A stretch of DNA of 63,670 nucleotides, counting the filler, from Hausera hauseri (taxonomy: Eukaryota): the NCBI GenBank assembly GCA_046269625.1. It is 10 parts of 10 records of this genome, joined end to end, with 100 filler letters (N's around TTAATTAATTAA, not from the genome) between each part and the next. Parts side by side here need not be neighbours in the genome. Positions count along the whole stretch, not along the records: positions 41,023 to 45,469 come from JBJURY010576672.1; positions 45,570 to 59,594 come from JBJURY010710991.1; 8 more parts are not named here. The stretch is one strand, 5' to 3'. Positions 1 through 63,670 of this stretch are shown here, piece by piece; the stretch's first letter is position 1; the number at the start of each line of letters is the position of its first letter. The position numbers and the translations under genes were made by a program. The notes under the pieces are model-generated. The model was not told the DNA's origin. It did not search any database and saw only the letters and a list, made by a program, of their open reading frames with translations.

Positions 1-3000
1 TGTATTACCCTACATGGTTTACTGTGCTTGCAATGGTGGCTAGAATTGTATTAGTTTCGGATGTTGTCGTTGTTGATGTCATATTAGGTCTTCTTGTTTT
101 GCTTCTATTATATATGATGCAACTAGCCATTTAGTTCTGTATTGTTCCCATTTGCTTCCGTTCCTGTTTAACTCATCCATAGCTCTTTGTATTGGTTCAG
201 GTAATTCTTTCCATTCTTCAGTATTAGTATAGCCTTTCTGAAATATCCATTTAAGGCAATAGTGGTCTTGTTTCTGTGAGTGTAGGTAATATTCGAATGT
301 ACTAATTCTTTGGCCTTTGAATCGGTTCGAGTATGGTATTCCTTTCTTTATATGAGTGGAACAGTTGTGGGTTACCTTTCAGTTTTGATATTTTTTTACT
401 GTTTTAATTAGGCTGGATTAATTATCATTAGATTTTGCCTGTTGTTGATCTGTTTCTTTCAATAATTGTCCGTCAGACAATTAATCCGATGAATTTTTCA
501 GATAAATTTCGGTCTATACATGTAATCCAACATTTCATTCTCTATTTCTGCGTCATCAGTCGAGGATCCCATCATATTTAGTGTGTCTTGTAGTGCAATT
601 TTGGGTAAAAATTTTTTATTCTCACGAATGGCCTTATCACAGATCTTTGTCTCTACGTATAGAGTTATTCCATAGTACTCGGACTTCTTCCTTTTCCATT
701 TCCCCTGTTTCCTCTTTTCCTATTTCATCTTTTATTGTCATTAGTTGGTTACTTTTTCATTCACTAGTTCTCCACCATAATTTTTGAACAGTCCAATGCA
801 TCTTTCTCCTCACTTCTCAGCCATTTCTTGAGATACGTAAGCTTTGCATAGCGGAGATGTTTGCTGTAATAGAGCAAGTATATTTACAACAGGGATTTAT
901 GGTACTTCTTCTTTTAAAAATTAGTAAAAAAGATTCGCCCTTGTGGGCTTCCTACAAATAAGGGTTTATATCTGATTTTATCTCCGTAAGTCGAATACTG
1001 TCAATTTCCTTTTAATGTAAACATTTTCATAGGCATTCATTAATTCACATATTTGTAGGTCCCTATAAAAAGTACTGGCGCATTGAATCAGTTCTGATGG
1101 GGAGGGTGTATGGGAGCTTTGATTTAATATTGGTTGTATTTTGCAAAATTCTTTTAGGGTCTTTGCTAAATCCTGGTGGTCTAAGTATTTTTCCGTCAGT
1201 TGGGCAATGTATGAGTATTCCTGTGGAGTTTCCATATTATTTGAGGGAAATTCATTTTGTACACAATCTATGTTGTTGAGTGTTTTATGTTTTCTTTTAT
1301 TGAGATTTTCGTTCCAAATGAATACAAGGATATGTTTTATCTTCCAAAATCCATTCTTCTCATCGTCATCCCTCGAAAGTTTACCTAGATAAATAACGGG
1401 AATATCCATAGTTATATTGGAATCCATGTGGGACTCGGGTGTTGAGATGTGGTCTCGACTGCATTTACCATATTAATCATGGATAGGAAGCATAACCCCA
1501 TAAATAATAGCGTTCCAAATGAGAATGAAGAATAGCCTTTTATTACTAAGGATTTTTTTATTTTTCTCATGAAGGTCTTGAAGCTCTTGTTTCGTTTGTA
1601 ATTTCGTCCAGGTATTTANNNNNNNNNNAATACTGCTACATGTAAACTGTTGTTGATCGATTTTAATCCACTGTTCTGGAGGAAGGTTGCTATCTAGCAA
1701 TTGTCCCATTCTTCTGATCCAAGTTCGTTTTACTTCTTCCACTCTATTAATGAGTTCTCGGCCTCCTATATTTAGAACATGGTGTTTGTAGATTTTTAAC
1801 GCTCAGCTGGCGGCTACGTTGTCCTGATGTTAGGATTTTCCTGGGTTGGCTACATCGGGAATTGTGTAATATACCTCCATAACTTATCTTTATTAAAATT
1901 TATCCAGTGGAATTAATGAATTGGAATCCAATTTTAGGTCTTCGCAAAATATTTTTATTATGGGCCTATATTGTTCATCAGTTATCCCTCATATTTCATG
2001 ATATTTACCGAGAAATTTTCTTAATTTTGCTACACTACATGTGGGTCCTTTGACTAGTCGTTGTGCGAAATTAATACGTTCTGGGGTGGCTAGTAGGAAA
2101 TTCTCCAATTGTTGTCGATCTGCAGCCTCTCTGGGTAAAGGCAGTGGTGTTTCTCTTTTCCCTTTTTGTTGGGGTAGTTCAGAAAAATTTTGTTTTTATT
2201 TTTTGGTTTCTTTACATTGTACTTTCTCGGTGCGGTCTGATCTCATTGATCTAAAGCTATTATTTATTGGTAGTTTCATGGTTTCATCAGGCTGACACCT
2301 TTTAATTTCCTCTTTTCGGAGTCTAATATTCTCTTCTGCCTCTTGCAATTTCTTATTTATAGTGGTATAACTTGCAGGTGCCTGGAATTCATTCGCTGTT
2401 TTGGCTCCTGTTAAGTCGAGATAAATAGAAGCTGTTGATACAGGTCTTGATAAGTCTCGTAAAGAGTTTTGTGGCGCCTTCTTCGGAATACTTGTTATGC
2501 TAGATACTGAATAGTTGTTTGTATTAACTAGTAAGGGTAATGGTACTTGTCTCCTTGCATGGTCATTCGAAAAGAGGTTATCTGCTACATCTTCGTCGCT
2601 TCTCATACCACTTTAAAACATATCATATACAGATATCAACAATAGTGCAATTGCACTACTCCAAGAGTTCTTCGTGGTAGTTGTTGAGATTGGTTGGGCG
2701 TTAGCGCATCCAAATATTATAAGTAATATTTAGGTTATCAAGGTTATGGTAGACAAATTAAAAAGATTTCCGAAAGCCATTCCAGGACTACTAGTTGAAG
2801 GTTTATGTATTATTCGAGTTTGCATTATTTTTCGAGCTAGTGTGGATTCTGTATTTTGTTCGGTTATTTGCTTTAACGTAGCATAATTTAGTGAGGGTAA
2901 AACAGTGTCTTCCTCTGGCGCGAACCAACATTAATCATTAGGTTGAGGTTTGTATCTTGGTAACCGTCGCAGATGAATATAACTGATCTTCCAATGACTC

Positions 3001-3354
3001 TGAGTTCTGCTCCAGTCAGCTTACATCTAAACCAACAGTAAGATCAGAATACGACTCTTGTGGGTTGGCATAGCAGATACCATCTATATATTCCATAGTT
3101 AAATCTAATTTTTCACACGCTTCAGGTATTTAATGAGTAATTCGTCTATATAAGCATGAAATTATGCAGGTCAATGGGTTAATGGGAGCGAGTTCTCCAT
3201 TAACATACTTACCGTATACTTTGACCAATACTGGTGTTAAGATAGGATAATCGTTATAACTTTGACGATAATGCATATTATTTAGTAGTTTTAATCTTTT
3301 TATTTTGTCTTCTAATTCGTTTAAGTTTTTTAGGTATTTTTCCAAATCTTTCAT
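1..3354 (-). pseudogene. Broken accessory coding region of unknown function, co-oriented with the RT/PR relic
   Basis: A run of minus-strand ORF pieces (3130-3354, 2196-2606, 1473-1742, 978-1427) with the same A-rich sense-strand bias as the retroelement. No motif recognised. Confidence 0.4.
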
Positions 3355-3360
3355 TTTTCC

Positions 3361-3700
3361 CTATGAATTCGTAGCTACGTCTATTACTATGCCATAATCT
3401 ATTAGCGTATCTCGACCTATAATACAAGGAATTGTAGTATTTTCTAATATGTAATATAGACTTTTTAAACGTTTACCATTCAATTTAGTTAAGGCTATGA
3501 CTACGCCTATTACTTTCAACTGATTTCCGTTTATTAACTTCTGATTTATTTCGATGATTTCGATCAATTTCAATTTTAGAATTTACATCGTAATCTTGCA
3601 TAAGTAATTTATTTCTGCTCCTATATCTATTATTGCTTCTATTTTGACGTTGCTTATGGTTATAGTTGTGGTTACTGTATTGTTCGATCTATCGTCGATG
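3361..3700 (-). pseudogene. Retroviral-type aspartic protease (decayed), located 3' of RT
   Basis: IEAIIDIGAEINYL (a DTGA-like motif with T->I) and C-terminal IIGRDTLIDYGIVID in ORFs 3583-3813 and 3361-3573. Confidence 0.75.
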
Positions 3701-3794
3701 AAAGCAACCATCATATTTTTATTGTACAACTGCATTCTGTTTGGTAATGGATATTTGCAAGGTAGTGCTTGTTTCAATTTACGTTCTTTTGCTA

Positions 3795-4782
3795 TACTTG
3801 CAAAGTTATACACAAATTTACTTTATTAATTAGCCATTTCTAGTAGTCTTTGTAATTCCTTGAGACATTTGGTTGGTTTTAATTTATTAAGTTTCTCCAC
3901 GTTTCTGGGATAAGGTTAAGTTCCTTTACTTGACACTATGTGTCCGGGAAAGGTGATGATATTTTTAGCAAATTTACACTTTTTCAACTTGATTTTTAAA
4001 TGATCCTGTTTCAGTATGTCAAATACTTGTGAAATATCTTTTAAGTGTTGTTCAAAATTTTAAGAAAATATTATTACATCATCTATGTAAACCATACAGC
4101 AAGTAACTCCTTGCATTACAAAATTCATACATCTTTGAAATGTGGCAAATCCTCCTGTGAAGCCAAAGGGCATAACGTTAAATTCCCATAATCCAGTTCC
4201 GGTAGAGAAGGATGTTTTCTGCTTATCTTTTTTGGCAATTTCGTCTTGCCAAAATACACATTGTAAATCTAGGGTGGTGAACATTGCGGCCTTTCATAAG
4301 GCTGCGACCATTTCGTCTATCTTTGGTAATGGGTAATTGTCCATCTTAGTAACATTATTTACTGCTCTAAAGTCTGCACAAAATCGTTTTTCTCCGTATC
4401 TCTTTTGTACCAATACTACTGGAGACGTCCATGGTGATAAACTTGGTCTGATAATACCATGTTCAACCATTTGTGCTATTTGTCCATCACATTCTTCCTT
4501 TTTAACTTCAGTCATTCTACACGGATTTTGTTTAATGCGGTTTTTTGTGATTATATGATGTTGAATAACGTTAGTTCTACCGATGTCATTATCACTCATG
4601 GCTATAATATCTCAATATTTGCAGAATAACTGTAATAATTTTTAGTAGGTATTGACTTGAGTCACCGTCCTTGAATTGGATATTTTCGTTTTCCACTAGT
4701 AATAATCCTGCGCATACCTTAATTGGTTGTAATAGTCCTAGATTCAGGTTTGTCGTAATCTAATTGCCTTTTTATTGATGCT
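3795..4782 (-). mobile_element. Decayed Ty3/Gypsy reverse transcriptase
   Basis: ORFs 4294-4599 and 4060-4284 give GIIRPSLSPWTSPVVLV, RFCADFRAVN, YPLPKIDEM, FTTLDL, EFNVMPFG and VYIDDVIIFS. A thumb-like LQRLLEMAN..SKFVYNFASIAK follows. Stops and frameshifts are present. Confidence 0.93.
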
Positions 4783-4882
4783 NNNNNNNNNNNNNNNNNN
4801 NNNNNNNNNNNNNNNNNNNNNNNNNNTTAATTAATTAANNNNNNNNNNNNNNNNNNNNNNNNNNNNNNNNNNNNNNNNNNNN
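4783..4882. other. Artificial contig-joining spacer (44 N + TTAATTAATTAA + 44 N); repeated at 10486-10585, 18203-18302, 22689-22788, 30654-30753, 35049-35148, 40923-41022, 45470-45569, 59595-59694
   Basis: An identical 100-bp N-padded spacer with stops in all six frames occurs nine times, and sequence content changes abruptly at each one. Confidence 0.97.
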
Positions 4883-7740
<2,858 letters not shown>

Positions 7741-7879
7741 TAACGATCCCTTTTTCTTGCTTTTTACTCATGTTTTTATTCATAACATGTCTGCTGTTGA
7801 CACAACATTGCCCCTTTTAAACATAGCCCTCAGTTGCGGTTGTTATTTCAGGCCCATTTACTTCGATACTTCAGAAACT

Positions 7880-8175
7880 TCAAAACGTTTACGGTTCCCT
7901 AATATTGACAACTATCTGATTTCTAAAGATACTATCCATTCACTTCGTGCAGGTTTGCTGACTTATCGTTCATTACGGAGGCCGTATTTGCCACGTTGCA
8001 AATTAACATGCAAAGGCTTTATAGCAATTGCTGAATATTTTGCTGCTACATTACAGCTAATCAGACTTGATTTAAAAGAATATAACATAAAGACAGCAGG
8101 CCTTATTGCTATTCCTCACCTTATGAGAATAAATATATGTCTAACTAGATTGGACATTTTCCGACCCCTAAACGT
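7880..8175 (+). pseudogene. Leucine-rich-repeat fragment resembling protein phosphatase 1 regulatory subunit 37 (LRRC68)
   Basis: GLLTYRSLRRPYLPRCKLTCKGFIAIAEYFAATLQLIRLDLKEYNIKTAGLIAIPHLMRINICLTRLDI parallels the remembered PPP1R37 segment (KLTCEGAVAVAEFIA…LLRLDLRENEIKTGGLMAL…VNHSLLRLDL). Only a fragment is present. Confidence 0.65.
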
Positions 8176-8564
8176 GATAGAGGTTATACCTATTCGTTGT
8201 TAAAGATTCTCCACAGTACGCATAACAAAGCTGTTGAGTTCCGAGTACATCACAGCGTGATCGACTGCCCAACCGGTTGTCCAATGTCAGTCGGTGCTAC
8301 GCTACGGTCCGTTGCGTCACCACTAGGGCCAACACCAACACTTTCTTTTTTATTCTTCTTAAATAATCACCATTTTCTCACACTCGATACAACGTATTTT
8401 ATAGACACACATTACTTGCACAAATATGTGCTACACTTTGCTAATTTCCCTGATTTTTACCTCACTTACAACAACTAACCTGTAATTAATGTCAATTTTC
8501 GCAACCTTTTGCGCTTTCATCCCGTTATGTCATTATTCACGTACACATTCGCATTCGTGGTGGC

Positions 8565-10485
8565 ATGGAATCTTCGCCCATCATTGACATTACTGGCAAA
8601 ACTACCTCTAAACCATCAACTTTCACTTTTCACCAAAAATCAACGACCGTAACAACGCCATCTACTTTCACCACTTATACACCTTCCATCCTGCCATCCA
8701 AAGACATTTCTTTTCAGTGCACAGAATACTTTATTGATTACGAAAAGTCCAGCAAAACCTGGCTTAACTTTCACAAACTCTGGCTACAGTCTAACAAAAT
8801 TACCGATCCATCTGCCAAAGCTCATAGTTTACTTTGTCTCTTACCAAACACAGTAAAAACTTCCCATCACGATATTTTAGACATATTTCAACAATCCGAC
8901 CCGTACACCCATCTCTATAATTCAGTTTTAAAACTCACGGAACCGTCTATGGATTCCATAATCCATAGATTCTTCAATTGTAATGCTATGGGTACGCAAA
9001 AACCATCCGATTTTCTCAGATTGTCTCTCGCTCAACTGAAAACTCTCGGAGTTACCAAACAAAATAATTCCGATCTCTTATGACGTTAGTTTCTAAAAGC
9101 ATTACCGATCCAGATCAGAGCTCTGCATACCGTCGTCGAGAAATCGACGACGCTGGATAAATTAGCCGTATTTGCGGACAAAAACTATTAGATATTACAT
9201 CTGAACACTCAACCTATCATTTCCGCAGCATTTACAGCAAACGATAACACACTAAAATATCAAATACAACAGTTGCGGGCCGAAAACGCAGCCCTATATA
9301 ATACAATAAACAATATCAATGATAGATTAAATGAAATGTCTTTGCCTCAACAAAAGAGTTCCACCTCCGATCGCACACGCTCTGTAACCAGAGGTCGGTC
9401 ACCGTCTCTTGCGCGATCGCTGATCTGCTTCTACCATGATAGGTTTGCTCGTAAAGCACAAAAATGTCATCTCGGGTGCCGTTTTTACACCCACTTGTAC
9501 CAAGTTAACAACCCTATTTGCATCTACTACGCAAAATTTAAGAATGAGAACATATAAGTGTATTCCTGGTTGTACCTTTAGAAGCAGCGCACGGCATACA
9601 AACGTCGGACGTACTGTCTTATCTTTTAACAGCCGCCCAAGTTCACCACTGCCAAAAAACTAATTCCACCTCCAGTGCTTACGGCGAGTCCTGGCGAAGG
9701 CCATTCTTCAATTTCTACCAGCCAAAAACTTTCTTTCGCCGTATTTACCGTAAAAGCAATAACTACGTTACCCACAACTCACCACATAGATTTCCTCATC
9801 GATTCATGTGCAGCGATTTCTTTAGTGCCACTCACCTTTCCAACTCAACGCACCTAATTCAACAATAAATCTCTTTTTACAGCTTCCGGACAATCGCTAC
9901 ATGTTTCTGGTGCATTCAGGCATTCTTTTACCCTTCCGAAATTTACTTTAATGTTTCACTGGACGTTTACTGTTGCAAATGTCCAGACAGCCATTTTAGT
10001 ATCCTATTTTATTTCGCACTATAACCTCCTCGTCGATTGCAAACAACGTTGCATAACAAGTGGTTGCAATAAGAAGCGATTCGATCACGTTGATACCATT
10101 TCGTCTGTCGTGCAGGTGAATGCAAGTCGAAAACCTATATTAAAAAAACCTTCGAATAAACCTTTTTCTTACAATCATGGTACCTTGTTTTATAAATTAC
10201 TAAAGAACAATATTACTGACGATTCGGGTTTGCACGGCGATGAGAGTGATTCCGTTACCACTGCCAAATCATTAGATAAAACTATCAGCTACAATACCAT
10301 CTTCGATACTACCATCCCGAATCGAATACCACTTCATTTTAGATCAAATAATGTCCAAATTGCAACAGTTACCGATAAAACCACCTCGCTACCACCAAAC
10401 GTTTCACAATTACCTGCAAGTCTGCAGCAATTCATTAACGTATCCTGTTCTAGGATAATTAAAAAAGACAAGTCTTTTACTCCAG
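8565..10485 (+). mobile_element. Decayed Ty3/Gypsy gag-protease (CsRn1/Mag-like gag with CxYH…C…C motif)
   Basis: Gag-like DPYTHL…MGTQKPSDFLR, the motif CFYHDRFARKAQKCHLGC, protease FLIDSCAAISLVP, and WTFTVANVQTAILVSYFISHYNLLVD. In-frame stops are present; the element is cut by the spacer. Confidence 0.8.
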
Positions 10486-10601
10486 NNNNNNNNNNNNNNN
10501 NNNNNNNNNNNNNNNNNNNNNNNNNNNNNTTAATTAATTAANNNNNNNNNNNNNNNNNNNNNNNNNNNNNNNNNNNNNNNNNNNNAGTATACAAATTAAT
10601 A

Positions 10602-10756
10602 AGTAGATAATAAAATCTGAAATTCAATTTGATATCTAATTAATTATCTATTGATTTTTGTATTACTGACAATTATGAGTAGATAATAAAATCTGAAATT
10701 CAATTTGATATCTAATTAATTATCCATTGATTTTTGTATTACTGACAATTATGAGT
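10602..10756. repeat. Tandem duplication, 2 x 76 bp, in the intron upstream of the first visible COPG exon
   Basis: AGTAGATAATAAAATCTGAAATTC…CTGACAATTATG repeated with one mismatch. Confidence 0.9.
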
Positions 10757-10777
10757 AATGCATGTATTGCTAATCAG

Positions 10778-11739
10778 CAAAGGACGCCACAAATACAGCG
10801 GTAGTTACCGCCCGACTCCAGGAGAAGTACATCGAAGAATTATCGAGAATCCCGATGTTTGCCAAGTTAGGTCCATTGTTCAAGTCCAGCTCGGTGGTGC
10901 AACTGATGGAGGAAGACATTTGTGTGACTTGTATAAAACACGTTTACCAGAACTACGTCGTTGTGCAGGTACAACATTTGTACAGATATAACCGATATTC
11001 CCGACATGCATTCAGTACAATTGTGTGAATACGATGAAGAACTTACTGTTACAGAATGTCGAGGTGGACCTCGGTGCCGATGGAATGGAGTGTGAGGGAT
11101 GTATCCGATGTGATAAATTGGAGTATGACGTTGTCGGTAAGGTTTATGCATTGCTCCGGTTTTCCGATCCGCTGGTCTGTATGGCTTCGGTGGAGAGTAA
11201 ACTGCTGTTCCAGGTGACGGAATTGTGTTCCGATGGAGAAGAATCGAATCAATATGATGATGATTATCCGGTAACAATTGTTTTCTTTATTTAATTAATT
11301 AAATTATTATCACCCCTTCAGCTGGATAATCTGGAAATAACAATGGCCGACAACATTGTAAAAGTACTGAAACCAAATTTTGATGTCGCATGGGCAGAAT
11401 TGACCGAAAACTGTCAACAAGAAGTAGCCTTATCGTACGATAGCATTAATTCTGTCGAAGGTCTGTTGAAACAGATTGTGTCCGACTATTTATCCCCATT
11501 CAGATATGGTAAAGAAACTCGACGAATTCGGATTCCAGGCATGTGACGGCACTGGTAAAGTTGATGCTGGTCGGTCATCACACACGTTACTGTTGGCTGG
11601 CACCTTCCGTGGTGGATACGATGTGCTTATTACGTGTAAGATTGTCAAGGGTATCCAGTCGCATGGTGTCAATGTTCAGTACCAGCTGCGATGTAAGGAT
11701 AGTGAAGTGACGTCAATGATTTTGGAGGCACTTAGTTAA
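10778..11739 (+). CDS. COPG: Coatomer subunit gamma, C-terminal appendage domains (last four exons: 10778-10968, 11016-11270, 11322-11460, 11504-11739)
   Basis: The spliced translation gives LGPLFKSS…CIKHVY, YNCVNTMKNLLLQNV, YDDDYP-LDNLEITMAD, PNFDVAW and HTLLLAGTFRGGYDVL. GT-AG introns of 47, 51 and 43 bp keep the frame. Confidence 0.9.
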
Positions 11740-12444
11740 CTTGGACAAAAATGATGACAATGACGACGACGGCCGTGTAATAATCGTATGCGGATGTTTA
11801 ATGGATCTTTATTAAATGTGTTGCGTCTTATTTTTTGTAACGTTGTATGTGTGCGTTCGTACAAGGGAGGGTGGATTATGTATTATTTTGATATTTAACG
11901 ACTTTCTCTCTAACTGCATTGAACGACTCCATGAAATATTCTTCCGCAACAATTTATCATTTCTCATACTTCAACGCTTAGTTCCTTTCAAATTTCTTGT
12001 TCTTTCTGGAACAACAACAATTGAGAAAACATGGGATTAGCATTTGAAATTTAGCATGAAAATTTTCATAAATATACGGTAAAATTATTTTCCAAATCTG
12101 CTGGACAAATGACAGTTTATTCGTTACATGTCAACATAATTAGTATTCAAACAACAGAATGGAATAAATTTCATCGAAATAACCAGTACCAACATAAGTG
12201 AGTAATACTCTATAACAACAGTGCCAATACATTTGCCATCTAAATTGGAGTACAATTCTAGTATGAGTGACAGTTTCAGATTAAATGTCTCCATTATCAT
12301 TGATACTGACTTTCTGAAGTAGATTTGGAGTACAATTGTTGACGTTATATGAATGGCAAATTTTTATGTCTATACCCGAGGTGGTGCGCAGATAAAATTA
12401 AGAAAAAGTTTATTTATAAAAATATTCAAGAAGCACGAGATTTA

Positions 12445-15272
12445 TCATTGCCGATTGACGGCGAGCCATGCCGGTAACGAACGGTAATTGTACGAGAGCA
12501 GAAGGTCAACGAGTCGTTTGTTGCTGTCGAGGAAATACCGATGGAGATAATCGGCAGCTCGCGGATCCATACTGGCATAACGACGTCCCTTGCCGCTACC
12601 CAGACAGTCTGCACGTCCATCCATCTTACGTACGCAGTAGAATTTCTTTGTCGGACTGTAGATCAGTTTGTCAGTGTAGTCAATGGTCACCGTTACCGGC
12701 AATAACGTCTGCAGTCCGTTGAACAATCCGATGGGGTTTGTACGCAACTGATCAGCATCAATTAGGATAATCTGAATGAGAGATGATGGGTTATCATCAG
12801 ACGCTGATGACGTACGTTATTTGGTGAGAAATGTGCCAACCACTGACGAAGATGAATGTCGTACATGCCGGGTATGAGGCACCGCTGACGTAGATGAATC
12901 AATGCAGTATCAGTAGTGTTTGTAGTCGTGATAACATCATAGAATGAGTATGCCAATGCGGTAGGGTCATTGTGTGCGTACATGTGCTAAATATGCATGT
13001 GTGTGTGTCAGTAGGTGAGTAATGCAGTAATATCATTTATTACCTGATACCAGGAATAGGCACGTAATGCAGGGTCCATCAACACAATGATCACCTTACC
13101 ATTCGGTAACAAACTACGAGCCTGCAGCGGTGCCATGGGGTCATCAAAATACGTCGCAGATTTATCAAAGAACACAGAACGAGCCCGTACCCCCTGACGA
13201 CGTTGGAACAATCCCATATACCACTCAATGCCGTTGTTAACGTACCGGCGACTACCGAAAAACTGCGGCTCCTCAAACGTATCGGTCAAAGGGACATTGG
13301 CAACGAGTTGCGGATGGAGAGTGAGAAATTTGTGGAGTGCCGTCGTGCCAGTCTTCTGTGGACCGACGATAAGAAACGACGGCAATGCTGTACAATCGTA
13401 TGTAGCCGGCAGAAGATCGACATGTCGTCGATACGCACAAGGATGAGTCCAGAGTGGTTGTCGATAATGTGGATTGTCGGTGAAGTAAAGTGCAGCGAGT
13501 TGAGTCGGTGACCGATGACGCAATTGCAAATTGGTGTAGCAATCAATAAACCGGAACAATCCATCGAACGTGTACGTACCGAGTCGATCAGCACCGTAAT
13601 TGGAGAAATGAGTCATAAACACGTTAATTCTGTTGTAGAGCACTGTCATAAACAACTGTCCGCCAACAATCGACTCATCCAATTGCCGACGACCACGAGG
13701 ATACTTATCCAAATACATCGTATGCGTAAATATGCCGCACGTCTGTCGTGGTAACACGGACACGTTACGATAGACAAATCCCCGCCGTTTACGTGCCGGA
13801 TTCAATTGCGGATATTCCTCCGTCGACGTCACCGACACATTCCACAATTGCCTCCATAACGTATACAACGTATCGTACGTCGGATAAACACCGGAATGGA
13901 ACGGCGCAACGGCATAATTCGTCGACGTATTCAATGCCAATTGACGGGCAAATTGTACATTCTGCCGAATTTCCTGCGCAAGTTTACTTGCCGACAGAGT
14001 GTGCGGTTTCTTGTGTGACCACATGTGGGGAAACCACGTGAACAAATCCTTTTGTCGGATGATCATTTCATCGGCATCGTTCTCCACAGCGTTGCCACTT
14101 TTGTAATAGAATCCACTGAATCCCAAATTGAATCGGAATTCGTTGACGAAATTCGCCGCCCATTCTCGCTGATGGCGAACAAGCGAGTCAACATCGGCTG
14201 GTGTCATCCGTGTACCGGATTTGCCGACAAAAATGTCGTCAATATCAATTTGCACGTAGCGCACCAAATCGTACTGCGGTAGATGGCAGAAGTAGCGCAG
14301 AGAATCCATAAAAATCACGAGAGAAGTCCAGAAGGATAAATCGATGCCGAATATTATTTTACGAATTCCATCATGTCGACCGGCATCTCGCACAATCAAC
14401 GGTTTGTAGATAACGTCATTTTGCGGACTATCAACGATATTTTCTGTTGTAAATTCCGTGGATTCGTGACTGGCAAATGCTAGAAACTCGTATCCATCTG
14501 CAGTGGTTGGCACGATGAAATTCCCCATGAAATTCGCTGGAACGATTTTCCCCAATTTCATAACGTACAGAAAACTTTCGTATTTCGTCGTAAACACCTG
14601 CCGTACGGTAAATGGACGCATAACGACCAACGGCAGCGACGAGATCTGCACAACATCGGCATTCGATGTGACACCTGCAATGATCGGCACAGAATAATTG
14701 CGACAAAATGCAGAGAGCATTCCATCTCGTGACGAATCCAAATGATAAAACGACAGCAAATCATCAACGACAAACAGCGAATACGAACTAAGGAAATCTA
14801 CTGAAGAAATGTCCGCCAATTTCACCAACGTAATACGATCGAATTTTAAATGCAAACTTTCCAAAATAACAACGATAGAATTAGATAATGATTTCACCCG
14901 GCTGCTGATCAGCAATATTCTTTTTCGTGTCGAATTTCCATTGCAATTCAACTGAATATTGTTCGACAAATCACCCAAATGGGATTTCTGAAAACTGAGA
15001 TCATGACTAACACAATTCACTTCCAACTGTTGCTGCAATGTTGAATGCAATGATAGGGACGACCGACTGTGATGATTTTCCATTATAAAAATGATCCACA
15101 AAAACGATAACAAACTAAATAAAATACTTATTTTACAAAAGTAATCTTTGCGTTCAGATATCGTCTCAATAATCGTCTGATCATGAAATAAAATGTGAGA
15201 TCTTTTCGATTCTTTCAAAATAAAATGCTGTGAAAATAAAATTAGAACTTCCCATAAATTAAAAAACAACAT
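12445..15272 (-). CDS. NDST: Bifunctional heparan sulfate N-deacetylase/N-sulfotransferase (exons 15272-13044, 12986-12816, 12771-12445)
   Basis: N-terminal TM segment, DIDDIFVG, WFPHMWSH, YAVAPFHSGVYP, STEEYP, FMTHFSNYG, PAPS-binding GPQKTGTTAL, FDKSATYF, RAYSWYQ-H and CLGSGKGRRY. Introns of 57 and 44 bp; exact start codon uncertain. Confidence 0.95.
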
Positions 15273-16250
15273 GTTTCGGAAAATGACATTTTGTGTGTGA
15301 AACCTATGAAGTCTATATGTAGTGTAAATTACAGTTTAATATTTCCATGCGTGACGTCTAAATTCAGCATATAATAAAGAGTTTTTTGTATTCACCTAAG
15401 CTTCGGTATTTTTGAGTTTTGCACCCATAAACTCTTCGTTCTCTATATTTTTGTAATTCTCACTTTTGAATGAAGATCACATTGTCCTAAATATACAAAA
15501 AGATATTAGAGAAAAGCAAACAACACAATATTTGTATGACACCTTTCAATCTCATTTCAAAACAATTTTTTCAAATTTATACGTCAATATTACATAATAT
15601 TGTAATTACATCACATGTTTACATAAAATACTTGTAAGTACCACGAATGAAAAAAAAGTCCCAATAGTCGAGGCAATTAAAACATAGCCACAGAAAAACA
15701 CTGTAGAACTATTCATTGAAACTTGATAATTAAATGCAATAAACGAAACAGCAACAGTTGGAGTTCTAGTGGAAAATTTCCATCAAATTCACACAGTGAC
15801 GAACAATTGTTTACTAATTTATTAGGATGTCTAATAACACCAGTGTTATCATCATTATTACAATAGTTACAATACATTGGAAATAAACTCCTTTCATTGG
15901 TTTGGTGAAACGTGACTATACGATTGTGAGAAATACTAGAACAAAAGATATGATGATGTACCGCAGCTATGGACTCACAATAGAAACCGGTTTATGAATA
16001 ATCGTGTACATTACAACATGTTTGCAAAACAACTACTAATAACCAAATATTAGTTTTTATTGCCTTGTTACTAAAATTAATTGACCAATTCCAAATGGCT
16101 ATTGTATTTTCTCGACTAGTAAAATTTCATTTGACACACACAGACGTAATCTATTTTTATAGTCTAGTGAGGCATTGCTTTTTAAATTCTCTTTCAGTTC
16201 TGTGGATGAGTCATGAATATTGATTATCTGAGAATGTTTGACACGATCCC

Positions 16251-16775
16251 ATGAGTCGATGGCACAATTGTCCTAGTTTGGCTGCATTTTGGTGTTCTGG
16301 CATATCAGCGTCGATTCATTTGTATGCGGTCTCCAGTGCTTGCTCACGGTTTAATACGTTTAAAAGTAACTCGCTAGATCCGCGCTACGGATTTGATTGG
16401 AATGAGAATTATATCGTCTGTTATCTGTACTTTATTCTGGCAGCATGTCTGTTTTGGCTATTGTTCTCCTATTCATCGGTATTTAAAACGGGGAATCTTG
16501 CCAACGATCATACAGATCTTGCGAAAATATTTCCGGTTTTGGAAGATTCAAATGAATCGAGAAGTGTTCGGAAAATCTGCAGTCGGACTATTCGACGATT
16601 TCGATATCATCTTTTGCCATTTAGCACGCTAATGCACTTGTTTGGTTCGTTTTGTCTGTTGGCACCGATACCACTTATTATCGAAGAAGAAGAACGGCAT
16701 GAGGTTGCTAATTCGAGTTCGTCAAATTTTTTGTTTATTTTATTTTTGTTGGAGTTATTTGGCATTTATTTTTAA
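16251..16775 (+). CDS. Hypothetical hydrophobic (possible membrane) protein, divergent from NDST
   Basis: 174-codon ATG-initiated ORF in AT-rich DNA with several hydrophobic stretches. No family recognised. Confidence 0.35.
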   Translation: MSRWHNCPSLAAFWCSGISASIHLYAVSSACSRFNTFKSNSLDPRYGFDWNENYIVCYLYFILAACLFWLLFSYSSVFKTGNLANDHTDLAKIFPVLEDSNESRSVRKICSRTIRRFRYHLLPFSTLMHLFGSFCLLAPIPLIIEEEERHEVANSSSSNFLFILFLLELFGIYF

Positions 16776-17743
16776 AGGTTTCAGTACGATATTATTGATT
16801 GATTTTTTGAGAGGAAAATTTTCATACAATGATTAATTAGTTACGATTATTATGAACGATAATTACTTTACAAATATCCATGCTAATTGCCAATATGGAT
16901 TCATGAGAATTTTCTAATTCAGTTCTGCTAGTAGATAATTATTCGTTATTTATATGTTTGGTTTCCATTAATTTTTGTTTTACTGGATTGCCACAATATG
17001 GAATATTATTTATTATTATTACTATTATTATTATTTATTTATTTTTCTGCAAGAAAAATGAGTGACATAAATTTACGTTCATACAAGTTAAAGCAATTTA
17101 TTTTTCTCGTATTAACTGATTTTGTGTAACGTCTGCAGGAAGTGGCCTTAAGGTGTTTTTTTCTGTGTTGTGTCAAGGATTTCGCAAGGTAAGCTTTATA
17201 TAAAAACTACATACTTGTTGCTTTACAAAACTTACAATTAATATAACACGTAAATCAATAGTTCAAGCAGTAAAATTATTAACTAGATTGTCTTCTTGTC
17301 CACGAACAAAAACGTATAATTGCTATTTAGTATTTATTTTAAAGTCCAAATATTAATGATGGATAAGACCCGTGCATTAAAACAATAAGGATCCGCAAGG
17401 ATTAGGAAGTTAATGTGTTGGAGACTCAGTAGCCGCACAATTGTTTTAACTCAAAACTTTGGAAAGATTAGTTTCACTGAAGTGTTCACTACAAACAAAA
17501 ACAAACGTGCGTGTCTACGTCAGTTTTAGTGGTGTCTGGATAGTTGATATCATCCCGTGACACTGACTGTCACGTTGTGTTTCAGCATACCATCTGTGAT
17601 TTCTGTCGCCATTTTCTAGCATTCGATTCCCTCTTTTGGAAATGTTCAAATATAACTTCAGTATTTGTTTTTTAATTAAATTATTTTGAGAAAGTGAACC
17701 TCGAGATTCAAGTTTTAAAGTAAAAAAAAATCTTGTACATAAT

Positions 17744-17920
17744 GAAAATTTGGACAGAGTGAAAACTTGGACACTGTCAAAACTTGGACACAGTGAAAAC
17801 TGGACACAGTGAAAACTTGGGCACTGTCAAAACTTGGACACAGCGAAAACTTGGATACAGCGAAAACTTGGACACAGTGAAAACATGGACACAGCGAAAA
17901 TTTGGACACAGTGAAAACTT
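17744..17920. repeat. 17-bp minisatellite (GAAAACTTGGACACAGT), about 10 copies
   Basis: Tandem units are directly visible with few substitutions. Confidence 0.92.
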
Positions 17921-18302
17921 TCAATCATGCACTTCTTTTATTAAATTTCATTTATCTTCGTCATAAATAAATATAGGTTGAAAAACTGAATTCGGAAAAT
18001 TGTTTATGAAACAATAAAAGCAGATTTCGAAATTGGATTTCATTAAAAGATTTTAATATTAAACAAAAGCTTTTTTTTTTTTTTTTTTTGTTTGTTTCCT
18101 TTTATTCTTATATGAAGGATTCGAGATATTCTAGGGATTCCAGAACCTTTTCGGATTAGAATTCGAATTCGAGACAATATAGAATTCATCTCGTCTCTAC
18201 TTNNNNNNNNNNNNNNNNNNNNNNNNNNNNNNNNNNNNNNNNNNNNTTAATTAATTAANNNNNNNNNNNNNNNNNNNNNNNNNNNNNNNNNNNNNNNNNN
18301 NN

Positions 18303-19748
18303 AGCGTGATATCTGATTTCTTCAGCTGAACATCTATCAATCTTTCAAAAATCTTCCTACTGATCACGTTCACCCGTGCCCCTGTGTCTAATAGGCAGTC
18401 TTCCCATCTACCTTGTATTTTTATTTTTATACCTGGCCGGCCTTGTAGTTTATCGTACGTGATCAGTTTTTCCAACAATCCTTCCAGGCAAAAAATTTCC
18501 TCTTCATGCAGGCTCTCGTTTTGACTTTCTGAAATTCGTACTTTTTCATTTCTGTCTCCAAACGTTCCCTTCTTTATGAACCTCCGTACCTTTTCCTCTG
18601 TTCTTTCCTTCATTACTTTAATACCTTGTCCATTCCTTTGAATATTTTGGCAGCCTTTGGAGTTGTTTAATGTAATGCACCGACTAGCTCCACTTTTGTC
18701 GAGGCTCTGCCTTTTGGGATTGTCGACTCTGATGGATTCTTCATACTCTTCATCGATATTTGCAACGTATGCATGCCTGCTGTTTATCCTTTTTTCATAT
18801 CTTTTTTGACTCTACCCCGCCCTTTTGTAATTGCCGGTATACGTATTTTGTCCTCTTCTGCTCTTGTCAAATTTTGTATAACATTCTTTTTCCTTGTGCC
18901 CTCTATTGTGACACTTATTGCATTTTATATCTATGCAGTTTTGTCTTATGTGTCCTTGCTGACCGCACCCATAATATATTACGGGTTTCCTTTCCGGGCA
19001 ATTTCTGTTAATCTGACCTTCTTTCCAGCAACCAAAACATCTCGGTCCTTGTTGTAGGTTGCATGTCCGGCTTGTATGCCCGTCTTTCTGGCACGAAAAG
19101 CATTTTATCATCCTCTTTGCCTGCGTATTGTGTGGTTCGAAATCCCTCCTTTTTCGCCTTGGCTTGTCAAATTTGTGAACCACCACATCTCGATAACTCC
19201 TTCGACTATCTTTAGTGTAATCTCTGACTGTATTTATTTCTTCTGCCTTTGTTGCCACTTCGTAAACTTTCTGTATTTTCTCTTTGATTTGTTCTAAGTT
19301 TTTTTCGTCACTGTGTTAGATTTCCTTTCTCATCTCCCGATCGTCAAAATAGTGGATCACCAATTCCTCTTTTAGAGCTTTCATTGTTATTTTGTTGCTA
19401 AATATGCTTTTCGCCAGCTGTTCAATTTTGTTGAACTAGGCGGCCGGTTCTGACCAATTCATTCTGTAATCCAAGTCCTCCTGCATATCTCAACACAGCG
19501 TTGTGGGTTTTGCAAAGGCATCTCTGAACCGGTTTTCTTATTCTTTCACCTTCTGGCAAACCAAATTGTATTTCTCCTGTACTTTTTCCGCCAAAGGGCA
19601 CAGGACTGCAGTTTCCCAGTCCGTCTCCAACATCTTTATGAATTTGAAGTATCTCTCGCATTTTCCCATAAAGATTTCGACGTTGTCGCTTATCTGGAAT
19701 TCTCTGGGCATCAATTTCTTCTAGAAAAAGTATCTTAAAGCCTGGCAA
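18303..19748 (-). mobile_element. Decayed Ty3/Gypsy gag (multiple CCHC knuckles) plus protease
   Basis: CFSCQKDGHTSRTC, CFGCWKEGQINRNC, YYGCGQQGHIRQNC and CNKCHNRGHKEKEC, followed by protease LLDTGARVNVIS. Frameshifted. Confidence 0.88.
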
Positions 19749-19759
19749 TTAGTGTGTTC

Positions 19760-22400
19760 CTGCTCAACACAATCTTACAGATACCGGTGGATGAGGAAAT
19801 TTACAAGAATCCTCACGTGGACATAATTTACAGCAGTCAAAATCCAATTGGATGCCCAGTAAATTTGTTGCTGTTGGAGACTGGAGAAAAGTTTCATTTC
19901 ACCAATTTGGCAGATTGTTGAACATGGACCATGACAAGTTCATCAAAAAGCGTATACGGTGAAAATGCCGTCCCGTGTGTCTGCATGGATTCCAGTCAAC
20001 TGCGACACTGGAAAAGCATGTGGCGCTGTGCAGAAGAACTTCGTCAGTAACCACAATGTATGTTATGCCAGTCAAAAAGAGTTGAGATTAAGTGACTGGT
20101 ACTGCATATATGGTGTATGCCGATATTGAAGCAATTCTACCACGGCACAATGTATACGAACAAAAGCACGTTCCAATTGCCGTCGATATGTTTCTAATAC
20201 CAATAAAAGCCGACGGACAAGCGCAGTATTACGTTTTCCATGGTTTGAATTGTGTGTATTATTTTTTGTAGCAGTTGGAAACCATAGTGGAAACGGAAGT
20301 CGCGCCGCAGCATCTCAACAAATGTAATAAGCCATTGATTTGGACATAGGAATATAAACAGCTGCTTTTTGCTGTCACCGATGAATGCTATTTATACCAC
20401 AAAATAATACCATTTGATGCACATGAATGGTTCGTACCGGAAGACGACCATTTCACCGGTCGATACTTGGGAGCAGCATGAGATTCATGTAATTTATCAA
20501 GGCGAGTGTGACCATTCCTGCCAGTGATCTTTCATAATTTCCGAGGTTGTGAATGTCACCATATTTTCAAATGGACCATTAACGGCTTTCCGCACTGGGA
20601 ACTGTCCATAATCCCAACGACAATCGAGAAATACCTACCGCTGTCGGCACAAGTAAACCGATTCCAGGAACGCTTCCTTGATTCATTGCAATTTCTCGAT
20701 GAATCATTGGCAAAGCTGGTAAATTCCTTGCCAGATGTGCCGGTAGCACTGACGCAGTTCTCTACACATATTGCACGCAGCAAATCATATTTCCATATGA
20801 CATTGCAACATCATATGAGCGACTCCGGACAGCAGAGGAATTACTGCCGCGATGGACAGGTATCGAAGTAGATGAATATCGGGAGCACATGAATCTTGGA
20901 CAGAACTGGGCTATAGAAACATGTTGGATTACATGCTCCAGTATTCTAAACTGGACCTGTATTTATTAGCCGAAGTGTTCGAAACATTTCGGACCAAAGC
21001 GCTGGCGGAAGATAGGTTAGAGCCACTCAACTTTTGTTCTATACCGGGAATGAGTTGGGAGTCAACTCTAATGTCGCAGGATCGACACGTTGAGCTGTTG
21101 CTAGGCCCGGAAGTGTACCGGCTGTTTAATGTTGGTATTCGCGGCGGCATGCATTTGTCAACAAGCAACAGGTCAGTGCTACCGATAACACATCACTGCT
21201 GTATCTTAATATTAATAATCTGTACGGCTAGCGGCTTTCGCAACCCTTGCAGAAGGTTAATTTTAAATAGGTAGTTGACATACAAGATTTGGACGACATA
21301 ATTGTCAACTTACCATGAGCATACATGGTAGGCTCAGTCGAATACCTGATGGAAGTCGATTTCGTGGTATCAGATGAGCTGCATAACGTTTTGGACGATT
21401 TACCGGTAGCACAATTTAACCAATATCTGCCAGGCTCAAAATTAAAGAAACTTTTCATGACTCATGAACCGAATCTGAATTATGTGGTCCATTGGCGTTT
21501 GCTACAGTTCTACATGCAGCTCGGTGTACGCGTCATACGGCTGCATCGTGCAATCCGATTTGCTCAGGCTCCCATTTTCAAGGGTACATAGGTCGAAATT
21601 TGGATAAATGAGCCGCAACTTGTACAAAGTTCGAAAAGGATTATTACAAGCTAGAAAATAATTCCCTGTACTGCAAAGCAGTTAAAAACGTGAAAAGTGA
21701 CTTAATATGCGCCTATGCAACAACAAACAGCGGCTGTTTACAAACACCACCAAAGCACACTTTCGGTGGTCAAAGCACATTGCCGACGGGTTGGTTGCCG
21801 TGCTATTAAACAGCGAAGAAGTCGTTCTGTATCGTCCAAGTTACATCGGACAAGTGGTATTGGACCTGAGCAAGTTGCGGATATATGAGCTACAGTATCT
21901 TGACTTGGCAAGTTATCGGTAAATGTTCGGCTGCGGATGCAAGATCAATATAATTGCCGGTGACACAGACACATCCAATTACCCACAGAATCATCCATTG
22001 TACAGCTACGCCATCACAAACAAAATCGGCTCCTTCAAGGATGAAAGTTAAGATCGGCTTCAGTATAGGGAATGGGTATTTCTACGGCCAAAATGTTATA
22101 GTTTTTTAAATGACTGTGGACCGAAAATGCGCGCAAAAGGAGTTTAGTTGGCCCAGACGGAAAGAAATTACGGTGATTATCGCTGTATCTATGAAGAAAG
22201 GGGACAATCAAAGGCTATTGTGTCTCAAACAATCATCCGATCGATTGAGCACCAGATGTATACGATGACCAATACAAAAGTCACTTTATCATGCAATGAT
22301 AATAAGCTTAAGTGGGTAGGGCGGAGTAAGAGTTGGGAGTACGGTCATACGGTCACACACATGAATTCGGTGCAGACAGGTCAAATTACTGTGACAATTC
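19760..22400 (+). mobile_element. Decayed protein-primed family B DNA polymerase of Maverick/Polinton/adintovirus type
   Basis: In order across broken frames: ADIEAIL, DHFTGRYLGAA, VIFHNFRG, RFLDSLQFL, DLYLLAEVFETFR, PGMSW, GIRGG, INNLYG, YLMEVD, NYVVHWRLLQFY, GDTD and FLRPKCYS. Confidence 0.88.
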
Positions 22401-22788
22401 ATTGTGATCTGGTTTTTTTTGTATAAAGAATGTATATTATTTGTTGCTTTGCCTTTTATATCATTATCACTTAATTTATCTATTTAACTTAATGTGACGA
22501 AAAACAATATGAAAACCAAACAAAATTAATAAAATTTATTAACTATCATAATCTAAAATCAAAAACTAAGAAATTCAAATCAGCGTAAACTTTCCCAGCT
22601 TCCATATTGGTGATTTAACGCCGTGCAAATCCATGTATCCTTTTAACTTCAATGTTAGATGGGCTTTAGCTCCTTCCGGTGGCAAAATNNNNNNNNNNNN
22701 NNNNNNNNNNNNNNNNNNNNNNNNNNNNNNNNTTAATTAATTAANNNNNNNNNNNNNNNNNNNNNNNNNNNNNNNNNNNNNNNNNNNN

Positions 22789-25700
22789 CCAACCCAACAC
22801 ACCTCGCGGAGTCTAAATATGCAAGTGTCCAAAACTAGGTCAGTACAAAAATTCTTCCGACCAACTCACCGCGCTGAGTCCAAATATGCAGGTGTCCAAT
22901 TCCAGGTCAGTCCAAATATTTTTCCAACCGAATTAACCTCGATGAATCTAAATATGCAGGTGTCCAAAACTATGTCAGTCCAAATATTTTCCAACAAAAT
23001 TATCCTCGCTGACTCCAAATATGCAGGTGTCCGAAAGTAGGTCATCCCAAAAATTTTTCCTACACAACACATCTTGTGGCGTCTAAATACGCAGGTGCTC
23101 GAAACTAAGTCAGTCCAAAAATTTGTCCAACCCAATTAACCTCGCTGAGTCCAAATATGCGGCTATCAAAATTAGGTCAGTGCAAATATTTTTCCAACCC
23201 AACACACCTCGCGGAGTCTAAATATGCAAGTGTCCAAAACTAGGTCAGTACAAAAATTCTTCCGACCAACGCACCGCGCTGAGTCCAAATATGCAGGTGT
23301 CCGAAACTAGGTCAATCCAAAAAATTTTCCTACACAACACACCTCGCTGAGTCTAAATATGCAGGTGTCCATAATTAGGTTAGTCCAAAAATTTTTCCAA
23401 CACAATTAACCTCGCTTGGTCTAAATATGCAGGTGTCCGGAACTAGGTCAGTCCAAGAATTTTTCCAACACAATTAACCTCGCTGATTCCAAATATGCAT
23501 GTGTCCAAAATTAAGTCCGTCCAAAAGTTTTTCCAAACCCATTTAACGTCGCTGAGTCTAAATCTGTGACTATCCAAATCTAGGCCTGTCCAAAAATTTT
23601 TCCAGCCCAACCCACCTCGCGGATTCCAAATATACAGGTGTCCGAAACTAGGTCAGTCCAAAAATTTTTCCAACCCAGTTCACCTCGCTGACTCCAAAAA
23701 TGCGGGTGTCCGAATCTATGTCAGTCCAAAAATTTTTCCATCCAAATAAATCTCGATTAGTACACATGTGCAGATATCCGAAAGTAGGTCAGTCTAAAAA
23801 TTTCTCCGACCAACTCACGTCGCTGAGTCCAAATATTCGGGTGTCCAAAATTACGTCTGTCCAAAAATTTTTCAACGCAATTAACTTCGCTGAGTCCAAA
23901 TATGCAGGTGTCCGGAACTAGGTCAGTCCTAAAATTTTCAAATTCAATTAAACTCGCTTAGTCCAAATATTAGGGTGTGTAAAACTACGTCTGTCCAAAA
24001 ATTCTTCCGACCAACTCACCTCGCTGAGTCTAGATGTGCAGGTGTCCAAAACCACGTCAGTCCAAAAATATTTCCAACCCAAATAACCTCGCTTAATCTA
24101 AATATGCAGGTGTCCAAAACTAGGTCAGTGCAAAAATTTTTCCAACCCTGTTCACCTCGCTGAGTCCAAAAATGCGGGTGTCCGAGTCTATGTCAATTCA
24201 AAAATTTTTCCATCGAAATAAACCTCGATTAGTGCACATGTGTACATATCCGAAACTAGGTCAGTCTACAAATTTCTTTGGCCAACTCACCTCGCTGAGT
24301 CTAATTATTCAGATGTCCAAAACTACGTAAGTCCAAAAATTTTTCCAACCCAATTAAGCTTGCTGAATCCAAATATGCAGGTGTCCGAAACTAGGACAGA
24401 CCAAAAATTTTTCCAACCCAGTTAACCTCGCTGAGTCCAAATATTCAGGTGTCCGAAATTAAGTCAGTCCAAAAATTTTTCCGAACCAATTTAACGTCGC
24501 TGAGTTTAAATACGTGACTATTCAAAACTAGGTCACTCAAAAAATTCTTCCGACCAACTCACCGCGCGGAGTCCAAATTTGCACGTGTCCAAATCTATGT
24601 CAGTCCAAAAATTTTTCCAACCCAATTAACCTCGATGAGTCTAAATATGCAGGTGTCCAAAACTACGTCAGTTCAAATATTTTCCAACTCAATTATCCTT
24701 GCTGAGTCCAAATATTCGGGTGTCCAAAATTACGTCTGTCCAAAAATTTTTCAACCCAATTAACCTCGATGACTTCAATTTTGCAGGTGTCCGGAACTAG
24801 ATCAGACCTAAAATTTCTCAATTCAATTAACCTCGCTTAGTTCAAATATGCGGGTGTCCAAATCTACGTCTGTCCAAAAATTTTTCCAACCCAATTAACC
24901 TCGATGAGTTCAAATTTGCAGGTGTCCGAAACTAGGTCAGTCCAAAAATTTTTCCAACCCAATTAACCTCGCTGAGTCCAAATATTCAGATATCCGAAAG
25001 TAGCTCAGTCCAAAAATTTTTCCAACCCAGTTCACCTCGCTGACTATAAAAATGCGGGTGTCCGAGTCTGTCAGTCCAAAAATTTTTTCATCCAAATAAA
25101 TCTCGATTAGTACACATGTGCAGATATCCGAAAGTAGGTCAGTCTAAAAATTTCTCGGACCAACTCACCTCGCTGAATCCAAATATGCAGGTGTCAGAAA
25201 CTATGACATTCCAAAAATTTTCCCAACAAAATTAACCTCGCTGAGTCCAAATATGCAGGTGTCCGAAACTAAGTCAGTCCAAAAATTTGTCCAACTCAAT
25301 TAACCTCGCTGAGTCCAAATATTCGAGTGTCCAAAATTACGTCTGTCCAAAAATTTTTCAACCCAATTAACCTCCCTAAGTCCAAATATGCAGGTGTCAG
25401 AAAATAAGTCAGTCCAAAAATTTTTCCAACCCAATTAACCTCGCTGAGTCCAAATATGCGGCTTTCCAAAACTAGGTCAGTCCAAAAATTTTTACAACCC
25501 AACTCACCTCGCGGAGTCCAAATATGCAGGTGTCCAAAACTAGGTCAGTCCAAAAATTTTTGCAACCCAATTAACCTCGCTGAGTCCAAATGTACAGTTG
25601 TCCGAAACTAGGTCAGTCCGAAAATTCTTCCGACCAACTCACCGCGCTGAGTCCAAGTATGCAGGGGTCCAAATCTAGATCAGTCCAAATATTTTTCCAA

Positions 25701-28700
25701 CCGAATTAACCTCGATGAGTCTAAATATGCAGGTGCCAAAACTATTTCAGTCCAAATATTTTCCAACACAATTTTCCTCGCTGACTCCAAATATGCAGGT
25801 GTCCGAAAGTAGGTCAATCCAAAAATTTTTCCTACACAACACACCTCGCTGAGTCTAAATACGCAGGTGCTCGAAACTAGGTCAGTACAAAAATTTTTCC
25901 AAACCCATTTAACTTCGCTGAGTTCAAATATGCAGGTGTCCGAATCTAGGTCAATCCAAAAACTTTTCCAACCCAATTAACCTCGCTGAGTCCAAATATT
26001 CGAGTGTCCAAAATTATGTCTGTCCAAAAATTTTTCAACCCAATTAACCTCGCTAAGTCCAAATATACAGGTGTCCCGAACTAGGTCAGTCCTAAAATTT
26101 TTCCAATTCAATTAACCTCGCTGAGTCGAAATATGCGGGTGTCCAAAACTAGGTCAGTCCAAAAATTTTTCCAACTCAATTAACCTCGCTGTGTCCAAAT
26201 ATGCAGATGTCCGAAACTAGGTCCGTCCAAAAATTTATCCAACCCAGTTCACCTCGCTGACTCCAAAAATGCGGGTGTCCGAATCGATGTCAGTCCGAAA
26301 ATTTTTCCATCCAAATAAATCACGATTAGTACACATGTGCAGATATCCGAAAGTAGGTTAGTCTAAAAATTTCTCCGATCAACTCACCTCGTTGAGTCCA
26401 AATATGCAGGTGTCAGAAACTACGTCAGTCCAAAAATTTTTCCAACCCAATTAACCTCGCTGAGTCCAAATATGCGGCTATCCAAAATTAGGTCAGTGCA
26501 AAAATTTTTCCAACCCAACACACCTCGCGGAGTCTAAATATGCAAGTATCCAAAACTAGGTCAGTACAAAAATATTTCCGACCAACGCACCGCGCTGAGT
26601 CCAAATATGCAGGTGTCCAAATCCAGGGCAGTCCAAATATTTTTCCAACCGAATTAACCTCGATGAGTCTAAATATGCAGGTGTCCAAAACTATGTCAGT
26701 CCAAATATTTTCCAACACAATTAGCCTCGCTGACTCCAAATATGCAGGTGTCCGAAAGTCGGTCAGTCCAAAAATTCTTCCGACCAACTCACCGCGCTGA
26801 GTGCAAATATGCAGGTGACCAAATCTACGTCTGTCCAAAAATTTTTCCAACACAATTAACCTCGATGAGTCTAAATATGCGTGTGTCCGAAACTAGGTCA
26901 ATTTAAAAATTTTTCCTACACAACACACCCCGCTGAGTCTAAATATGCAGGTGCTCGAAACCAGGCCACACCAAAAATTTTTCCAACCCAATTAATCTCG
27001 CTGAGTCCAAATATTCGGGTGTCCAAATCTACGTCTGTACAAAAATTTTTTCCAAACCAATTAACCTCGATGAGTCGAAATATGAAGGTGTCCGGATCTA
27101 GGTCAGTCCAAAAATTTTTCCATACCCATTTAACGTCGATGAGTCCAAATATGTGACCATCCAAAACTAGGTCAGTCCAAAAAATTTTCCAACCCAGTTA
27201 ACCTCGCTGAGTCCAAATATGCCGGTGGCCGAAATTAAGTCCGTCCAAAAAATTTTCCAAATCCATTTAACGTCGCTGAGTCCAAATGTGTGACTATCCA
27301 AATCTAGGTCTGTGCAAAAATTTTTCCAACCCAACTCACCTCGCAGACTCCAAATATACAGGTGTCCAAAACTAGGTCACTCCAAAAATTCTTCCGACCA
27401 ACTCACCGCGCTGAGTCCAAATATGCAGGTGTCCGAAACTAGGTCAATCCAAAAATTTTTCCTACACAACACACCTCGCTGAGTCCAAATATTCGGGTGT
27501 CCGGAACTAGGTCAGGCCTAAAATTTTCCCAATTCAATTAACCTCGTTGAGTACAAATATGCGGGTGTCCAAATCTACGTCTGTCCAAAAAATTTTTCCA
27601 ACAGAACTAACCACGTTGAGTGCAAATATGCAGGTGTCCGAAAGAAAGTCAGTCCAAAAATGTGACCAACACAATTAACATCGCTGAGGCCAAATATGCG
27701 GCTATCCGAAACTAATTGAGTCCAAAAATTTTTCCAACCCAACTCACCTCGCTGAGTCTAAATATGCAGGTGAACGAAACTAGGTCAGTCCAAAAATTTT
27801 TCCAACCCAGTTCACCTCGCTGAGTCCAAAAATGCGGGTGTCCGAATCTATGTCATTCCAGAAATTTTTCCATCCAAATAAACCTCGATTAGTACACATG
27901 TTCATACATCCGAACGTAGGTCAGTCTAAAAATTTCTCGGACCAACTCACCTCGCTGAATCCAAATATGCAGGTGTCAGAAACTAGGACAGTCCAAAAAT
28001 TTTTCCAACCCTATTAAGCTCGCTGAGTCCAAATATGCAGGTGTCCGAAACTAAGTCAGTCCAAAAATGTGACCAACACAATTAAAATCGCTGAGGCCAA
28101 ATATGCGGCTATCCGAAACTAGGTCAGTCCAAAAATTTTTCCAACCCAACTCACCTCGTTGAGTCTAAATATGCAGGTGTCCAAAATTAGGTTAGTACAA
28201 AAATTCTTCCCACCAACTCACAGCGCTGAGTCCAAATATGCAGCTGTCGGAAACTAGGTAAATCCAAAAAATTTTCCTACACAACACACCCCGCTGAGTC
28301 TAAATATGCAGGTGCCCAAAACTAGGTCAGTCCAAAAATTTTTCCAACCCAATTAACCTCGCTGAGTCCAAATATTCGGGTTTCCAAAACTACGTCTGTC
28401 CAACAATTTTTCAACCCATTTTACCTCGCTGAGTCCAAATATGCCGGTGTCCGAAACTAGGTCAGTCCAAAAATTCTTCCGACCAACTCACCGCGCTGAG
28501 TCCATATATGCAGCTGTCCGAAACTTGGTCAATCCAAAAATTTTTCCTACACAACACACCTCGCTAAGTCTAAATATGCAGGTGCCCGAAACTAGGTCAG
28601 TCCAAAATTTTTCCAACACAATTAACCTCGCTGAGTGCAAATATGCAGGTGTCCAAATCTAGGTCAGTCCAAAAATTTTTGCAACCCAATTAAGCTTGAT

Positions 28701-30653
28701 GAGTCCAAATATACAGGTGTACGAAACTAGGTCAGTCCAAAAATTTTTGCAACCCAATTAACCTTGATGAGTCCAAATATACAAGTGTCCGAAACTAGGT
28801 CAGTCCAAAAATTTGTCCAACCCAATTAACCTCGCTGAGGCCAAATATGCGGCTATCCAAAACTAGGTCAGTCCAAAAATTTTTCCAACCCAACTCACCT
28901 CGCAGAGTCTAAATATTCAGGTGTCCAAAACTAGGTCAGTCCAAAAATTTTTGCAACCCAATTAACCTTGATGAGTCCAAATATACAGGTGTCCCAAACT
29001 AGGTCAGTCCAAAAATTCTTCCGACCAACTCACCGCGCTGATTCCAAATATGAAGATGTCCAAATCTAGGTCATTCCAAATATTTTTCCAACCGAAATAA
29101 CCCCGATGAGTCTAAATATGCAGCTGTCCAAAACTGCGTCTGTCCAAAAATTTTTCCAACCCAATTAACCTCGCTGAGTCCAAATATTCGGGTGTCCAAA
29201 ATTAGGACAGTTCAAAAATTTTTCCAACACAACACACCTCGTGGAGTCTAAATATACATGTGTCCAAAACTAGTTCAGTACAAAAATTTTTCCAACACAA
29301 TTAACCTCGCTGAGTCCAAATATGCAGGTGCCGAAACTAAGTCAGTCCAAAAATTTGTCCAACCCAATTAACCTCGCTTAGTCCAAATATGCGGCTATCC
29401 AAAATTAGGACAGTTCAAAAATTTTTCCAACACAACACACCTCGTGGAGTCTAAATATGCATGTGTCCAAAACTAATTCAGTACAAAAATTTTTCCAACA
29501 CAATTAACCTCGCTGAGTCCAAATATACAGGTGTCCAAAACTAGGTCAGTCCAAAAATTTTTCCAACACAATTAACCTCGCTTGGTCTAAATATGCAGGT
29601 GTCCAGAACTAGGTCAGTCCAAGAATTTTTCCAACCCAGTTAACCTCGCTGAGTCCAAATATGCAGGTGTCCGAAATTAAGTCCGTCCAAAAAAATTTTC
29701 CAAACCCATTTAACGTCGTTGAGGCTAAATGTGTGACTATCCAAATCTATGTCTGTGCTAAAATTTTTCCAACCCAACTCACCTCCCGGACTCCAAATAT
29801 ACAGGTGTCCGAAACTAGGTCAGTCCAAAAATTCTTGCGACAAACACACCGCGCTGAGTTCATATATGCAGGTGACTAAATCTACGTCTGTCCAAAAATT
29901 TTTCCTACCCAATTCACCTCGCTGAGTACAAATATGCGGGTGTGCAAATCTACGTCTGTCCAAAAATTTTTCCAACCCAATTAACCGCGATGAGTCCAAA
30001 TATGCAGGTGTCCGAAATTAAGTCAGTCCAAAAATTTTTCCGAACCCATTTAACGTCGGTGAGTCCAAATATATTACTATACAAAACTAGGTCAGTCCAA
30101 AAAATTTTCCAACCAAACTCACCTCGCTGACTCCAAATATACAGGTGTCCGAAATTAGGTCAGTCCAAAAATTCTTCCGACCAACTCACCGCGCTGAGTC
30201 CAAATATGCAGGTGACTAAATCTATGTCTGTCCAAAAATTTTTCCAACCCAATTCACCTCGCTGAGTCGAAATATGCGGGTGACCAAATCTACGTCTGTC
30301 CAAAAATTTTTCCAACCCAATTAACCTCGATGAGTCTAAATATGCAGGTGTCGAAAACTAGGTCAGTTCAGATATTTTCCAACTCAATTATCCTCGATGA
30401 GTCCAAATATGCATGTGTCCGAAACTAGGTCAATTCAAAAAATTTTCTACACAACACACCTCGCTGAGTTTAAATATGCATGTGCTCGAAACTACTCCAG
30501 TACAAAAAATTTTCCAACCCAATTAAACTCGCTGAGTCCAAATATTCGGGTGTCCAAAACTACGCCTGTCCAAAAATTTTCCAACCCAATTAACCTCGCT
30601 GAGTCCAAATATTCGGGTGTCCAAAATTAGGACAGTTCAAAAATTTTTCCAAC
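22789..30653. repeat. Satellite DNA array, ~68-bp monomer, roughly 115 copies, filling the whole contig
   Basis: Consensus approximately CCAACCCAATTAACCTCGCTGAGTCCAAATATGCAGGTGTCCGAAACTAGGTCAGTCCAAAAATTTTT, head-to-tail with no unique spacers. Confidence 0.96.
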
Positions 30654-30753
30654 NNNNNNNNNNNNNNNNNNNNNNNNNNNNNNNNNNNNNNNNNNNNTTA
30701 ATTAATTAANNNNNNNNNNNNNNNNNNNNNNNNNNNNNNNNNNNNNNNNNNNN

Positions 30754-33583
30754 CCATTAATGATTTTCTCTGTATCATTAGTTCACATCTTAATTCGTCT
30801 TTCGCTAGTAGTCGGTTTTCAAAATCTTCAGTTTCACTAGTACTCCCTCCTTTCAATCCTTGAATGACATTTATGGTTGTTCCATGTGGGATTTTTTGTA
30901 AAGTCTCATCATCTCCCCATTTCTTGTTCTTATATATGACTGTAATTTTTTCTATTCCCACCTTACATCTTTTAGATATTTTTCTTTTTAGCGAATTGAT
31001 AGTCTCCATTTCATCAATATCGATGACGACTAAGGGGTTTTGGTTCACCTTTACAATTATTTGTTTCGATTTGGATTCTAATAAATTGTTAACACCTTTT
31101 AAATTTGTGTTGGAAGACAATTTAAATTCCATATTATTTTCGTAAACCATTCTCTTTACTTCGCTGGTCATGATCTTCATGGGTTTTTCCTTAGTGTCGT
31201 ACATTATGTTAGACTTACTTAAATAAGAGTCTATTTTAGAGACTTGGCTTTCTATATCATATAATTGAGACCTGTTCAACGAATTTTTAAAGTTTTCGTT
31301 TAGAACATTTTTTTCATCAATACACAAATGACTTATACTATGGTTACTCTTCATCGAATAAAAAGATTCATCCTTAGATGTTTTATAGTAATTATCATCT
31401 CCATTATACTTTGGAGTACTAATATTAGGAATAGCGTACATGTGCATTTGTATACATTTATACAAAGGATATACACGTATACAAAAAATGTCTACAATTC
31501 CAATTCTTTTATTTATATGATCTTTGTTTAACAGGTAATACCCTTCAACAGACAATTGGTTACTTTTACTATTTATAATTATTCCAATTGTCTGTTGTGA
31601 CATTAGTATAGGTCTGGCGCGATATATAGATATAGGAGGAGTTATATGTGCAATATATTTATTAGTTATGTTCAAATGTAGTCCATATAATACAAAGTAT
31701 TTTTTTAATGACAGACTGAATTTATCACTTATGATCATTTGTCTAATCTTATGATTTTTATATTTATAAGTAAAGTTTCTATAATTTTCAGGTTTTAAGT
31801 TCAAAATAGGGAGGGGCAGAGACGGCCGACAACGGTGTATAACAATGTCACAATTTCTAACCTTTAAGACATAGATCCGTTCATCTGGTTTGACTCGAAT
31901 GTTGTCGTTCGGAGAGAACACGATTTCTGTAGTGCATGTTTCTTTAATAACTGCATCTGCGTATAACCATAATCGGTCTTTCATGATGGTATCGGTGACA
32001 ACCAGGTGTATGTATAATTCTCGAGTGCATTCGGTTAATGAGCTCCTGACTGACTGTAATATTATTCGAGATACGTATCGGGAATATTTGAGTTGATTTC
32101 TGTGCCTTTCCATTTGAGCGTTATCTACAGTATTATGTTCCCGATAATCAGTAATCAATTGTGCAGCCTTTTCTGACGGATTCAGATACAATTCCGTAAC
32201 GGACCTTTTGTATTTGTCCGTCCACACTCTAACCGGTAACTCAGTAATCTCAATTGTGTTGTCAGATAACTTTGTATCAATCATTTTAATTTTTTCACTT
32301 CCCTTGTAATCTTTTCTATAATATTTTGAAAAGAAATTATTAATACAGGCGAAAACTACTGCCTTTGGCATGGCTAACGTGTAATTAAAGTTTATCGTTT
32401 CCAATTTTCTTTCACTTCTCATCTTTATACATTGAGAAACGTAAGACGGTATAGTATTATACAGTAGGTTCCTTGAAAACCACATTTGTCTTAGGGCTTC
32501 TTCTCGTTCGATTCCAGTTTCTCGTGAAACGTAAAACCATATTTGTAGAATTTTTTCTCGTTCTCGAATTACAGCATTCAATGACGTAAAGGAAAAAATA
32601 TACCAAAAAGGACAATTCAATAGCTGGACATTATTATTTGTCTCTTTGGAAAATTTTCGTCTATATATATAAAATGGATATAACGATTTTCTTAACTCCA
32701 ATGCAAGACACAAGATAAAGCAACCAATGGAGTTCGACTTTTTAAAATTGCAAAAAACGGAAAAGATTTTAGTCCGTATACTAACTAATACGAATGAGGT
32801 ATTATCGTAATCGAGTAAGTTCAAAAAAAATATTTTGATTGAGTTATAAATTTGTATAAAACATATAACGTTTGGCAATAGTGTGACGATAATGCTTATG
32901 GTAGGTCGATAAAACCGATTCATAACCGAATAATATACCGCACTAAGCTCTGTCTCCTGTTTAATACACGACCTAGGATAATGGCAATAGTAAGGGAATC
33001 TATTTATAAATTTCGTTATTCCATCAAAAGGATCAATAATTTTTGTTGGGTCATCAATCAACTTACATTCAATATCTTCGAGGTCGAATTTTCCACCAAT
33101 AGATGTGTGATTAGGATAAATCACCAAAACTCGTTTCTGAGACAGTTCCTCAATTTCTTGTTCAGTATCTCTGGAAATGGACAAAATGTCATACTTTTCC
33201 TTTAGTAATGATGAGTGTTCTTTATCTAAAACCATATATTTACTTTTAAAATCGGCCAGTTCACGTTTTCTGTTTTCTGATTCACGTTGAATTTCACGAG
33301 TTATTTCTTTTAACTGTGATATAATACCGTCTTTGCAAATTCCCTCAATAACGGATAATGTTGGATCACATTGATTGAACCGAGTTATTCGGTAATCAGA
33401 TAGAACGTCGATCAAGCGAGTTCTTTTGGAATAAAATAAATCATACAGTTTATGACATTTCTTAAGCCAACTACAATGAGGAAAATTCTTATTAATAAAC
33501 TTACCGGACAAATTTGGGTTTGGTAATGATATAATTCTTTCAATTTCCGTTAACCGTTGATCATGACCACCATCATTTATCAT
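30754..33583 (-). CDS. Long chimeric ORF (>940 aa, 3'-open) with adenylyl-cyclase-like, topoisomerase-II-like and ubiquitin-like segments
   Basis: Stop-free for 2.8 kb. Contains LLYNTIPSYV…VVFACINNFFSKYYRKDYKG (cyclase C2 start), NTIEITELPVRVWTDKYK…LITDYREHNT (TOP2), and a UBL ending VIQGLKGG. Confidence 0.6.
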
Positions 33584-33584
33584 T

Positions 33585-35048
33585 TTATCTTCGTATTTTG
33601 AAAATAAGGCTGGAAAATTTGTGAAATAACTCTAATTTTTTGAGAAATGTCGTTGTGAAACGAGCACCATCATTTTCAATCAACGAACTCTCAATTTTCA
33701 GTTGTTCGAATACCATTTCAATACATTCATCTTTGACTTTGGCGATTTTAAAAACCGTTCGAAACTTATGATGTCGCTTAACAAAGAATTCATAAATTTC
33801 CAATGCGTGCCAAACTTTTCGGACGGCAACATCGATCCAGTCAGCTGTATTCCAAATACACAAAAAGAAATAGTCATCCGTTATATGCAAAAAACGCTCC
33901 AAATAATCATGAATTATATCACCATACTTTCTTTCAGCATAAATAGCTGTTATATGAAATTGGTCTTCACATTTCAACCACAACTGGTTTGTTAAAATCG
34001 TTATTGTTACTTCGGCAATATCCCCATATGTAACGTCTTTATGTTTTGATTCATTTCGAGTTACAACTGGACAGTCAATCGGAATGTATTTTGCCGTATC
34101 GTTCATTCGAACATTCAGCATTATTGTTTGACTGTTTTGTCGATTTATCGTTACTTTATCGAGACAATTTGAAAAATGCGGTGGAGGTGACGTATAAACC
34201 AAAGTTGTTAAATATTTAGATACTTTATTTAAGACATACCAACGAACGGCTCTCGTTAATTTTGGAATTTGCCATTTCTTATGGCATTTACTGCTGATTT
34301 CCACACCAAGCATTCGCGTCATAACCAACAGATTTTCGAAATTTTCATTGTTGCATTTCAATTTAATTGACATCAATACAACCGACAGAATATTTTTTGT
34401 TGCTTCAATTTGAAATTCCTCATTTTTGTGAGCTTCCATATGATTATTTAAACTGTTTTTTACGACATACCACGATTTCGAATGGCCGGTTTCGATTTCT
34501 GTTGCTTTAGGTCCAGTAAATTCAACACCAGTTGTCAATTTCTGCTTTTTAGTCGGTTGTCGGCCATATTCTTTGCAAATATTGCAAAAAATCTTGAACC
34601 CGTCGTCGATAGATTCCTTGGAAAATGTTATATTTCGTTCAATAAACGTATTGATGTTATCACATTCATCCGATGCTTTTCTCTTCTTTTTTATTTGACC
34701 GTCATTAATACCAGGTAAGGGACTGCCATTCTTCAGTGCTTCACACATTCGTTTGTATTTGTCAACTTCATTTCGTAAAATAACAATTTCCGTATCTTTG
34801 GTACCAAGGATAACCTTTAATTGCTTTGCATCATCAATATTATAAGCACTGGCACTTAAATTTTCCAAATTCAAACCACCGATAATAACCGGGCAAACAA
34901 CGTATGGATTGACAAAATTCGTACCTGCCGAATTAGTACCGGATCTATCTTTTGATATACAAGGCACGAATATTGACGACATGATTTCTGTACAACCATT
35001 CTTCTTAGTTCTAACATTCGTGTAAATCCACAGAGGCGACCTTTCATT
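33585..35048 (-). CDS. hAT-like transposase-derived ORF (zinc finger plus degenerate catalytic region), open to the contig edge
   Basis: IFCNICK…LNNHMEAH finger, FSNCLDKVT (first catalytic Asp position), CIWNTADWIDVAV (degenerate CxxH box) and GARFTT. The 22 codons upstream of the ATG at 34982 are also stop-free. Confidence 0.5.
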   Translation of the reverse strand, partial: NERSPLWIYTNVRTKKNGCTEIMSSIFVPCISKDRSGTNSAGTNFVNPYVVCPVIIGGLNLENLSASAYNIDDAKQLKVILGTKDTEIVILRNEVDKYKRMCEALKNGSPLPGINDGQIKKKRKASDECDNINTFIERNITFSKESIDDGFKIFCNICKEYGRQPTKKQKLTTGVEFTGPKATEIETGHSKSWYVVKNSLNNHMEAHKNEEFQIEATKNILSVVLMSIKLKCNNENFENLLVMTRMLGVEISSKCHKKWQIPKLTRAVRWYVLNKVSKYLTTLVYTSPPPHFSNCLDKVTINRQNSQTIMLNVRMNDTAKYIPIDCPVVTRNESKHKDVTYGDIAEVTITILTNQLWLKCEDQFHITAIYAERKYGDIIHDYLERFLHITDDYFFLCIWNTADWIDVAVRKVWHALEIYEFFVKRHHKFRTVFKIAKVKDECIEMVFEQLKIESSLIENDGARFTTTFLKKLELFHKFSSLIFKIRR

Positions 35049-36644
35049 NNNNNNNNNNNNNNNNNNNNNNNNNNNNNNNNNNNNNNNNNNNNTTAATTAA
35101 TTAANNNNNNNNNNNNNNNNNNNNNNNNNNNNNNNNNNNNNNNNNNNNGTATACGATGTGCATTAATGTATAGTGCATTTTTCCTTATATAATCACATGT
35201 AGGGTATTTATGTGATATTTATAGACCATGAACTTTTGTTATGGAGGTTAATGGGCAGTTTCACGAATGTTACTGCGTTCTCAATTTTTGTTTTGTACTT
35301 GTGTAATGTCACTAAATAGTTTTTTGCACTTGTTTACTTTTCTCCCATCCATGAGTGGATTCCAATGAGATACTTTTAAACTACTGGTGTATTTGGACTT
35401 CATTTTTTTACGAAGAGCACCAAAATTTTAAATGATCCAACGAAGTCATTTGGATGACATCCTACGAGAAAAATATTCTATAGAAGATGGTTAAACCCCA
35501 TCCCTTTTGGCACGCCATTGCATGTCATATAGAAATCTCTAATGTTTTCAGGTTTCCTCAATTGTCAGATCATAATTTTAATCTATTCGATCTTTAAAAA
35601 GTCGGACTCAGTTCGAAATGTGTATTATTTTCATGACATGATTCGACTTCAAGAGCCATCATTAGAAAACACAGTGAGAGTGAATTGAAATCACAACATG
35701 AAATATGCGAAGTGACTATTATGTAATTTGGAAATGGAGAATTAAAATTTTGAATCAAGCTTAAGTTTCCCATCTGGCCATTCAAACTCGACTTCAAATC
35801 ATGATCTGTAGCTGTTCCGTGCAATTAACGCATACGCACTTAATAATTTCCCTTGCACTCGAATGACAACATACACGAGACGGAATGTCGAGTGAATTAA
35901 CAGCTTATTAAGTGAGATATAAATGAGAGAAAAAATTCGTCAAAAACGTACCAAACATTTAACATATGATGTTTGTATAATGGGAGCATAAACATCGTCT
36001 TTTAAACGAGAGGGTTAATCCGCCAAATACGTCAGTGACAAATGCGCTCCGATAAAAAGATTTAATTAAATGTAACAGCATCGAAAATTTGTCTATGGAA
36101 TATTCGTTAAGGCAACAAACACCTTGTGATAATTATTTCGAATTGATTTTACTGTTTTTAATAAAATACATAAGTTTACTCAACTTTAACACTAGAACGA
36201 CCGAAATAATTTATACCTAAATGGCCAATGGTAGTAGTAGGGAGAAAATGTTCCTTCGGCTCCACATCCTCTCCCCTCTGATGGGGTACCGTAACTGTGG
36301 AATTTCACTATAGGAGCCGTCTCGACGTTCATGTTGCTATGGTGATGGGTCCATGGCAACCGTTACCAGGGATCCGGCTGATGTAGGATCGCTGCTCAGT
36401 GGCGGTTGATATGGTAACTATGTGCATAACAAGCGATAATCGCTAAATTCATTTTCACAATAATTGATTTTGTACAGTAACCCGATCGATTTATCGATCA
36501 AGTGGTTTTCCGGTAATTCCAATATATTGATGATTCGGACCCATGACCGAGTCAAATCGATTGAAAAAAAAAACGTTGTTCTATACAACTGTGCAGCCAG
36601 TTTTTAAATCGAGCAATATCGATTCGAATGTTGGTGTGTTTTAG

Positions 36645-36867
36645 CGTGGTGCCCACATCGACAGCCGCCCTCTCGTTCATTCGTTTGGGCACGGCCGGGC
36701 TTCCGCTGCCGACGCGTCGGGCACATAGGCAGGCCCCGATTTTCCGCCTCGAAAGAAGATAAAGTCAAACCTTGATAATTCGGATTATGAAAGCATCAAA
36801 GTGAATGATTCACAACATGAAACAAATGAAAATACCAATGAATGACAAGTGGTTCGATTATCAATTT
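36645..36867 (+). repeat. LTR-like direct repeat, copy 1, running into the MBOAT leader
   Basis: Closely matches 40314-40536, which begins TG immediately after a polypurine tract. Confidence 0.8.
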
Positions 36868-36985
36868 TCTTCATGCATCCAATCAAATTCGTCATGATTC
36901 ATTACATAAAATTCAGTGGATTTTTAATTCAAATCACTTTGTTGATTTTAAACCAAAATTTGTTTGTTTTTTATTTTCAATTTCT

Positions 36986-38438
36986 ATGTCTCAATTTTAC
37001 GGTGGTTCAGTTTTTCTATCACCATTATCGGACATTTTTGGGCTTCCAATTAATCAGATAAATTTCATTGTTTGTAGTCTATTGTCTATTGCACTTGGAC
37101 AAGTCATTCGACGATATGCATCCCCAAATAAAACCTCATCGAAAATTTGTGGTTTGATTAAAACCGTTTTGGGTTTGTTTATTGTTGTATTCTGTTACGG
37201 TGGTGAAGTGAAATATCTTCTATTTCAATCAGCCGTTTCCTATGTCTTTCTATTGATATTTCCATCAAGATTGGCAGCGTATTTGGTCACGATTTGGTCA
37301 TTGGGTTTTATGGGACTCGTTCATTTGTACCGCATGCATTTCGATTACGGTGGCTACACATTGGACATATCCGGTCCGGTTATGGTTCAAACTCAGAAAT
37401 TAACGAGTCTTGCCTTTAATTTACTTGCGGTTATCGGATAAAACGTGGCAATTCATTGAAAAACAAAAACCACGTAGAACACGCAGTGAAATCGTTACCG
37501 GATATTTTCAGTTTTGCCTCATATCTGTTGTATTTTCACGGGGTATTAGCTGGACCATTTGTATTTTACAACGAATACGTTGATTATTTGAATGGATACG
37601 ACAAACGAGCAATTCCTTGTTCGAAGAAACAACTATCAGCCGCGCTGACGCTGTGTGCCATTCACGGATTGTTGACCGCGTATGTGGCACCTCAATTTAA
37701 TTACATATTCGTGTGCAGTACAAATTATCAACGAATCCACATGTTCCGTGGAATAATGTTTACGATGATCTCATTTTTCTTGGTTCGACAGACATACTAT
37801 TTCGCATGGTTTATTGTCGAATCTGGGACACTCAGTGCCGGTTTGGGTTACAGTGGAAAAGACGAAAATGGTGAGCCGACATTTCCCAAAGTGAAGAATT
37901 ACGATTTTATGGCAATCGAAAGCGGAAGATGTTTAAAAGTCGTTGTTGATGGACGGAACCTTTCCACAACGAGATGGTTACGAGAAGTATTCTACGAACG
38001 ATCACCGTTGTGCTGTCGAACGATTTTGGTTTTTCTAATCAATGCATTCTGGCATGTATTCTATCCAGGGTATTACATGAAGTTTCTTGCTTTTGCGTTG
38101 TTTAAGTTTTGTGCACGAACTGTCCGACGGCAATTGCGTCCGTTATTTATGACGAATGCAATTACTCTCCAGCTTTATCACATTATTACAAAAATCTTTA
38201 CGAATCTAGCATTGAATTATGGATAGAGTCCATTTTATTTGTTGGAATTACAGTCCGGTTTATTTTCTGGAAACCGTACTATTTCGTCGGGCATTTTCTC
38301 GCAATGTTCTTTGTTGTAACACTTTATTTTCGGTCAATTATCAACGACAAAGTCAGTCTGATGAATTTTAAATTTGGTCCAAAAGCGCATTTACAATATC
38401 GACAATTTAGGGATCAGTCACAAAGAACTTTGGGTTAA
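36986..38438 (+). pseudogene. MBOAT-family lysophospholipid acyltransferase (MBOAT1/2-like) pseudogene
   Basis: NFIVCSLL, YTLDISGPVMVQTQKLTSLAFNL, VLAGPF, YYFAW and NAFWHVFYPGYY (catalytic His region). A 1-bp frameshift near 37427 and a stop at 38224-38226; no introns seen. Confidence 0.9.
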
Positions 38439-38726
38439 ATTTTAACTCTCTTCTTTTGCGTTTCGTGTGGCAATGTGTATAGATATTTCAATATCGTTTT
38501 GTTTTATCGATAAAGAAATAAATACATCTTTAGACGGACTTTTCAATTCATTAGCCATCTTAAAATTGGAACTTTTATATTTTCTATCACCGATTAGTTT
38601 CATCGTGTTCAAAATTGGAATTTTCTTTATATTATCGTATTCGAATCTACTTATTTTTGGAATTTCTATCATATATATATCTATTCGGATATTCATCGGC
38701 CAGGTAAATAATAAATTGGTGTCAGA

Positions 38727-39715
38727 AGTGGAATTCGTTGCAAAGGCAAGCATTTAACAGCGTGCATTCAATACACCATCCTGGTGTAAAAGTTACTTTT
38801 CGTTTACTCCATCGACAAGTAATTCGGCCGTCAATGCATTCTGATGTGCAGGCATGGGTTAAGGAGTGTGTGGCTTGCCAAAAATACAAAGCAACTAAGC
38901 ACTTAAGACCACCACTGTTCCATTTTCCCAGCACATCGCGTTTCTAATCCGTGCATATCGACATCGTTGGCCGTCTTCCTCCAGACAATGGTCATCAATT
39001 TATCCTTACCATGATGGATCATTCCTCGAGATAACCAGAAGCCATCCCTCTGCGGAGCACAAATACCGACACTATAGCTGACGTTTCCATTCGCACATAA
39101 ATTAGCAGGTTTGAATTACCTCGCTTCATTATCACGGACCAGGGTCCACAATTTGAATCCAACCTGTTCAAATCCCTTGGCAACTGATTGGGGTCCATCA
39201 CATACATACTACGCCTTATCGCCACCAATCGAATGGCCTTCTAGAACGTTTCCACCGAACATTGAAAACGTCACTAAGAATTCTGGCAGAGTTCAACACT
39301 AGTTGGATGAATTTTCTTCTGTTCGTTCTGCTCGGCTGGCGGAACACTCCGTCCACTTCTACAGGATGCTCATCTACTTAAGCCTTATTCGGAGCTCCTG
39401 TCCGATCATTATTCGAACTAACCGCCCTAGACAACACTCCCACGAATGAGACGATACGGGCGGCGCAAAATTACTTCATCGAGGTCAGCAAAGATTCGTT
39501 CTGCAGTCTACTTCACAAAGACAAAACATACCCCAAGATTTGTATTCGGCAAAATTCGTATGGCTAAATAATCAAGCGCCTTGGGGTTTCCAGCCGCGGT
39601 ACCTGGGGCCCTATAAACTGATACAGCTGCACTCACACAACTCCATTATCTCTAAAGACGGCAAAGACCTTACAGTACACAATACCAACTTAAAGCCCGC
39701 TTTCCTTGAGGACGA
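38727..39715 (+). mobile_element. Decayed Ty3/Gypsy integrase
   Basis: H…HPG…CVAC zinc domain, VHIDIVG, IITDQGPQFES, SNGLLERFHRTLK, and GPY motif YLGPYKLI. Several stops. Confidence 0.92.
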
Positions 39716-40302
39716 CACCTTACCAACCGACACGTCAACCTCTTTTGTCACTCCTCCACTCCTTGCTATCCCTATATCTATTGCTACATCATTTCCACCT
39801 TCCTCTTCCTCGCCTAGTCCTGCTCCATCATTTTCTATACCTGCTACTTCTATTTCTACCACGCCCTCTGTATCATCTTCCTCTTCCACTCTTTCACTCA
39901 ACACAATTCCAATCTCTACTCCAACTTTTTCCTCTCTCCCTTTATCCGTCACTATGCCTTTTATCACGCCTTTGTCTTCTAACACTCTTCAATGCCTTTA
40001 ATCATCCGTCGTCAACAATCCTTCTTCTTTCTTCGTCCTCTTCTTCTCTTTATTCCGACTCATCTTCGCACGACACAACAACTACACCAAAATCTACCAA
40101 TTTTTTCCCCAACCTCAATTTCTGCAAACAAACACATCGCATAAAGACACAACACGCAGAGTCACATTCAGCAAGTATAAGAGGGAAAAATTAGTCGAAG
40201 GTACCCAACGTCTTATTCACACTAAGCTCAACAAACACAAACACTTCGTTTTGCGATTTTTTCTCTCTATCCTTTTACTCTTCATAGTTTTAACTTTTCC
40301 AC

Positions 40303-40313
40303 GGGGGGGATGA
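40303..40313 (+). other. Polypurine tract abutting the 3' LTR start
   Basis: GGGGGGGATGA directly before TGTTGTG at 40314, about 600 bp downstream of integrase. Confidence 0.75.
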
Positions 40314-40922
40314 TGTTGTGCCCACATCAAGCGCCACCCCCTGGCCCATTCGGTTGGACACGGTCGGGCTTCCGCTGCCGACGCGTGGGGCACATAGGCA
40401 GGCCCCGATTTTCCGCCTCGAAAGAAGATAAAGGCAAAACTTGATAATTCGGATTATGAAAGCATCAAAGTGAATGATTCACAATATGAAACAAATGAAA
40501 ATACCAATGAATGACAGGTGGTTCGATTATCAATTTGTATTGTTGTATGCTGTTATGGTGGTTAAGTGAAAAATCTTCTGTTTCAATCAGCTGTTTTCTG
40601 TCTTTTTACTGATATTTCCATCAAGGTTGGCAGCGTATTTGTTCATGATTTGGTCATTGGATTTTATAGGACCCGTTCATTTGTACAGCATGCATTTCGA
40701 TTACGATGGCTACACGCTGGACATATCCGGTCTGGTTATGCTTCAGACTCAGAAATTAACGAGTCTTGCTTTTAATTTACTTGACGGTTATCGGATAAAA
40801 CGTGGCGATTCATTGAAAAACAAAAACCACGTAGCACACGCAGTAAAATCGTTACCGGATATTTTCAGTTTTGCCTCATATCTGTTGTATTTTCACGGGG
40901 TATTAGCTGGACCATTTGTATT
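40314..40922 (+). repeat. LTR-like direct repeat, copy 2, continuing into a second, internally deleted MBOAT copy
   Basis: 40314-40536 matches 36645-36867. The sequence then jumps to the equivalent of ~37177 and follows MBOAT to the contig end. Confidence 0.85.
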
Positions 40923-41022
40923 NNNNNNNNNNNNNNNNNNNNNNNNNNNNNNNNNNNNNNNNNNNNTTAATTAATTAANNNNNNNNNNNNNNNNNNNNNN
41001 NNNNNNNNNNNNNNNNNNNNNN

Positions 41023-41265
41023 TTTTGATTTGGCATGTGCCATTTCAGTCAATACACCATTGAACTTTTTGATTTTGTCGACATTAACCCTAATATTACT
41101 ATTGGTGATGTTATCCATAATTTGAATATAATCATCAATTACATAAGATGGCAGCTTATGAATGAGTTTCCATCTGAGTCGTTTCGGTGCTTGGAGTATA
41201 GTTTTAAAATATTCAATATTCCTGATAAATTGTTCTGGATGCTTACGTTCAACTTGATTTTGCAT
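41023..41265 (-). CDS. Small basic protein, probably a Maverick/adintovirus accessory gene (3'-truncated)
   Basis: It lies downstream of and co-oriented with pPolB. FIRNIEYFKTILQAPKRLRWKLIHKL…NITNSNIRV resembles a short helical protein I recall from such elements. Confidence 0.4.
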
Positions 41266-41609
41266 ATTTTAATCATGATAATACAATGTTATGTACCTAA
41301 CCCTTTAAAGTGATACACTCTATGATATATGTTTGGAAAGTCAAATAGGGTTAATTATATAGGTGCATAGAGTGAACTAAATGGGAGTATAGGATTAACT
41401 ATATAGGCTTATAGAGTTCGCTAAATAGGTGTATAGGGTCAAATGTATAGGTGCATAGAGTTAGTTAAATAGGGCAAAAATATATATAATGTATTTATAA
41501 ATGTATTGATGCACTGTATTGATAAGCGTATTCACTAATATATTGATTTATTGATTCGCTTCACAGGCACTGCTTTGATAGGACATGTTACCTATAATTC
41601 ACTTTAATT

Positions 41610-44600
41610 AGCCATATTACCTGCATATTCCATATATAGTACCTGCAGATTCCCCATATATGCTGCCTGTATTTCATACCCTATTATACAGGGGGCCGAG
41701 GCTTGCCCTCAGGGAGGAAAGACAGCTGTTGATGCATTGTGTGGATAGAAGCCGGATATTCCATATCGACCTCCAGTATATATCCCATATCTCCAGTGAG
41801 ATCTAGGTCCAATATAGGGATGATTTGAGGATTCTCGACTTATTTGAAGTTATCATATGTCAATGGGGCGCTCATTTCCCATTCATACAAGTTGTTGGTA
41901 TGCAGGTATGATATATATGACTATTGCTTTGTCGAGTCGTATTCGGCCATATACTTGTTGTTGGCCTCACTATACCTGTGGATGGCCTGGCATATTCCGC
42001 CTCCAATGCCTCGCTCAATCATGACGATCATGTCGCAATCCTTTATGATCTGCAGCCTGACACCTGTATATCTCAGCATAGCTGCCCAACTCATCCCTGG
42101 AGCCGTAAAGAAATGAGCCGGATCCCATGCGTGGCTCTTTATCGTGACATCCCTGAAACTCTCAAAGACATTCGTCAGAAGCAGTACGTCCGTCTTGAGG
42201 TATATATCGCTGTATTCTCCTAATGTTCGGCATTGGAATGCCTGCCAGACATTCTGAGCATACTGATAGTCCTCATTACTGATATTACAGTCCGATAGCT
42301 GGTTATAAAAGCCATCCTAGGGCGGTAACGTGGTATCATCCAGTGTTTCCCATGATGTTATGTAGTCGTAGGGAAACACTCCTTTCCTTTTAACTAGGTC
42401 AAATTTAGTGGAAAAGAACCGCTTCATCTCCTTGAGTTCTTCTGCAGCAAGGTTTTTCACTGAACTGTCAAGTGAAGACGACATGAAACGGAAACTGCCT
42501 ATGAAACGAAGCCTGATTTTCCCAACATGCTTCGTAAATGTGATGTACTTCTCCTCACTATTTGGGATCACCTCAATGTTTCCTTCAGTGCTGCCCACTT
42601 CCCGAACAATGAAGTGGGAATCATAGCCACTGAGGTTGTGAAAGACTACAGGCAGATACGTACATATTTTGCAACGTAGATTGCAGTTGTTGCATGCCAC
42701 ACCTCGATATTTGCCTGAAAATGGCAATGATCCCTGACTTTATAATTATCCTTAGTGAATGATTTGGAGCACAAGTAACATGCTGTTGACTTGCGCCAGT
42801 CTTTTTGATGCTTCGACATTCTCATGTCGTCCTTATGCTGCTGCTGCATATCTCCAATCCTATTAGCCATACCTTCAAGTCGTTTCATGAAATGAGCTGC
42901 TGTGCCTGAACCCCTGAATAGAAATGGTTCACTGTCCAGTCCTTTGGCATACATGCAATATGATCAGAGCTCATGATATTGGTATGCCGTTGTGCTTCTA
43001 TGTTGTGGATTAGGACTGCAACTCTGAATTGGACGCAGAATAGCTTCAATGTCGCAATAGACAACTTTTGGGACCTTGAGCTTGTTCTCCAACTTCTTGA
43101 ATTCAATGTAGCCCTCCTTGGGAAAATCTGGCCTGATACAATAATTGTTGCTGCATTACATTTTGTGCTGTGCAAGCTTGTCCACTGCTTCATCACCGCT
43201 GAAATAGGAAAAGCATAGTTTGCATATTTCGATTCTTGTTGTGTGTTTCGTAATTTGAGATCTGACTAGACGTTCATAGTTTTTACCCACATGTAATGTT
43301 TCTTTTCTGCATCGTCTTGTAGGAGCAGATCCCTATGATCTTCCAATTCAACATCACATATTTGCAGGGGACATATAATTTATCATCATCATCCAATCCA
43401 GTGATGTTGATAGATATATTGTTGATTCGACTGAACTTCTTGACTTCATCTATGGATGGCGGAAACTTAATACGTTGGAAGTCACAGTTGTGTTGCACAT
43501 TCTTATATAGCCAAATTCGTGAAGCATTATGTTGATCCCGTACGCGTTTTGATAGAATGGCATACATGAAACACATGTTGTTATTATTATGGACATTGAT
43601 GCATGCGTTTTTCTGCCGATTCCATACAGGGAGCCCTATATATAAACTGTCCCACATATGGGAGTACTTGTGCACATACATAAGCGGTTTCTTGATGGCT
43701 GCCAGGGTCCATCCACTTTTCTTATCCTGGCCCTCCTCAGCCTCCTGCATCAGCTCTTGTGTTCCTCATGCAACCATTCTGCTATATTGGTGTTTTCTAA
43801 TATGGGCCTATTTTGAGTCTTGAAGGCCCTATTGGATTCTTCGCCATCAACATTGATGTATGTGGCCTTAGTTTCATATTCACCTTAAGGGCTTTGAGCT
43901 CAGCCATGTTGTCCTGACGTATTACCTCTGTTTCTTCCTTTGTGTATAATAGGAACTCTCGGAGGGTTGTTTAACCAGTTGCATCAATAACATATCTGCG
44001 GCATTTTCTCTTTAATGCTGCCGCATAAACTGGCCGCTGTCTTTGGCTTTTTGATTGAGCCGCTACGTCTGATGCGACTGCGCCTGATGTGGCTACGCAT
44101 GATGTGGTTGCGCCTGATGCTGCTCCGCATGATGCTGCTGCGCGTTTCAATTCTCTAATATGCTTCACAGCTGCTGCACCAGATCCAGCGTCATAATGTG
44201 AAGCAGAATACTGCAAAGCATCATACTGTGAAGCATCATACTGTGAAGCATCATTATGCTGCTCATTATAGATGGCCTTCTTCAACTTTGATTTGAAATC
44301 TGTCAAATGGGCAATATGATCTTCATAAAACTGAATGTATACTCCATCACATACAGCCTCACATCCTGGACAAATATAATACAGGATCCCCTTGCATTTG
44401 TAGCCATAGTAGTTCCGCATGTTTTCATGACAATTCTGAGGGTTGTGTAGTGCACATGTGCAATACGCGTATGAACTGCATCCTTGACTTTTTTTAGGCG
44501 TGAAAGTTATTATTGGCATGTTCGTATTTGTTTTTTCGACTTTGTGAGGGAAATCAGGTGATGTTTATGGGCATTGTAAAAGTCCTCATAATTGGTTTGG

Positions 44601-44735
44601 CACACTACCTCACATGTAGGGCATATATCATACTCAGAAATGTTGTAAATATGGCTGAAATACTTCTTAATGACATTGTGGCAATTTTCATGCTCGTGGA
44701 TTTGAGCCAAGCACTGTTTGTAGAGTTTGCAAATC
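41610..44735 (-). mobile_element. Second decayed Maverick/Polinton/adintovirus-type pPolB, with N-terminal Cys/His repeats and endonuclease-VII-like insert; 3' part missing
   Basis: SGWTL…YIGLP…ACINVHN…CFMYAIL, CYLC…KVRDHCH-SGKYRGVACNNCNL, PVVFHNLSGYDSHFI, NSEEKYITF, SFRFMSSSL and RKGVFPYDY. Confidence 0.88.
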
Positions 44736-45725
44736 TAAAAATCAACCAATTATTTGAGGAGCACAAATAAAAACTCGCCATTCGTGGAATTAATTTTGGA
44801 AATAATGAAATATATCGCCATATCAACACACACTGCCTCGTTTATTGATTTTTAAATTTTGAATTTTTGATTATTTTCTAACATTCTAGACCACTTTGTT
44901 TTAAATGCATGTTGGCACAAAATTTAAGGTCTTCGACCAAGGTGAATCGAATGACGTCATTAGACTCTTCGAACATTGCACGCTTGACCAAGTTTTCGAG
45001 TTCGAATATCGATTTTATCGATTTCGAATAATGTATTCGAATATCTAACAGAGGATTATAAATCGCCATATATGGCTTCCTATGTGTGCGCTATCAGATT
45101 TATCGATTTCCGCATCATTGGTCTTTAAATGCAGATTTTGCTTAATTCGATTTATTAATTTTATACCTATATAGTACATTTTCATGGAATATCTTTAATG
45201 CACCTAGGGGTTTTCGGACATGGGAAATCGAATACCGTCGCCAGATTTTTCGAAAAGTTCGATATTCGATATTTGAAGGGGAAAATATTCGAATTTCGTA
45301 CATTCGACTCGATATTCGAGATCTCCATACTCGACTTCCTATCTGTCTCCGCTCAATGTGATATAGAAGTTTGAGTTCTTAGGGCAAATAAAACCTATGG
45401 GAAATCTGCCTCACTTGCACTTTGAATCGATATTATTCGAAATCCACTCGACCGATTTAAATTCTAATTNNNNNNNNNNNNNNNNNNNNNNNNNNNNNNN
45501 NNNNNNNNNNNNNTTAATTAATTAANNNNNNNNNNNNNNNNNNNNNNNNNNNNNNNNNNNNNNNNNNNNAGTCGAGATCTGATAAACTACGCAAGGCACC
45601 GCACGCAAGTGCAAACATTCTAACGAGAACGTTAGGACTTATCTGCTTAATATCATTTAAAAATTCGAGTTTCCGTATTGTTATAGTTGGGTGTTGGATA
45701 GGGCCCACCTTCAACTACTAACATT

Positions 45726-45743
45726 TGGGGACCCTAACAGGAC
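45726..45743 (+). other. Candidate primer-binding site after the LTR end (…AACA-TT-TGGGGACCCTAACAGGAC)
   Basis: CA followed 2 nt later by TGG, about 290 bp upstream of gag. Partial resemblance to a tRNA-Trp-type PBS (TGGTGACCCCGACGTGAT). Confidence 0.5.
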
Positions 45744-46011
45744 AGTTTGTACTTGCTAGACTTGACTTTTAGTGAAAAATAACGACATATTAGCGATCAG
45801 CGCTACCACATCAATTAATTGATTGCAGATTGTTGTGAAATTAAAATTTGGGATTATAAAGAAACCCTCAGTATTATAACGACATATTATTGAATTAAGA
45901 TCGAATATTGATAGACATAAGTCAGATGATAACTTAAATCTCATTCTAAACGGTAAAGAGAATATTAATTTTTGTGAAACACGTAATAAAGTTTATAGAC
46001 AAGGTAAGACG

Positions 46012-47264
46012 TTGAGTAGACGCACTTTATCTGAAACAAATTTAAGTGATACTGAACCTATTGACTTAAACGCTGTTGAGCAGCCTATTGAATCCAAGGT
46101 TCCTGATAAAAGAATTAGAACTCGTAAGGTAGTTAAGCAAAATCTTATAAACGTCGAAAATATGGTTGAGAATCAAGCAATAGCGCAAAAGTTGGACATA
46201 TTTACATTCGATTCGATGAATCTTCCGGCGTACGACGGAGACCCGGACGGACTTAATGAGGTCTGAAGGACATATAAGTTGCATGCAGAAGGTTCCGGAC
46301 TTGCATCTAACGTAATGATTAAGCGCCGGTCCTTATATTTAAAGAATTTGGCCGCTGATGCTTATAGCGAACTCACCGATGATGAAAAGGAAACTTGGTC
46401 CTCCCTGGTAGGAGCCTTGAATCGAAAATTGTTACATACTGTAACTCCGCAACAAAAGCTCATGGCTTTTCAGAATAGAGTACAACAAAGGGTGAATCGA
46501 TAACCCAATTCGCTTTTACCTTAAAGAAATTGGCAAACAGTTACGTAATCACCTTAAGGATAGCAAACATAGCCAAGGCTAAAAACGAAGCAAAACGTGA
46601 AGCCTCAGAAAAGGCAAATCCTCTAGATTTGGACGTCATGATGATGACGCAGTTAATAAACGGTATTTGGTCTAAAGACATAGTAAAGCAACTGATTCTA
46701 GCACGTCCGGAAAATTTTGATAGGACATTGCAATTGGCCCAGGACTTAGAAATGGCATTGGATAGATATGCCAGAAAGAATGACAGAAATGATAGAAATA
46801 ATGATCAAGTTGAACGAAGCGATAGAAATCGGAACAATAGAAATGGTAGACGATATAACAGGAATTATGGGGATCGGAACGAGAACCGTAATTATGATCG
46901 CAGAAACGATCGATACAGTAACCAGAATTTTGATAATAGCCGAAACAGTTTTCCTAGTAAACGAAATTATCATACAGATAAACGCATAGATGGCTCTAAA
47001 ATTTTTAATCGTCAGAACGACAGCCGAAATTACGATAATTGCCAATATGGAGACCCTAGACAGGCCCCTTCGCAACAAGACTACAAAAGAAATCCGAGCA
47101 GATCGAAATCTCCAGTGAACGAAGATGGCCCACAAAGGATCGGGAGAATTGGCAACTTAATCTGTTACATGTGCGGACAAGAAGGACATATAACGAGATC
47201 CTGTCCAAACCCGCGAAGTGTCTCGTTTGTGGAACCTAGTAAAACTAATGTAATTAAAAATTAA
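46012..47264 (+). pseudogene. gag (capsid, R/N/D-rich linker, CCHC knuckle)
   Basis: LPAYDGDP, YLKNLAADAY, QLINGI and CYMCGQEGHITRSC; internal stops. Confidence 0.85.
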
Positions 47265-50200
47265 AACTTAGAAGCAATTTACGGTGTCCGTACAGACACG
47301 GGTATGATCATTGAGATACAAGACTTACGACGCTTTTTAAAGGCCCAACCTGATACTAAAGACCCTAAAGTTTTAGTGGCTAGGAATGAATACGAGCATA
47401 AGGTACGATTATTAGAAGTTTATCACGGTCTACGCGAACCAGAAACGGAATGTGAACGTTCCATTGTCCCACCAAGGCTGAGTGATATAGCACGGAAAAA
47501 GAACGTTCCTACGATAAACAGAGTCGATCGAAACAGGAAAACCTGAGACTCCGGGTAAGGTAGATTTAGATGTAGAACCCGAGTATACTATAAAAAAGGT
47601 ATCCAAGGAGGCCGAGGCCGACGAAAAAAAGAATTTCTGGAACCACATACTTAAAATTACCAAGAATAGAGGCCGTAACCCATCGTTGAGACGAAAACGC
47701 AAGAATGGTTCGAGATCCCCAAAGATTAAAGAAAAGTCGAGCACCAAAAGAGAAACCGAAATCGCTTTGGAAATCGACGAAGTGTGCCTCGAACGTTCCG
47801 GAGATTGACCTAGTTACGCCGAGCGAAATGGATGAGCCGACGAAATCTATAAATGAGATAAACGACATATGTCCTTTACCTGCTAGTGAAGAGGAAACGG
47901 AACAAGAAGAGAAACTGGGTCCTAAAAAGTGGAAGATTAGGCGTTCGTGGAAAAATGCCGACGAATTAAAAAGAATGAGGATAAACTGCTTCAATCCAGA
48001 GGTAGTGCAACAAAATTTAGAGAAACTAAAGGCGATGAGTGAGCAAGTGGATATCTCGGGCAAAGAACAGCTGTTTGTAGAGAGATTATATGAAAAGATG
48101 AAACTATATAGTGAAGGAAAATTAAGCGAAGCTATAGATTTAGATCAGCTGGAAGAAGTGACAAAAGAAACACTAGTCAAATGGGAACACGAACTAGAAA
48201 AATGGATGAAAAGAGAGATGAAGCTTCCGGAGACGTGGAATAAAACTACCCAAGACATTGAAGATAAAGTTAACCAAGCTCAATCTTTATTAACTACATT
48301 GGAAGTCAATCCGAAATTAAAAAGAGCAGCACGTAATCTAGAGCGTGTCATGAATGAAATTAGATTTGTAACAGTCGAATGACTCAATGGAAAACCGGTC
48401 AAAGAACGAGATGCAAATGACCTAGAGATGATGGGCATAGATGCCATAGATATTCCACCCTTGATGGAAATGGTAAATGTCGCTTAAACGGCATCAAGGC
48501 AATATACAAGTCTTGAAAATCGTATTAGGATTGAAGCCGAAAAACGGTCGCAGATATATGGGCTAAGGAACAGAATTGTGCATCTAAATAACGACGAAAC
48601 ACGAAAAATAATTATGGCTTGCATCCTCGAGTTCGATGAATACAAAGACGAGTTTGACTATGCCTACCGAATCATCGATTATATTAAAGGTCCAGATGAC
48701 GAGCTAGAAGACGCTCGAAAATTGTTGAACAAAGCAATACTGGCAAAGCCAGAAATCGCTAACTAGTTGAAAGAATGGTCCGAAGTAATAACGAGGCTGA
48801 GTAAATTAGTAGCCGATCGAAAAAGGAATTTCCGGAGAGCGAACCTGCAGTAAAGAAGCGATTAGAAGACGCCCGAAATCTAGATACGATGAATGCAGAA
48901 ATTGACATCCGAACCCAATTCGAGGCATTACGCCAATTGAACTTCATGGAAAAGAAACAAGAGATGATACTAGACGATATATATATATAAGATGATCGAA
49001 GAAACAAACTTCATGCGAAAGCGAAATGTGACTTATGATTTCTACCCACGATTACGAGATGTCCGTCGGAATGGAATACGGTGGTTGACAGCCAAACCTA
49101 TCGAAGAAATCTCGATTCGAGATCTTAAAACCTTGGACTTTTGTCCCGAATATTGGTCGATCGTTGAAGAAACGGTGAAGTTCTTACACTAGCCGCAGGA
49201 ATGGATGGACGGAACGGATCAGAGACATCATATGGAACTGATTAAAATAAAGAATGACCACCACCTTAGCTTTGAGTAGATCAATTTTGTAAAAAAATTT
49301 ATTAGATGCGATAGATCCGAATTTAAAGTGTATTAACGAGATGTACGAATTAGCGCTATTTATGGCAGAAATGGCAGAAATTAGTGACGAGAAACTAAGA
49401 CAATTGCTGCAGCAGATGCAACAAGTCGAGGAAACTTGCATTAAGGCGAAACAGAAAGCGATGGGATTAGACGATCTAGCTAGAGAACTCGAAGTCTATA
49501 AATAAAAATACGTCTTTACATAAGCCGAAAAAGCTCACAAGTCACAATTCGTTTAAAGATGGCAGAGATGTCATGTCTGAACTAACGAAATATGAAGAAA
49601 ATGGGTTAATTTCCCCCGAAGAACTATGTTCGTTATTAACAATGCTCCACCAAACACCCTCTAATGGGCGATGTTTCCGAACGACGAAAATGGTCCAAAT
49701 GCAACAGAAACTACAAGAACTCAGAAAAATTACATGGACCGCAAGTGTGGATAGACCAACGGATGTACCGTCAAGGGACCATCAACTCCCGGATAACGAT
49801 AATGAAACAGAATGGGAGGCATATTTAGACGCAATGATTGCCGAGAATCCCAAAACCCTAATACTATTGGATGAAATGGAAGTATATTTTCCGGACCAAA
49901 GGTTCAACGTAGGAATGCTTCTGGACCCGGTACACACCGAAAAAGATTTAATTCAATTAATTGAACTGAACCTCACTGAAAATCAATTGAGACATCTAGT
50001 CCTACCTTAACTACGTTAGCTAGCGAAGGTACGACTTCCAGTACGGTACCTAAGCTTTTACTCAAGGAATATGCTAAAATCTTAAAGGCAAGGGCAGAGG
50101 AAATGATCCCAGTAAAGATAACATCAGACTGGATGGACGAGAAGGAATAAGAGTTTACTACGCGCTCCCTTATGAAGGATGTATTACTGTGGATAAAGAA

Positions 50201-51044
50201 CAATGGATAGGGCCCATGAGCTAAGCTATAGACTCTATTTTAGAGGAAGGATACTAGACGAGTCGGAATTATTGATAGAAGTTAGAATTATTCCAGGTGA
50301 GGTAAACCGGTTAGTGGTACCTATTGCCATCGATGAAACAAAGGAGGAGGCCATAAGAAAAGCTAAAGCAGAACAACAGGTAGGACAAATAATAGGAGTC
50401 CGAGATCCAACAGTATATTTCGAGTACCTGCAGAAAAATGAAGATAATGAACAATACGATAAGAATTTAGTACCCATAAATAGCAATGTACCTATTATAA
50501 CAAAACAGAAGCGTTCTGTCGGTAGGCCGCGGAAAACACGAGAGGAAATCGATTACAATGGAGATTTAATCAGAGTTGAGACAAATGTCCATACCGACCT
50601 TTAGTGCGGATAATGAGGAACTGAACGAACTTATGAAAGACTTGATACGAATAGTAAACCACTCTAGCCTCGGCGGTGATGTATTAGATGAGAAAGAGAA
50701 AGCCATAGCGAACGCCGCAAAGGCTATGAAAGGCCTTCGGTGTAAATTAACCAGAAGTATTCTAAGCGATGAAATGATAATCGAGAAAATTATGGTAGAA
50801 AACACCATAGAGGAATTGAGAAAAGTGTTGCTATATCTGGCCATCAGAACCAAACCGAACAGAGAAAGTGAATTTAACAAGGCTCCTTGCTTGGCAAGGA
50901 AGGCTGCCAGGAAACTGCCCCGAGAAGTGGATTGGACGAAGCTATTCGAAAAAGAAGAGCATCAAAATATATTCTTCTTCGATAACAATAGATTCGGAGA
51001 TTTGCTACGAAACGTGACTGGAAATCGCAGCGGAAATGAATCGA

Positions 51045-52900
51045 ACTGGCTAATCAATTTTTTGACCATGATGATGTTAATAAGGCAAATGGGCGCAGTC
51101 ACAGTATATGATTGTGACAAATTCAGACTTGGCCAAAAATATTCGTTAATGGACTTCGAAATGTGCGAAGATGCGAGGCCTTACAGATTAGAAACAAAAG
51201 AGAAAAGTTATATATTATATCAACAACGCGAATTACTTACATTGAACGGAATAGAATATATGTTGCGGCGATCTCGCAGCATTTTCCATTGTGGGCTGGT
51301 ACATGAATACTCATCAATAATTAAGCCAACAACCCCACTAATTCCGATGAATTTAGAGCGACAGCATTGTAAGCAAGCTAGAGAAACGGGGAGAATAAAA
51401 TGGGACGGTATGGAAATGGAAATGCAGCAAGTGAAAATAATCAGTGTATGAAGTGGCAGTAGGAAGACTGGATATGCACACCGGACACTGTCACGGTGCG
51501 GAATACGATACCGGAAAGGAATTAGGGTCAAACATCGTGGTAGTGGATTTTTACGAAACCGAAATGCGTATACAGAAAGTGATGTTTTATAGCGTTACTA
51601 AACTTTACACCGAGAACCACAAGTGCCACATTCAGGATGGCACATGCCTGTTTTGATGTTCCGTAGTAATTTGGGAACCCCCAGCCAAGACCTATTGCAA
51701 CTTTATCAGAATTAAAGAACTTAAGTTCAATGAGACGACAGGAAAACGGTATATAAGTAGCACAGAAACTAATTCTAAAACACGAGATGTAGCCGAACAG
51801 TCCACACCCACGATACTGATTTCTGATACTCATGGATTAAAATTTGTAAAAAAGGCTATGCTCACCAGATGCGACGTCGCAATGTACGCCACCAACTATG
51901 AAGCATTTTTCGTAGCCGAGACAGAAATAAACGCCAGAACGTTCAAACTCGAGACTCAGGGCATCCGGAGTGAAGACTATTTGAAGAACAGAGACGACTA
52001 TTTCTATTATAAAGGACAAGCCGGAATAGCCGAGTTATACCACAAAATGATAACAAATGACTGTAAATTGGACTATGAAATCATGAGAATTAAGCTGGCC
52101 CTGATATACGCCAATCCCGAGTTGGCATCACCAGTAATTCCGATGAAGGAGGGTGTTTTTGGACGAGTAACCGGAGAAGTCTTATTTTACCTATGAATGA
52201 GAAGAAAGACGTACCGATTAATGTGGAAGAGAAGAGGTGTATACAAGAACTTCCAGTGATATATTAGGACGTACTGAGATTAGTAACACCGATTACCAGA
52301 GTGTTGTTGGCAAACGCCACTCAACCGACAATTCTGAGAGACTGTAAAACCAGCTTAGGAGAGCAGATGTTCAGACGTAGCGAGACCGACTGGGTAAGTC
52401 TACCGAACGGCGGTATTATCGCATTACCTAGCAAGCTTACAGGAACAAACCTGATAAAAGGAATAACCGGTGATAAATTTCAAGATACAGCCGCAAAAGG
52501 TATTTACCGACCAAAAGACGTAGAGGCGTTTAGACAATTTTTCGCTTTTCCCCGCCGACGTACACATGAATTAAACAGCAATGCATACAATATTGGAGGA
52601 TTCGCGCTACCAGGCGAAATGGGAATCGTTACTTGGTGTTTGTTATAATAAAAAAGTAACTACAGAGGTAATGTATAAAGTCTGGGGAAGATTCCTGATG
52701 TTCGGACAAGCCGCGTCAGGATTTCTAGCGATATATTTCTTAATTTAACTGATAAAAGCTATAATTCAAGCAATCATAAATGGATACGAGATATTCACCT
52801 TGACCGCATTTTCGTGCAAAATTTTAACGGCTATCATTACACCCTTTAGCAAATTCCTAAAGGCTTATGAAGAGAGTAAATAGAAAACAGGTGTGGAGCG
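51045..52900 (+). pseudogene. Chuvirus-like / gB-like class III viral fusion glycoprotein (env), decayed
   Basis: Signal-like WLINFLTMMMLIRQMGA, then VYDC…YSLMDFEMC, RSIFHCG…C..ARETG, CHIQDGTC, DYLKNRDDYFY, GVFGRVTGEV, CIQELPVIY, VTPITRVLL, and C-terminal WGRFLMFGQAASGFLAIYFLI-LIKAIIQAIINGY. The motif order is the one I recall for chuviral/retroelement glycoproteins. Confidence 0.72.
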
Positions 52901-53498
52901 ACATGTTGACTACCATAATTGAAAACGTAAAAGACGCATATTTGATTACGGGCAAAAATTCATAGATAGTAAGACACGAAGAAACAATTCTGATGATGAC
53001 GAGCCTAAAGGAGGAGACGTCATCTCCGGGCCGAGCAGGCACAAAAATTACTCTGTTATGAAACTACCATTACCAATATTGCCGCCAACGTCACCCATAT
53101 ATGAAGATTGCGAGAACCAATCTATGAGCTCGTGTCAGACAGACGTCTATCGGAAGCCATTTAACCTAGAGGATCCTTACGAAGGAACAAAACGCTATGG
53201 GATATTGCGTAAGATCCACGGAACAGAGAGAACCTCGGCTCCATACTATCGATCAGCAGTCGACGACCACGGTATAATTTACTCACCTAGAATACCTAAG
53301 CCAAACGAAAGACAGTCAATATTTACCGGAAGCCGTGAAACACACCATCTCAGAAGCCAAGAAATTCAGCCGCCAGCTAGAAATCAAGGAATAAAAAACA
53401 CGAATGGCATGACTAATGAACTATACCCAATCGGAGAATTATGACATCTAATTGACCAGCCAGTCGGAACCACTGAAGTTACCATAAACGGCTACAAG

Positions 53499-56400
53499 GT
53501 GTCCACAATACGACATCCTAAAACAGCACCAAATTATTACGGTACGGTAATCAAAGGCAGGCCCTTCGCAAAGATTCAATTGGAAGATTGGGAAGTTTAT
53601 GCACTAATAGATACAGGATCTGAAAGATCACTGATAAAATATGATTCGATACCACAATTCCTACGGAAACGATTATATCCACCTCCCACGACAGACCCAG
53701 GAAGCATTGGAGCTTTCGGACAGTCGTCGAAAAGTAAATTCCGTTGGAAACCAGAAATTCACATAATGGGACAATCTTTTCACTATGAATTTTCAGTTAT
53801 GGAGCAATTGACGGATGATGTAGTGTTAGGGTGTGACTTATTGAGACAACTACCTAATATAGCAATCAATTTCAATGCCGGCAAGTTGATAAAACTTGAC
53901 CCAATAAAGGAGTTAAAACCACTAAAGACCGAAAATTTGGAGAAGTGTAGATTCCAGTGGACGAAACTATACCGCATAGAACGGAAGTACTCATATATGC
54001 CCAAATACGTCAGGATGACGATCAGCCAGTATGTTTTGAGCCGAAAGAATCGCTTAATCCAAATATTGTGCTCAGTGACGTTTTGACAAGAGTATCAACG
54101 GGCCGCGTGCCAATCCGAATAGCGAATAACGCACCCACTCCCATCAAACTGTACGCCAATACCACTTTGGGACACACGTATAGAGTCTCAGCGATTTCCA
54201 TCGAAGAAAAACCGTATAAGGGTGCCGAATTTCCACCCCATGTTGAGACTAAATTTTCACCGGAATCATATTGTCGATTTTATGAATTACTTTGCCGCTA
54301 CAGCTCAATTATCGCGAGAAACGAAGAAGATATTGGCCGCGCCAGAGCCCTAAGACTCACGATTCCGCTTAAGAAAAATCCTGGTTCCAACAAGGAAATA
54401 GATCTTAAGAATCAAAAGATGCCGAAATGGTATCCTCCTTTAAACTCATTAAGGCCAGAGATAACCAAAGAGGTTGAACGAATGTTAAAGGCCGACATAA
54501 TTAGAACAAGCTACAGATCTTGGTATTCACCAATACTCATGGTTAAGAAAATATGTACCACTGAGCACCGATTTTGCATCGACTATCGAGCGTTAAACAC
54601 GCTTATGCTGAAGGTCTTCTTCCCGTTACCATCGGTAAAGAAAGCTTTGGACAGACTCTCTGGAGCCAAATGGTTCACCACGCTCAATTTACAATCTGGA
54701 TACTGGCAAGTCGAGATAGAGGAGGAAGATCGTTACAAAACGGCATTTAAGACACACAATGGTATATACAAATTTAATGTTATGCCATTTGGGATAACTA
54801 CCGGACACACCATTTTACTCTTATGATGAATAAAATGCTAATGGGAATGGAACACACGTTTGCCTACTTAGACGACGTCATGATCGCGTCGAAAACGGAA
54901 GAGGACCATCTAAAAGATATCGAGGGTACACTTATGAGACTAGAGCAGGCTAGACTGAAACTGAATCCCAAAAAGTGCAAATGGGCTCAGAATGCTGTGT
55001 CGTACCTCGGACATATAGTAGGAGAAGGAGGATCGAAGCCGGATAAATCATTATTGAGTAAGATATCGGATTGCATGGAACCTCAGAATCAGAAGGAATT
55101 AAGACACTGGTTAGGGTTGTGTGGGTATTATGCTACTTATGTACCAGACAATGCGAAGATAAACGCACCTTTGTATCGTTTATTGAAAAAGGGGATCAAA
55201 TGGAAATGGACCGATGTCGAACAAAAGGCTTTCGACGAAATGAAAAAGGTTCTAACTAGTGAACTCGTTTTAAGATATCCCGACTTCAACTTACCGTTCA
55301 TAATCAAAACAGACGCCAGTAAGGAATGTATCGGATATGAACTGGCCCAAAAACGAGAAGACGAAGAGTTGGAGCACCCTATTGCATACGGAGGACGTTC
55401 CGTGAAGAAAGCGGAGAAGAACTATTCTGTTACGGAGTTAGAAACATTAGCCGTAAAAGAAGCACTGCGACATTTTAACGTGTATGTCTTCGGACAGAAG
55501 ATTATAATCGTTACTGACCATAAGGCAGTCACGACCTTCAAAGGTAGGGCAATTAATCCACCCTGTAGACTTAACCGGTGGATTGAGGAGATTTCACGTT
55601 ACAATATTGAATTCCAATACAAACCCGGAAATAAACATGTCGATGCCGACGCATTATCAAGACTTAAAACGAATACAAGCGCAGTTACATTAATGAGGAG
55701 AGCCCACCTCGGAGATTTAGTAGAAAGACAACGGACTCTTACACTGGATAAGGCATTAAATATTGCTGTTGAACAGGGAAAAGACAAGGTTATACAACAT
55801 ATTATCGAGTTCATTGATACCAACGTAACACCAAAGGATCATCAGTTACGGAAACACCTACGACAATATGGTCACAAATATTGCGTCGCTGGAGATTTGA
55901 AGCATGAAATTATACTACGAACGAAAAGGACGAAAATTGGTAGTCATACCAAAAGGATTGCGTTCAGAAGTACTAATGGCCAAACATGATTCGTATTTAG
56001 TCGGACACGTCGTGGAAAAAGACCCTAGAAAGAATCTTGAATAAATATTATTGGCCGAGCATTTACATTGATGTGAGAAACTGGGTGAATGCTTGCGAAG
56101 TATGCGCGACCAAACAAAGAAAAGTGAAAAACTACATCGCCGAGCTCGAGCCTGTCTACGTGCCCGATAGACCAATGCAAGCGATGTCTATTGATATTAT
56201 AGGATCATTGCCTACGACCCACAAGAATAAAAAATACATTTTGACCTGTGTAGACCGATTGAATCATTTCGTCGAGCTTACAGCGTTATTAGACCAAACG
56301 GCCGAGACCTTGGCAGAAGCGGTAGTCCGGAAAATCATTTGCAGATACGGGCCACCCGAACAAATCTAGACAGACCGAGGAAGAAACTTCACGAGAGAAT

Positions 56401-57017
56401 TATTCGACAAGATTACCAAAATTTTTGAGATTGAACGATTAACTATCACAGCTTATCATCCCCAATGTAATGGAATGGTCGAACGAATGAACGCGACAGT
56501 TAAACAAATCTTATCGACACTAGTCGCAAAAGACCAGAAGGATTCGGATGATTTCTTGGAAGGCACACAATTTGCTGGCAGAGAAGCGGTGCTTCCTACA
56601 GATTTAGGACTGATCCCATACACAACAAGAACAGAATATTTAAAACAAAATTTCGTCGAGGTATTGCAACTGAGATTACACAAGTGTTGGGCAATAGCCA
56701 AAGAATTATCTAAAGAATACCAGGAACAATTCAAGAAGCAGTATGATAAGAAGGCTAAACCACACGATCTAGAACCCGGAAATTGGGTCTACATACACTA
56801 CCCAGTAGCAAAGAAAGGCACGTCTCTTAAACTTACCAGGATAGGTAGAGGACCTTACGAAGTTACTAAGGTTACACGAACCACAGTTTATATAAATAAA
56901 AATGGCGAGGAAGAGGTCATATCAATTCAGAGAGTAGTCAAAACGGAAATAAGACCAAAAAACGCTATAATTTGCGTTAAAGCAAAACAAATAAAGAAAA
57001 GAAAACGTCGTCGATAG
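53499..57017 (+). pseudogene. pol: protease, reverse transcriptase, RNase H, integrase
   Basis: ALIDTGS…VVLGCD; RFCIDYRALN, LQSGYWQV, MPFG, AYLDDVMI; KTDAS, YSVTELETLAV, VTDHKA, ADALSR; YYWP…CEVC, IDIIG, NGMVERMN, RGPYEV. Confidence 0.95.
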
Positions 57018-58339
57018 TGACTAGACCAATATCGTATGTACAAATAGTCCTGACCTTATCGTTAATCGCTTCGTATATACCCAAAGTGAAATCGATCACT
57101 CAGACCGGAAAAGTAAAATATGCAGCAAAACGGAAAGATATCCAAAACTTACAATCACTTTGAGTAAATGATATGGATTGGAGAAAACCATGTTCATGGT
57201 TTGAAGCAAACGAACATATTCAAAGCCACGTAAAATTTCAAATAATATTTGTAATTGGGAACACGATGAGAATGTGCGATTTTCCGTACGGCGTTCATAG
57301 GAGATGTTGTCATTTGGATTTTGGACAAGCCTACGGATACAGCTTCCAAATGTTTTATTTTTATCAATTTGAGACTCAAGCCTACATAACTACGGGACTC
57401 TCAATAAGAATGCCCCAACGAAAGGACGCAAATCAAGCTAAGATGGACGAAATAATTCGAATCACGGATCCATTGAAGAGGCGCTTAGATTACAACATTG
57501 TTGGGATTCACAAGGACTTGAAAAACCAGTGTATTCGAATTGAGACCAAAATCGAACTGCCAGGAGACAGAGAAATTTCTGTCCAATTTATACCACTGAA
57601 CACTTCAATTCCTGAATCGGAGTATTGTTATTTGGTCAAACGACGACCTACTGTGTGTTGTGTGCTGCTATTAGGACAAGAGTATCAATTGCAACTCGAT
57701 TTGTACAATACGTACTCTGGAGAACCAAGTATCTATTTAAGAGAATATCGCCCAAAGAACGGAATATGGAATCTTCCGGTCCCAGCCACTACGGGAAAAC
57801 CATCCACGCCTCCGAGCACAACTCTCACTGCTACGATTGTCACTTCGGACGAAATGCTAGGAAGCATGCCGGTTAAGATTTTGGCAAAAAGTAATAGAAT
57901 CCTATTTTACGCTGAGGAAACGATAAATCAAGACGTAAAAATTGAATGTCGCACCCTGCACACCAACTAAGTTGTGGTCCTGAGAAAGAATAGTCAAGAA
58001 ACTGAATGTAGGTCATTACAACCACAACATAATTATATAGTCCGAATTACTGCAAAGGGTAAAAATCCTAAAACTTTCACAGTCCAAACTTTTGACAACA
58101 AAATTGAAGTAAGGCGGTATAAAGATCTTAGTACGCAAAATGTGTTCACCACGGAAAGTTTTATTGAGAGAGACAATTTATGGATAATAGTTATATTTAG
58201 TTTGTCAATTTTTGTTCTTGTCATAATAACCGCGATGATTTTTCTAGTTTCCAAAAATTGTAATAAGCGCTGCAAAAATCGAAAGGGAGATAAACGGGTA
58301 AAAAGACACCGAGACGGACCTTATAATAGCATAACCTAA
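57017..58339 (+). pseudogene. Type I membrane protein with an FN3-like module, immediately after integrase
   Basis: Signal-like YVQIVLTLSLIASYI at ~57035-57080, a Cys-containing ectodomain, a P/T-rich stalk, SLQPQHNYIVRITAKG (FN3 LxPxxxYxVxVxA pattern), TM LWIIVIFSLSIFVLVIITAMIFLV and a basic tail. ORFs 57173-57970 and 57974-58339 are in one frame, split by a single TAA. Confidence 0.6.
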
Positions 58340-58439
58340 CAACGACAGATCGGGTTATCCTATCATCAGACAGAGAAAATGTTTTGTTTCAAAATAATGA
58401 TGTCTTAGGATTAACCTTTATTTTTATTTCAGCAGAGTA

Positions 58440-59594
58440 AGTATAGCAGAGAAGGCGAAGAATCCAGCAGTCCATTCCAATTTCGATATCTATGACTTCT
58501 TACAGCAGCATGTCACGGTCCTCAAACCACTATCCATAAGTTTATGTAGACAAATTGGAGAAAATATGAAAACTCACAACTATCTCGAGTTCAACAAAGA
58601 GAGTAAAATACCAAACGGGCTAAAATGGGTTTTAGAAGAGAATCGACTGGTCCGATTATTTGCCATGCGAAGCCCAAAGGATGTATGTGCATACCTATTA
58701 AAGGATCTAATGTCGCTGATGGAGAAATTCAATACAGGATCGTAGGACAATCCTGGAGTACACAAATGGGATAGCAATGGAAATTGAGTACTTACGAGCT
58801 ATATTGCTATAGCCTCATGAATTATGCTTTGGAATTCAGGATCGCCAACCTTCCGACCAAAATCATGATCGAGATGACGTGGCGGACAGAGGTAATGAAG
58901 CCACTGCTACCGTTGCTATATGTACAGAAACCATCGGAAGATGAGATACAGCAGAATGGGGAATCTTATAGATTGGTCCCAGATGGCCGGAATATCCGGA
59001 TATTATCCGTAAACTATGGAGAAAAAGATGACGGATGGTACGTTCCGATTGAGGTCTCTATTAGAAATACTAATAGAGAAGAGATTGAAAATAAAGTAAT
59101 CGCACCTCGAGCTAGGATAAAGGATACCTTCCCTGACGTCACCGGAATTGCGAAGGTACAGCTCGAAAAAGGAAAAGATTTCTTGGAAATCCAAGAAGAT
59201 ATAAGCCATTGTTTCTATTGATATATTGTTACCGGATTCCGAGTACACGAAGCGTTAGAACGACTAGGAATTAGGCAAGAATACATTGCCGGAATTCGAG
59301 AATTGAGCCGAAACCCAGCAGTTGTGAGCCAGGTAGAAAATACGTTAATGCTGATAAGAGGTTGTTTACTTCCGTCAGCATCGCGCGAATCGCAATTTAA
59401 GATGATGCTAGAAGCCATGAATGGCGAACGATACAAATTCTCTAAGCTGATCACAGCAAGTCAACGGACCAAATTTATAAAGGATATTTATGATTCGTTA
59501 CGATGGGATCACGAGTGGAAACACAGAAATTACATGCAGAATGCGATATCCGACAACAATCCCAAGAACCTAATACAAAAATTCCGAAAAGGAT
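58440..59594 (+). pseudogene. Further unknown 3' coding region of the large retroelement
   Basis: Co-oriented ORF pieces (58784-59221, 59303-59594) with the same composition, running off the contig. Confidence 0.45.
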
Positions 59595-59694
59595 NNNNNN
59601 NNNNNNNNNNNNNNNNNNNNNNNNNNNNNNNNNNNNNNTTAATTAATTAANNNNNNNNNNNNNNNNNNNNNNNNNNNNNNNNNNNNNNNNNNNN

Positions 59695-60500
59695 TTCAAC
59701 TTGTAGTAGTCCTTTTCGAACTTTGCACAAGCTGCGGCTCGTTTTTTTTGAATTTCCCTCAATGTATGCCTTTAATATCGGCGTTTGGTTGAATTTGATT
59801 CCTGCAGCTATGTGACGCTTACACCGAGCAGCATGGAGACCTGTGGCAGACGCCAATGGACCACGTAATTCAGCTTCGGTTCTTGCGTCATGAAGAGTTT
59901 CTTAACCTTTGAGCCGCCGAGCGGACATTGGCTGATTGGTGTGACAGGCAATTGGTCCAAAGCGTCATGCGACTCATCGGGTATCACGAGATCAACTTCC
60001 ATCAGGTACCCGAATGAGCTGTTTTCTGCCGTGTCTACTGTCGGTAAATTTTCCAATATTGTCTCCAAATCTTGTTTGTCCATTAATCATTCAAATGAAC
60101 CGTACGGCAAGGGTTGCGAAAGCTCCCAGCCATACAGATTATTAATGTCAATGTACAGTAGTGATGTGGTATTATCATCACTGGAAGCATCAGTAGCACT
60201 AACGTGGTGCTTGTTGACAAATGTCATGCGGCCACGAATACAAACATCAAACAGTCGGTACCTTTCTGGGTCTTGGAACAGGTCAATGTCCCGGTTCAGT
60301 GATATCAAAGCCGACGCCCAACTCATTCCCGGTATGGAGTAAAAGTTGAGCGGCTCCAGCCTATCTTCCGCCAACGCCTTAGTTCAAAATATCTGAAACA
60401 CGTCGGCCAGCAAGTACACGTCCAGTTTCAGATAGTGGAGCATGTAATCCAATAGACTTCTGCAGCCTAGCTCTGACCAAGATTCCTGTGCTTTGCAATA
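59695..60500 (-). mobile_element. Third pPolB relic (same family as 19760-22400), internally deleted
   Basis: AEDRLEPLNFYSIPGMSW, LLYIDINNLYGW, GYLMEVDL and KLFMTQEPKLNYVVHWRL, near-identical to peptides at 20921-21591. Confidence 0.88.
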
Positions 60501-60834
60501 TTCATCACCATTGTTTCCTGTTTCCTTGCACGTTTTCGAATTCTTCAAGTGCATAATACTGCATTTTGCAGTTGTGTTGGAATTTTTTCACTTCAGATTC
60601 CAACGGGTTTCGCACAAAGGATGGAACATGTCTCAATTGCGTTGTTGTTGTTTTTGTCGCTGACATGTTCATTTTATATCCACGTACGATTTTTTTAGAT
60701 CATATATGACAGTAATGCGTGGTTCCTCCCCCTGTTGCTCCTGTTCCTGCTGCTGCTGCTGTTGCTCATTCTGCTGTTTTTGATTTCTGTTGTTTTGCAA
60801 GTATTCGTCAAGGCTTGTTTATGCCTGACGTTTC

Positions 60835-61353
60835 CTACTTGTTGATGGGATACTGCTTCTGCTGCTGCTGCGGCTTTTTGTTGCGTTGTTTTTTTGACCG
60901 CTTAAACTGGTTTAAGTGGTCCTGATGCTCATTGTAAAATTGTTCATAGTTGATTTCATCACCAACTATTGAACAACGAGGACAAATATAGGCCCGTTTA
61001 CCGCGCACTGTTGTGGCGTTATAGTGCTGCTCCATTGCACTATGGCAACCACCAACGTCATGCACTGTACTTATACAGTACCATGGGTACATGGGGCAGT
61101 TCACTAGCATCATTTTCTTCGACCGTGTAAACGGTCCGAAATGATGCTTGTGCATTTCATAAAAATCAGGATACGAACATTTGGCTGAAATATTACACAT
61201 CGAACACAGATATGTGTCCCAGTCCATTTTGTAATATTTCGCCATCTGTTGATGGCACTGTTCTGCCTCCTCATGTACGCAAGAGATGCAATACATGGGA
61301 TATTGATTGCATTTCTGAATGGGAAACACATTAAAGTCAATGTTAAATGTCAT
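60835..61353 (-). CDS. Two tandem Cys/His-rich (putative zinc-binding) repeats upstream of pPolB
   Basis: YCISCVH…CH…YLCSMC…YPDFYEMHKHHF and YCISTVH…CH…YICPRC…YEQFYNEHQDHL. Homologous pair at 43971-44735. Confidence 0.7.
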   Translation of the reverse strand: MTFNIDFNVFPIQKCNQYPMYCISCVHEEAEQCHQQMAKYYKMDWDTYLCSMCNISAKCSYPDFYEMHKHHFGPFTRSKKMMLVNCPMYPWYCISTVHDVGGCHSAMEQHYNATTVRGKRAYICPRCSIVGDEINYEQFYNEHQDHLNQFKRSKKQRNKKPQQQQKQYPINK

Positions 61354-61920
61354 ACAAATATATATAAACTCTTTTATAATTTAAATTAAATCACACTTTA
61401 TACCGCTCCTTCTATGGTGGTGGTTGTTGTTGTTGTGATGGTGGTGGTCTGATGGCTTAACTTACTCAGCTATAAACATTTACCATACTCAGCACTTAAT
61501 TTGTATAAATCAAATGGAAGAGTATATTGAAAGTAAAATTCAATGATTGACCGATGACATTTTGACCGGACATGTGTTTCATGTACAGTTTTTATGTGAG
61601 CTCACAGAAACGAGAATAATGAGCAGGCGAGAGTATATTGAATTCATAGTCAGGTCTCTCTTAGTAAAACGTATCGAGGATAAAATGAGACGAAAACGAC
61701 AACAATAACAACAACGACGACGTATTAATTTCCTCATTGGACTTGTATTTTCTGCTTCGCTTTGTATTGTAATGAAAAAGTTGATTGACCGTATTTAATC
61801 ACACAATTGTACATATTTTGTTGCGTTTATTTTCGTGAATCAACATAATTTATTTCGCATGTCTTTGTTGTTACATTTCAGTGTGCATACTTGTGCTTTG
61901 TTACGTTATGACATTACGAC

Positions 61921-62418
61921 ATGTCCCATTTAACAGAACTCATTCGTTTACATCACTCCTTTGACGGTCTTCGGAGTCAGCTTTACAATCTTCATCTACC
62001 TTTACATGATGTGCGATACTGTTCGCCCAAAGAGATACTTCTGCGTGCTGAGGAAAATTGGAGAGTAGGGGAACCTTATCTACGACATATGAAGCAGGTT
62101 ATTGGTGACATGGACATGCTATCCGCCCAGATTTTTCGCACTTATCGGAAATTGGCGGATTACTATGCGTTGGATGTCAATCCATATCAAATACGGTTTG
62201 TGGAAGATTTTGTCAAATGTGATCAGATTGGTGATTACATTTCACCGTGGCAGTCAGCGAATCGGATTTGCTTCAAGCAACATTGTAATGTAACTAATTC
62301 CGATGGACTCGTTCATTCTTCTGCTGAATTGGTTAACGTGTGTGGTTTGTGTAATGATCCTAATTTTTTATTAAACTCAGATTTAGTTGTACCACATAAA
62401 CAGAAAATAAAAGTTTGA
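61921..62418 (+). CDS. Hypothetical 165-aa protein divergent from the pPolB relic
   Basis: ATG-to-stop ORF with AATAAA at and after its end and a C-terminal C..H…CGLC. No family recognised. Confidence 0.45.
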   Translation: MSHLTELIRLHHSFDGLRSQLYNLHLPLHDVRYCSPKEILLRAEENWRVGEPYLRHMKQVIGDMDMLSAQIFRTYRKLADYYALDVNPYQIRFVEDFVKCDQIGDYISPWQSANRICFKQHCNVTNSDGLVHSSAELVNVCGLCNDPNFLLNSDLVVPHKQKIKV

Positions 62419-63670
62419 TATGGACTAGATTGCCTTTATGTATTTCAAACAACAACATTATATGAATAAAGATATAGTCGTTAGTTAACAACTATAACAA
62501 CAATAACAACAATAAATGTGATCATTGGTAAAGTTACATAAAAAGAGCTGATAATCAACGTGCTCAACCCATTTCCACCATTGTCCTACTTGTGCAAGGG
62601 GAAATTTTGCCTCTTTGAAATTCTCTCATCGATTTTTCACCATGTTCCCATGGTTTGATCGAGTTGCAACCGTGTCCATTCGATTCGCCAACAACAATTT
62701 CAGAATACGAACACCGATTTACCGCTTGTACACACCTTATGAGTGCTAGCAACATGTTTCGCGTTATAGGTGGCACATTTCTTGTTTTGCTTCTTCCTCC
62801 CTTACATTTTATGTACATCCTACCTATAATAGCTTTTGCTCACCTTGTCACGCGCTATCGATATCACTTGGTCCGAAGCACATTGCTCGACCTCATTTCC
62901 TGGGGTGTTTTGCGTGACGCTCAACCGTGGGAAAAATTCATGAATATTTCCCACGGTTCTACGGAACATGTTCCTCTTGTGGAACACTTTGCTTGTCCCG
63001 TACGGACTGCAGCCAGGTGTCTATCTAAAAAGGTCGATGGCTATTGGTCGATTTGTCCAGGTGTAGGGTCCAAAGTCCAAGGTTGGCCTGAACCCCGCGT
63101 AATCACCTACTCAACGGACTTCGAAATTCCATATCGATCCGATACTATGTCAGATAACGCTCAACAGTCTAACACACTATGAATTCTATCTGTTCTCTCT
63201 CTGTATGTAGCTGATTTCATGTCACGTGTCCTAATACGTGACTGTCTAATTTTATACAATTAATTCTGATTATTAATCAATTCATAAGTACAGCTTATGA
63301 ATTAGAAATACAGTTTATTCGCGAATTTCTTATTTAAATTCATAGAAATTCGTAAAAATATCCTAAAATTTCGAAAAATATTGCAAATTCCTACAAAAAC
63401 CTTTCCCAATTATATACCATTTTCTAAATTTCTACATCTACATATGCCATCAAATAATATTTACAATTCTACAAAACATGGATTGAATAGAAACCAGAAG
63501 TCTTCTTCCGTAACGCTTTCGAAGTCCTACCAAGTCGATGGCAGAAGTGTATCGATCATGAAGGATAGTAATTCGAACACTTGTATGGTGAGGATTGGTG
63601 TTTAGTATTGTTTGAAGTACTTTTCTTCTCATTATTAATCTGTGATCTCTAACACCTTAAAATCGGCAAA

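Follow-up and report, generated by a model that had tools for sequence, protein, structure and literature searches.

The locus described here raises the question of how host gene sequence, for an MBOAT1/2-type acyltransferase, came to stand on both sides of the integrase remnant of a Gypsy element, in the position of its LTRs. It lies in a window (the whole stretch of DNA that was analysed) of 63,670 nt of Hausera hauseri (GCA_046269625.1), in which positions 35,149-40,922 come from JBJURY010155199.1. We found one sequencing run, X1, which may be the window's own source sample. Depth in X1 was not used as copy number, and only its roughly thousand-fold contrast was used.

A Gypsy derivative with a host gene in the LTR position

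An earlier note on this DNA had described a repeat plus MBOAT on both sides of an integrase and polypurine tract (PPT). This was borne out, with starts at 36645 and 40314. The order in 36645..40922 is LTR head and MBOAT, primer-binding site (PBS), integrase, PPT, then LTR head and MBOAT again:

36640..36644, +, left flank; candidate left half of the target-site duplication (TSD), from sequence only
36645..36754, +, head of an ordinary Gypsy-family LTR, copy 1, 110 bp (repeat start; high X1 depth)
36755..36985, +, host-derived MBOAT leader (5' UTR or upstream DNA), low copy (alignment to the 5' UTR of L001; X1 depth)
36986..38438, +, whole intronless MBOAT1/2-type acyltransferase reading frame, broken (PF03062; tblastn with P0001)
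38439..38705, +, MBOAT 3' tail (AATAAA at 38517; without poly(A))
38706..38714, +, 9-base match to the ordinary LTR continuation, just 5' of the PBS (loose-end letters behind 36754)
38717..38734, +, tRNA-Leu(CAA) PBS (antisense-probe match; directly 3' of the MBOAT tail)
38735..40226, +, 3' part of Gypsy pol: broken integrase and Ser/Pro-rich tail (Pfam Integrase_H2C2 and rve)
40303..40313, +, PPT (no other stretch of 7 G occurs in the window; the second LTR head follows at once)
40314..40423, +, LTR head, copy 2, starting TG (alignment with copy 1)
40424..40535, +, host-derived leader, copy 2 (LTR/host junction as in copy 1; ends at a 311-bp deletion)
40536..40922, +, MBOAT copy 2, codons ~65-193 (carries a stop; most amino-acid damage; cut by the contig end)

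The contig stops at 40922, inside copy 2, and the right end of the element and the right half of the TSD lie beyond; among the X1 contigs listed, none carries sequence past this end and none spans the whole element. Copy 2 starts right after the PPT, as had been claimed, 40314 being the first base past the run 40303-40313, and upstream of copy 1 no similarity to the PPT region was found, in agreement with the unrelated sequence reported there. MBOAT occupies the LTR position, between LTR head and PBS, and gag, protease, RT and RNase H are absent, integrase alone remaining of pol. The statements that MBOAT is in the LTR and that the element is non-autonomous therefore hold.

P0176, the closest relative of the integrase, has the Gypsy-type domain order RT-RNase H-integrase, and the element combines a Gypsy-type integrase with a PBS after the 5' LTR position and a PPT before the 3' one, as in Ty3/Gypsy. 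Other pol pieces in the window are 28-41% identical to P0176. A search with the integrase piece in viral contigs gave 117 pattern matches, none of them confirmed. The integrase is damaged, with 5 stops in 266 codons and 10 of 70 invariant sites changed. We read the element as a dead, low-copy, non-autonomous Gypsy derivative with a chimeric LTR.

The PBS, which the earlier note had overlooked, agrees with the start of a published antisense tRNA-Leu(CAA) probe at 20 of 21 bases (38717-38737), and the motif occurs once in the window. A PBS is 18 bases long, and homology to the RT-RNaseH-IN polyprotein P0176 (69% identity) begins at 38735, the first base beyond it. More than 2 kb of pol (P0176 residues 1-715) and gag have been lost internally; the letters of an X1 loose end at 38748 correspond to the upstream pol that is missing here. 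Deletions that start at the PBS end are associated with reverse transcription, and our literature search found no published source for such deletions. The start of the deletion exactly at the PBS end points to reverse transcription, since a random break rarely lands there. The deletion may predate the capture, however, and so is no proof that MBOAT itself passed through reverse transcription.

Ordinary LTRs of the family are without MBOAT

Family contigs of X1 join PPT-like letters to the LTR start at 36645, and 63 X1 contigs diverge from the window sequence past 36754. Depth falls from 5764 in one bin to 12.8 in the next (36886-37078), and MBOAT bins stand at 13-47 versus about 10^4-10^5 for the integrase. 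Ordinary family LTRs are without MBOAT. The earlier note had named this, together with a missing TSD, as a finding that would speak against capture; the lack of MBOAT was seen, yet it does not refute capture and implies instead that capture was rare. The leader of about 220 bp described there is ordinary LTR in its first 110 bp only, the remainder being low-copy and parting from the family LTRs after 36754. Both copies share one LTR/host junction, hence a single capture.

LTRs normally begin with TG and end with CA. Copy 2 starts TG, copy 1 starts CG, and there is no CA among the 12 bases preceding the PBS, departures that could be decay. The 9-base match at 38706..38714 was reached by 0 of 1743 background 15-mers, with loose-end letters that agree only 0.45; it is AT-rich, and the comparison covers the LTR side of the junction. 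This match is possibly a switch-back point or an LTR remnant. In JGI metagenome contigs, the LTR motif had 0 matches.

The cargo is a whole, broken MBOAT reading frame

The cargo is of MBOAT1/2 type, that is, a lysophospholipid acyltransferase (PF03062 match, E 2e-15). A search of metagenome contigs with the intact relative P0001 gave 8 loci, the only close one being contig L001, which holds the relative's reading frame and short flanks only, too little for gene structure. MBOAT copy 1 is collinear with P0001 over all 483 residues and 59-72% identical to it, with tblastn placing three collinear pieces (66, 72 and 59%). Because copy 1 is collinear throughout, leaving no space for an intron, it is intronless. 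It carries a frameshift at 37427/8, a stop at 38224-38226 and another frameshift near 38260, and 13 of its 103 invariant sites are changed (intact controls, 1-10 of ~110). The break at 37427 is absent from the 2 X1 contigs covering that place. Neither copy encodes an enzyme any longer.

Upstream of the frame, 36879-36952 aligns with the 5' UTR of L001 at a score reached by 0 of 3000 shuffles, an AT-rich and gappy alignment that we take as moderate evidence. The 3' tail has no likeness to the L001 3' UTR (1992 of 2000 shuffles scored as high), and a search for poly(A) in 38436-38716 found a longest A run of 4. X1 contains at least 4 low-depth variant MBOAT contigs, without flanks; 4 differ at 38091 and 38130. 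In one X1 contig, 38634 and 38709 are linked by a different sequence.

The two copies form a mosaic

The alignment of copies 1 and 2 has 608 columns, of which 45 are mismatched (7.4%), and copy-1 bases 36867-37177 have no counterpart in copy 2. Along the copies the mismatches fall into segments of 13/51, 5/171, 24/248 and 3/138, and the four-segment fit to this divergence was reached by 0 of 1000 permutations. The first 51 bp of the LTR heads thus differ at 13 sites (25%), and the next 59 bp at 1. Amino-acid differences that could be polarised lie on copy 2 in 14 of 14 cases (p 1e-4), and 8 of 40 invariant sites are changed in that copy. The copy pair is a mosaic. Two LTRs identical at insertion should diverge evenly; what we observed is patchy divergence, with damage of 14:0.

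Several simpler accounts of the pattern were rejected. CpG decay does not explain the divergent start of the LTR head, as the next 59 bp have more CpG yet 1 mismatch. Single-type hypermutation of copy 2 is contradicted by changes of all kinds. Purifying selection between the copies was suggested by a raw pN/pS of 0.42, but 10 synonymous changes of 23 are not significant allowing for transitions (p 0.07-0.09). A fresher middle of copy 1 was likewise not significant (region shared with copy 2, 3/40 invariant sites changed; rest, 10/62; p 0.24).

Origin of the arrangement

We put at about even chances that the arrangement arose during reverse transcription, through recombination between differing templates that each bore MBOAT. 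The capture of MBOAT would have taken place in an RNA that autonomous relatives packaged, through a switch of template or because read-through extended beyond a truncated 3' LTR. PPT-primed plus-strand DNA would then have extended through head, MBOAT and PBS, after which a misplaced transfer to the integrase gene on another template would have put MBOAT at both ends and removed gag to RNase H. Left and right ends would derive from separate templates with MBOAT, the left one less damaged, the right one deleted and more heavily damaged, and later gene conversion would have evened out some tracts. In HIV-1, proviruses whose 5' LTR is intact but whose 3' LTR is deleted have been explained by plus-strand transfer from one co-packaged genome to another (PMC9278108).

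This reading is supported by the PBS directly after the MBOAT tail, the LTR head directly after the PPT, the 9 bases shared with the ordinary LTR just ahead of the PBS, the absent poly(A) and the several MBOAT variants in X1. Ends drawn from different templates would account for both the 14:0 imbalance in damage and the patchy divergence. Against it, the near-identical tracts (5/171 and 3/138) require extra conversion events, and the absence of CA before the PBS makes normal integrase end-processing doubtful. As copy 1 is also damaged, with no significantly lower load in the region it shares with copy 2, the case for a fresher template comes down to the 14:0 count. The earlier proposal of duplication by reverse transcription is thus retained in part: one junction looks so made, but the simple picture of one event and even decay fails.

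A DNA-level origin of the second copy, which we regard as the main, though tentative, alternative, would have MBOAT enter only one LTR, with unequal recombination in the shared LTR head then making a head-to-tail array. The element's ordinary 3' LTR would have recombined with a 5' LTR that carried MBOAT, either on a sister chromatid or at a different locus. It had been argued that a tandem duplication is unlikely to break at the LTR edge, but unequal recombination between two LTR heads, as described for complex elements, breaks there and leaves a chimeric LTR (PMC1950507), and shared chimeric LTRs are given as the usual origin of such elements (PMC1950507; PMC7215508). The boundary would thereby be explained with no need for MBOAT to have been reverse-transcribed into the two ends. 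The copy-2 head, different at 13/51 and then 1/59 sites, shows the pattern expected of a crossover in 36696-36754, one for which CpG density does not account, and the low MBOAT depth in X1 is also in favour. A sister-chromatid duplication predicts equal damage on both copies, against the 14:0 observed, an objection that lapses if the donor was another, older locus or if a mutation cluster arose beside the deletion.

It is improbable, in our view, that the locus represents a small lineage of non-autonomous Gypsy elements that replicated over some period with a whole host protein-coding gene in the LTR, as a protein-coding analogue of Cassandra, the cargo being refreshed from host MBOAT mRNA by recombination in the course of reverse transcription or kept working from the LTR promoter. 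Such refreshing or upkeep would explain why copy 1 has none of the 14 polarisable amino-acid changes.

The strict version in the earlier note, in which one reverse-transcription event produced a pair of identical LTRs with MBOAT and each then decayed on its own, is very unlikely. The overall divergence of 7.4%, the junction common to both copies and the boundary at the LTR start agree with it, as does invariant-site damage of similar order in the integrase (10/70), copy 1 (13/103) and copy 2 (8/40). The permutation result (0/1000) and the 14/14 amino-acid differences on copy 2 (p 1e-4) stand against it, and with later conversion added it becomes the mixed-template reading that we favour.

An assembly chimera seems equally hard to credit. 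Two loci might have been joined via the near-identical 40365-40423, or copy 1 might be a blend of MBOAT copies: contigs are short, only 65% of sampled words are present in X1, none of the X1 contigs listed spans the element, and at five places in copy 1 (36928, 37427, 37572, 38091 and 38130) all X1 contigs covering the place differ from the window. However, copy-specific letters lie within 40 bases on either side of the copy-2 LTR/host junction, and a 283-bp X1 contig matches 40487-40769 exactly, covering the copy-2 deletion junction and the damaged tract. Single-copy depth in X1 is only 3-5, at which holes are expected, and a mis-join would not produce the LTR/MBOAT or MBOAT/PBS junctions.

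A LINE-made processed MBOAT pseudogene, inserted in an existing LTR and duplicated later, would account for a whole intronless frame with both flanks but is most improbable, there being no poly(A) tail and the LTR not being simply interrupted, as no more than 9-11 LTR-like bases separate the insert from the PBS.

Implications

Gene capture by LTR elements is known in animals, with cargo that is normally partial and replaces internal genes. A gene carried entire in the LTR would be copied twice at each transposition, would outlast LTR-LTR recombination as a 'solo LTR' and would lie immediately downstream of the LTR promoter; together these properties would allow efficient spread of complete retrogenes. 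Because the two ends are a mosaic, LTR-pair divergence cannot date such elements. The weight of the case is that of one dead, truncated, low-copy locus.

Comparison with known systems

The closest parallels are LTR-mediated retrocopies (Tan et al. 2016, Genome Res, PMC5131818). As in the cases described there, host coding sequence stands between pieces of one LTR element, element sequence is replaced rather than interrupted (the ordinary LTR beyond its head is missing here), poly(A) is lacking and the product can act as a non-autonomous element. In the 15 of 15 fly cases reported, the cargo replaced part of the internal ORFs and was mostly partial, with a median of 26% of the transcript (PMC5131818). 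Here, in contrast, the whole frame lies between LTR head and PBS, and a second such join follows the PPT. The cargo is upstream of the PBS and did not replace internal ORFs, the loss of gag to RNase H being a separate junction.

Cassandra TRIMs of plants also carry host gene sequence inside the LTRs of a non-autonomous element and form tandem arrays sharing LTRs (PMC7215508; bioRxiv 10.1101/2023.07.14.548913). Their cargo, as described in these sources, is a functional, conserved 5S rDNA promoter piece of ~70 bp in abundant families, whereas the element here is low-copy, holds a 1.45-kb protein-coding pseudogene and retains integrase inside rather than a non-coding internal domain. An Rfam scan of the contig found no 5S rDNA piece, the lone match being a sub-threshold histone stem-loop.

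A chimeric middle LTR, arising via DNA recombination or template switching, is shared with complex elements (Sabot and Schulman 2007, PMC1950507). In that work, the two routes are distinguished by the TSDs and by the identity of the outer LTRs; the elements treated there are without a host gene, and here the right end lies beyond the contig. The HIV-1 asymmetric-LTR proviruses (PMC9278108) resemble the present pair in having an intact 5' and a deleted 3' copy, but concern a retrovirus, with transfer onto the PBS and not into integrase and, as reported, no captured host gene. The planarian Burro giant elements (PMC6431247) are likewise flatworm Gypsy elements with host-like domains. As described, they are abundant and hold the extra domains in a huge internal polyprotein, whereas the element here is small, of another family, and has its cargo in the LTR. 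No case of a host protein gene inside both LTRs emerged from our literature search, which took in only a minority of subscription papers. With a whole host gene in the LTR and not mid-element, this layout is an unusual form of a known process of gene capture.

Anatomy of the repeat pair

The window contains a dead Gypsy derivative that carries a whole host gene, twice, in the position of its LTRs, which is an unusual layout. The order of repeat, integrase, polypurine tract (PPT) and repeat described in the earlier note is borne out. The repeat copies begin at 36645 (copy 1) and 40314 (copy 2), and their alignment of 608 columns contains 45 mismatches; copy-1 bases 36867-37177 are absent from copy 2. 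Copy 2 begins with TG at the first base behind a G-rich PPT, and copy 1 begins with CG and is preceded by unrelated DNA. The copies are separated by the 3' part of Gypsy pol, comprising the integrase zinc finger, core and Ser/Pro-rich tail. The closest relative of this integrase, the polyprotein P0176, is arranged RT-RNase H-integrase, as in Gypsy elements. The window consists of short contigs chained by N spacers, and the element lies on the contig at 35149-40922, whose right end cuts it.

The MBOAT gene

36986-38438: MBOAT frame of copy 1, whole, intronless and collinear with all 483 residues of the intact relative P0001

This frame is disrupted by two frameshifts and one stop. Among the 20 matches listed, 17 are named homologues, flatworm lysophospholipid acyltransferases 1/2 with 38-48% identity, and the closest of those listed is P0001 (72%). 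A quick tree places the window frame as sister to P0001 in a clade with good support, its named members all being parasitic flatworms, so the host is most likely a flatworm. A purine-rich open frame of 29 codons ending in TGA is retained by both copies just past the LTR/host junction (36756-36845 and 40425-40514) and could be a neighbouring gene's tail or chance.

The LTR/host junction

One public sequencing run was found with this stretch (run X1); as the window itself may derive from it, the run is not independent. Its contigs were aligned at 80% likeness, and the comparison rests on the rows listed (40 of 659 differences, 15 of 29 joints and 6 of 758 loose ends). Depth, read here for its thousand-fold contrast and not as copy number, was ~5 over unique flanking sequence, 5764 for the bin containing the LTR-head end, 13-47 over MBOAT (nine bins) and roughly 10^4-10^5 over the integrase. 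The ordinary LTRs of the family are without MBOAT. Past 36754, 63 contigs diverge from the window, which fixes the LTR/host junction there. Since this junction is identical in both copies, a single capture event brought LTR head and MBOAT leader together. Other contigs, among the joints listed, link the pre-PPT region to the LTR start via PPT-like letters; thus 36645 is the family's LTR start. An exact 262-bp contig (36384-36645) stops at the LTR-head junction, where there may be either a branch towards an allele with an empty site or simply a gap in coverage. Among the differences listed, four contigs are unlike the window at 38091 and 38130, which shows that MBOAT has a few further variants, presumably including the parent gene.

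The primer-binding site and internal deletion

A primer-binding site (PBS), overlooked in the earlier note, is located at 38717 directly behind the MBOAT 3' tail, and 36645-38716 (2.07 kb) therefore occupies the place of the 5' LTR. With the PBS taken as 18 bases long, pol homology starts at 38735, the first base past it; gag and >2 kb of pol are missing. Among the loose ends listed, one at 38748 reads as the absent upstream pol. Such a break precisely at the PBS end would be the expected trace of a misplaced plus-strand jump in reverse transcription; a literature search found no published account of a misjump leaving a break there. The PBS matches the start of a published tRNA-Leu(CAA) antisense probe at 20 of 21 bases (PMC7997516, available text). 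Nine bases at 38706-38714 match the ordinary LTR continuation, as do 0 of 1743 background 15-mers, with continuation agreement of only 0.45. No CA stands ahead of the PBS. One contig (depth 3.6) has 38 other bases in place of the 74 at 38634-38709 and then returns to the window sequence immediately ahead of the PBS; this may be a second variant of the MBOAT/PBS junction.

Mosaic divergence between the copies

The two copies form a mosaic: the first part of the LTR head differs at 13/51 sites and the rest of it at 1/59, the leader at 4/112, the early coding tract at 24/248 and the final one at 3/138. A four-segment divergence fit was matched by none of 1000 permutations. When amino-acid differences were scored on 18 intact homologues, copy 2 had the derived state at 14 of 15 and copy 1 at none, the remaining one being ambiguous (p 1e-4); this scoring leaves aside one more codon, at the junction of the deletion. 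This one-sided damage should not be over-read, as copy 1 is damaged too: invariant sites are altered at 13/103 in copy 1, 8/40 in copy 2, 10/70 in the integrase and 1-10 of about 110 in intact MBOAT controls. The synonymous excess between copies is not significant (p 0.07-0.09), nor is the copy-1 region shared with copy 2 significantly cleaner than the rest of copy 1 (p 0.24).

Origin of the duplication

The capture may have come about through a putative RNA step, either template switching or read-through out of a truncated 3' LTR. Plus-strand DNA from the PPT would then copy head, MBOAT and PBS in one piece. Were that piece to jump wrongly to the integrase gene on another packaged template, MBOAT at both ends, the PBS-end deletion and the unequal ends would all arise in one step. 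The two near-identical tracts would require later conversion. In HIV-1, such transfer between two genomes is the explanation given for proviruses in which the 5' LTR is intact and the 3' LTR deleted (PMC9278108, available text). We give this origin, a jump between two templates followed by conversion, an even chance; that reverse transcription placed MBOAT at both ends, a claim on one truncated locus, is about equally balanced.

The main rival is unequal recombination within the shared LTR head, which is possible but rather unlikely. The earlier note held that plain duplication would not be expected to break exactly at the LTR edge; this is not supported, as unequal recombination also breaks there and leaves a chimeric LTR (PMC1950507; PMC7215508, in their available text), and the head pattern of high then low divergence suits it well. 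Poorer fits than these two are even decay of two sister LTRs and mis-assembly, both very improbable. A 283-bp contig matches copy 2's deletion and damaged tract exactly; at five copy-1 places including the 37427 frameshift, every aligned contig is unlike the window (among the differences listed), which may reflect missing data or assembly error given a single-copy depth of 3-5. A LINE-made MBOAT pseudogene inserted in the LTR also fits more poorly and is the least probable; the copy-1 tail has no poly(A).

Other features of the window

Nine spacers in 4783-59694 have the form N44 + 12 bases + N44; features that a spacer separates do not adjoin one another. The region 45570-59594 is a long, decayed Gypsy-like element containing:

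46479-47264: zinc knuckle
50570-51451: Monjiviricetes-type fusion glycoprotein piece (E 9e-9)
53951-55989: RT and RNase H

Its env-like gene between gag and pol is reminiscent of planarian Burro elements, as far as described in the available text of PMC6431247. Elsewhere are:

13008-15335 (-): heparan sulfate N-deacetylase/N-sulfotransferase frame, 775 codons, uninterrupted
22789-30650: entire contig of a 68-bp satellite, >110 copies
30698-33631 (-): open frame of 977 codons in which three unrelated Pfam patches match weakly, all under cut-off (inositol monophosphatase, topoisomerase IV subunit A, ubiquitin)
33585-35096: 503-codon frame directly upstream of the 977-codon frame, no matches
41900-43800 (-): on the next contig after the element, disrupted piece of a DNA polymerase B of the protein-primed type (PF03175, E 6e-5), which is probably what remains of a Polinton/Maverick

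Comparison with known systems

Virus-encoded genes occur in retroviral U3 regions. A literature search over mainly open-access main texts found no whole protein-coding host gene inside both LTRs, and none is described in the available text of PMC6431247 (Burro), PMC13317346, PMC3726574 or PMC9674220. The supplements of Tan et al. 2016 could hold LTR-internal junctions. In the accessible part of that paper (PMC5131818), LTR-mediated retroposition works like the window element, but its cargo replaced internal ORFs in 15/15 fly cases and was mostly partial, a feature that the window element lacks. Cassandra, in the accounts available, carries 5S rDNA inside its LTRs and is similar in layout, whereas the window element has no RNA gene and is rare. 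Gene capture by LTR elements is already known, and the element described here has an unusual layout of it.

Follow-up and report, generated by a model that had tools for sequence, protein, structure and literature searches.

The contig at positions 45570-59594 of the window, which is the whole 63,670-nucleotide stretch of Hausera hauseri DNA analyzed in this study, is probably a single decayed copy of a large element of the Ty3/gypsy type, in which gag, gB-type env, pol and the FN3 module were likely joined as one giant polyprotein with predicted membrane threading. It belongs very probably, as one element, to a lineage of such polyproteins; a nest of elements is a less likely reading because the closest glycoprotein relatives encode the parts from Gag to integrase as one ORF. 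The window copy is dead; what makes it of interest is the architecture in common with intact relatives. The gag-env-pol order is already known from planarian Burro and from nematode, bryozoan and flatworm elements. The preliminary description, in which the order was taken as undescribed and the parts as separate genes, is corrected in both respects.

Polyprotein relatives of the element

The closest relatives of the glycoprotein carry Gag-X-Env-PR-RT-RH-IN in one ORF of 2,600-4,800 residues. Nine of the best 13 among 56 glycoprotein matches run into PR/Pol in the same ORF, and four are glycoprotein-only. Among 25 glycoprotein matches scanned, Pfam PR/Pol domains were found after the glycoprotein in ten and before it in none, and a CCHC knuckle lies N-terminal to the glycoprotein in 6 of the 16 proteins examined. 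Two of 36 loci, L001 and L002, each encode Env-PR-RT-RH-IN-FN3-TM in one ORF, of 3,426 aa or more in L001 and of 3,703 aa in L002. The L002 ORF includes Gag; L001 is truncated at the 5' side. An RNase T-like ORF lies 3' of the polyprotein at both loci, as in the window, and an LTR pair was seen in neither. The usual order, integrase and then env, was found in six of the 36 loci and in P0086. A viral-contig scan with P0009 gave no relative among 16 pattern matches. The parts of the window copy, proposed earlier as gag-X-env-pol on one strand, are indeed collinear on the + strand according to Pfam, and the check for recurrence in other copies revealed the same order in independent sequences.

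Extent and decay of the window copy

Positions 45570-59594 constitute one entire contig, with N44-TTAATTAATTAA-N44 spacers at both sides. No second LTR, LTR pair or internal LTR was found on it; since the contig ends within the element, the missing LTRs and TSD are uninformative, and the length of about 14 kb is a lower bound. By eye, the contig start (45570-45745, + strand) displays a possible 5' LTR end (CA at 45722-45723) and a putative primer-binding-like site starting with TGG at 45726, for which no tRNA gene to compare was found in the window. The assembly here is composed of short contigs of a high-copy repeat. In run X1, which is perhaps not independent of the window, all 30 bins of the element were covered with a summed depth of 1,595-47,070, the depth of the joints was at most 33 among the best-supported 15 of 119, and no contig spanning the whole element was present among the pieces listed.

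About 18 stops and 17 frame changes (about 35 breaks) are distributed over all domains, including the catalytic ones. The window copy is without a continuous ORF, and ORF continuity is taken from the relatives. Coding cost was defined as the minimum of stops and frame changes required for reading a stretch, in comparison with the reverse strand and shuffles. For 46156-58336 it was 60.5 on the + strand versus 127.5 on the reverse strand and 176-211 in ten shuffles. The span from Gag to FN3 in the window corresponds to about 4,000 codons.

Gag, X region and envelope glycoprotein

The broken gag (46162-47264, + strand) consists of a capsid-like N-terminus, an N/R/D-rich linker and one CCHC knuckle. 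The knuckle was located at 47163-47210 by zf-CCHC (PF00098, E 2e-4) in a Pfam scan of 23 window pieces. Gag proteins of relatives matched the window in tblastn with E 1e-7 for P0138, whose residue 1 falls at 46162, and E 6e-9 for L002. A gag with CCHC on the + strand had been described before and is borne out; its start at 46012 is not, as Gag homology begins at about 46132-46162 in tblastn.

The X region (47265-51044, + strand) is a charged, broken coding stretch according to translation and coding cost. It begins in the gag frame beyond one stop, is in frame with the Env signal at its end, and occupies the position of the variable X of the relatives, to which no significant tblastn match was found; nor did it match any Pfam family. 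Its own coding cost was 28.5 versus 53.5-74.5 in 20 shuffles, but 31.0 on its reverse strand, and since these two strand values are close, the case for X as coding sequence is less firm. Ubiquitin-like domains were found in the relatives L001, L002, P0133, P0141 and P0124, and ankyrin in P0177. Near 50100-50300, visual inspection had suggested a ubiquitin-like domain, for which the profile gave no support: it scored 6.4 bits there, 8.3 bits at best elsewhere in X and 5.0 bits in the control.

The broken Env (51045-52900, + strand) contains a signal-like segment at about 51050-51082, an ectodomain and a transmembrane segment at about 52710-52787, as assigned by hydropathy. The preliminary description had recognized a chuvirus-like fusion glycoprotein here, which is confirmed by three collinear matches to PF24664, the fusion glycoprotein family of Monjiviricetes (profile positions 5-132, E 9e-9; 250-378, E 2e-8; 411-509, E 0.02), and by a class III fold match of the relative P0123. 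Window Env and P0123 share 25-38% identity along the whole Env. The predicted model of the P0123 Env (pLDDT 78.6) has herpesvirus gB as the best PDB match (E 2e-14, TM about 0.33) and chuvirus G as the best viral structure match (E 8e-42). The window Env is a class III fusogen of the chuvirus G/gB type, with the predicted fold carried over from the P0123 model by sequence homology. In a tree it falls with 13 polyprotein Envs, separated from 13 stand-alone Envs with support of 100; the N-terminal Env piece gave no match among 89 candidates in a word-based search. The following cytoplasmic tail or linker (52901-53555, + strand) shares one frame with the Env TM and the protease in three-frame translation and is broken by stops only.

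Pol and its placement

The broken pol (53556-57014, + strand) is composed of PR (53556-53852), RT (about 54557-55020), RNase H (55207-55602) and integrase (about 55910-57014), matching the Pfam families RVP, RVT_1, RT_RNaseH, Integrase_H2C2 and rve, and is collinear with the polyproteins of the relatives in tblastn. PR-RT-RH-IN with gypsy-type RNase H and an H2C2 integrase assigns it to the Metaviridae (Ty3/gypsy). Membership of the Belpaoviridae, as for Anakin, did not hold: no Pao-type Pfam family was found in the 23 pieces at E<=0.1, and env precedes PR.

Phylogenetic trees of Pol were constructed from database matches only, without named gypsy, BEL or copia references. In each of three unconstrained tree searches, window Pol came out as a long branch that did not join the env-pol clade. 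Constraining it to that clade gave a tree with a likelihood better by 3.9 lnL (p-AU 0.585), so that the clade is neither rejected nor shown. The five best matches of the window integrase among 34 are all env-pol relatives; the best BLAST matches of RT/RNase H are not. Window Pol could not be placed firmly among the env-pol relatives.

Second membrane protein and 3' accessory ORF

Two ORFs were overlooked in the earlier parts list, a membrane ORF at 57017-58339 and an exonuclease-like ORF at 58433-59594. The former (+ strand), assigned by profile match and hydropathy, encodes a second type I membrane protein with a signal-like segment (57038-57070), a Cys-containing ectodomain, an FN3-like module (57872-58075), a TM segment (58172-58264) and a short basic tail. 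Its frame is one off that of the integrase in the window; in the relatives the protein is fused to the integrase. Six of the eight polyproteins that run past the integrase possess an FN3-like module with flanking hydrophobic segments behind it; the exceptions are P0128, with a different, non-FN3 tail, and P0009, which has no tail.

A profile of eight modules from five relatives scored 31.8 bits in the window, with 9.1 bits as the next best among 852 window tiles. In leave-one-out runs the five building relatives gave best scores of 13.9-30.3 bits, and the independent P0308 gave 26-28 bits. The likeness was found by the profile alone, as direct pairwise comparison of the window tail to the relatives' tails was non-significant (E>0.1). 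The predicted model of the L002 module, of modest quality (pLDDT 68.9 from 5 sequences), has seven strands in an FN3 sandwich. FN3 domains occupy the top rows in Foldseek (best E 9e-5), and structure comparison (VIA) gave Z 9.3 and rmsd 6.0 over 91 aligned residues. The P0124 tail reached 0.91 to fn3 clusters in Atlas, with low recognition. Window positions 57872-58075 are thus predicted to be FN3-like through profile match to modelled relatives, and the closest structural look-alikes of the module are receptor FN3 domains. L001 contains an extra FN3 module between its proteases. A second module in the window ectodomain was considered and not supported. Among the papers listed by literature searches, no report of an FN3 module in such elements was found; Sacco 2022 and Grohme 2018, or their supplements, may mention the module.

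Downstream, a putative splice-acceptor-like pyrimidine tract with CAG at its end (58400-58432, + strand) directly precedes the 3' accessory ORF (58433-59594, + strand), itself truncated where the contig stops. In L001 and L002, the 3' ORFs begin with ATG directly behind AG in three of four cases, and with ATATG behind AG in the other. The region 59000-59350 resembles DEDD (RNase T-like) exonucleases: a profile built from L001 and L002 gave 23.7 bits in the window versus 5.8 for the next best, and tblastn with the L002 query gave 22% over 103 aa (E 2e-4), with no match for the L001 query. The exonucleases of L001 and L002 match PF00929, and the window piece matches no Pfam family. The first catalytic DEDD motif is kept in L001 and L002 and lost in the window copy. 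A short motif noted by eye, common to 58401-58745 and the N-terminal part of the exonuclease ORFs of the relatives, received no support from a profile.

Comparison to known elements

The nematode NERVs of Sacco 2022 reportedly have a continuous gag-env-pro-pol ORF. A close described counterpart of the architecture is Burro/GYPSM1, a planarian giant gypsy element, with one giant polyprotein of 4,873-5,140 aa in which env lies in frame, gag ahead of it and pol behind, a long variable Gag-Env region and accessory ORFs (PMC6431247). The relative P0177 is Burro-sized (4,844 aa) and carries ankyrin repeats. The Env motif at 51804 with the core YATNY was found by eye in only two rows, both of Schmidtea mediterranea, of the eLife supplementary Env table (file 3). 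Unlike Burro, the scanned pieces of the decayed window copy gave no BIR, BCL2, MATH, ankyrin or dUTPase match, and there is one CCHC knuckle versus two or three. Burro has an internal region of up to 25 kb and a planarian host; the window element has at least 14 kb. As for its host, an NDST shows 37-43% identity to orthologues from insects, fish and molluscs alike, which points to a divergent animal, although the contigs of the window may derive from more than one organism. Fibronectin is unmentioned in PMC6431247, and its Burro section names no exonuclease.

The 'ancient errantiviruses', GAG-ENV-POL elements with gB-type env from Nematoda, Bryozoa and Platyhelminthes, also combine Ty3/gypsy pol with env before pol (PMC13524379, main text). 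That main text contains none of the terms 'fibronectin', 'FN3', 'exonuclease', 'polyprotein' and 'Burro', and its search ended at three core ORFs. Anakin, a BEL/Pao element with a chuvirus glycoprotein (PMC7642597, in part), and pol-env gypsy elements share the glycoprotein family PF24664; unlike Anakin, the window has gypsy-type pol, and env before it. Juno and Vesta of bdelloid rotifers likewise possess a 3' accessory DEDD-family exonuclease ORF (DEDDy ORF3; PMC5408684). There, however, the exonuclease replaces env, whereas that of the window comes on top of env and a second membrane protein.

Proposed mechanism and alternatives

We propose that one genomic RNA would be translated into Gag-X in the cytosol, after which an internal signal would direct the ectodomain of the class III glycoprotein into the lumen of the ER. 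The Env TM would return the chain to the cytosol, with PR-RT-RH-IN hanging on the Env tail, and a second internal signal would lead the FN3 ectodomain into the lumen, anchored by the last TM. We consider this predicted ER topology fairly likely. The chain would be cut by signal peptidase and the element's own protease or proteases. LTR elements normally produce little Pol, packaged as Gag-Pol; here Pol, tethered to the membrane, would enter particles in a ratio of about 1:1 to Gag and Env rather than as a rare product of Gag-Pol frameshifting. Gag, Env, Pol and the second surface protein would be brought together at one budding site, and the budding particles may display both the fusogen and the FN3 protein on their surface, the latter most likely as an attachment or host-receptor-mimicking partner. 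The exonuclease-like protein and other 3' accessory proteins may come from spliced RNAs.

It is highly improbable that nested or adjacent elements, or a mis-assembly, joined the glycoprotein to an unrelated pol. Such a chimera would agree with the short-contig assembly of a high-copy repeat, in which no listed piece spans the element, and with Pol lying outside the env-pol clade in free trees. Yet Gag, Env, Pol, the FN3 module and the exonuclease-like ORF match L002 in the same order and strand, Env TM, tail and PR lie in one frame, and there is no internal LTR. An unlikely origin is that of one element with pol recombined from another gypsy lineage, or of a separate deep lineage converged on the env-pol order. 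The long Pol branch outside the clade and P0009, with env-pol order, a different Env and no FN3 tail, point this way, as does the non-monophyly of GAG-ENV-POL elements (PMC13524379, main text). However, the clade was not rejected by the AU test and the constrained tree is likelier, the best integrase matches are relatives, and decay lengthens the branch. Programmed breaks, with stop read-through after gag or a separate FN3 ORF, would mean that the product is not strictly one polyprotein. The single in-frame stop after the CCHC knuckle and the start of the FN3 protein in another frame exactly at the integrase end suit this reading, which is quite unlikely given that about 35 breaks affect all domains including catalytic ones and that the relatives have no stop at either junction.

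The place of the FN3 protein in the single-polyprotein reading is less certain. We tentatively predict an attachment partner rather than a decoy. Herpesvirus gB requires partner glycoproteins, and the module is kept across lineages only 35-42% identical to the window in Pol, always as signal-FN3-TM directly after integrase. It is equally conceivable that the protein is not on virions and acts as captured cargo on the host cell, as a decoy for receptors or a modulator of adhesion, comparable to the apoptosis and ubiquitin domains that Burro carries: the module varies in number and place (the extra copy of L001 lies between proteases), is missing from two of eight relatives and has receptor FN3 domains as nearest look-alikes, and the extra domains of Burro were interpreted as host-meddling cargo (PMC6431247, in part).

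As a wider and rather doubtful proposition, a widespread invertebrate ERV lineage may make its whole virion from one membrane-threaded polyprotein, with Pol between two anchors and packaged via Env, a two-protein entry by a gB-like fusogen and a captured FN3 protein for attachment or triggering, as in herpesviruses and paramyxoviruses, and spliced 3' accessory RNAs as in complex retroviruses. Pol fused behind Env and ahead of a second membrane protein implies another assembly route and stoichiometry. A conserved surface protein with FN3 fold next to a gB-type fusogen would be relevant to the way in which class III fusogens carried by retroelements find and enter cells, a question on which the cited surveys are silent because they ended at gag, env and pol.

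Organization of the element and its glycoprotein

The window consists of contigs strung together via N/TTAATTAATTAA/N spacers. The giant Ty3/gypsy-type element at 45570-59594 (+) occupies exactly one contig from spacer to spacer, which gives no view of LTRs, TSDs or full length. A Pfam scan of 23 pieces found on the plus strand, one after the other, a CCHC knuckle, PF24664 (the fusion glycoprotein family of Monjiviricetes) as three collinear matches, PR, RT, RNase H and integrase, which bears out the one-strand order of gag-CCHC, glycoprotein and PR-RT-RH-IN in the preliminary description. The copy is decayed. Its least-cost reading at 46156-58336 requires about 18 stops and 17 frame changes, with a cost of 60.5 versus 127.5 on the reverse strand and 176-211 in shuffles (n=10). 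For the X region between gag and Env (47265-51044) alone the cost is 28.5 versus 31.0, so the reverse strand is almost equally open there. The X region starts in the gag frame, and one frame is common to the Env TM segment, its tail and the protease.

A search with one piece of the glycoprotein Env (51045-52900), its stop read as X, returned 56 matches. One relative, P0123, displays 25-38% identity to the window Env along its length. The top matches of its model (pLDDT 78.6) among viral models are chuvirus glycoproteins (E 8e-42), and the best among solved structures is herpesvirus gB (E 2e-14, TM about 0.33). The chuvirus-like character suggested earlier was thus recovered on a relative; Env is a predicted class III protein, as modelled on P0123 and transferred to the window by homology. 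A quick LG+G4 tree of Env, which carries a long-branch warning, groups the window Env with 13 polyprotein Envs versus 13 stand-alone ones with support 100.

Gene order in the relatives

PF24664 was present in all 25 of the 56 matches that were scanned. PR or Pol domains follow the glycoprotein within the same ORF in 10 of the 25 and precede it in none, so the env-before-pol order does recur, a point raised by the preliminary description. A CCHC knuckle lies in front of the glycoprotein in 6 of 16 proteins examined. Among 120 Pol matches listed, two possess the glycoprotein, P0009 as env-pol and P0086 as pol-env. Two of 36 metagenome loci, L001 and L002, carry Env-PR-RT-RH-IN uninterrupted, each within one ORF (at least 3,426 aa in L001 and 3,703 aa in L002); integrase precedes env in six, and same-strand pol was not seen in the rest of the 36. 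L002 is collinear with the window across Gag, Env, PR, RT/RH and IN. From these data we infer an origin of the element in one Gag-X-Env-Pol ORF.

Two to six aspartic-protease-like domains were found in the polyproteins P0177, P0133, P0127 and L001, and P0177 (4,844 aa) also has ankyrin repeats and one C2H2 finger. P0124, an animal-type retroelement polyprotein, was deposited under a Flavobacteriaceae metagenome bin; its contig was most likely mis-binned.

Contigs of the sequencing run X1 (0.38 of the words), which may not be independent of the window, cover 30 of 30 bins of the element at a summed depth of 1,595-47,070, a depth that does not equal copy number. Most show 85-95% similarity, in keeping with a multicopy family that has diverged, and no listed piece spans the whole element.

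Comparison with known elements and Pol phylogeny

The gag-X-env-pol order, thought undescribed in the preliminary description, is already known from two papers. In Burro, env sits in frame between gag and pol within a polyprotein of 4,873-5,140 aa; the element also has Ub/SUMO-like, ankyrin and apoptosis domains, as well as accessory ORFs (PMC6431247). Gypsy GAG-ENV-POL elements with gB-type env occur in nematodes, bryozoans and flatworms and are not monophyletic (PMC13524379, where Sacco 2022 is cited). In the Env table of the latter, as far as available, YATNY appears in only two S. mediterranea rows, within the motif that the window Env has at 51804; the pattern for this motif is fitted by 7 of 74 collected proteins. 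In the portions available, PMC10084718 reports no clear gypsy capture of chuvirus glycoproteins in its insect set, PMC7642597 describes Anakin, and PMC12440569 (Troyka) is not relevant to the element. Most probably the contig holds one element, now decayed, of the Burro/NERV-like gag-env-pol type.

The Pol trees were free of named reference sequences. Pol of the relatives forms one clade (9 rows at 96 in one tree, 7 rows at 99 in another), and in each of the three free searches (131, 35 and 27 rows) the window Pol was placed apart from that clade, on a long branch. Constraining the window Pol with seven relatives gave a tree 3.9 lnL better (p-AU 0.585), by which the joint clade is neither rejected nor shown. 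The five best integrase matches of the window, of 34, are these env-pol relatives; its best RT/RH matches are not.

FN3-like module and exonuclease-like ORF

The earlier inventory of core parts holds; it missed two 3' parts, an FN3-like membrane module and an exonuclease-like ORF. In relatives the reading frame continues beyond the integrase: a signal-like hydrophobic segment leads into one or two modules, each about 100 residues long, after which come a TM segment and a short tail. Six of the eight polyproteins extending past the integrase have this arrangement (P0124, P0127, P0177, P0308, L001 and L002), the tail of P0128 is of a different kind and P0009 lacks one; P0126, P0140 and P0178, which end earlier, were excluded from the count. 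A profile built from 8 modules of five of the six relatives with this arrangement scored 31.8 bits at window 57872-58075 (runner-up among 852 tiles, 9.1), and found two modules in P0308, which lies outside its building set. Pairwise comparison alone of the window tail with the relatives gave nothing significant. The model of one L002 module (pLDDT 68.9, 5 sequences) has seven strands and returned FN3 domains in both fold searches; the Atlas placed the P0124 tail with fn3 clusters (0.91, low recognition). L001 has an additional signal-FN3-TM module between two protease domains.

Further 3', L001 and L002 contain an RNase T-like exonuclease ORF, whose profile scored 23.7 bits at window 59000-59350 versus 5.8 for the next best. 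The window piece matches no Pfam family and has lost the first catalytic motif. The four 3' ORFs of these loci start at splice-acceptor-like AG sites (L001 10617 and 12241; L002 11375 and 12169), with AG|ATG in three and AG|ATATG in the other, and in the window a pyrimidine tract ends with CAG at 58432; together they suggest putative splicing into the 3' ORFs. In each locus one 3' ORF is exonuclease-like and the other coiled-coil-like by eye.

DEDDy exonuclease ORFs are described in rotifer LTR elements in PMC5408684. The word fibronectin does not occur in the main text, as available, of PMC6431247, PMC13524379 or PMC5408684, and a literature search of incomplete coverage, which does not establish absence from print, gave no account of such an FN3 module. 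The part that appears undescribed is the FN3 membrane module that recurs as a fusion to the end of the integrase, together with the 3' exonuclease-like ORF.

Other features of the window

A satellite contig (22789-30653) has a 67-68-bp unit in over 110 copies. Decayed family B DNA polymerase pieces, which we take to be Polinton-like, lie at 41921-43765 (-), 59808-60383 (-) and 20512-21331 (+). PF03175 matched only 42320-42739 (E 6e-5), the other six polymerase pieces scanned giving no match; the stretches 20884-21331 and 60026-60492 match each other at 72-78%. Other, ordinary gypsy elements are present as fragments at 3760-4692 (-), 18251-19315 (-) and 38735-39291 (+).

A long, uninterrupted host NDST frame at 13008-15335 (-) is about equally distant from insect, fish, mollusc and mammal orthologues, at 37-43% identity across most of its length, which points to a fast-evolving animal. 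An MBOAT acyltransferase region occurs on different contigs in two copies 91-98% identical (36646-38226 and 40315-40922). A frame of about 960 aa at 30698-33631 (-) has weak matches with topoisomerase subunit A, inositol monophosphatase and ubiquitin, none of which (E 1e-5 to 6e-5) reaches the cut-off, and is possibly a mosaic within a mobile element.

Proposed assembly

The order of parts and the hydrophobic segments are seen directly and the single ORF is seen in relatives; the topology steps are deduced from how membrane proteins are generally made. Gag-X would remain in the cytosol, the first internal signal would translocate the fusogen, and the TM segment of the fusogen would bring PR-RT-RH-IN back to the cytosol. 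The second signal and TM segment would display the FN3 ectodomain, and signal peptidase and the proteases of the element would free the parts. Pol would be produced about 1:1 with Gag and arrive at the budding site via a membrane tether. The simplest role of the predicted FN3 protein would be that of a further surface protein, used in attachment or in receptor mimicry, though about as likely it may serve as a decoy on the host cell.

What the first reader, a model, noticed from the sequence alone, without database searches (positions are those of the whole stretch)
57017..58339. Second, unrelated surface protein (FN3-like type I membrane protein) in the usual env slot
Seen: directly after the integrase tail come a hydrophobic signal-like stretch, a Cys-bearing ectodomain, a Pro/Thr stalk, an FN3-like strand pattern, a 24-aa TM and a basic tail. 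Inference: the element encoded two membrane proteins, a fusogen plus a possible attachment or receptor-binding protein (perhaps a captured host receptor). That split is typical of larger enveloped viruses, not retrotransposons.
Basis: partly seen in the sequence, partly recalled or inferred. Interest (0 to 1): 0.75.

Follow-up and report, generated by a model that had tools for sequence, protein, structure and literature searches.

The report
Retrotransposon carrying extra receptor-like membrane protein
A decayed, many-copy jumping gene that already carries a viral fusion protein ahead of its enzymes also has, right behind its integrase, a conserved gene for a second membrane protein predicted to have three fibronectin-like domains, which likely acted on the host cell surface as a captured receptor mimic rather than as the virus's entry protein.

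Summary
Observation confirmed. 57017-58339 is a 440-codon frame with two in-frame stops and no in-frame ATG before its signal-like stretch. It encodes a signal-like peptide, Cys-bearing ectodomain, Pro/Thr stalk, 24-residue TM and basic tail, and overlaps the integrase stop of a Ty3/gypsy element. That element has the order gag, long unknown region, class III fusogen (PF24664), protease, RT, RNase H, integrase: the known GAG-ENV-POL layout, resembling planarian Burro.

Two homologues exist among 1.84 billion proteins; the intact one (479 aa, 39% identical) keeps 10 of 10 ectodomain cysteines, so the gene was under selection. The ectodomain has three repeats rather than one; FN3 is supported by weak, concordant evidence only (Pfam E 0.049, below cut-off; Atlas 0.83-0.88). 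No structure could be predicted. Composition and many-copy coverage place the gene inside the element.

The attachment role is untested. A host-modulating accessory surface protein is slightly more likely (0.4 against 0.3): the related viral fusogens mostly work alone, the gene lies with another 3' accessory ORF, and its tail ends in a conserved YxxI. My literature searches found no FN3 membrane gene in an LTR element. New variant of a known kind.

The parts
45880..47264 (+). gag remnant (capsid-like region inferred, one CCHC knuckle at about 47163-47210), broken
   Evidence: zf-CCHC E 1.7e-4; frames
47265..50200 (+). long unknown, charged, probably helical coding region in several frames between gag and env
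   Evidence: stop-poor stretches; no Pfam or PHROG hit better than E 0.028 in the pieces sent
50230..50370 (+). possible ubiquitin/SUMO-like module, as Burro has before env (weak)
   Evidence: Rad60-SLD_2 E 0.12, below cut-off; no informative PDB hit
51050..52889 (+). class III fusion glycoprotein (Monjiviricetes type) remnant; its C-terminal TM part lies in the same frame as the protease
   Evidence: PF24664 in 4 pieces covering profile positions 5-608 of 653
53556..53852 (+). aspartic protease
   Evidence: RVP E 1.3e-6
54557..55602 (+). reverse transcriptase (YLDD) and RNase H, with a frame change
   Evidence: RVT_1 E 7e-12 and 1.9e-12; RT_RNaseH_2 E 6e-33
56040..57017 (+). integrase, with stop at 57015-57017
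   Evidence: Integrase_H2C2 E 3.8e-6, rve E 4.3e-13
57017..58339 (+). the finding: pseudogene for a type I membrane protein with three predicted FN3-like domains; stops at 57161-57163 and 57968-57970
   Evidence: full-length homologue P0122, 39% identity, E 8e-79
57017..57097 (+). signal-peptide-like segment, no ATG in this copy
   Evidence: 17 of 27 residues identical to P0122
57167..57400 (+). domain D1, 4 Cys, FN3-like (predicted)
   Evidence: repeat of D2: hhalign score 27.6, 0 of 100 column shuffles reach it; Atlas fn3 neighbours for D1-D2 of P0122
57515..57766 (+). domain D2, 4 Cys, FN3-like (predicted)
   Evidence: 33 of 84 identical to P0122
57767..57865 (+). Pro/Thr/Ser-rich stalk
   Evidence: sequence; also Thr-rich in both homologues
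57866..58096 (+). domain D3, 2 Cys, FN3-like (predicted)
   Evidence: fn3 is the only Pfam hit, E 0.049, 14.3 bits; 36 and 34 of 76 identical to P0122 and P0123
58178..58249 (+). 24-residue transmembrane helix (predicted from hydropathy)
   Evidence: 11 of 24 identical to each homologue
58250..58336 (+). basic 29-aa cytoplasmic tail with a membrane-proximal Cys and a terminal YxxI motif
   Evidence: Cys and YxxI-T present in 3 of 3 sequences
58406..58432 (+). splice-acceptor-like site in front of the next ORF
   Evidence: most pyrimidine-rich of 3 acceptor-like sites in the 14-kb contig
58434..59594 (+). further unknown accessory ORF remnants, cut by the contig end
   Evidence: no informative hit in Pfam, PHROGs or PDB

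Best explanation
The region is a decayed gene lying directly behind the integrase of a many-copy GAG-ENV-POL Ty3/gypsy element; it encodes a conserved single-pass membrane protein predicted to carry three FN3-like domains, which likely served as a captured, receptor-like accessory factor on the surface of cells expressing the element, binding a host ligand or surface partner without signalling. Shown: position, topology features, conservation, internal repeat, shared composition, many-copy coverage. Inferred: FN3 fold; origin by retro-capture of a host receptor or adhesion mRNA (intronless, type I FN3 architecture); expression from a subgenomic RNA or by re-initiation at the integrase stop; sorting through the terminal YxxI; a decoy or host-modulating role, with entry left to the class III fusogen made from the polyprotein.
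For: Real constrained gene: P0122 aligns over query residues 1-427 of 440 at 39% identity (E 8e-79) and P0123 over 257-421 at 40%; 10 of 10 ectodomain Cys kept in P0122, with signal, TM and tail better conserved than linkers. Inside the element: overlaps the integrase stop; no long repeat pairs this contig's 5' part with anything downstream among the repeats listed; A-rich plus strand like every element ORF (AT skew +0.15 against +0.15 to +0.32; two host-like ORFs are -0.12 and -0.07) and synonymous codon use closest to the element's; 34,027 contigs of run X1 cover 30 of 30 bins, with 21 and 14 variant contigs at the two listed sites inside the ORF. FN3-like: Pfam fn3 E 0.049 for D3 and 0.12 for P0123; 10 of 10 listed Atlas rows for D1-D2 of P0122 are fn3 clusters, 0.85-0.88; whole-protein neighbours include FNDC5, IL-11 receptor alpha and FNDC9. 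Accessory role: it sits with a second 3' ORF that has a splice-acceptor-like site; the 29-aa tail has no catalytic domain; Burro elements of the same layout carry apoptosis and ubiquitin modules (PMC6431247 section 7); the 1512 elements of PMC13524379 are described with one env (sections 5 and 14; that study did not annotate extra ORFs). Recalled, not tested: rhabdovirus-type G proteins bind receptor and fuse alone; poxviral cytokine-receptor decoys and retroviral v-mpl are FN3 receptor captures.
Against: No functional, expression or localisation data. All FN3 scores are below cut-off, and Atlas scores under 0.9 are leads that a third of shuffled proteins can mimic. D1 and D2 alone have no Pfam hit; D1 against D3 is not above shuffles (35 of 100) and D2 against D3 is borderline (5 of 100). 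Codon likelihood against the element (0.055) is close to that against two unrelated AT-rich ORFs (0.040). No host donor found. The genomic context of P0122 and P0123 is unknown. None of the 8 pieces shown bridges the integrase junction, and X1 may be the window's own sample. YxxI tails are as typical of virion glycoproteins as of receptors (recalled). No WSxWS motif.
Confidence: 0.4

Rival explanations
1. Particle attachment or cell-to-cell spread protein: the FN3-like protein would sit in the particle envelope or at cell contacts, bind a host receptor, and position or trigger the class III fusogen.
For: Type I topology with stalk and three sandwich-like domains; terminal YxxI and membrane-proximal Cys conserved in 3 of 3, as in viral glycoprotein tails (recalled); lies in the usual env slot; a herpesvirus US8 glycoprotein cluster is among the Atlas neighbours at 0.84; Atlas virus gives a two-part envelope precedent.
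Against: Few N-glycan sites, none at a shared position by residue number (1, 4 and 0 sequons); fewer variant contigs at listed sites in this ORF (14, 21) than in env-pol (18-101, 15 sites), so it may be missing from or diverged in part of the family while env persists; related single-env elements are widespread; rhabdovirus-type G needs no partner (recalled).
Confidence: 0.3
2. Superinfection exclusion: the protein would bind and remove the receptor used by the element's own or a rival fusogen, through YxxI-driven uptake.
For: Conserved tyrosine motif on a short non-catalytic tail; 3' accessory position like retroviral receptor down-modulators (recalled).
Against: No direct evidence; a three-domain ectodomain with 10 conserved Cys is larger than such factors usually need (inference).
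Confidence: 0.12
3. Not part of this element: a neighbouring intronless host gene or retrocopy, or a second mobile element nested behind integrase.
For: No LTRs lie in the contig, so the element's 3' boundary is not seen; homologue context unknown; no bridging piece shown; 0 of 12 distant RT loci carry a homologue.
Against: Zero gap to the integrase stop; same strand and composition; many diverged copies; breaks about as frequent as in env and pol (by inspection). The 12 loci are only 28-36% identical in RT and mostly short, so they say little.
Confidence: 0.1
4. Neutral passenger: a host mRNA picked up by template switching and carried without function.
For: This copy is broken (2 stops, no start codon).
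Against: An intact 479-aa homologue at 39% identity with 10 of 10 ectodomain Cys, signal, TM and terminal motif kept cannot arise by neutral drift, unless the homologues are host genes.
Confidence: 0.08

Closest known systems
GAG-ENV-POL Ty3/gypsy errantiviruses with HSV/gB-type env in nematodes, bryozoans and flatworms (Chary and Hayashi, PMC13524379; Sacco 2022 known only as cited there)
   Same: Order gag, class III env, PR-RT-RH-IN on one strand; many copies.
   Different: About 3.8 kb of unknown coding sequence between gag and env, and at least 2.6 kb of extra ORFs after integrase, including the FN3-like membrane gene. The words fibronectin, accessory and attachment do not occur in that paper's main text.
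Burro (GYPSM1) giant gypsy elements of planarians (PMC6431247 section 7; Grohme 2018 not held)
   Same: Mononegavirus-like env between gag and protease, env C-terminus in frame with protease, long extra coding region after gag, possible Ubl module before env, accessory ORFs.
   Different: One CCHC found, not 2-3; no BIR, ankyrin, MATH, BCL2 or dUTPase hit; no FN3 membrane ORF is mentioned in that review (0 occurrences of fibronectin); full length unknown.
Atlas virus (Belpaoviridae, hookworm; PMC9094657, passages)
   Same: An LTR element whose envelope has a fusogen plus a putative receptor-binding partner.
   Different: Class II Gn-Gc captured together from a phenuivirus inside one polyprotein; here the two genes are unrelated, on opposite sides of pol, and the second looks host-like.
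Extra ORF3 genes of bdelloid rotifer LTR elements (PMC5408684) and sORF2/FAST-like proteins of MDG1-type elements (bioRxiv 2025.03.14.642691), passages
   Same: Non-env ORFs with TM segments, some placed after pol.
   Different: Those are 70-230 aa and occur instead of env; this is about 440-480 aa with a disulfide-rich multi-domain ectodomain, in addition to env.
Captured FN3 receptors of viruses: v-mpl of MPLV, poxviral interferon-gamma receptor decoys (recalled, not tested)
   Same: Host-type FN3 receptor modules carried by a virus to alter host signalling.
   Different: No sequence link shown; no WSxWS; this protein keeps its own signal, TM and tail.

Membership tests
Ty3/gypsy (Metaviridae) | pol order PR-RT-RH-IN | tested here: met
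Ty3/gypsy (Metaviridae) | gag with zinc knuckle upstream | tested here: met
   zf-CCHC E 1.7e-4; capsid domain has no Pfam hit
Ty3/gypsy (Metaviridae) | RT groups with a known gypsy clade | tested here: inconclusive
   long branch (1.65), no supported clade among 50 other rows chosen from 120 hits; best identity 45%
Ty3/gypsy (Metaviridae) | LTRs, primer-binding site, target duplication | not testable with these tools
   contig 45570-59594 is cut by N linkers at both ends; no whole genome held
GAG-ENV-POL errantiviruses | env between gag and pol | tested here: met
   PF24664 at 51050-52889, protease from 53556
GAG-ENV-POL errantiviruses | class III (gB-like) env | tested here: met
   PF24664 Monjiviricetes fusion, 3 of 4 pieces above cut-off; cysteine-bridge type not tested
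Burro | env in frame with protease in one polyprotein | tested here: met
   env C-terminal hit and protease lie in one frame, with stops between; a single gag-to-IN polyprotein cannot be shown in this broken copy
Burro | Ubl/SUMO-like module before env | tested here: inconclusive
   Rad60-SLD_2 E 0.12
Burro | BIR, ankyrin, MATH, BCL2-like modules; 2-3 CCHC knuckles | tested here: not met
Burro | dUTPase-like domain between PR and RT | tested here: inconclusive
   a spacer is present but 53951-54250 has no Pfam hit
Burro | length over 30 kb; RT phylogeny with Burro | not testable with these tools
   contig truncated; no identified Burro sequence in hand
FN3 domain (PF00041) | score above the curated cut-off (25 bits) | tested here: not met
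   14.3 bits for D3, 13 for P0123, none for D1, D2 or P0122
FN3 domain (PF00041) | Leu-x5-Tyr-x-hydrophobic signature before strand F (signature recalled) | tested here: met
   3 occurrences each in P0001 and P0122, 1 in P0123, 0 in 155,343 residues of pol proteins; pattern drawn up after seeing the sequences
FN3 domain (PF00041) | seven-stranded beta-sandwich fold | not testable with these tools
class I cytokine receptors | WSxWS motif | tested here: not met
   0 of 3 sequences
viral attachment glycoproteins | present on the particle and binds a cell receptor | not testable with these tools
   needs experiment

The most novel reading that the evidence does not exclude
An invertebrate LTR retroelement evolved a herpesvirus-like two-protein entry system from unrelated parts: a negative-strand-virus class III fusogen inside its Gag-Env-Pol polyprotein, plus a separately expressed, host-derived triple-FN3 receptor-binding protein in the vacated env slot.
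Probability: 0.25. Interest if true: 0.8.

Novelty: new variant of a known kind. Interest (0 to 1): 0.55.

Why it matters
Surveys of env-bearing gypsy elements stop at gag, env and pol. This copy shows a GAG-ENV-POL lineage that kept, under selection, a further surface protein of an undescribed family and at least one more 3' ORF. If it is a receptor mimic, an invertebrate retrotransposon uses the decoy strategy of large DNA viruses, and its ligand would point to a host pathway that restricts such elements. If it is an attachment protein, it would be a receptor-binding handle for how invertebrate retroelements choose target cells, which is largely unknown. An intact natural homologue (P0122) makes fold and binding partner directly testable.

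Tried and rejected
No whole genome is held, so there was no host-proteome search, copy alignment or dN/dS. Word-indexed protein search: 0 of 2475 candidates for the ORF; 0 of 18 for alignment A1, in a search that covered only 30-102 aa. PDB by sequence: nothing informative for the ORF, A1 or P0123, nor for three neighbouring unknown regions. Related loci with A1: 0 of 280 candidates in viral contigs, 0 of 195 in metagenomes, 0 of 48 in prokaryote genomes; 0 of 16 with P0010. Phage tblastn: no match; 3 plasmid hits at E 2-8 are chance. PHROGs: none for the family. P0124 (third hit, a tandem-repeat protein matching 33 residues) was dropped as spurious before aligning. P0010, an env-pol fusion among the RT hits, is not a close relative (env piece 18% identity, E 0.068; unresolved in the tree). 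An attempt to obtain FN3 reference sequences through genome search returned none. Sequencing runs: no RNA holder listed. Earlier scan notes: nothing in 4 look-ups. Sacco 2022 and Grohme 2018 are not held; they, the Repbase entries, and the figure files and 6 of 7 supplements of PMC13524379 that I did not read could mention this ORF. Rejected: chance ORF; a degenerate second fusogen (no PF24664 or F-type hit in the ORF); class I cytokine receptor (no WSxWS).

Full report
Setting. The window is a string of contigs joined by 100-base N linkers. The finding lies in the contig 45570-59594, which is coding on the plus strand almost throughout and A-rich on that strand. [quoted passage not shown] The env C-terminal piece and the protease lie in one frame. 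No LTR is in the contig (one search lists none; both ends are cut). All genes carry stops or frame changes, so this is a decayed copy.

The observation. The frame from 57017 overlaps the integrase stop and runs 440 codons with two stops; 0 of 5000 shuffles came near this (minimum 9 stops in the best of six frames). There is no in-frame ATG in 56901-57100.

Relatives. The word-indexed search found none (0 of 2475 candidates). The full HMMER scan of 1.84 billion representatives gave 3 hits: P0122 (479 aa, 39%, E 8e-79, query 1-427), P0123 (189 aa, 40%, E 5e-29, C-terminal part) and P0124, a repeat protein that I dropped. Both real hits are unnamed singletons from ENA contigs of 4.9 and 16.2 kb; their neighbours could not be read. 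P0122 aligns to the window in one frame across both stops. It keeps 10 of 10 ectodomain cysteines; identity is 17 of 27 in the signal region, 22 of 78, 33 of 84 and 36 of 76 in the three domains, 11 of 24 in the TM, 12 of 26 in the tail, but 2 of 23 in the N-terminal linker. All three sequences end in YxxI-T and keep a cysteine just inside the membrane. This pattern shows selection on a secreted-pathway membrane protein.

Fold. The ectodomain has three modules. D1 and D2 are repeats of each other (hhalign 27.6; 0 of 100 column shuffles reach it); D2 against D3 is borderline (5 of 100) and D1 against D3 is not above chance (35 of 100). Each module contains C-x(1,2)-L-x5-Y-x-hydrophobic, which resembles the FN3 signature as I recall it; the pattern was drawn up after seeing the sequences, so its shuffle P is optimistic. 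D3 alone gives fn3 as its only Pfam hit, at 14.3 bits against a cut-off of 25; P0123 gives 13 bits; D1, D2 and P0122 give none. In the ESM Atlas, 10 of 10 listed rows for D1-D2 of P0122 are fn3 clusters (0.85-0.88), and the whole protein's neighbours include FNDC5, IL-11 receptor alpha, FNDC9 and cytomegalovirus US8; all are under 0.9 and are leads only. No structure could be predicted. I put the FN3 or Ig-like fold at about 0.8.

Is it part of the element? It abuts integrase with no gap, on the same strand. Its AT skew (+0.15) is within the element's range (+0.15 to +0.32) and unlike two host-like ORFs (-0.12, -0.07); codon use fits the element best (0.055), but only slightly better than two unrelated AT-rich ORFs (0.040). 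One public run holds the element. 34,027 of its 15.5 million contigs lie on the 14 kb, most under 95% alike, with depth in 30 of 30 bins. Of the 40 variant sites shown (3182 more are not), two fall in the ORF with 21 and 14 contigs, 15 in env-pol with 18-101, and five downstream with 20-38; a 381-base contig with 58 differences lies inside the ORF. So the ORF is a diverged repeat, apparently in fewer or more diverged copies than env-pol. No shown piece bridges the integrase junction and the run may be the window's own sample. I put membership at about 0.85-0.9. Further ORF remnants follow, behind the strongest acceptor-like site in the contig (58432), which suggests a 3' accessory region expressed from subgenomic RNA (inference).

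Comparison with what is known. PMC13524379 (outline, passages, section 14, part 1 of section 5, rows of supplement 1) reports GAG-ENV-POL gypsy elements with gB-type env in nematodes, bryozoans and flatworms, citing Sacco 2022; it did not look for other ORFs, and 'fibronectin' does not occur in its main text. PMC6431247 (section 7) describes Burro: mononegavirus-like env in frame between gag and protease, with Ubl, BCL2, BIR and ankyrin modules. Our element shares the layout and possibly the Ubl (E 0.12) but none of the other modules was detected, so I do not file it as Burro. Its RT sits on a long unplaced branch (51 rows, chosen from 120 hits by score and length). Chuvirus-like glycoproteins beside LTR elements are reported in PMC10084718 (part 2 of 5). 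Extra TM ORFs after pol occur in rotifer and lepidopteran elements (passages), and Atlas virus has a Gn-like region before its Gc (passages). PMC12440569 (part 1 of 5), PMC8532177 and PMC13238120 (passages) added nothing on this ORF. Five searches aimed at an FN3 or second surface gene in a retroelement or invertebrate virus listed no paper that describes one, judged from listings; subscription journals and Repbase were not searched.

How it likely worked. Shown: the element carries a fusogen ahead of protease and a second, conserved type I membrane gene behind integrase. Inferred: once env sat inside the polyprotein region, the 3' slot took up captured cargo; an intronless copy of a host FN3 receptor or adhesion gene was fixed there and diverged beyond recognition. 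It would reach the cell surface through its own signal peptide, and with a 29-residue non-catalytic tail ending in YxxI it would bind and be sorted or internalised but not signal by itself. I favour a host-modulating decoy or adhesion role (0.4) over particle attachment (0.3), because related single-env elements are common, rhabdovirus-type fusogens bind receptors unaided (recalled), the gene seems less evenly retained than env, and Burro-like elements collect host-regulatory cargo. The margin is small and no result here separates the two directly. Superinfection exclusion (0.12), a gene outside the element (0.1) and a neutral passenger (0.08) make up the rest.

Verdict. A real feature: a known kind of element with an undescribed cargo family. 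Interest 0.55; 0.8 if the two-protein entry reading proves true (probability 0.25).

Noticed in passing
window 58406-59594: Splice-acceptor-like site at 58432 followed by two unknown ORF remnants running to the contig end; same composition as the element, many-copy in run X1, no family hit.
   Followed up: partly
window 47265-51049: About 3.8 kb of unknown coding sequence between gag and env, with a possible Ubl module at 50230-50370 and a probably helical segment just before the env signal region, where Burro has Ubl and BCL2-like domains.
   Followed up: partly
window 30698-35096 (-): AT-rich contig with a 976-aa open frame giving weak hits to topoisomerase IV subunit A (E 1e-5), inositol monophosphatase (6e-5) and ubiquitin (3e-5), all under cut-off, next to a 503-aa frame with no hit; an odd mosaic.
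   Followed up: no
window 22789-30650: 68-bp satellite array, over 110 diverged copies.
   Followed up: no
window 59903-60600 (-) and 20884-21331 (+): Two related, 72-78% alike remnants of a protein-primed type DNA polymerase B (PF03175 E 0.004 for the first), probably Polinton-like.
   Followed up: partly
window 13008-15335 (-): Uninterrupted 775-aa frame for a heparan sulfate N-deacetylase/sulfotransferase (E 1e-85); an animal-type gene without introns over this stretch.
   Followed up: no
window 36842-38226 and 40315-40922: MBOAT acyltransferase frame (E 2e-15) with a partial 91-98% duplicate about 3.4-3.7 kb downstream.
   Followed up: no
window 3750-4700 (-) and 38600-39500 (+): Other gypsy-type RT and integrase remnants.
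   Followed up: no
P0010 and P0087: Database polyproteins with PF24664 fused in one frame upstream of protease (P0010) or downstream of integrase (P0087): both env positions exist as single open frames.
   Followed up: partly
whole window: Contigs are joined by N runs around a 12-base all-frame-stop linker (9 such linkers), so neighbouring contigs need not be neighbours in the genome.
   Followed up: yes
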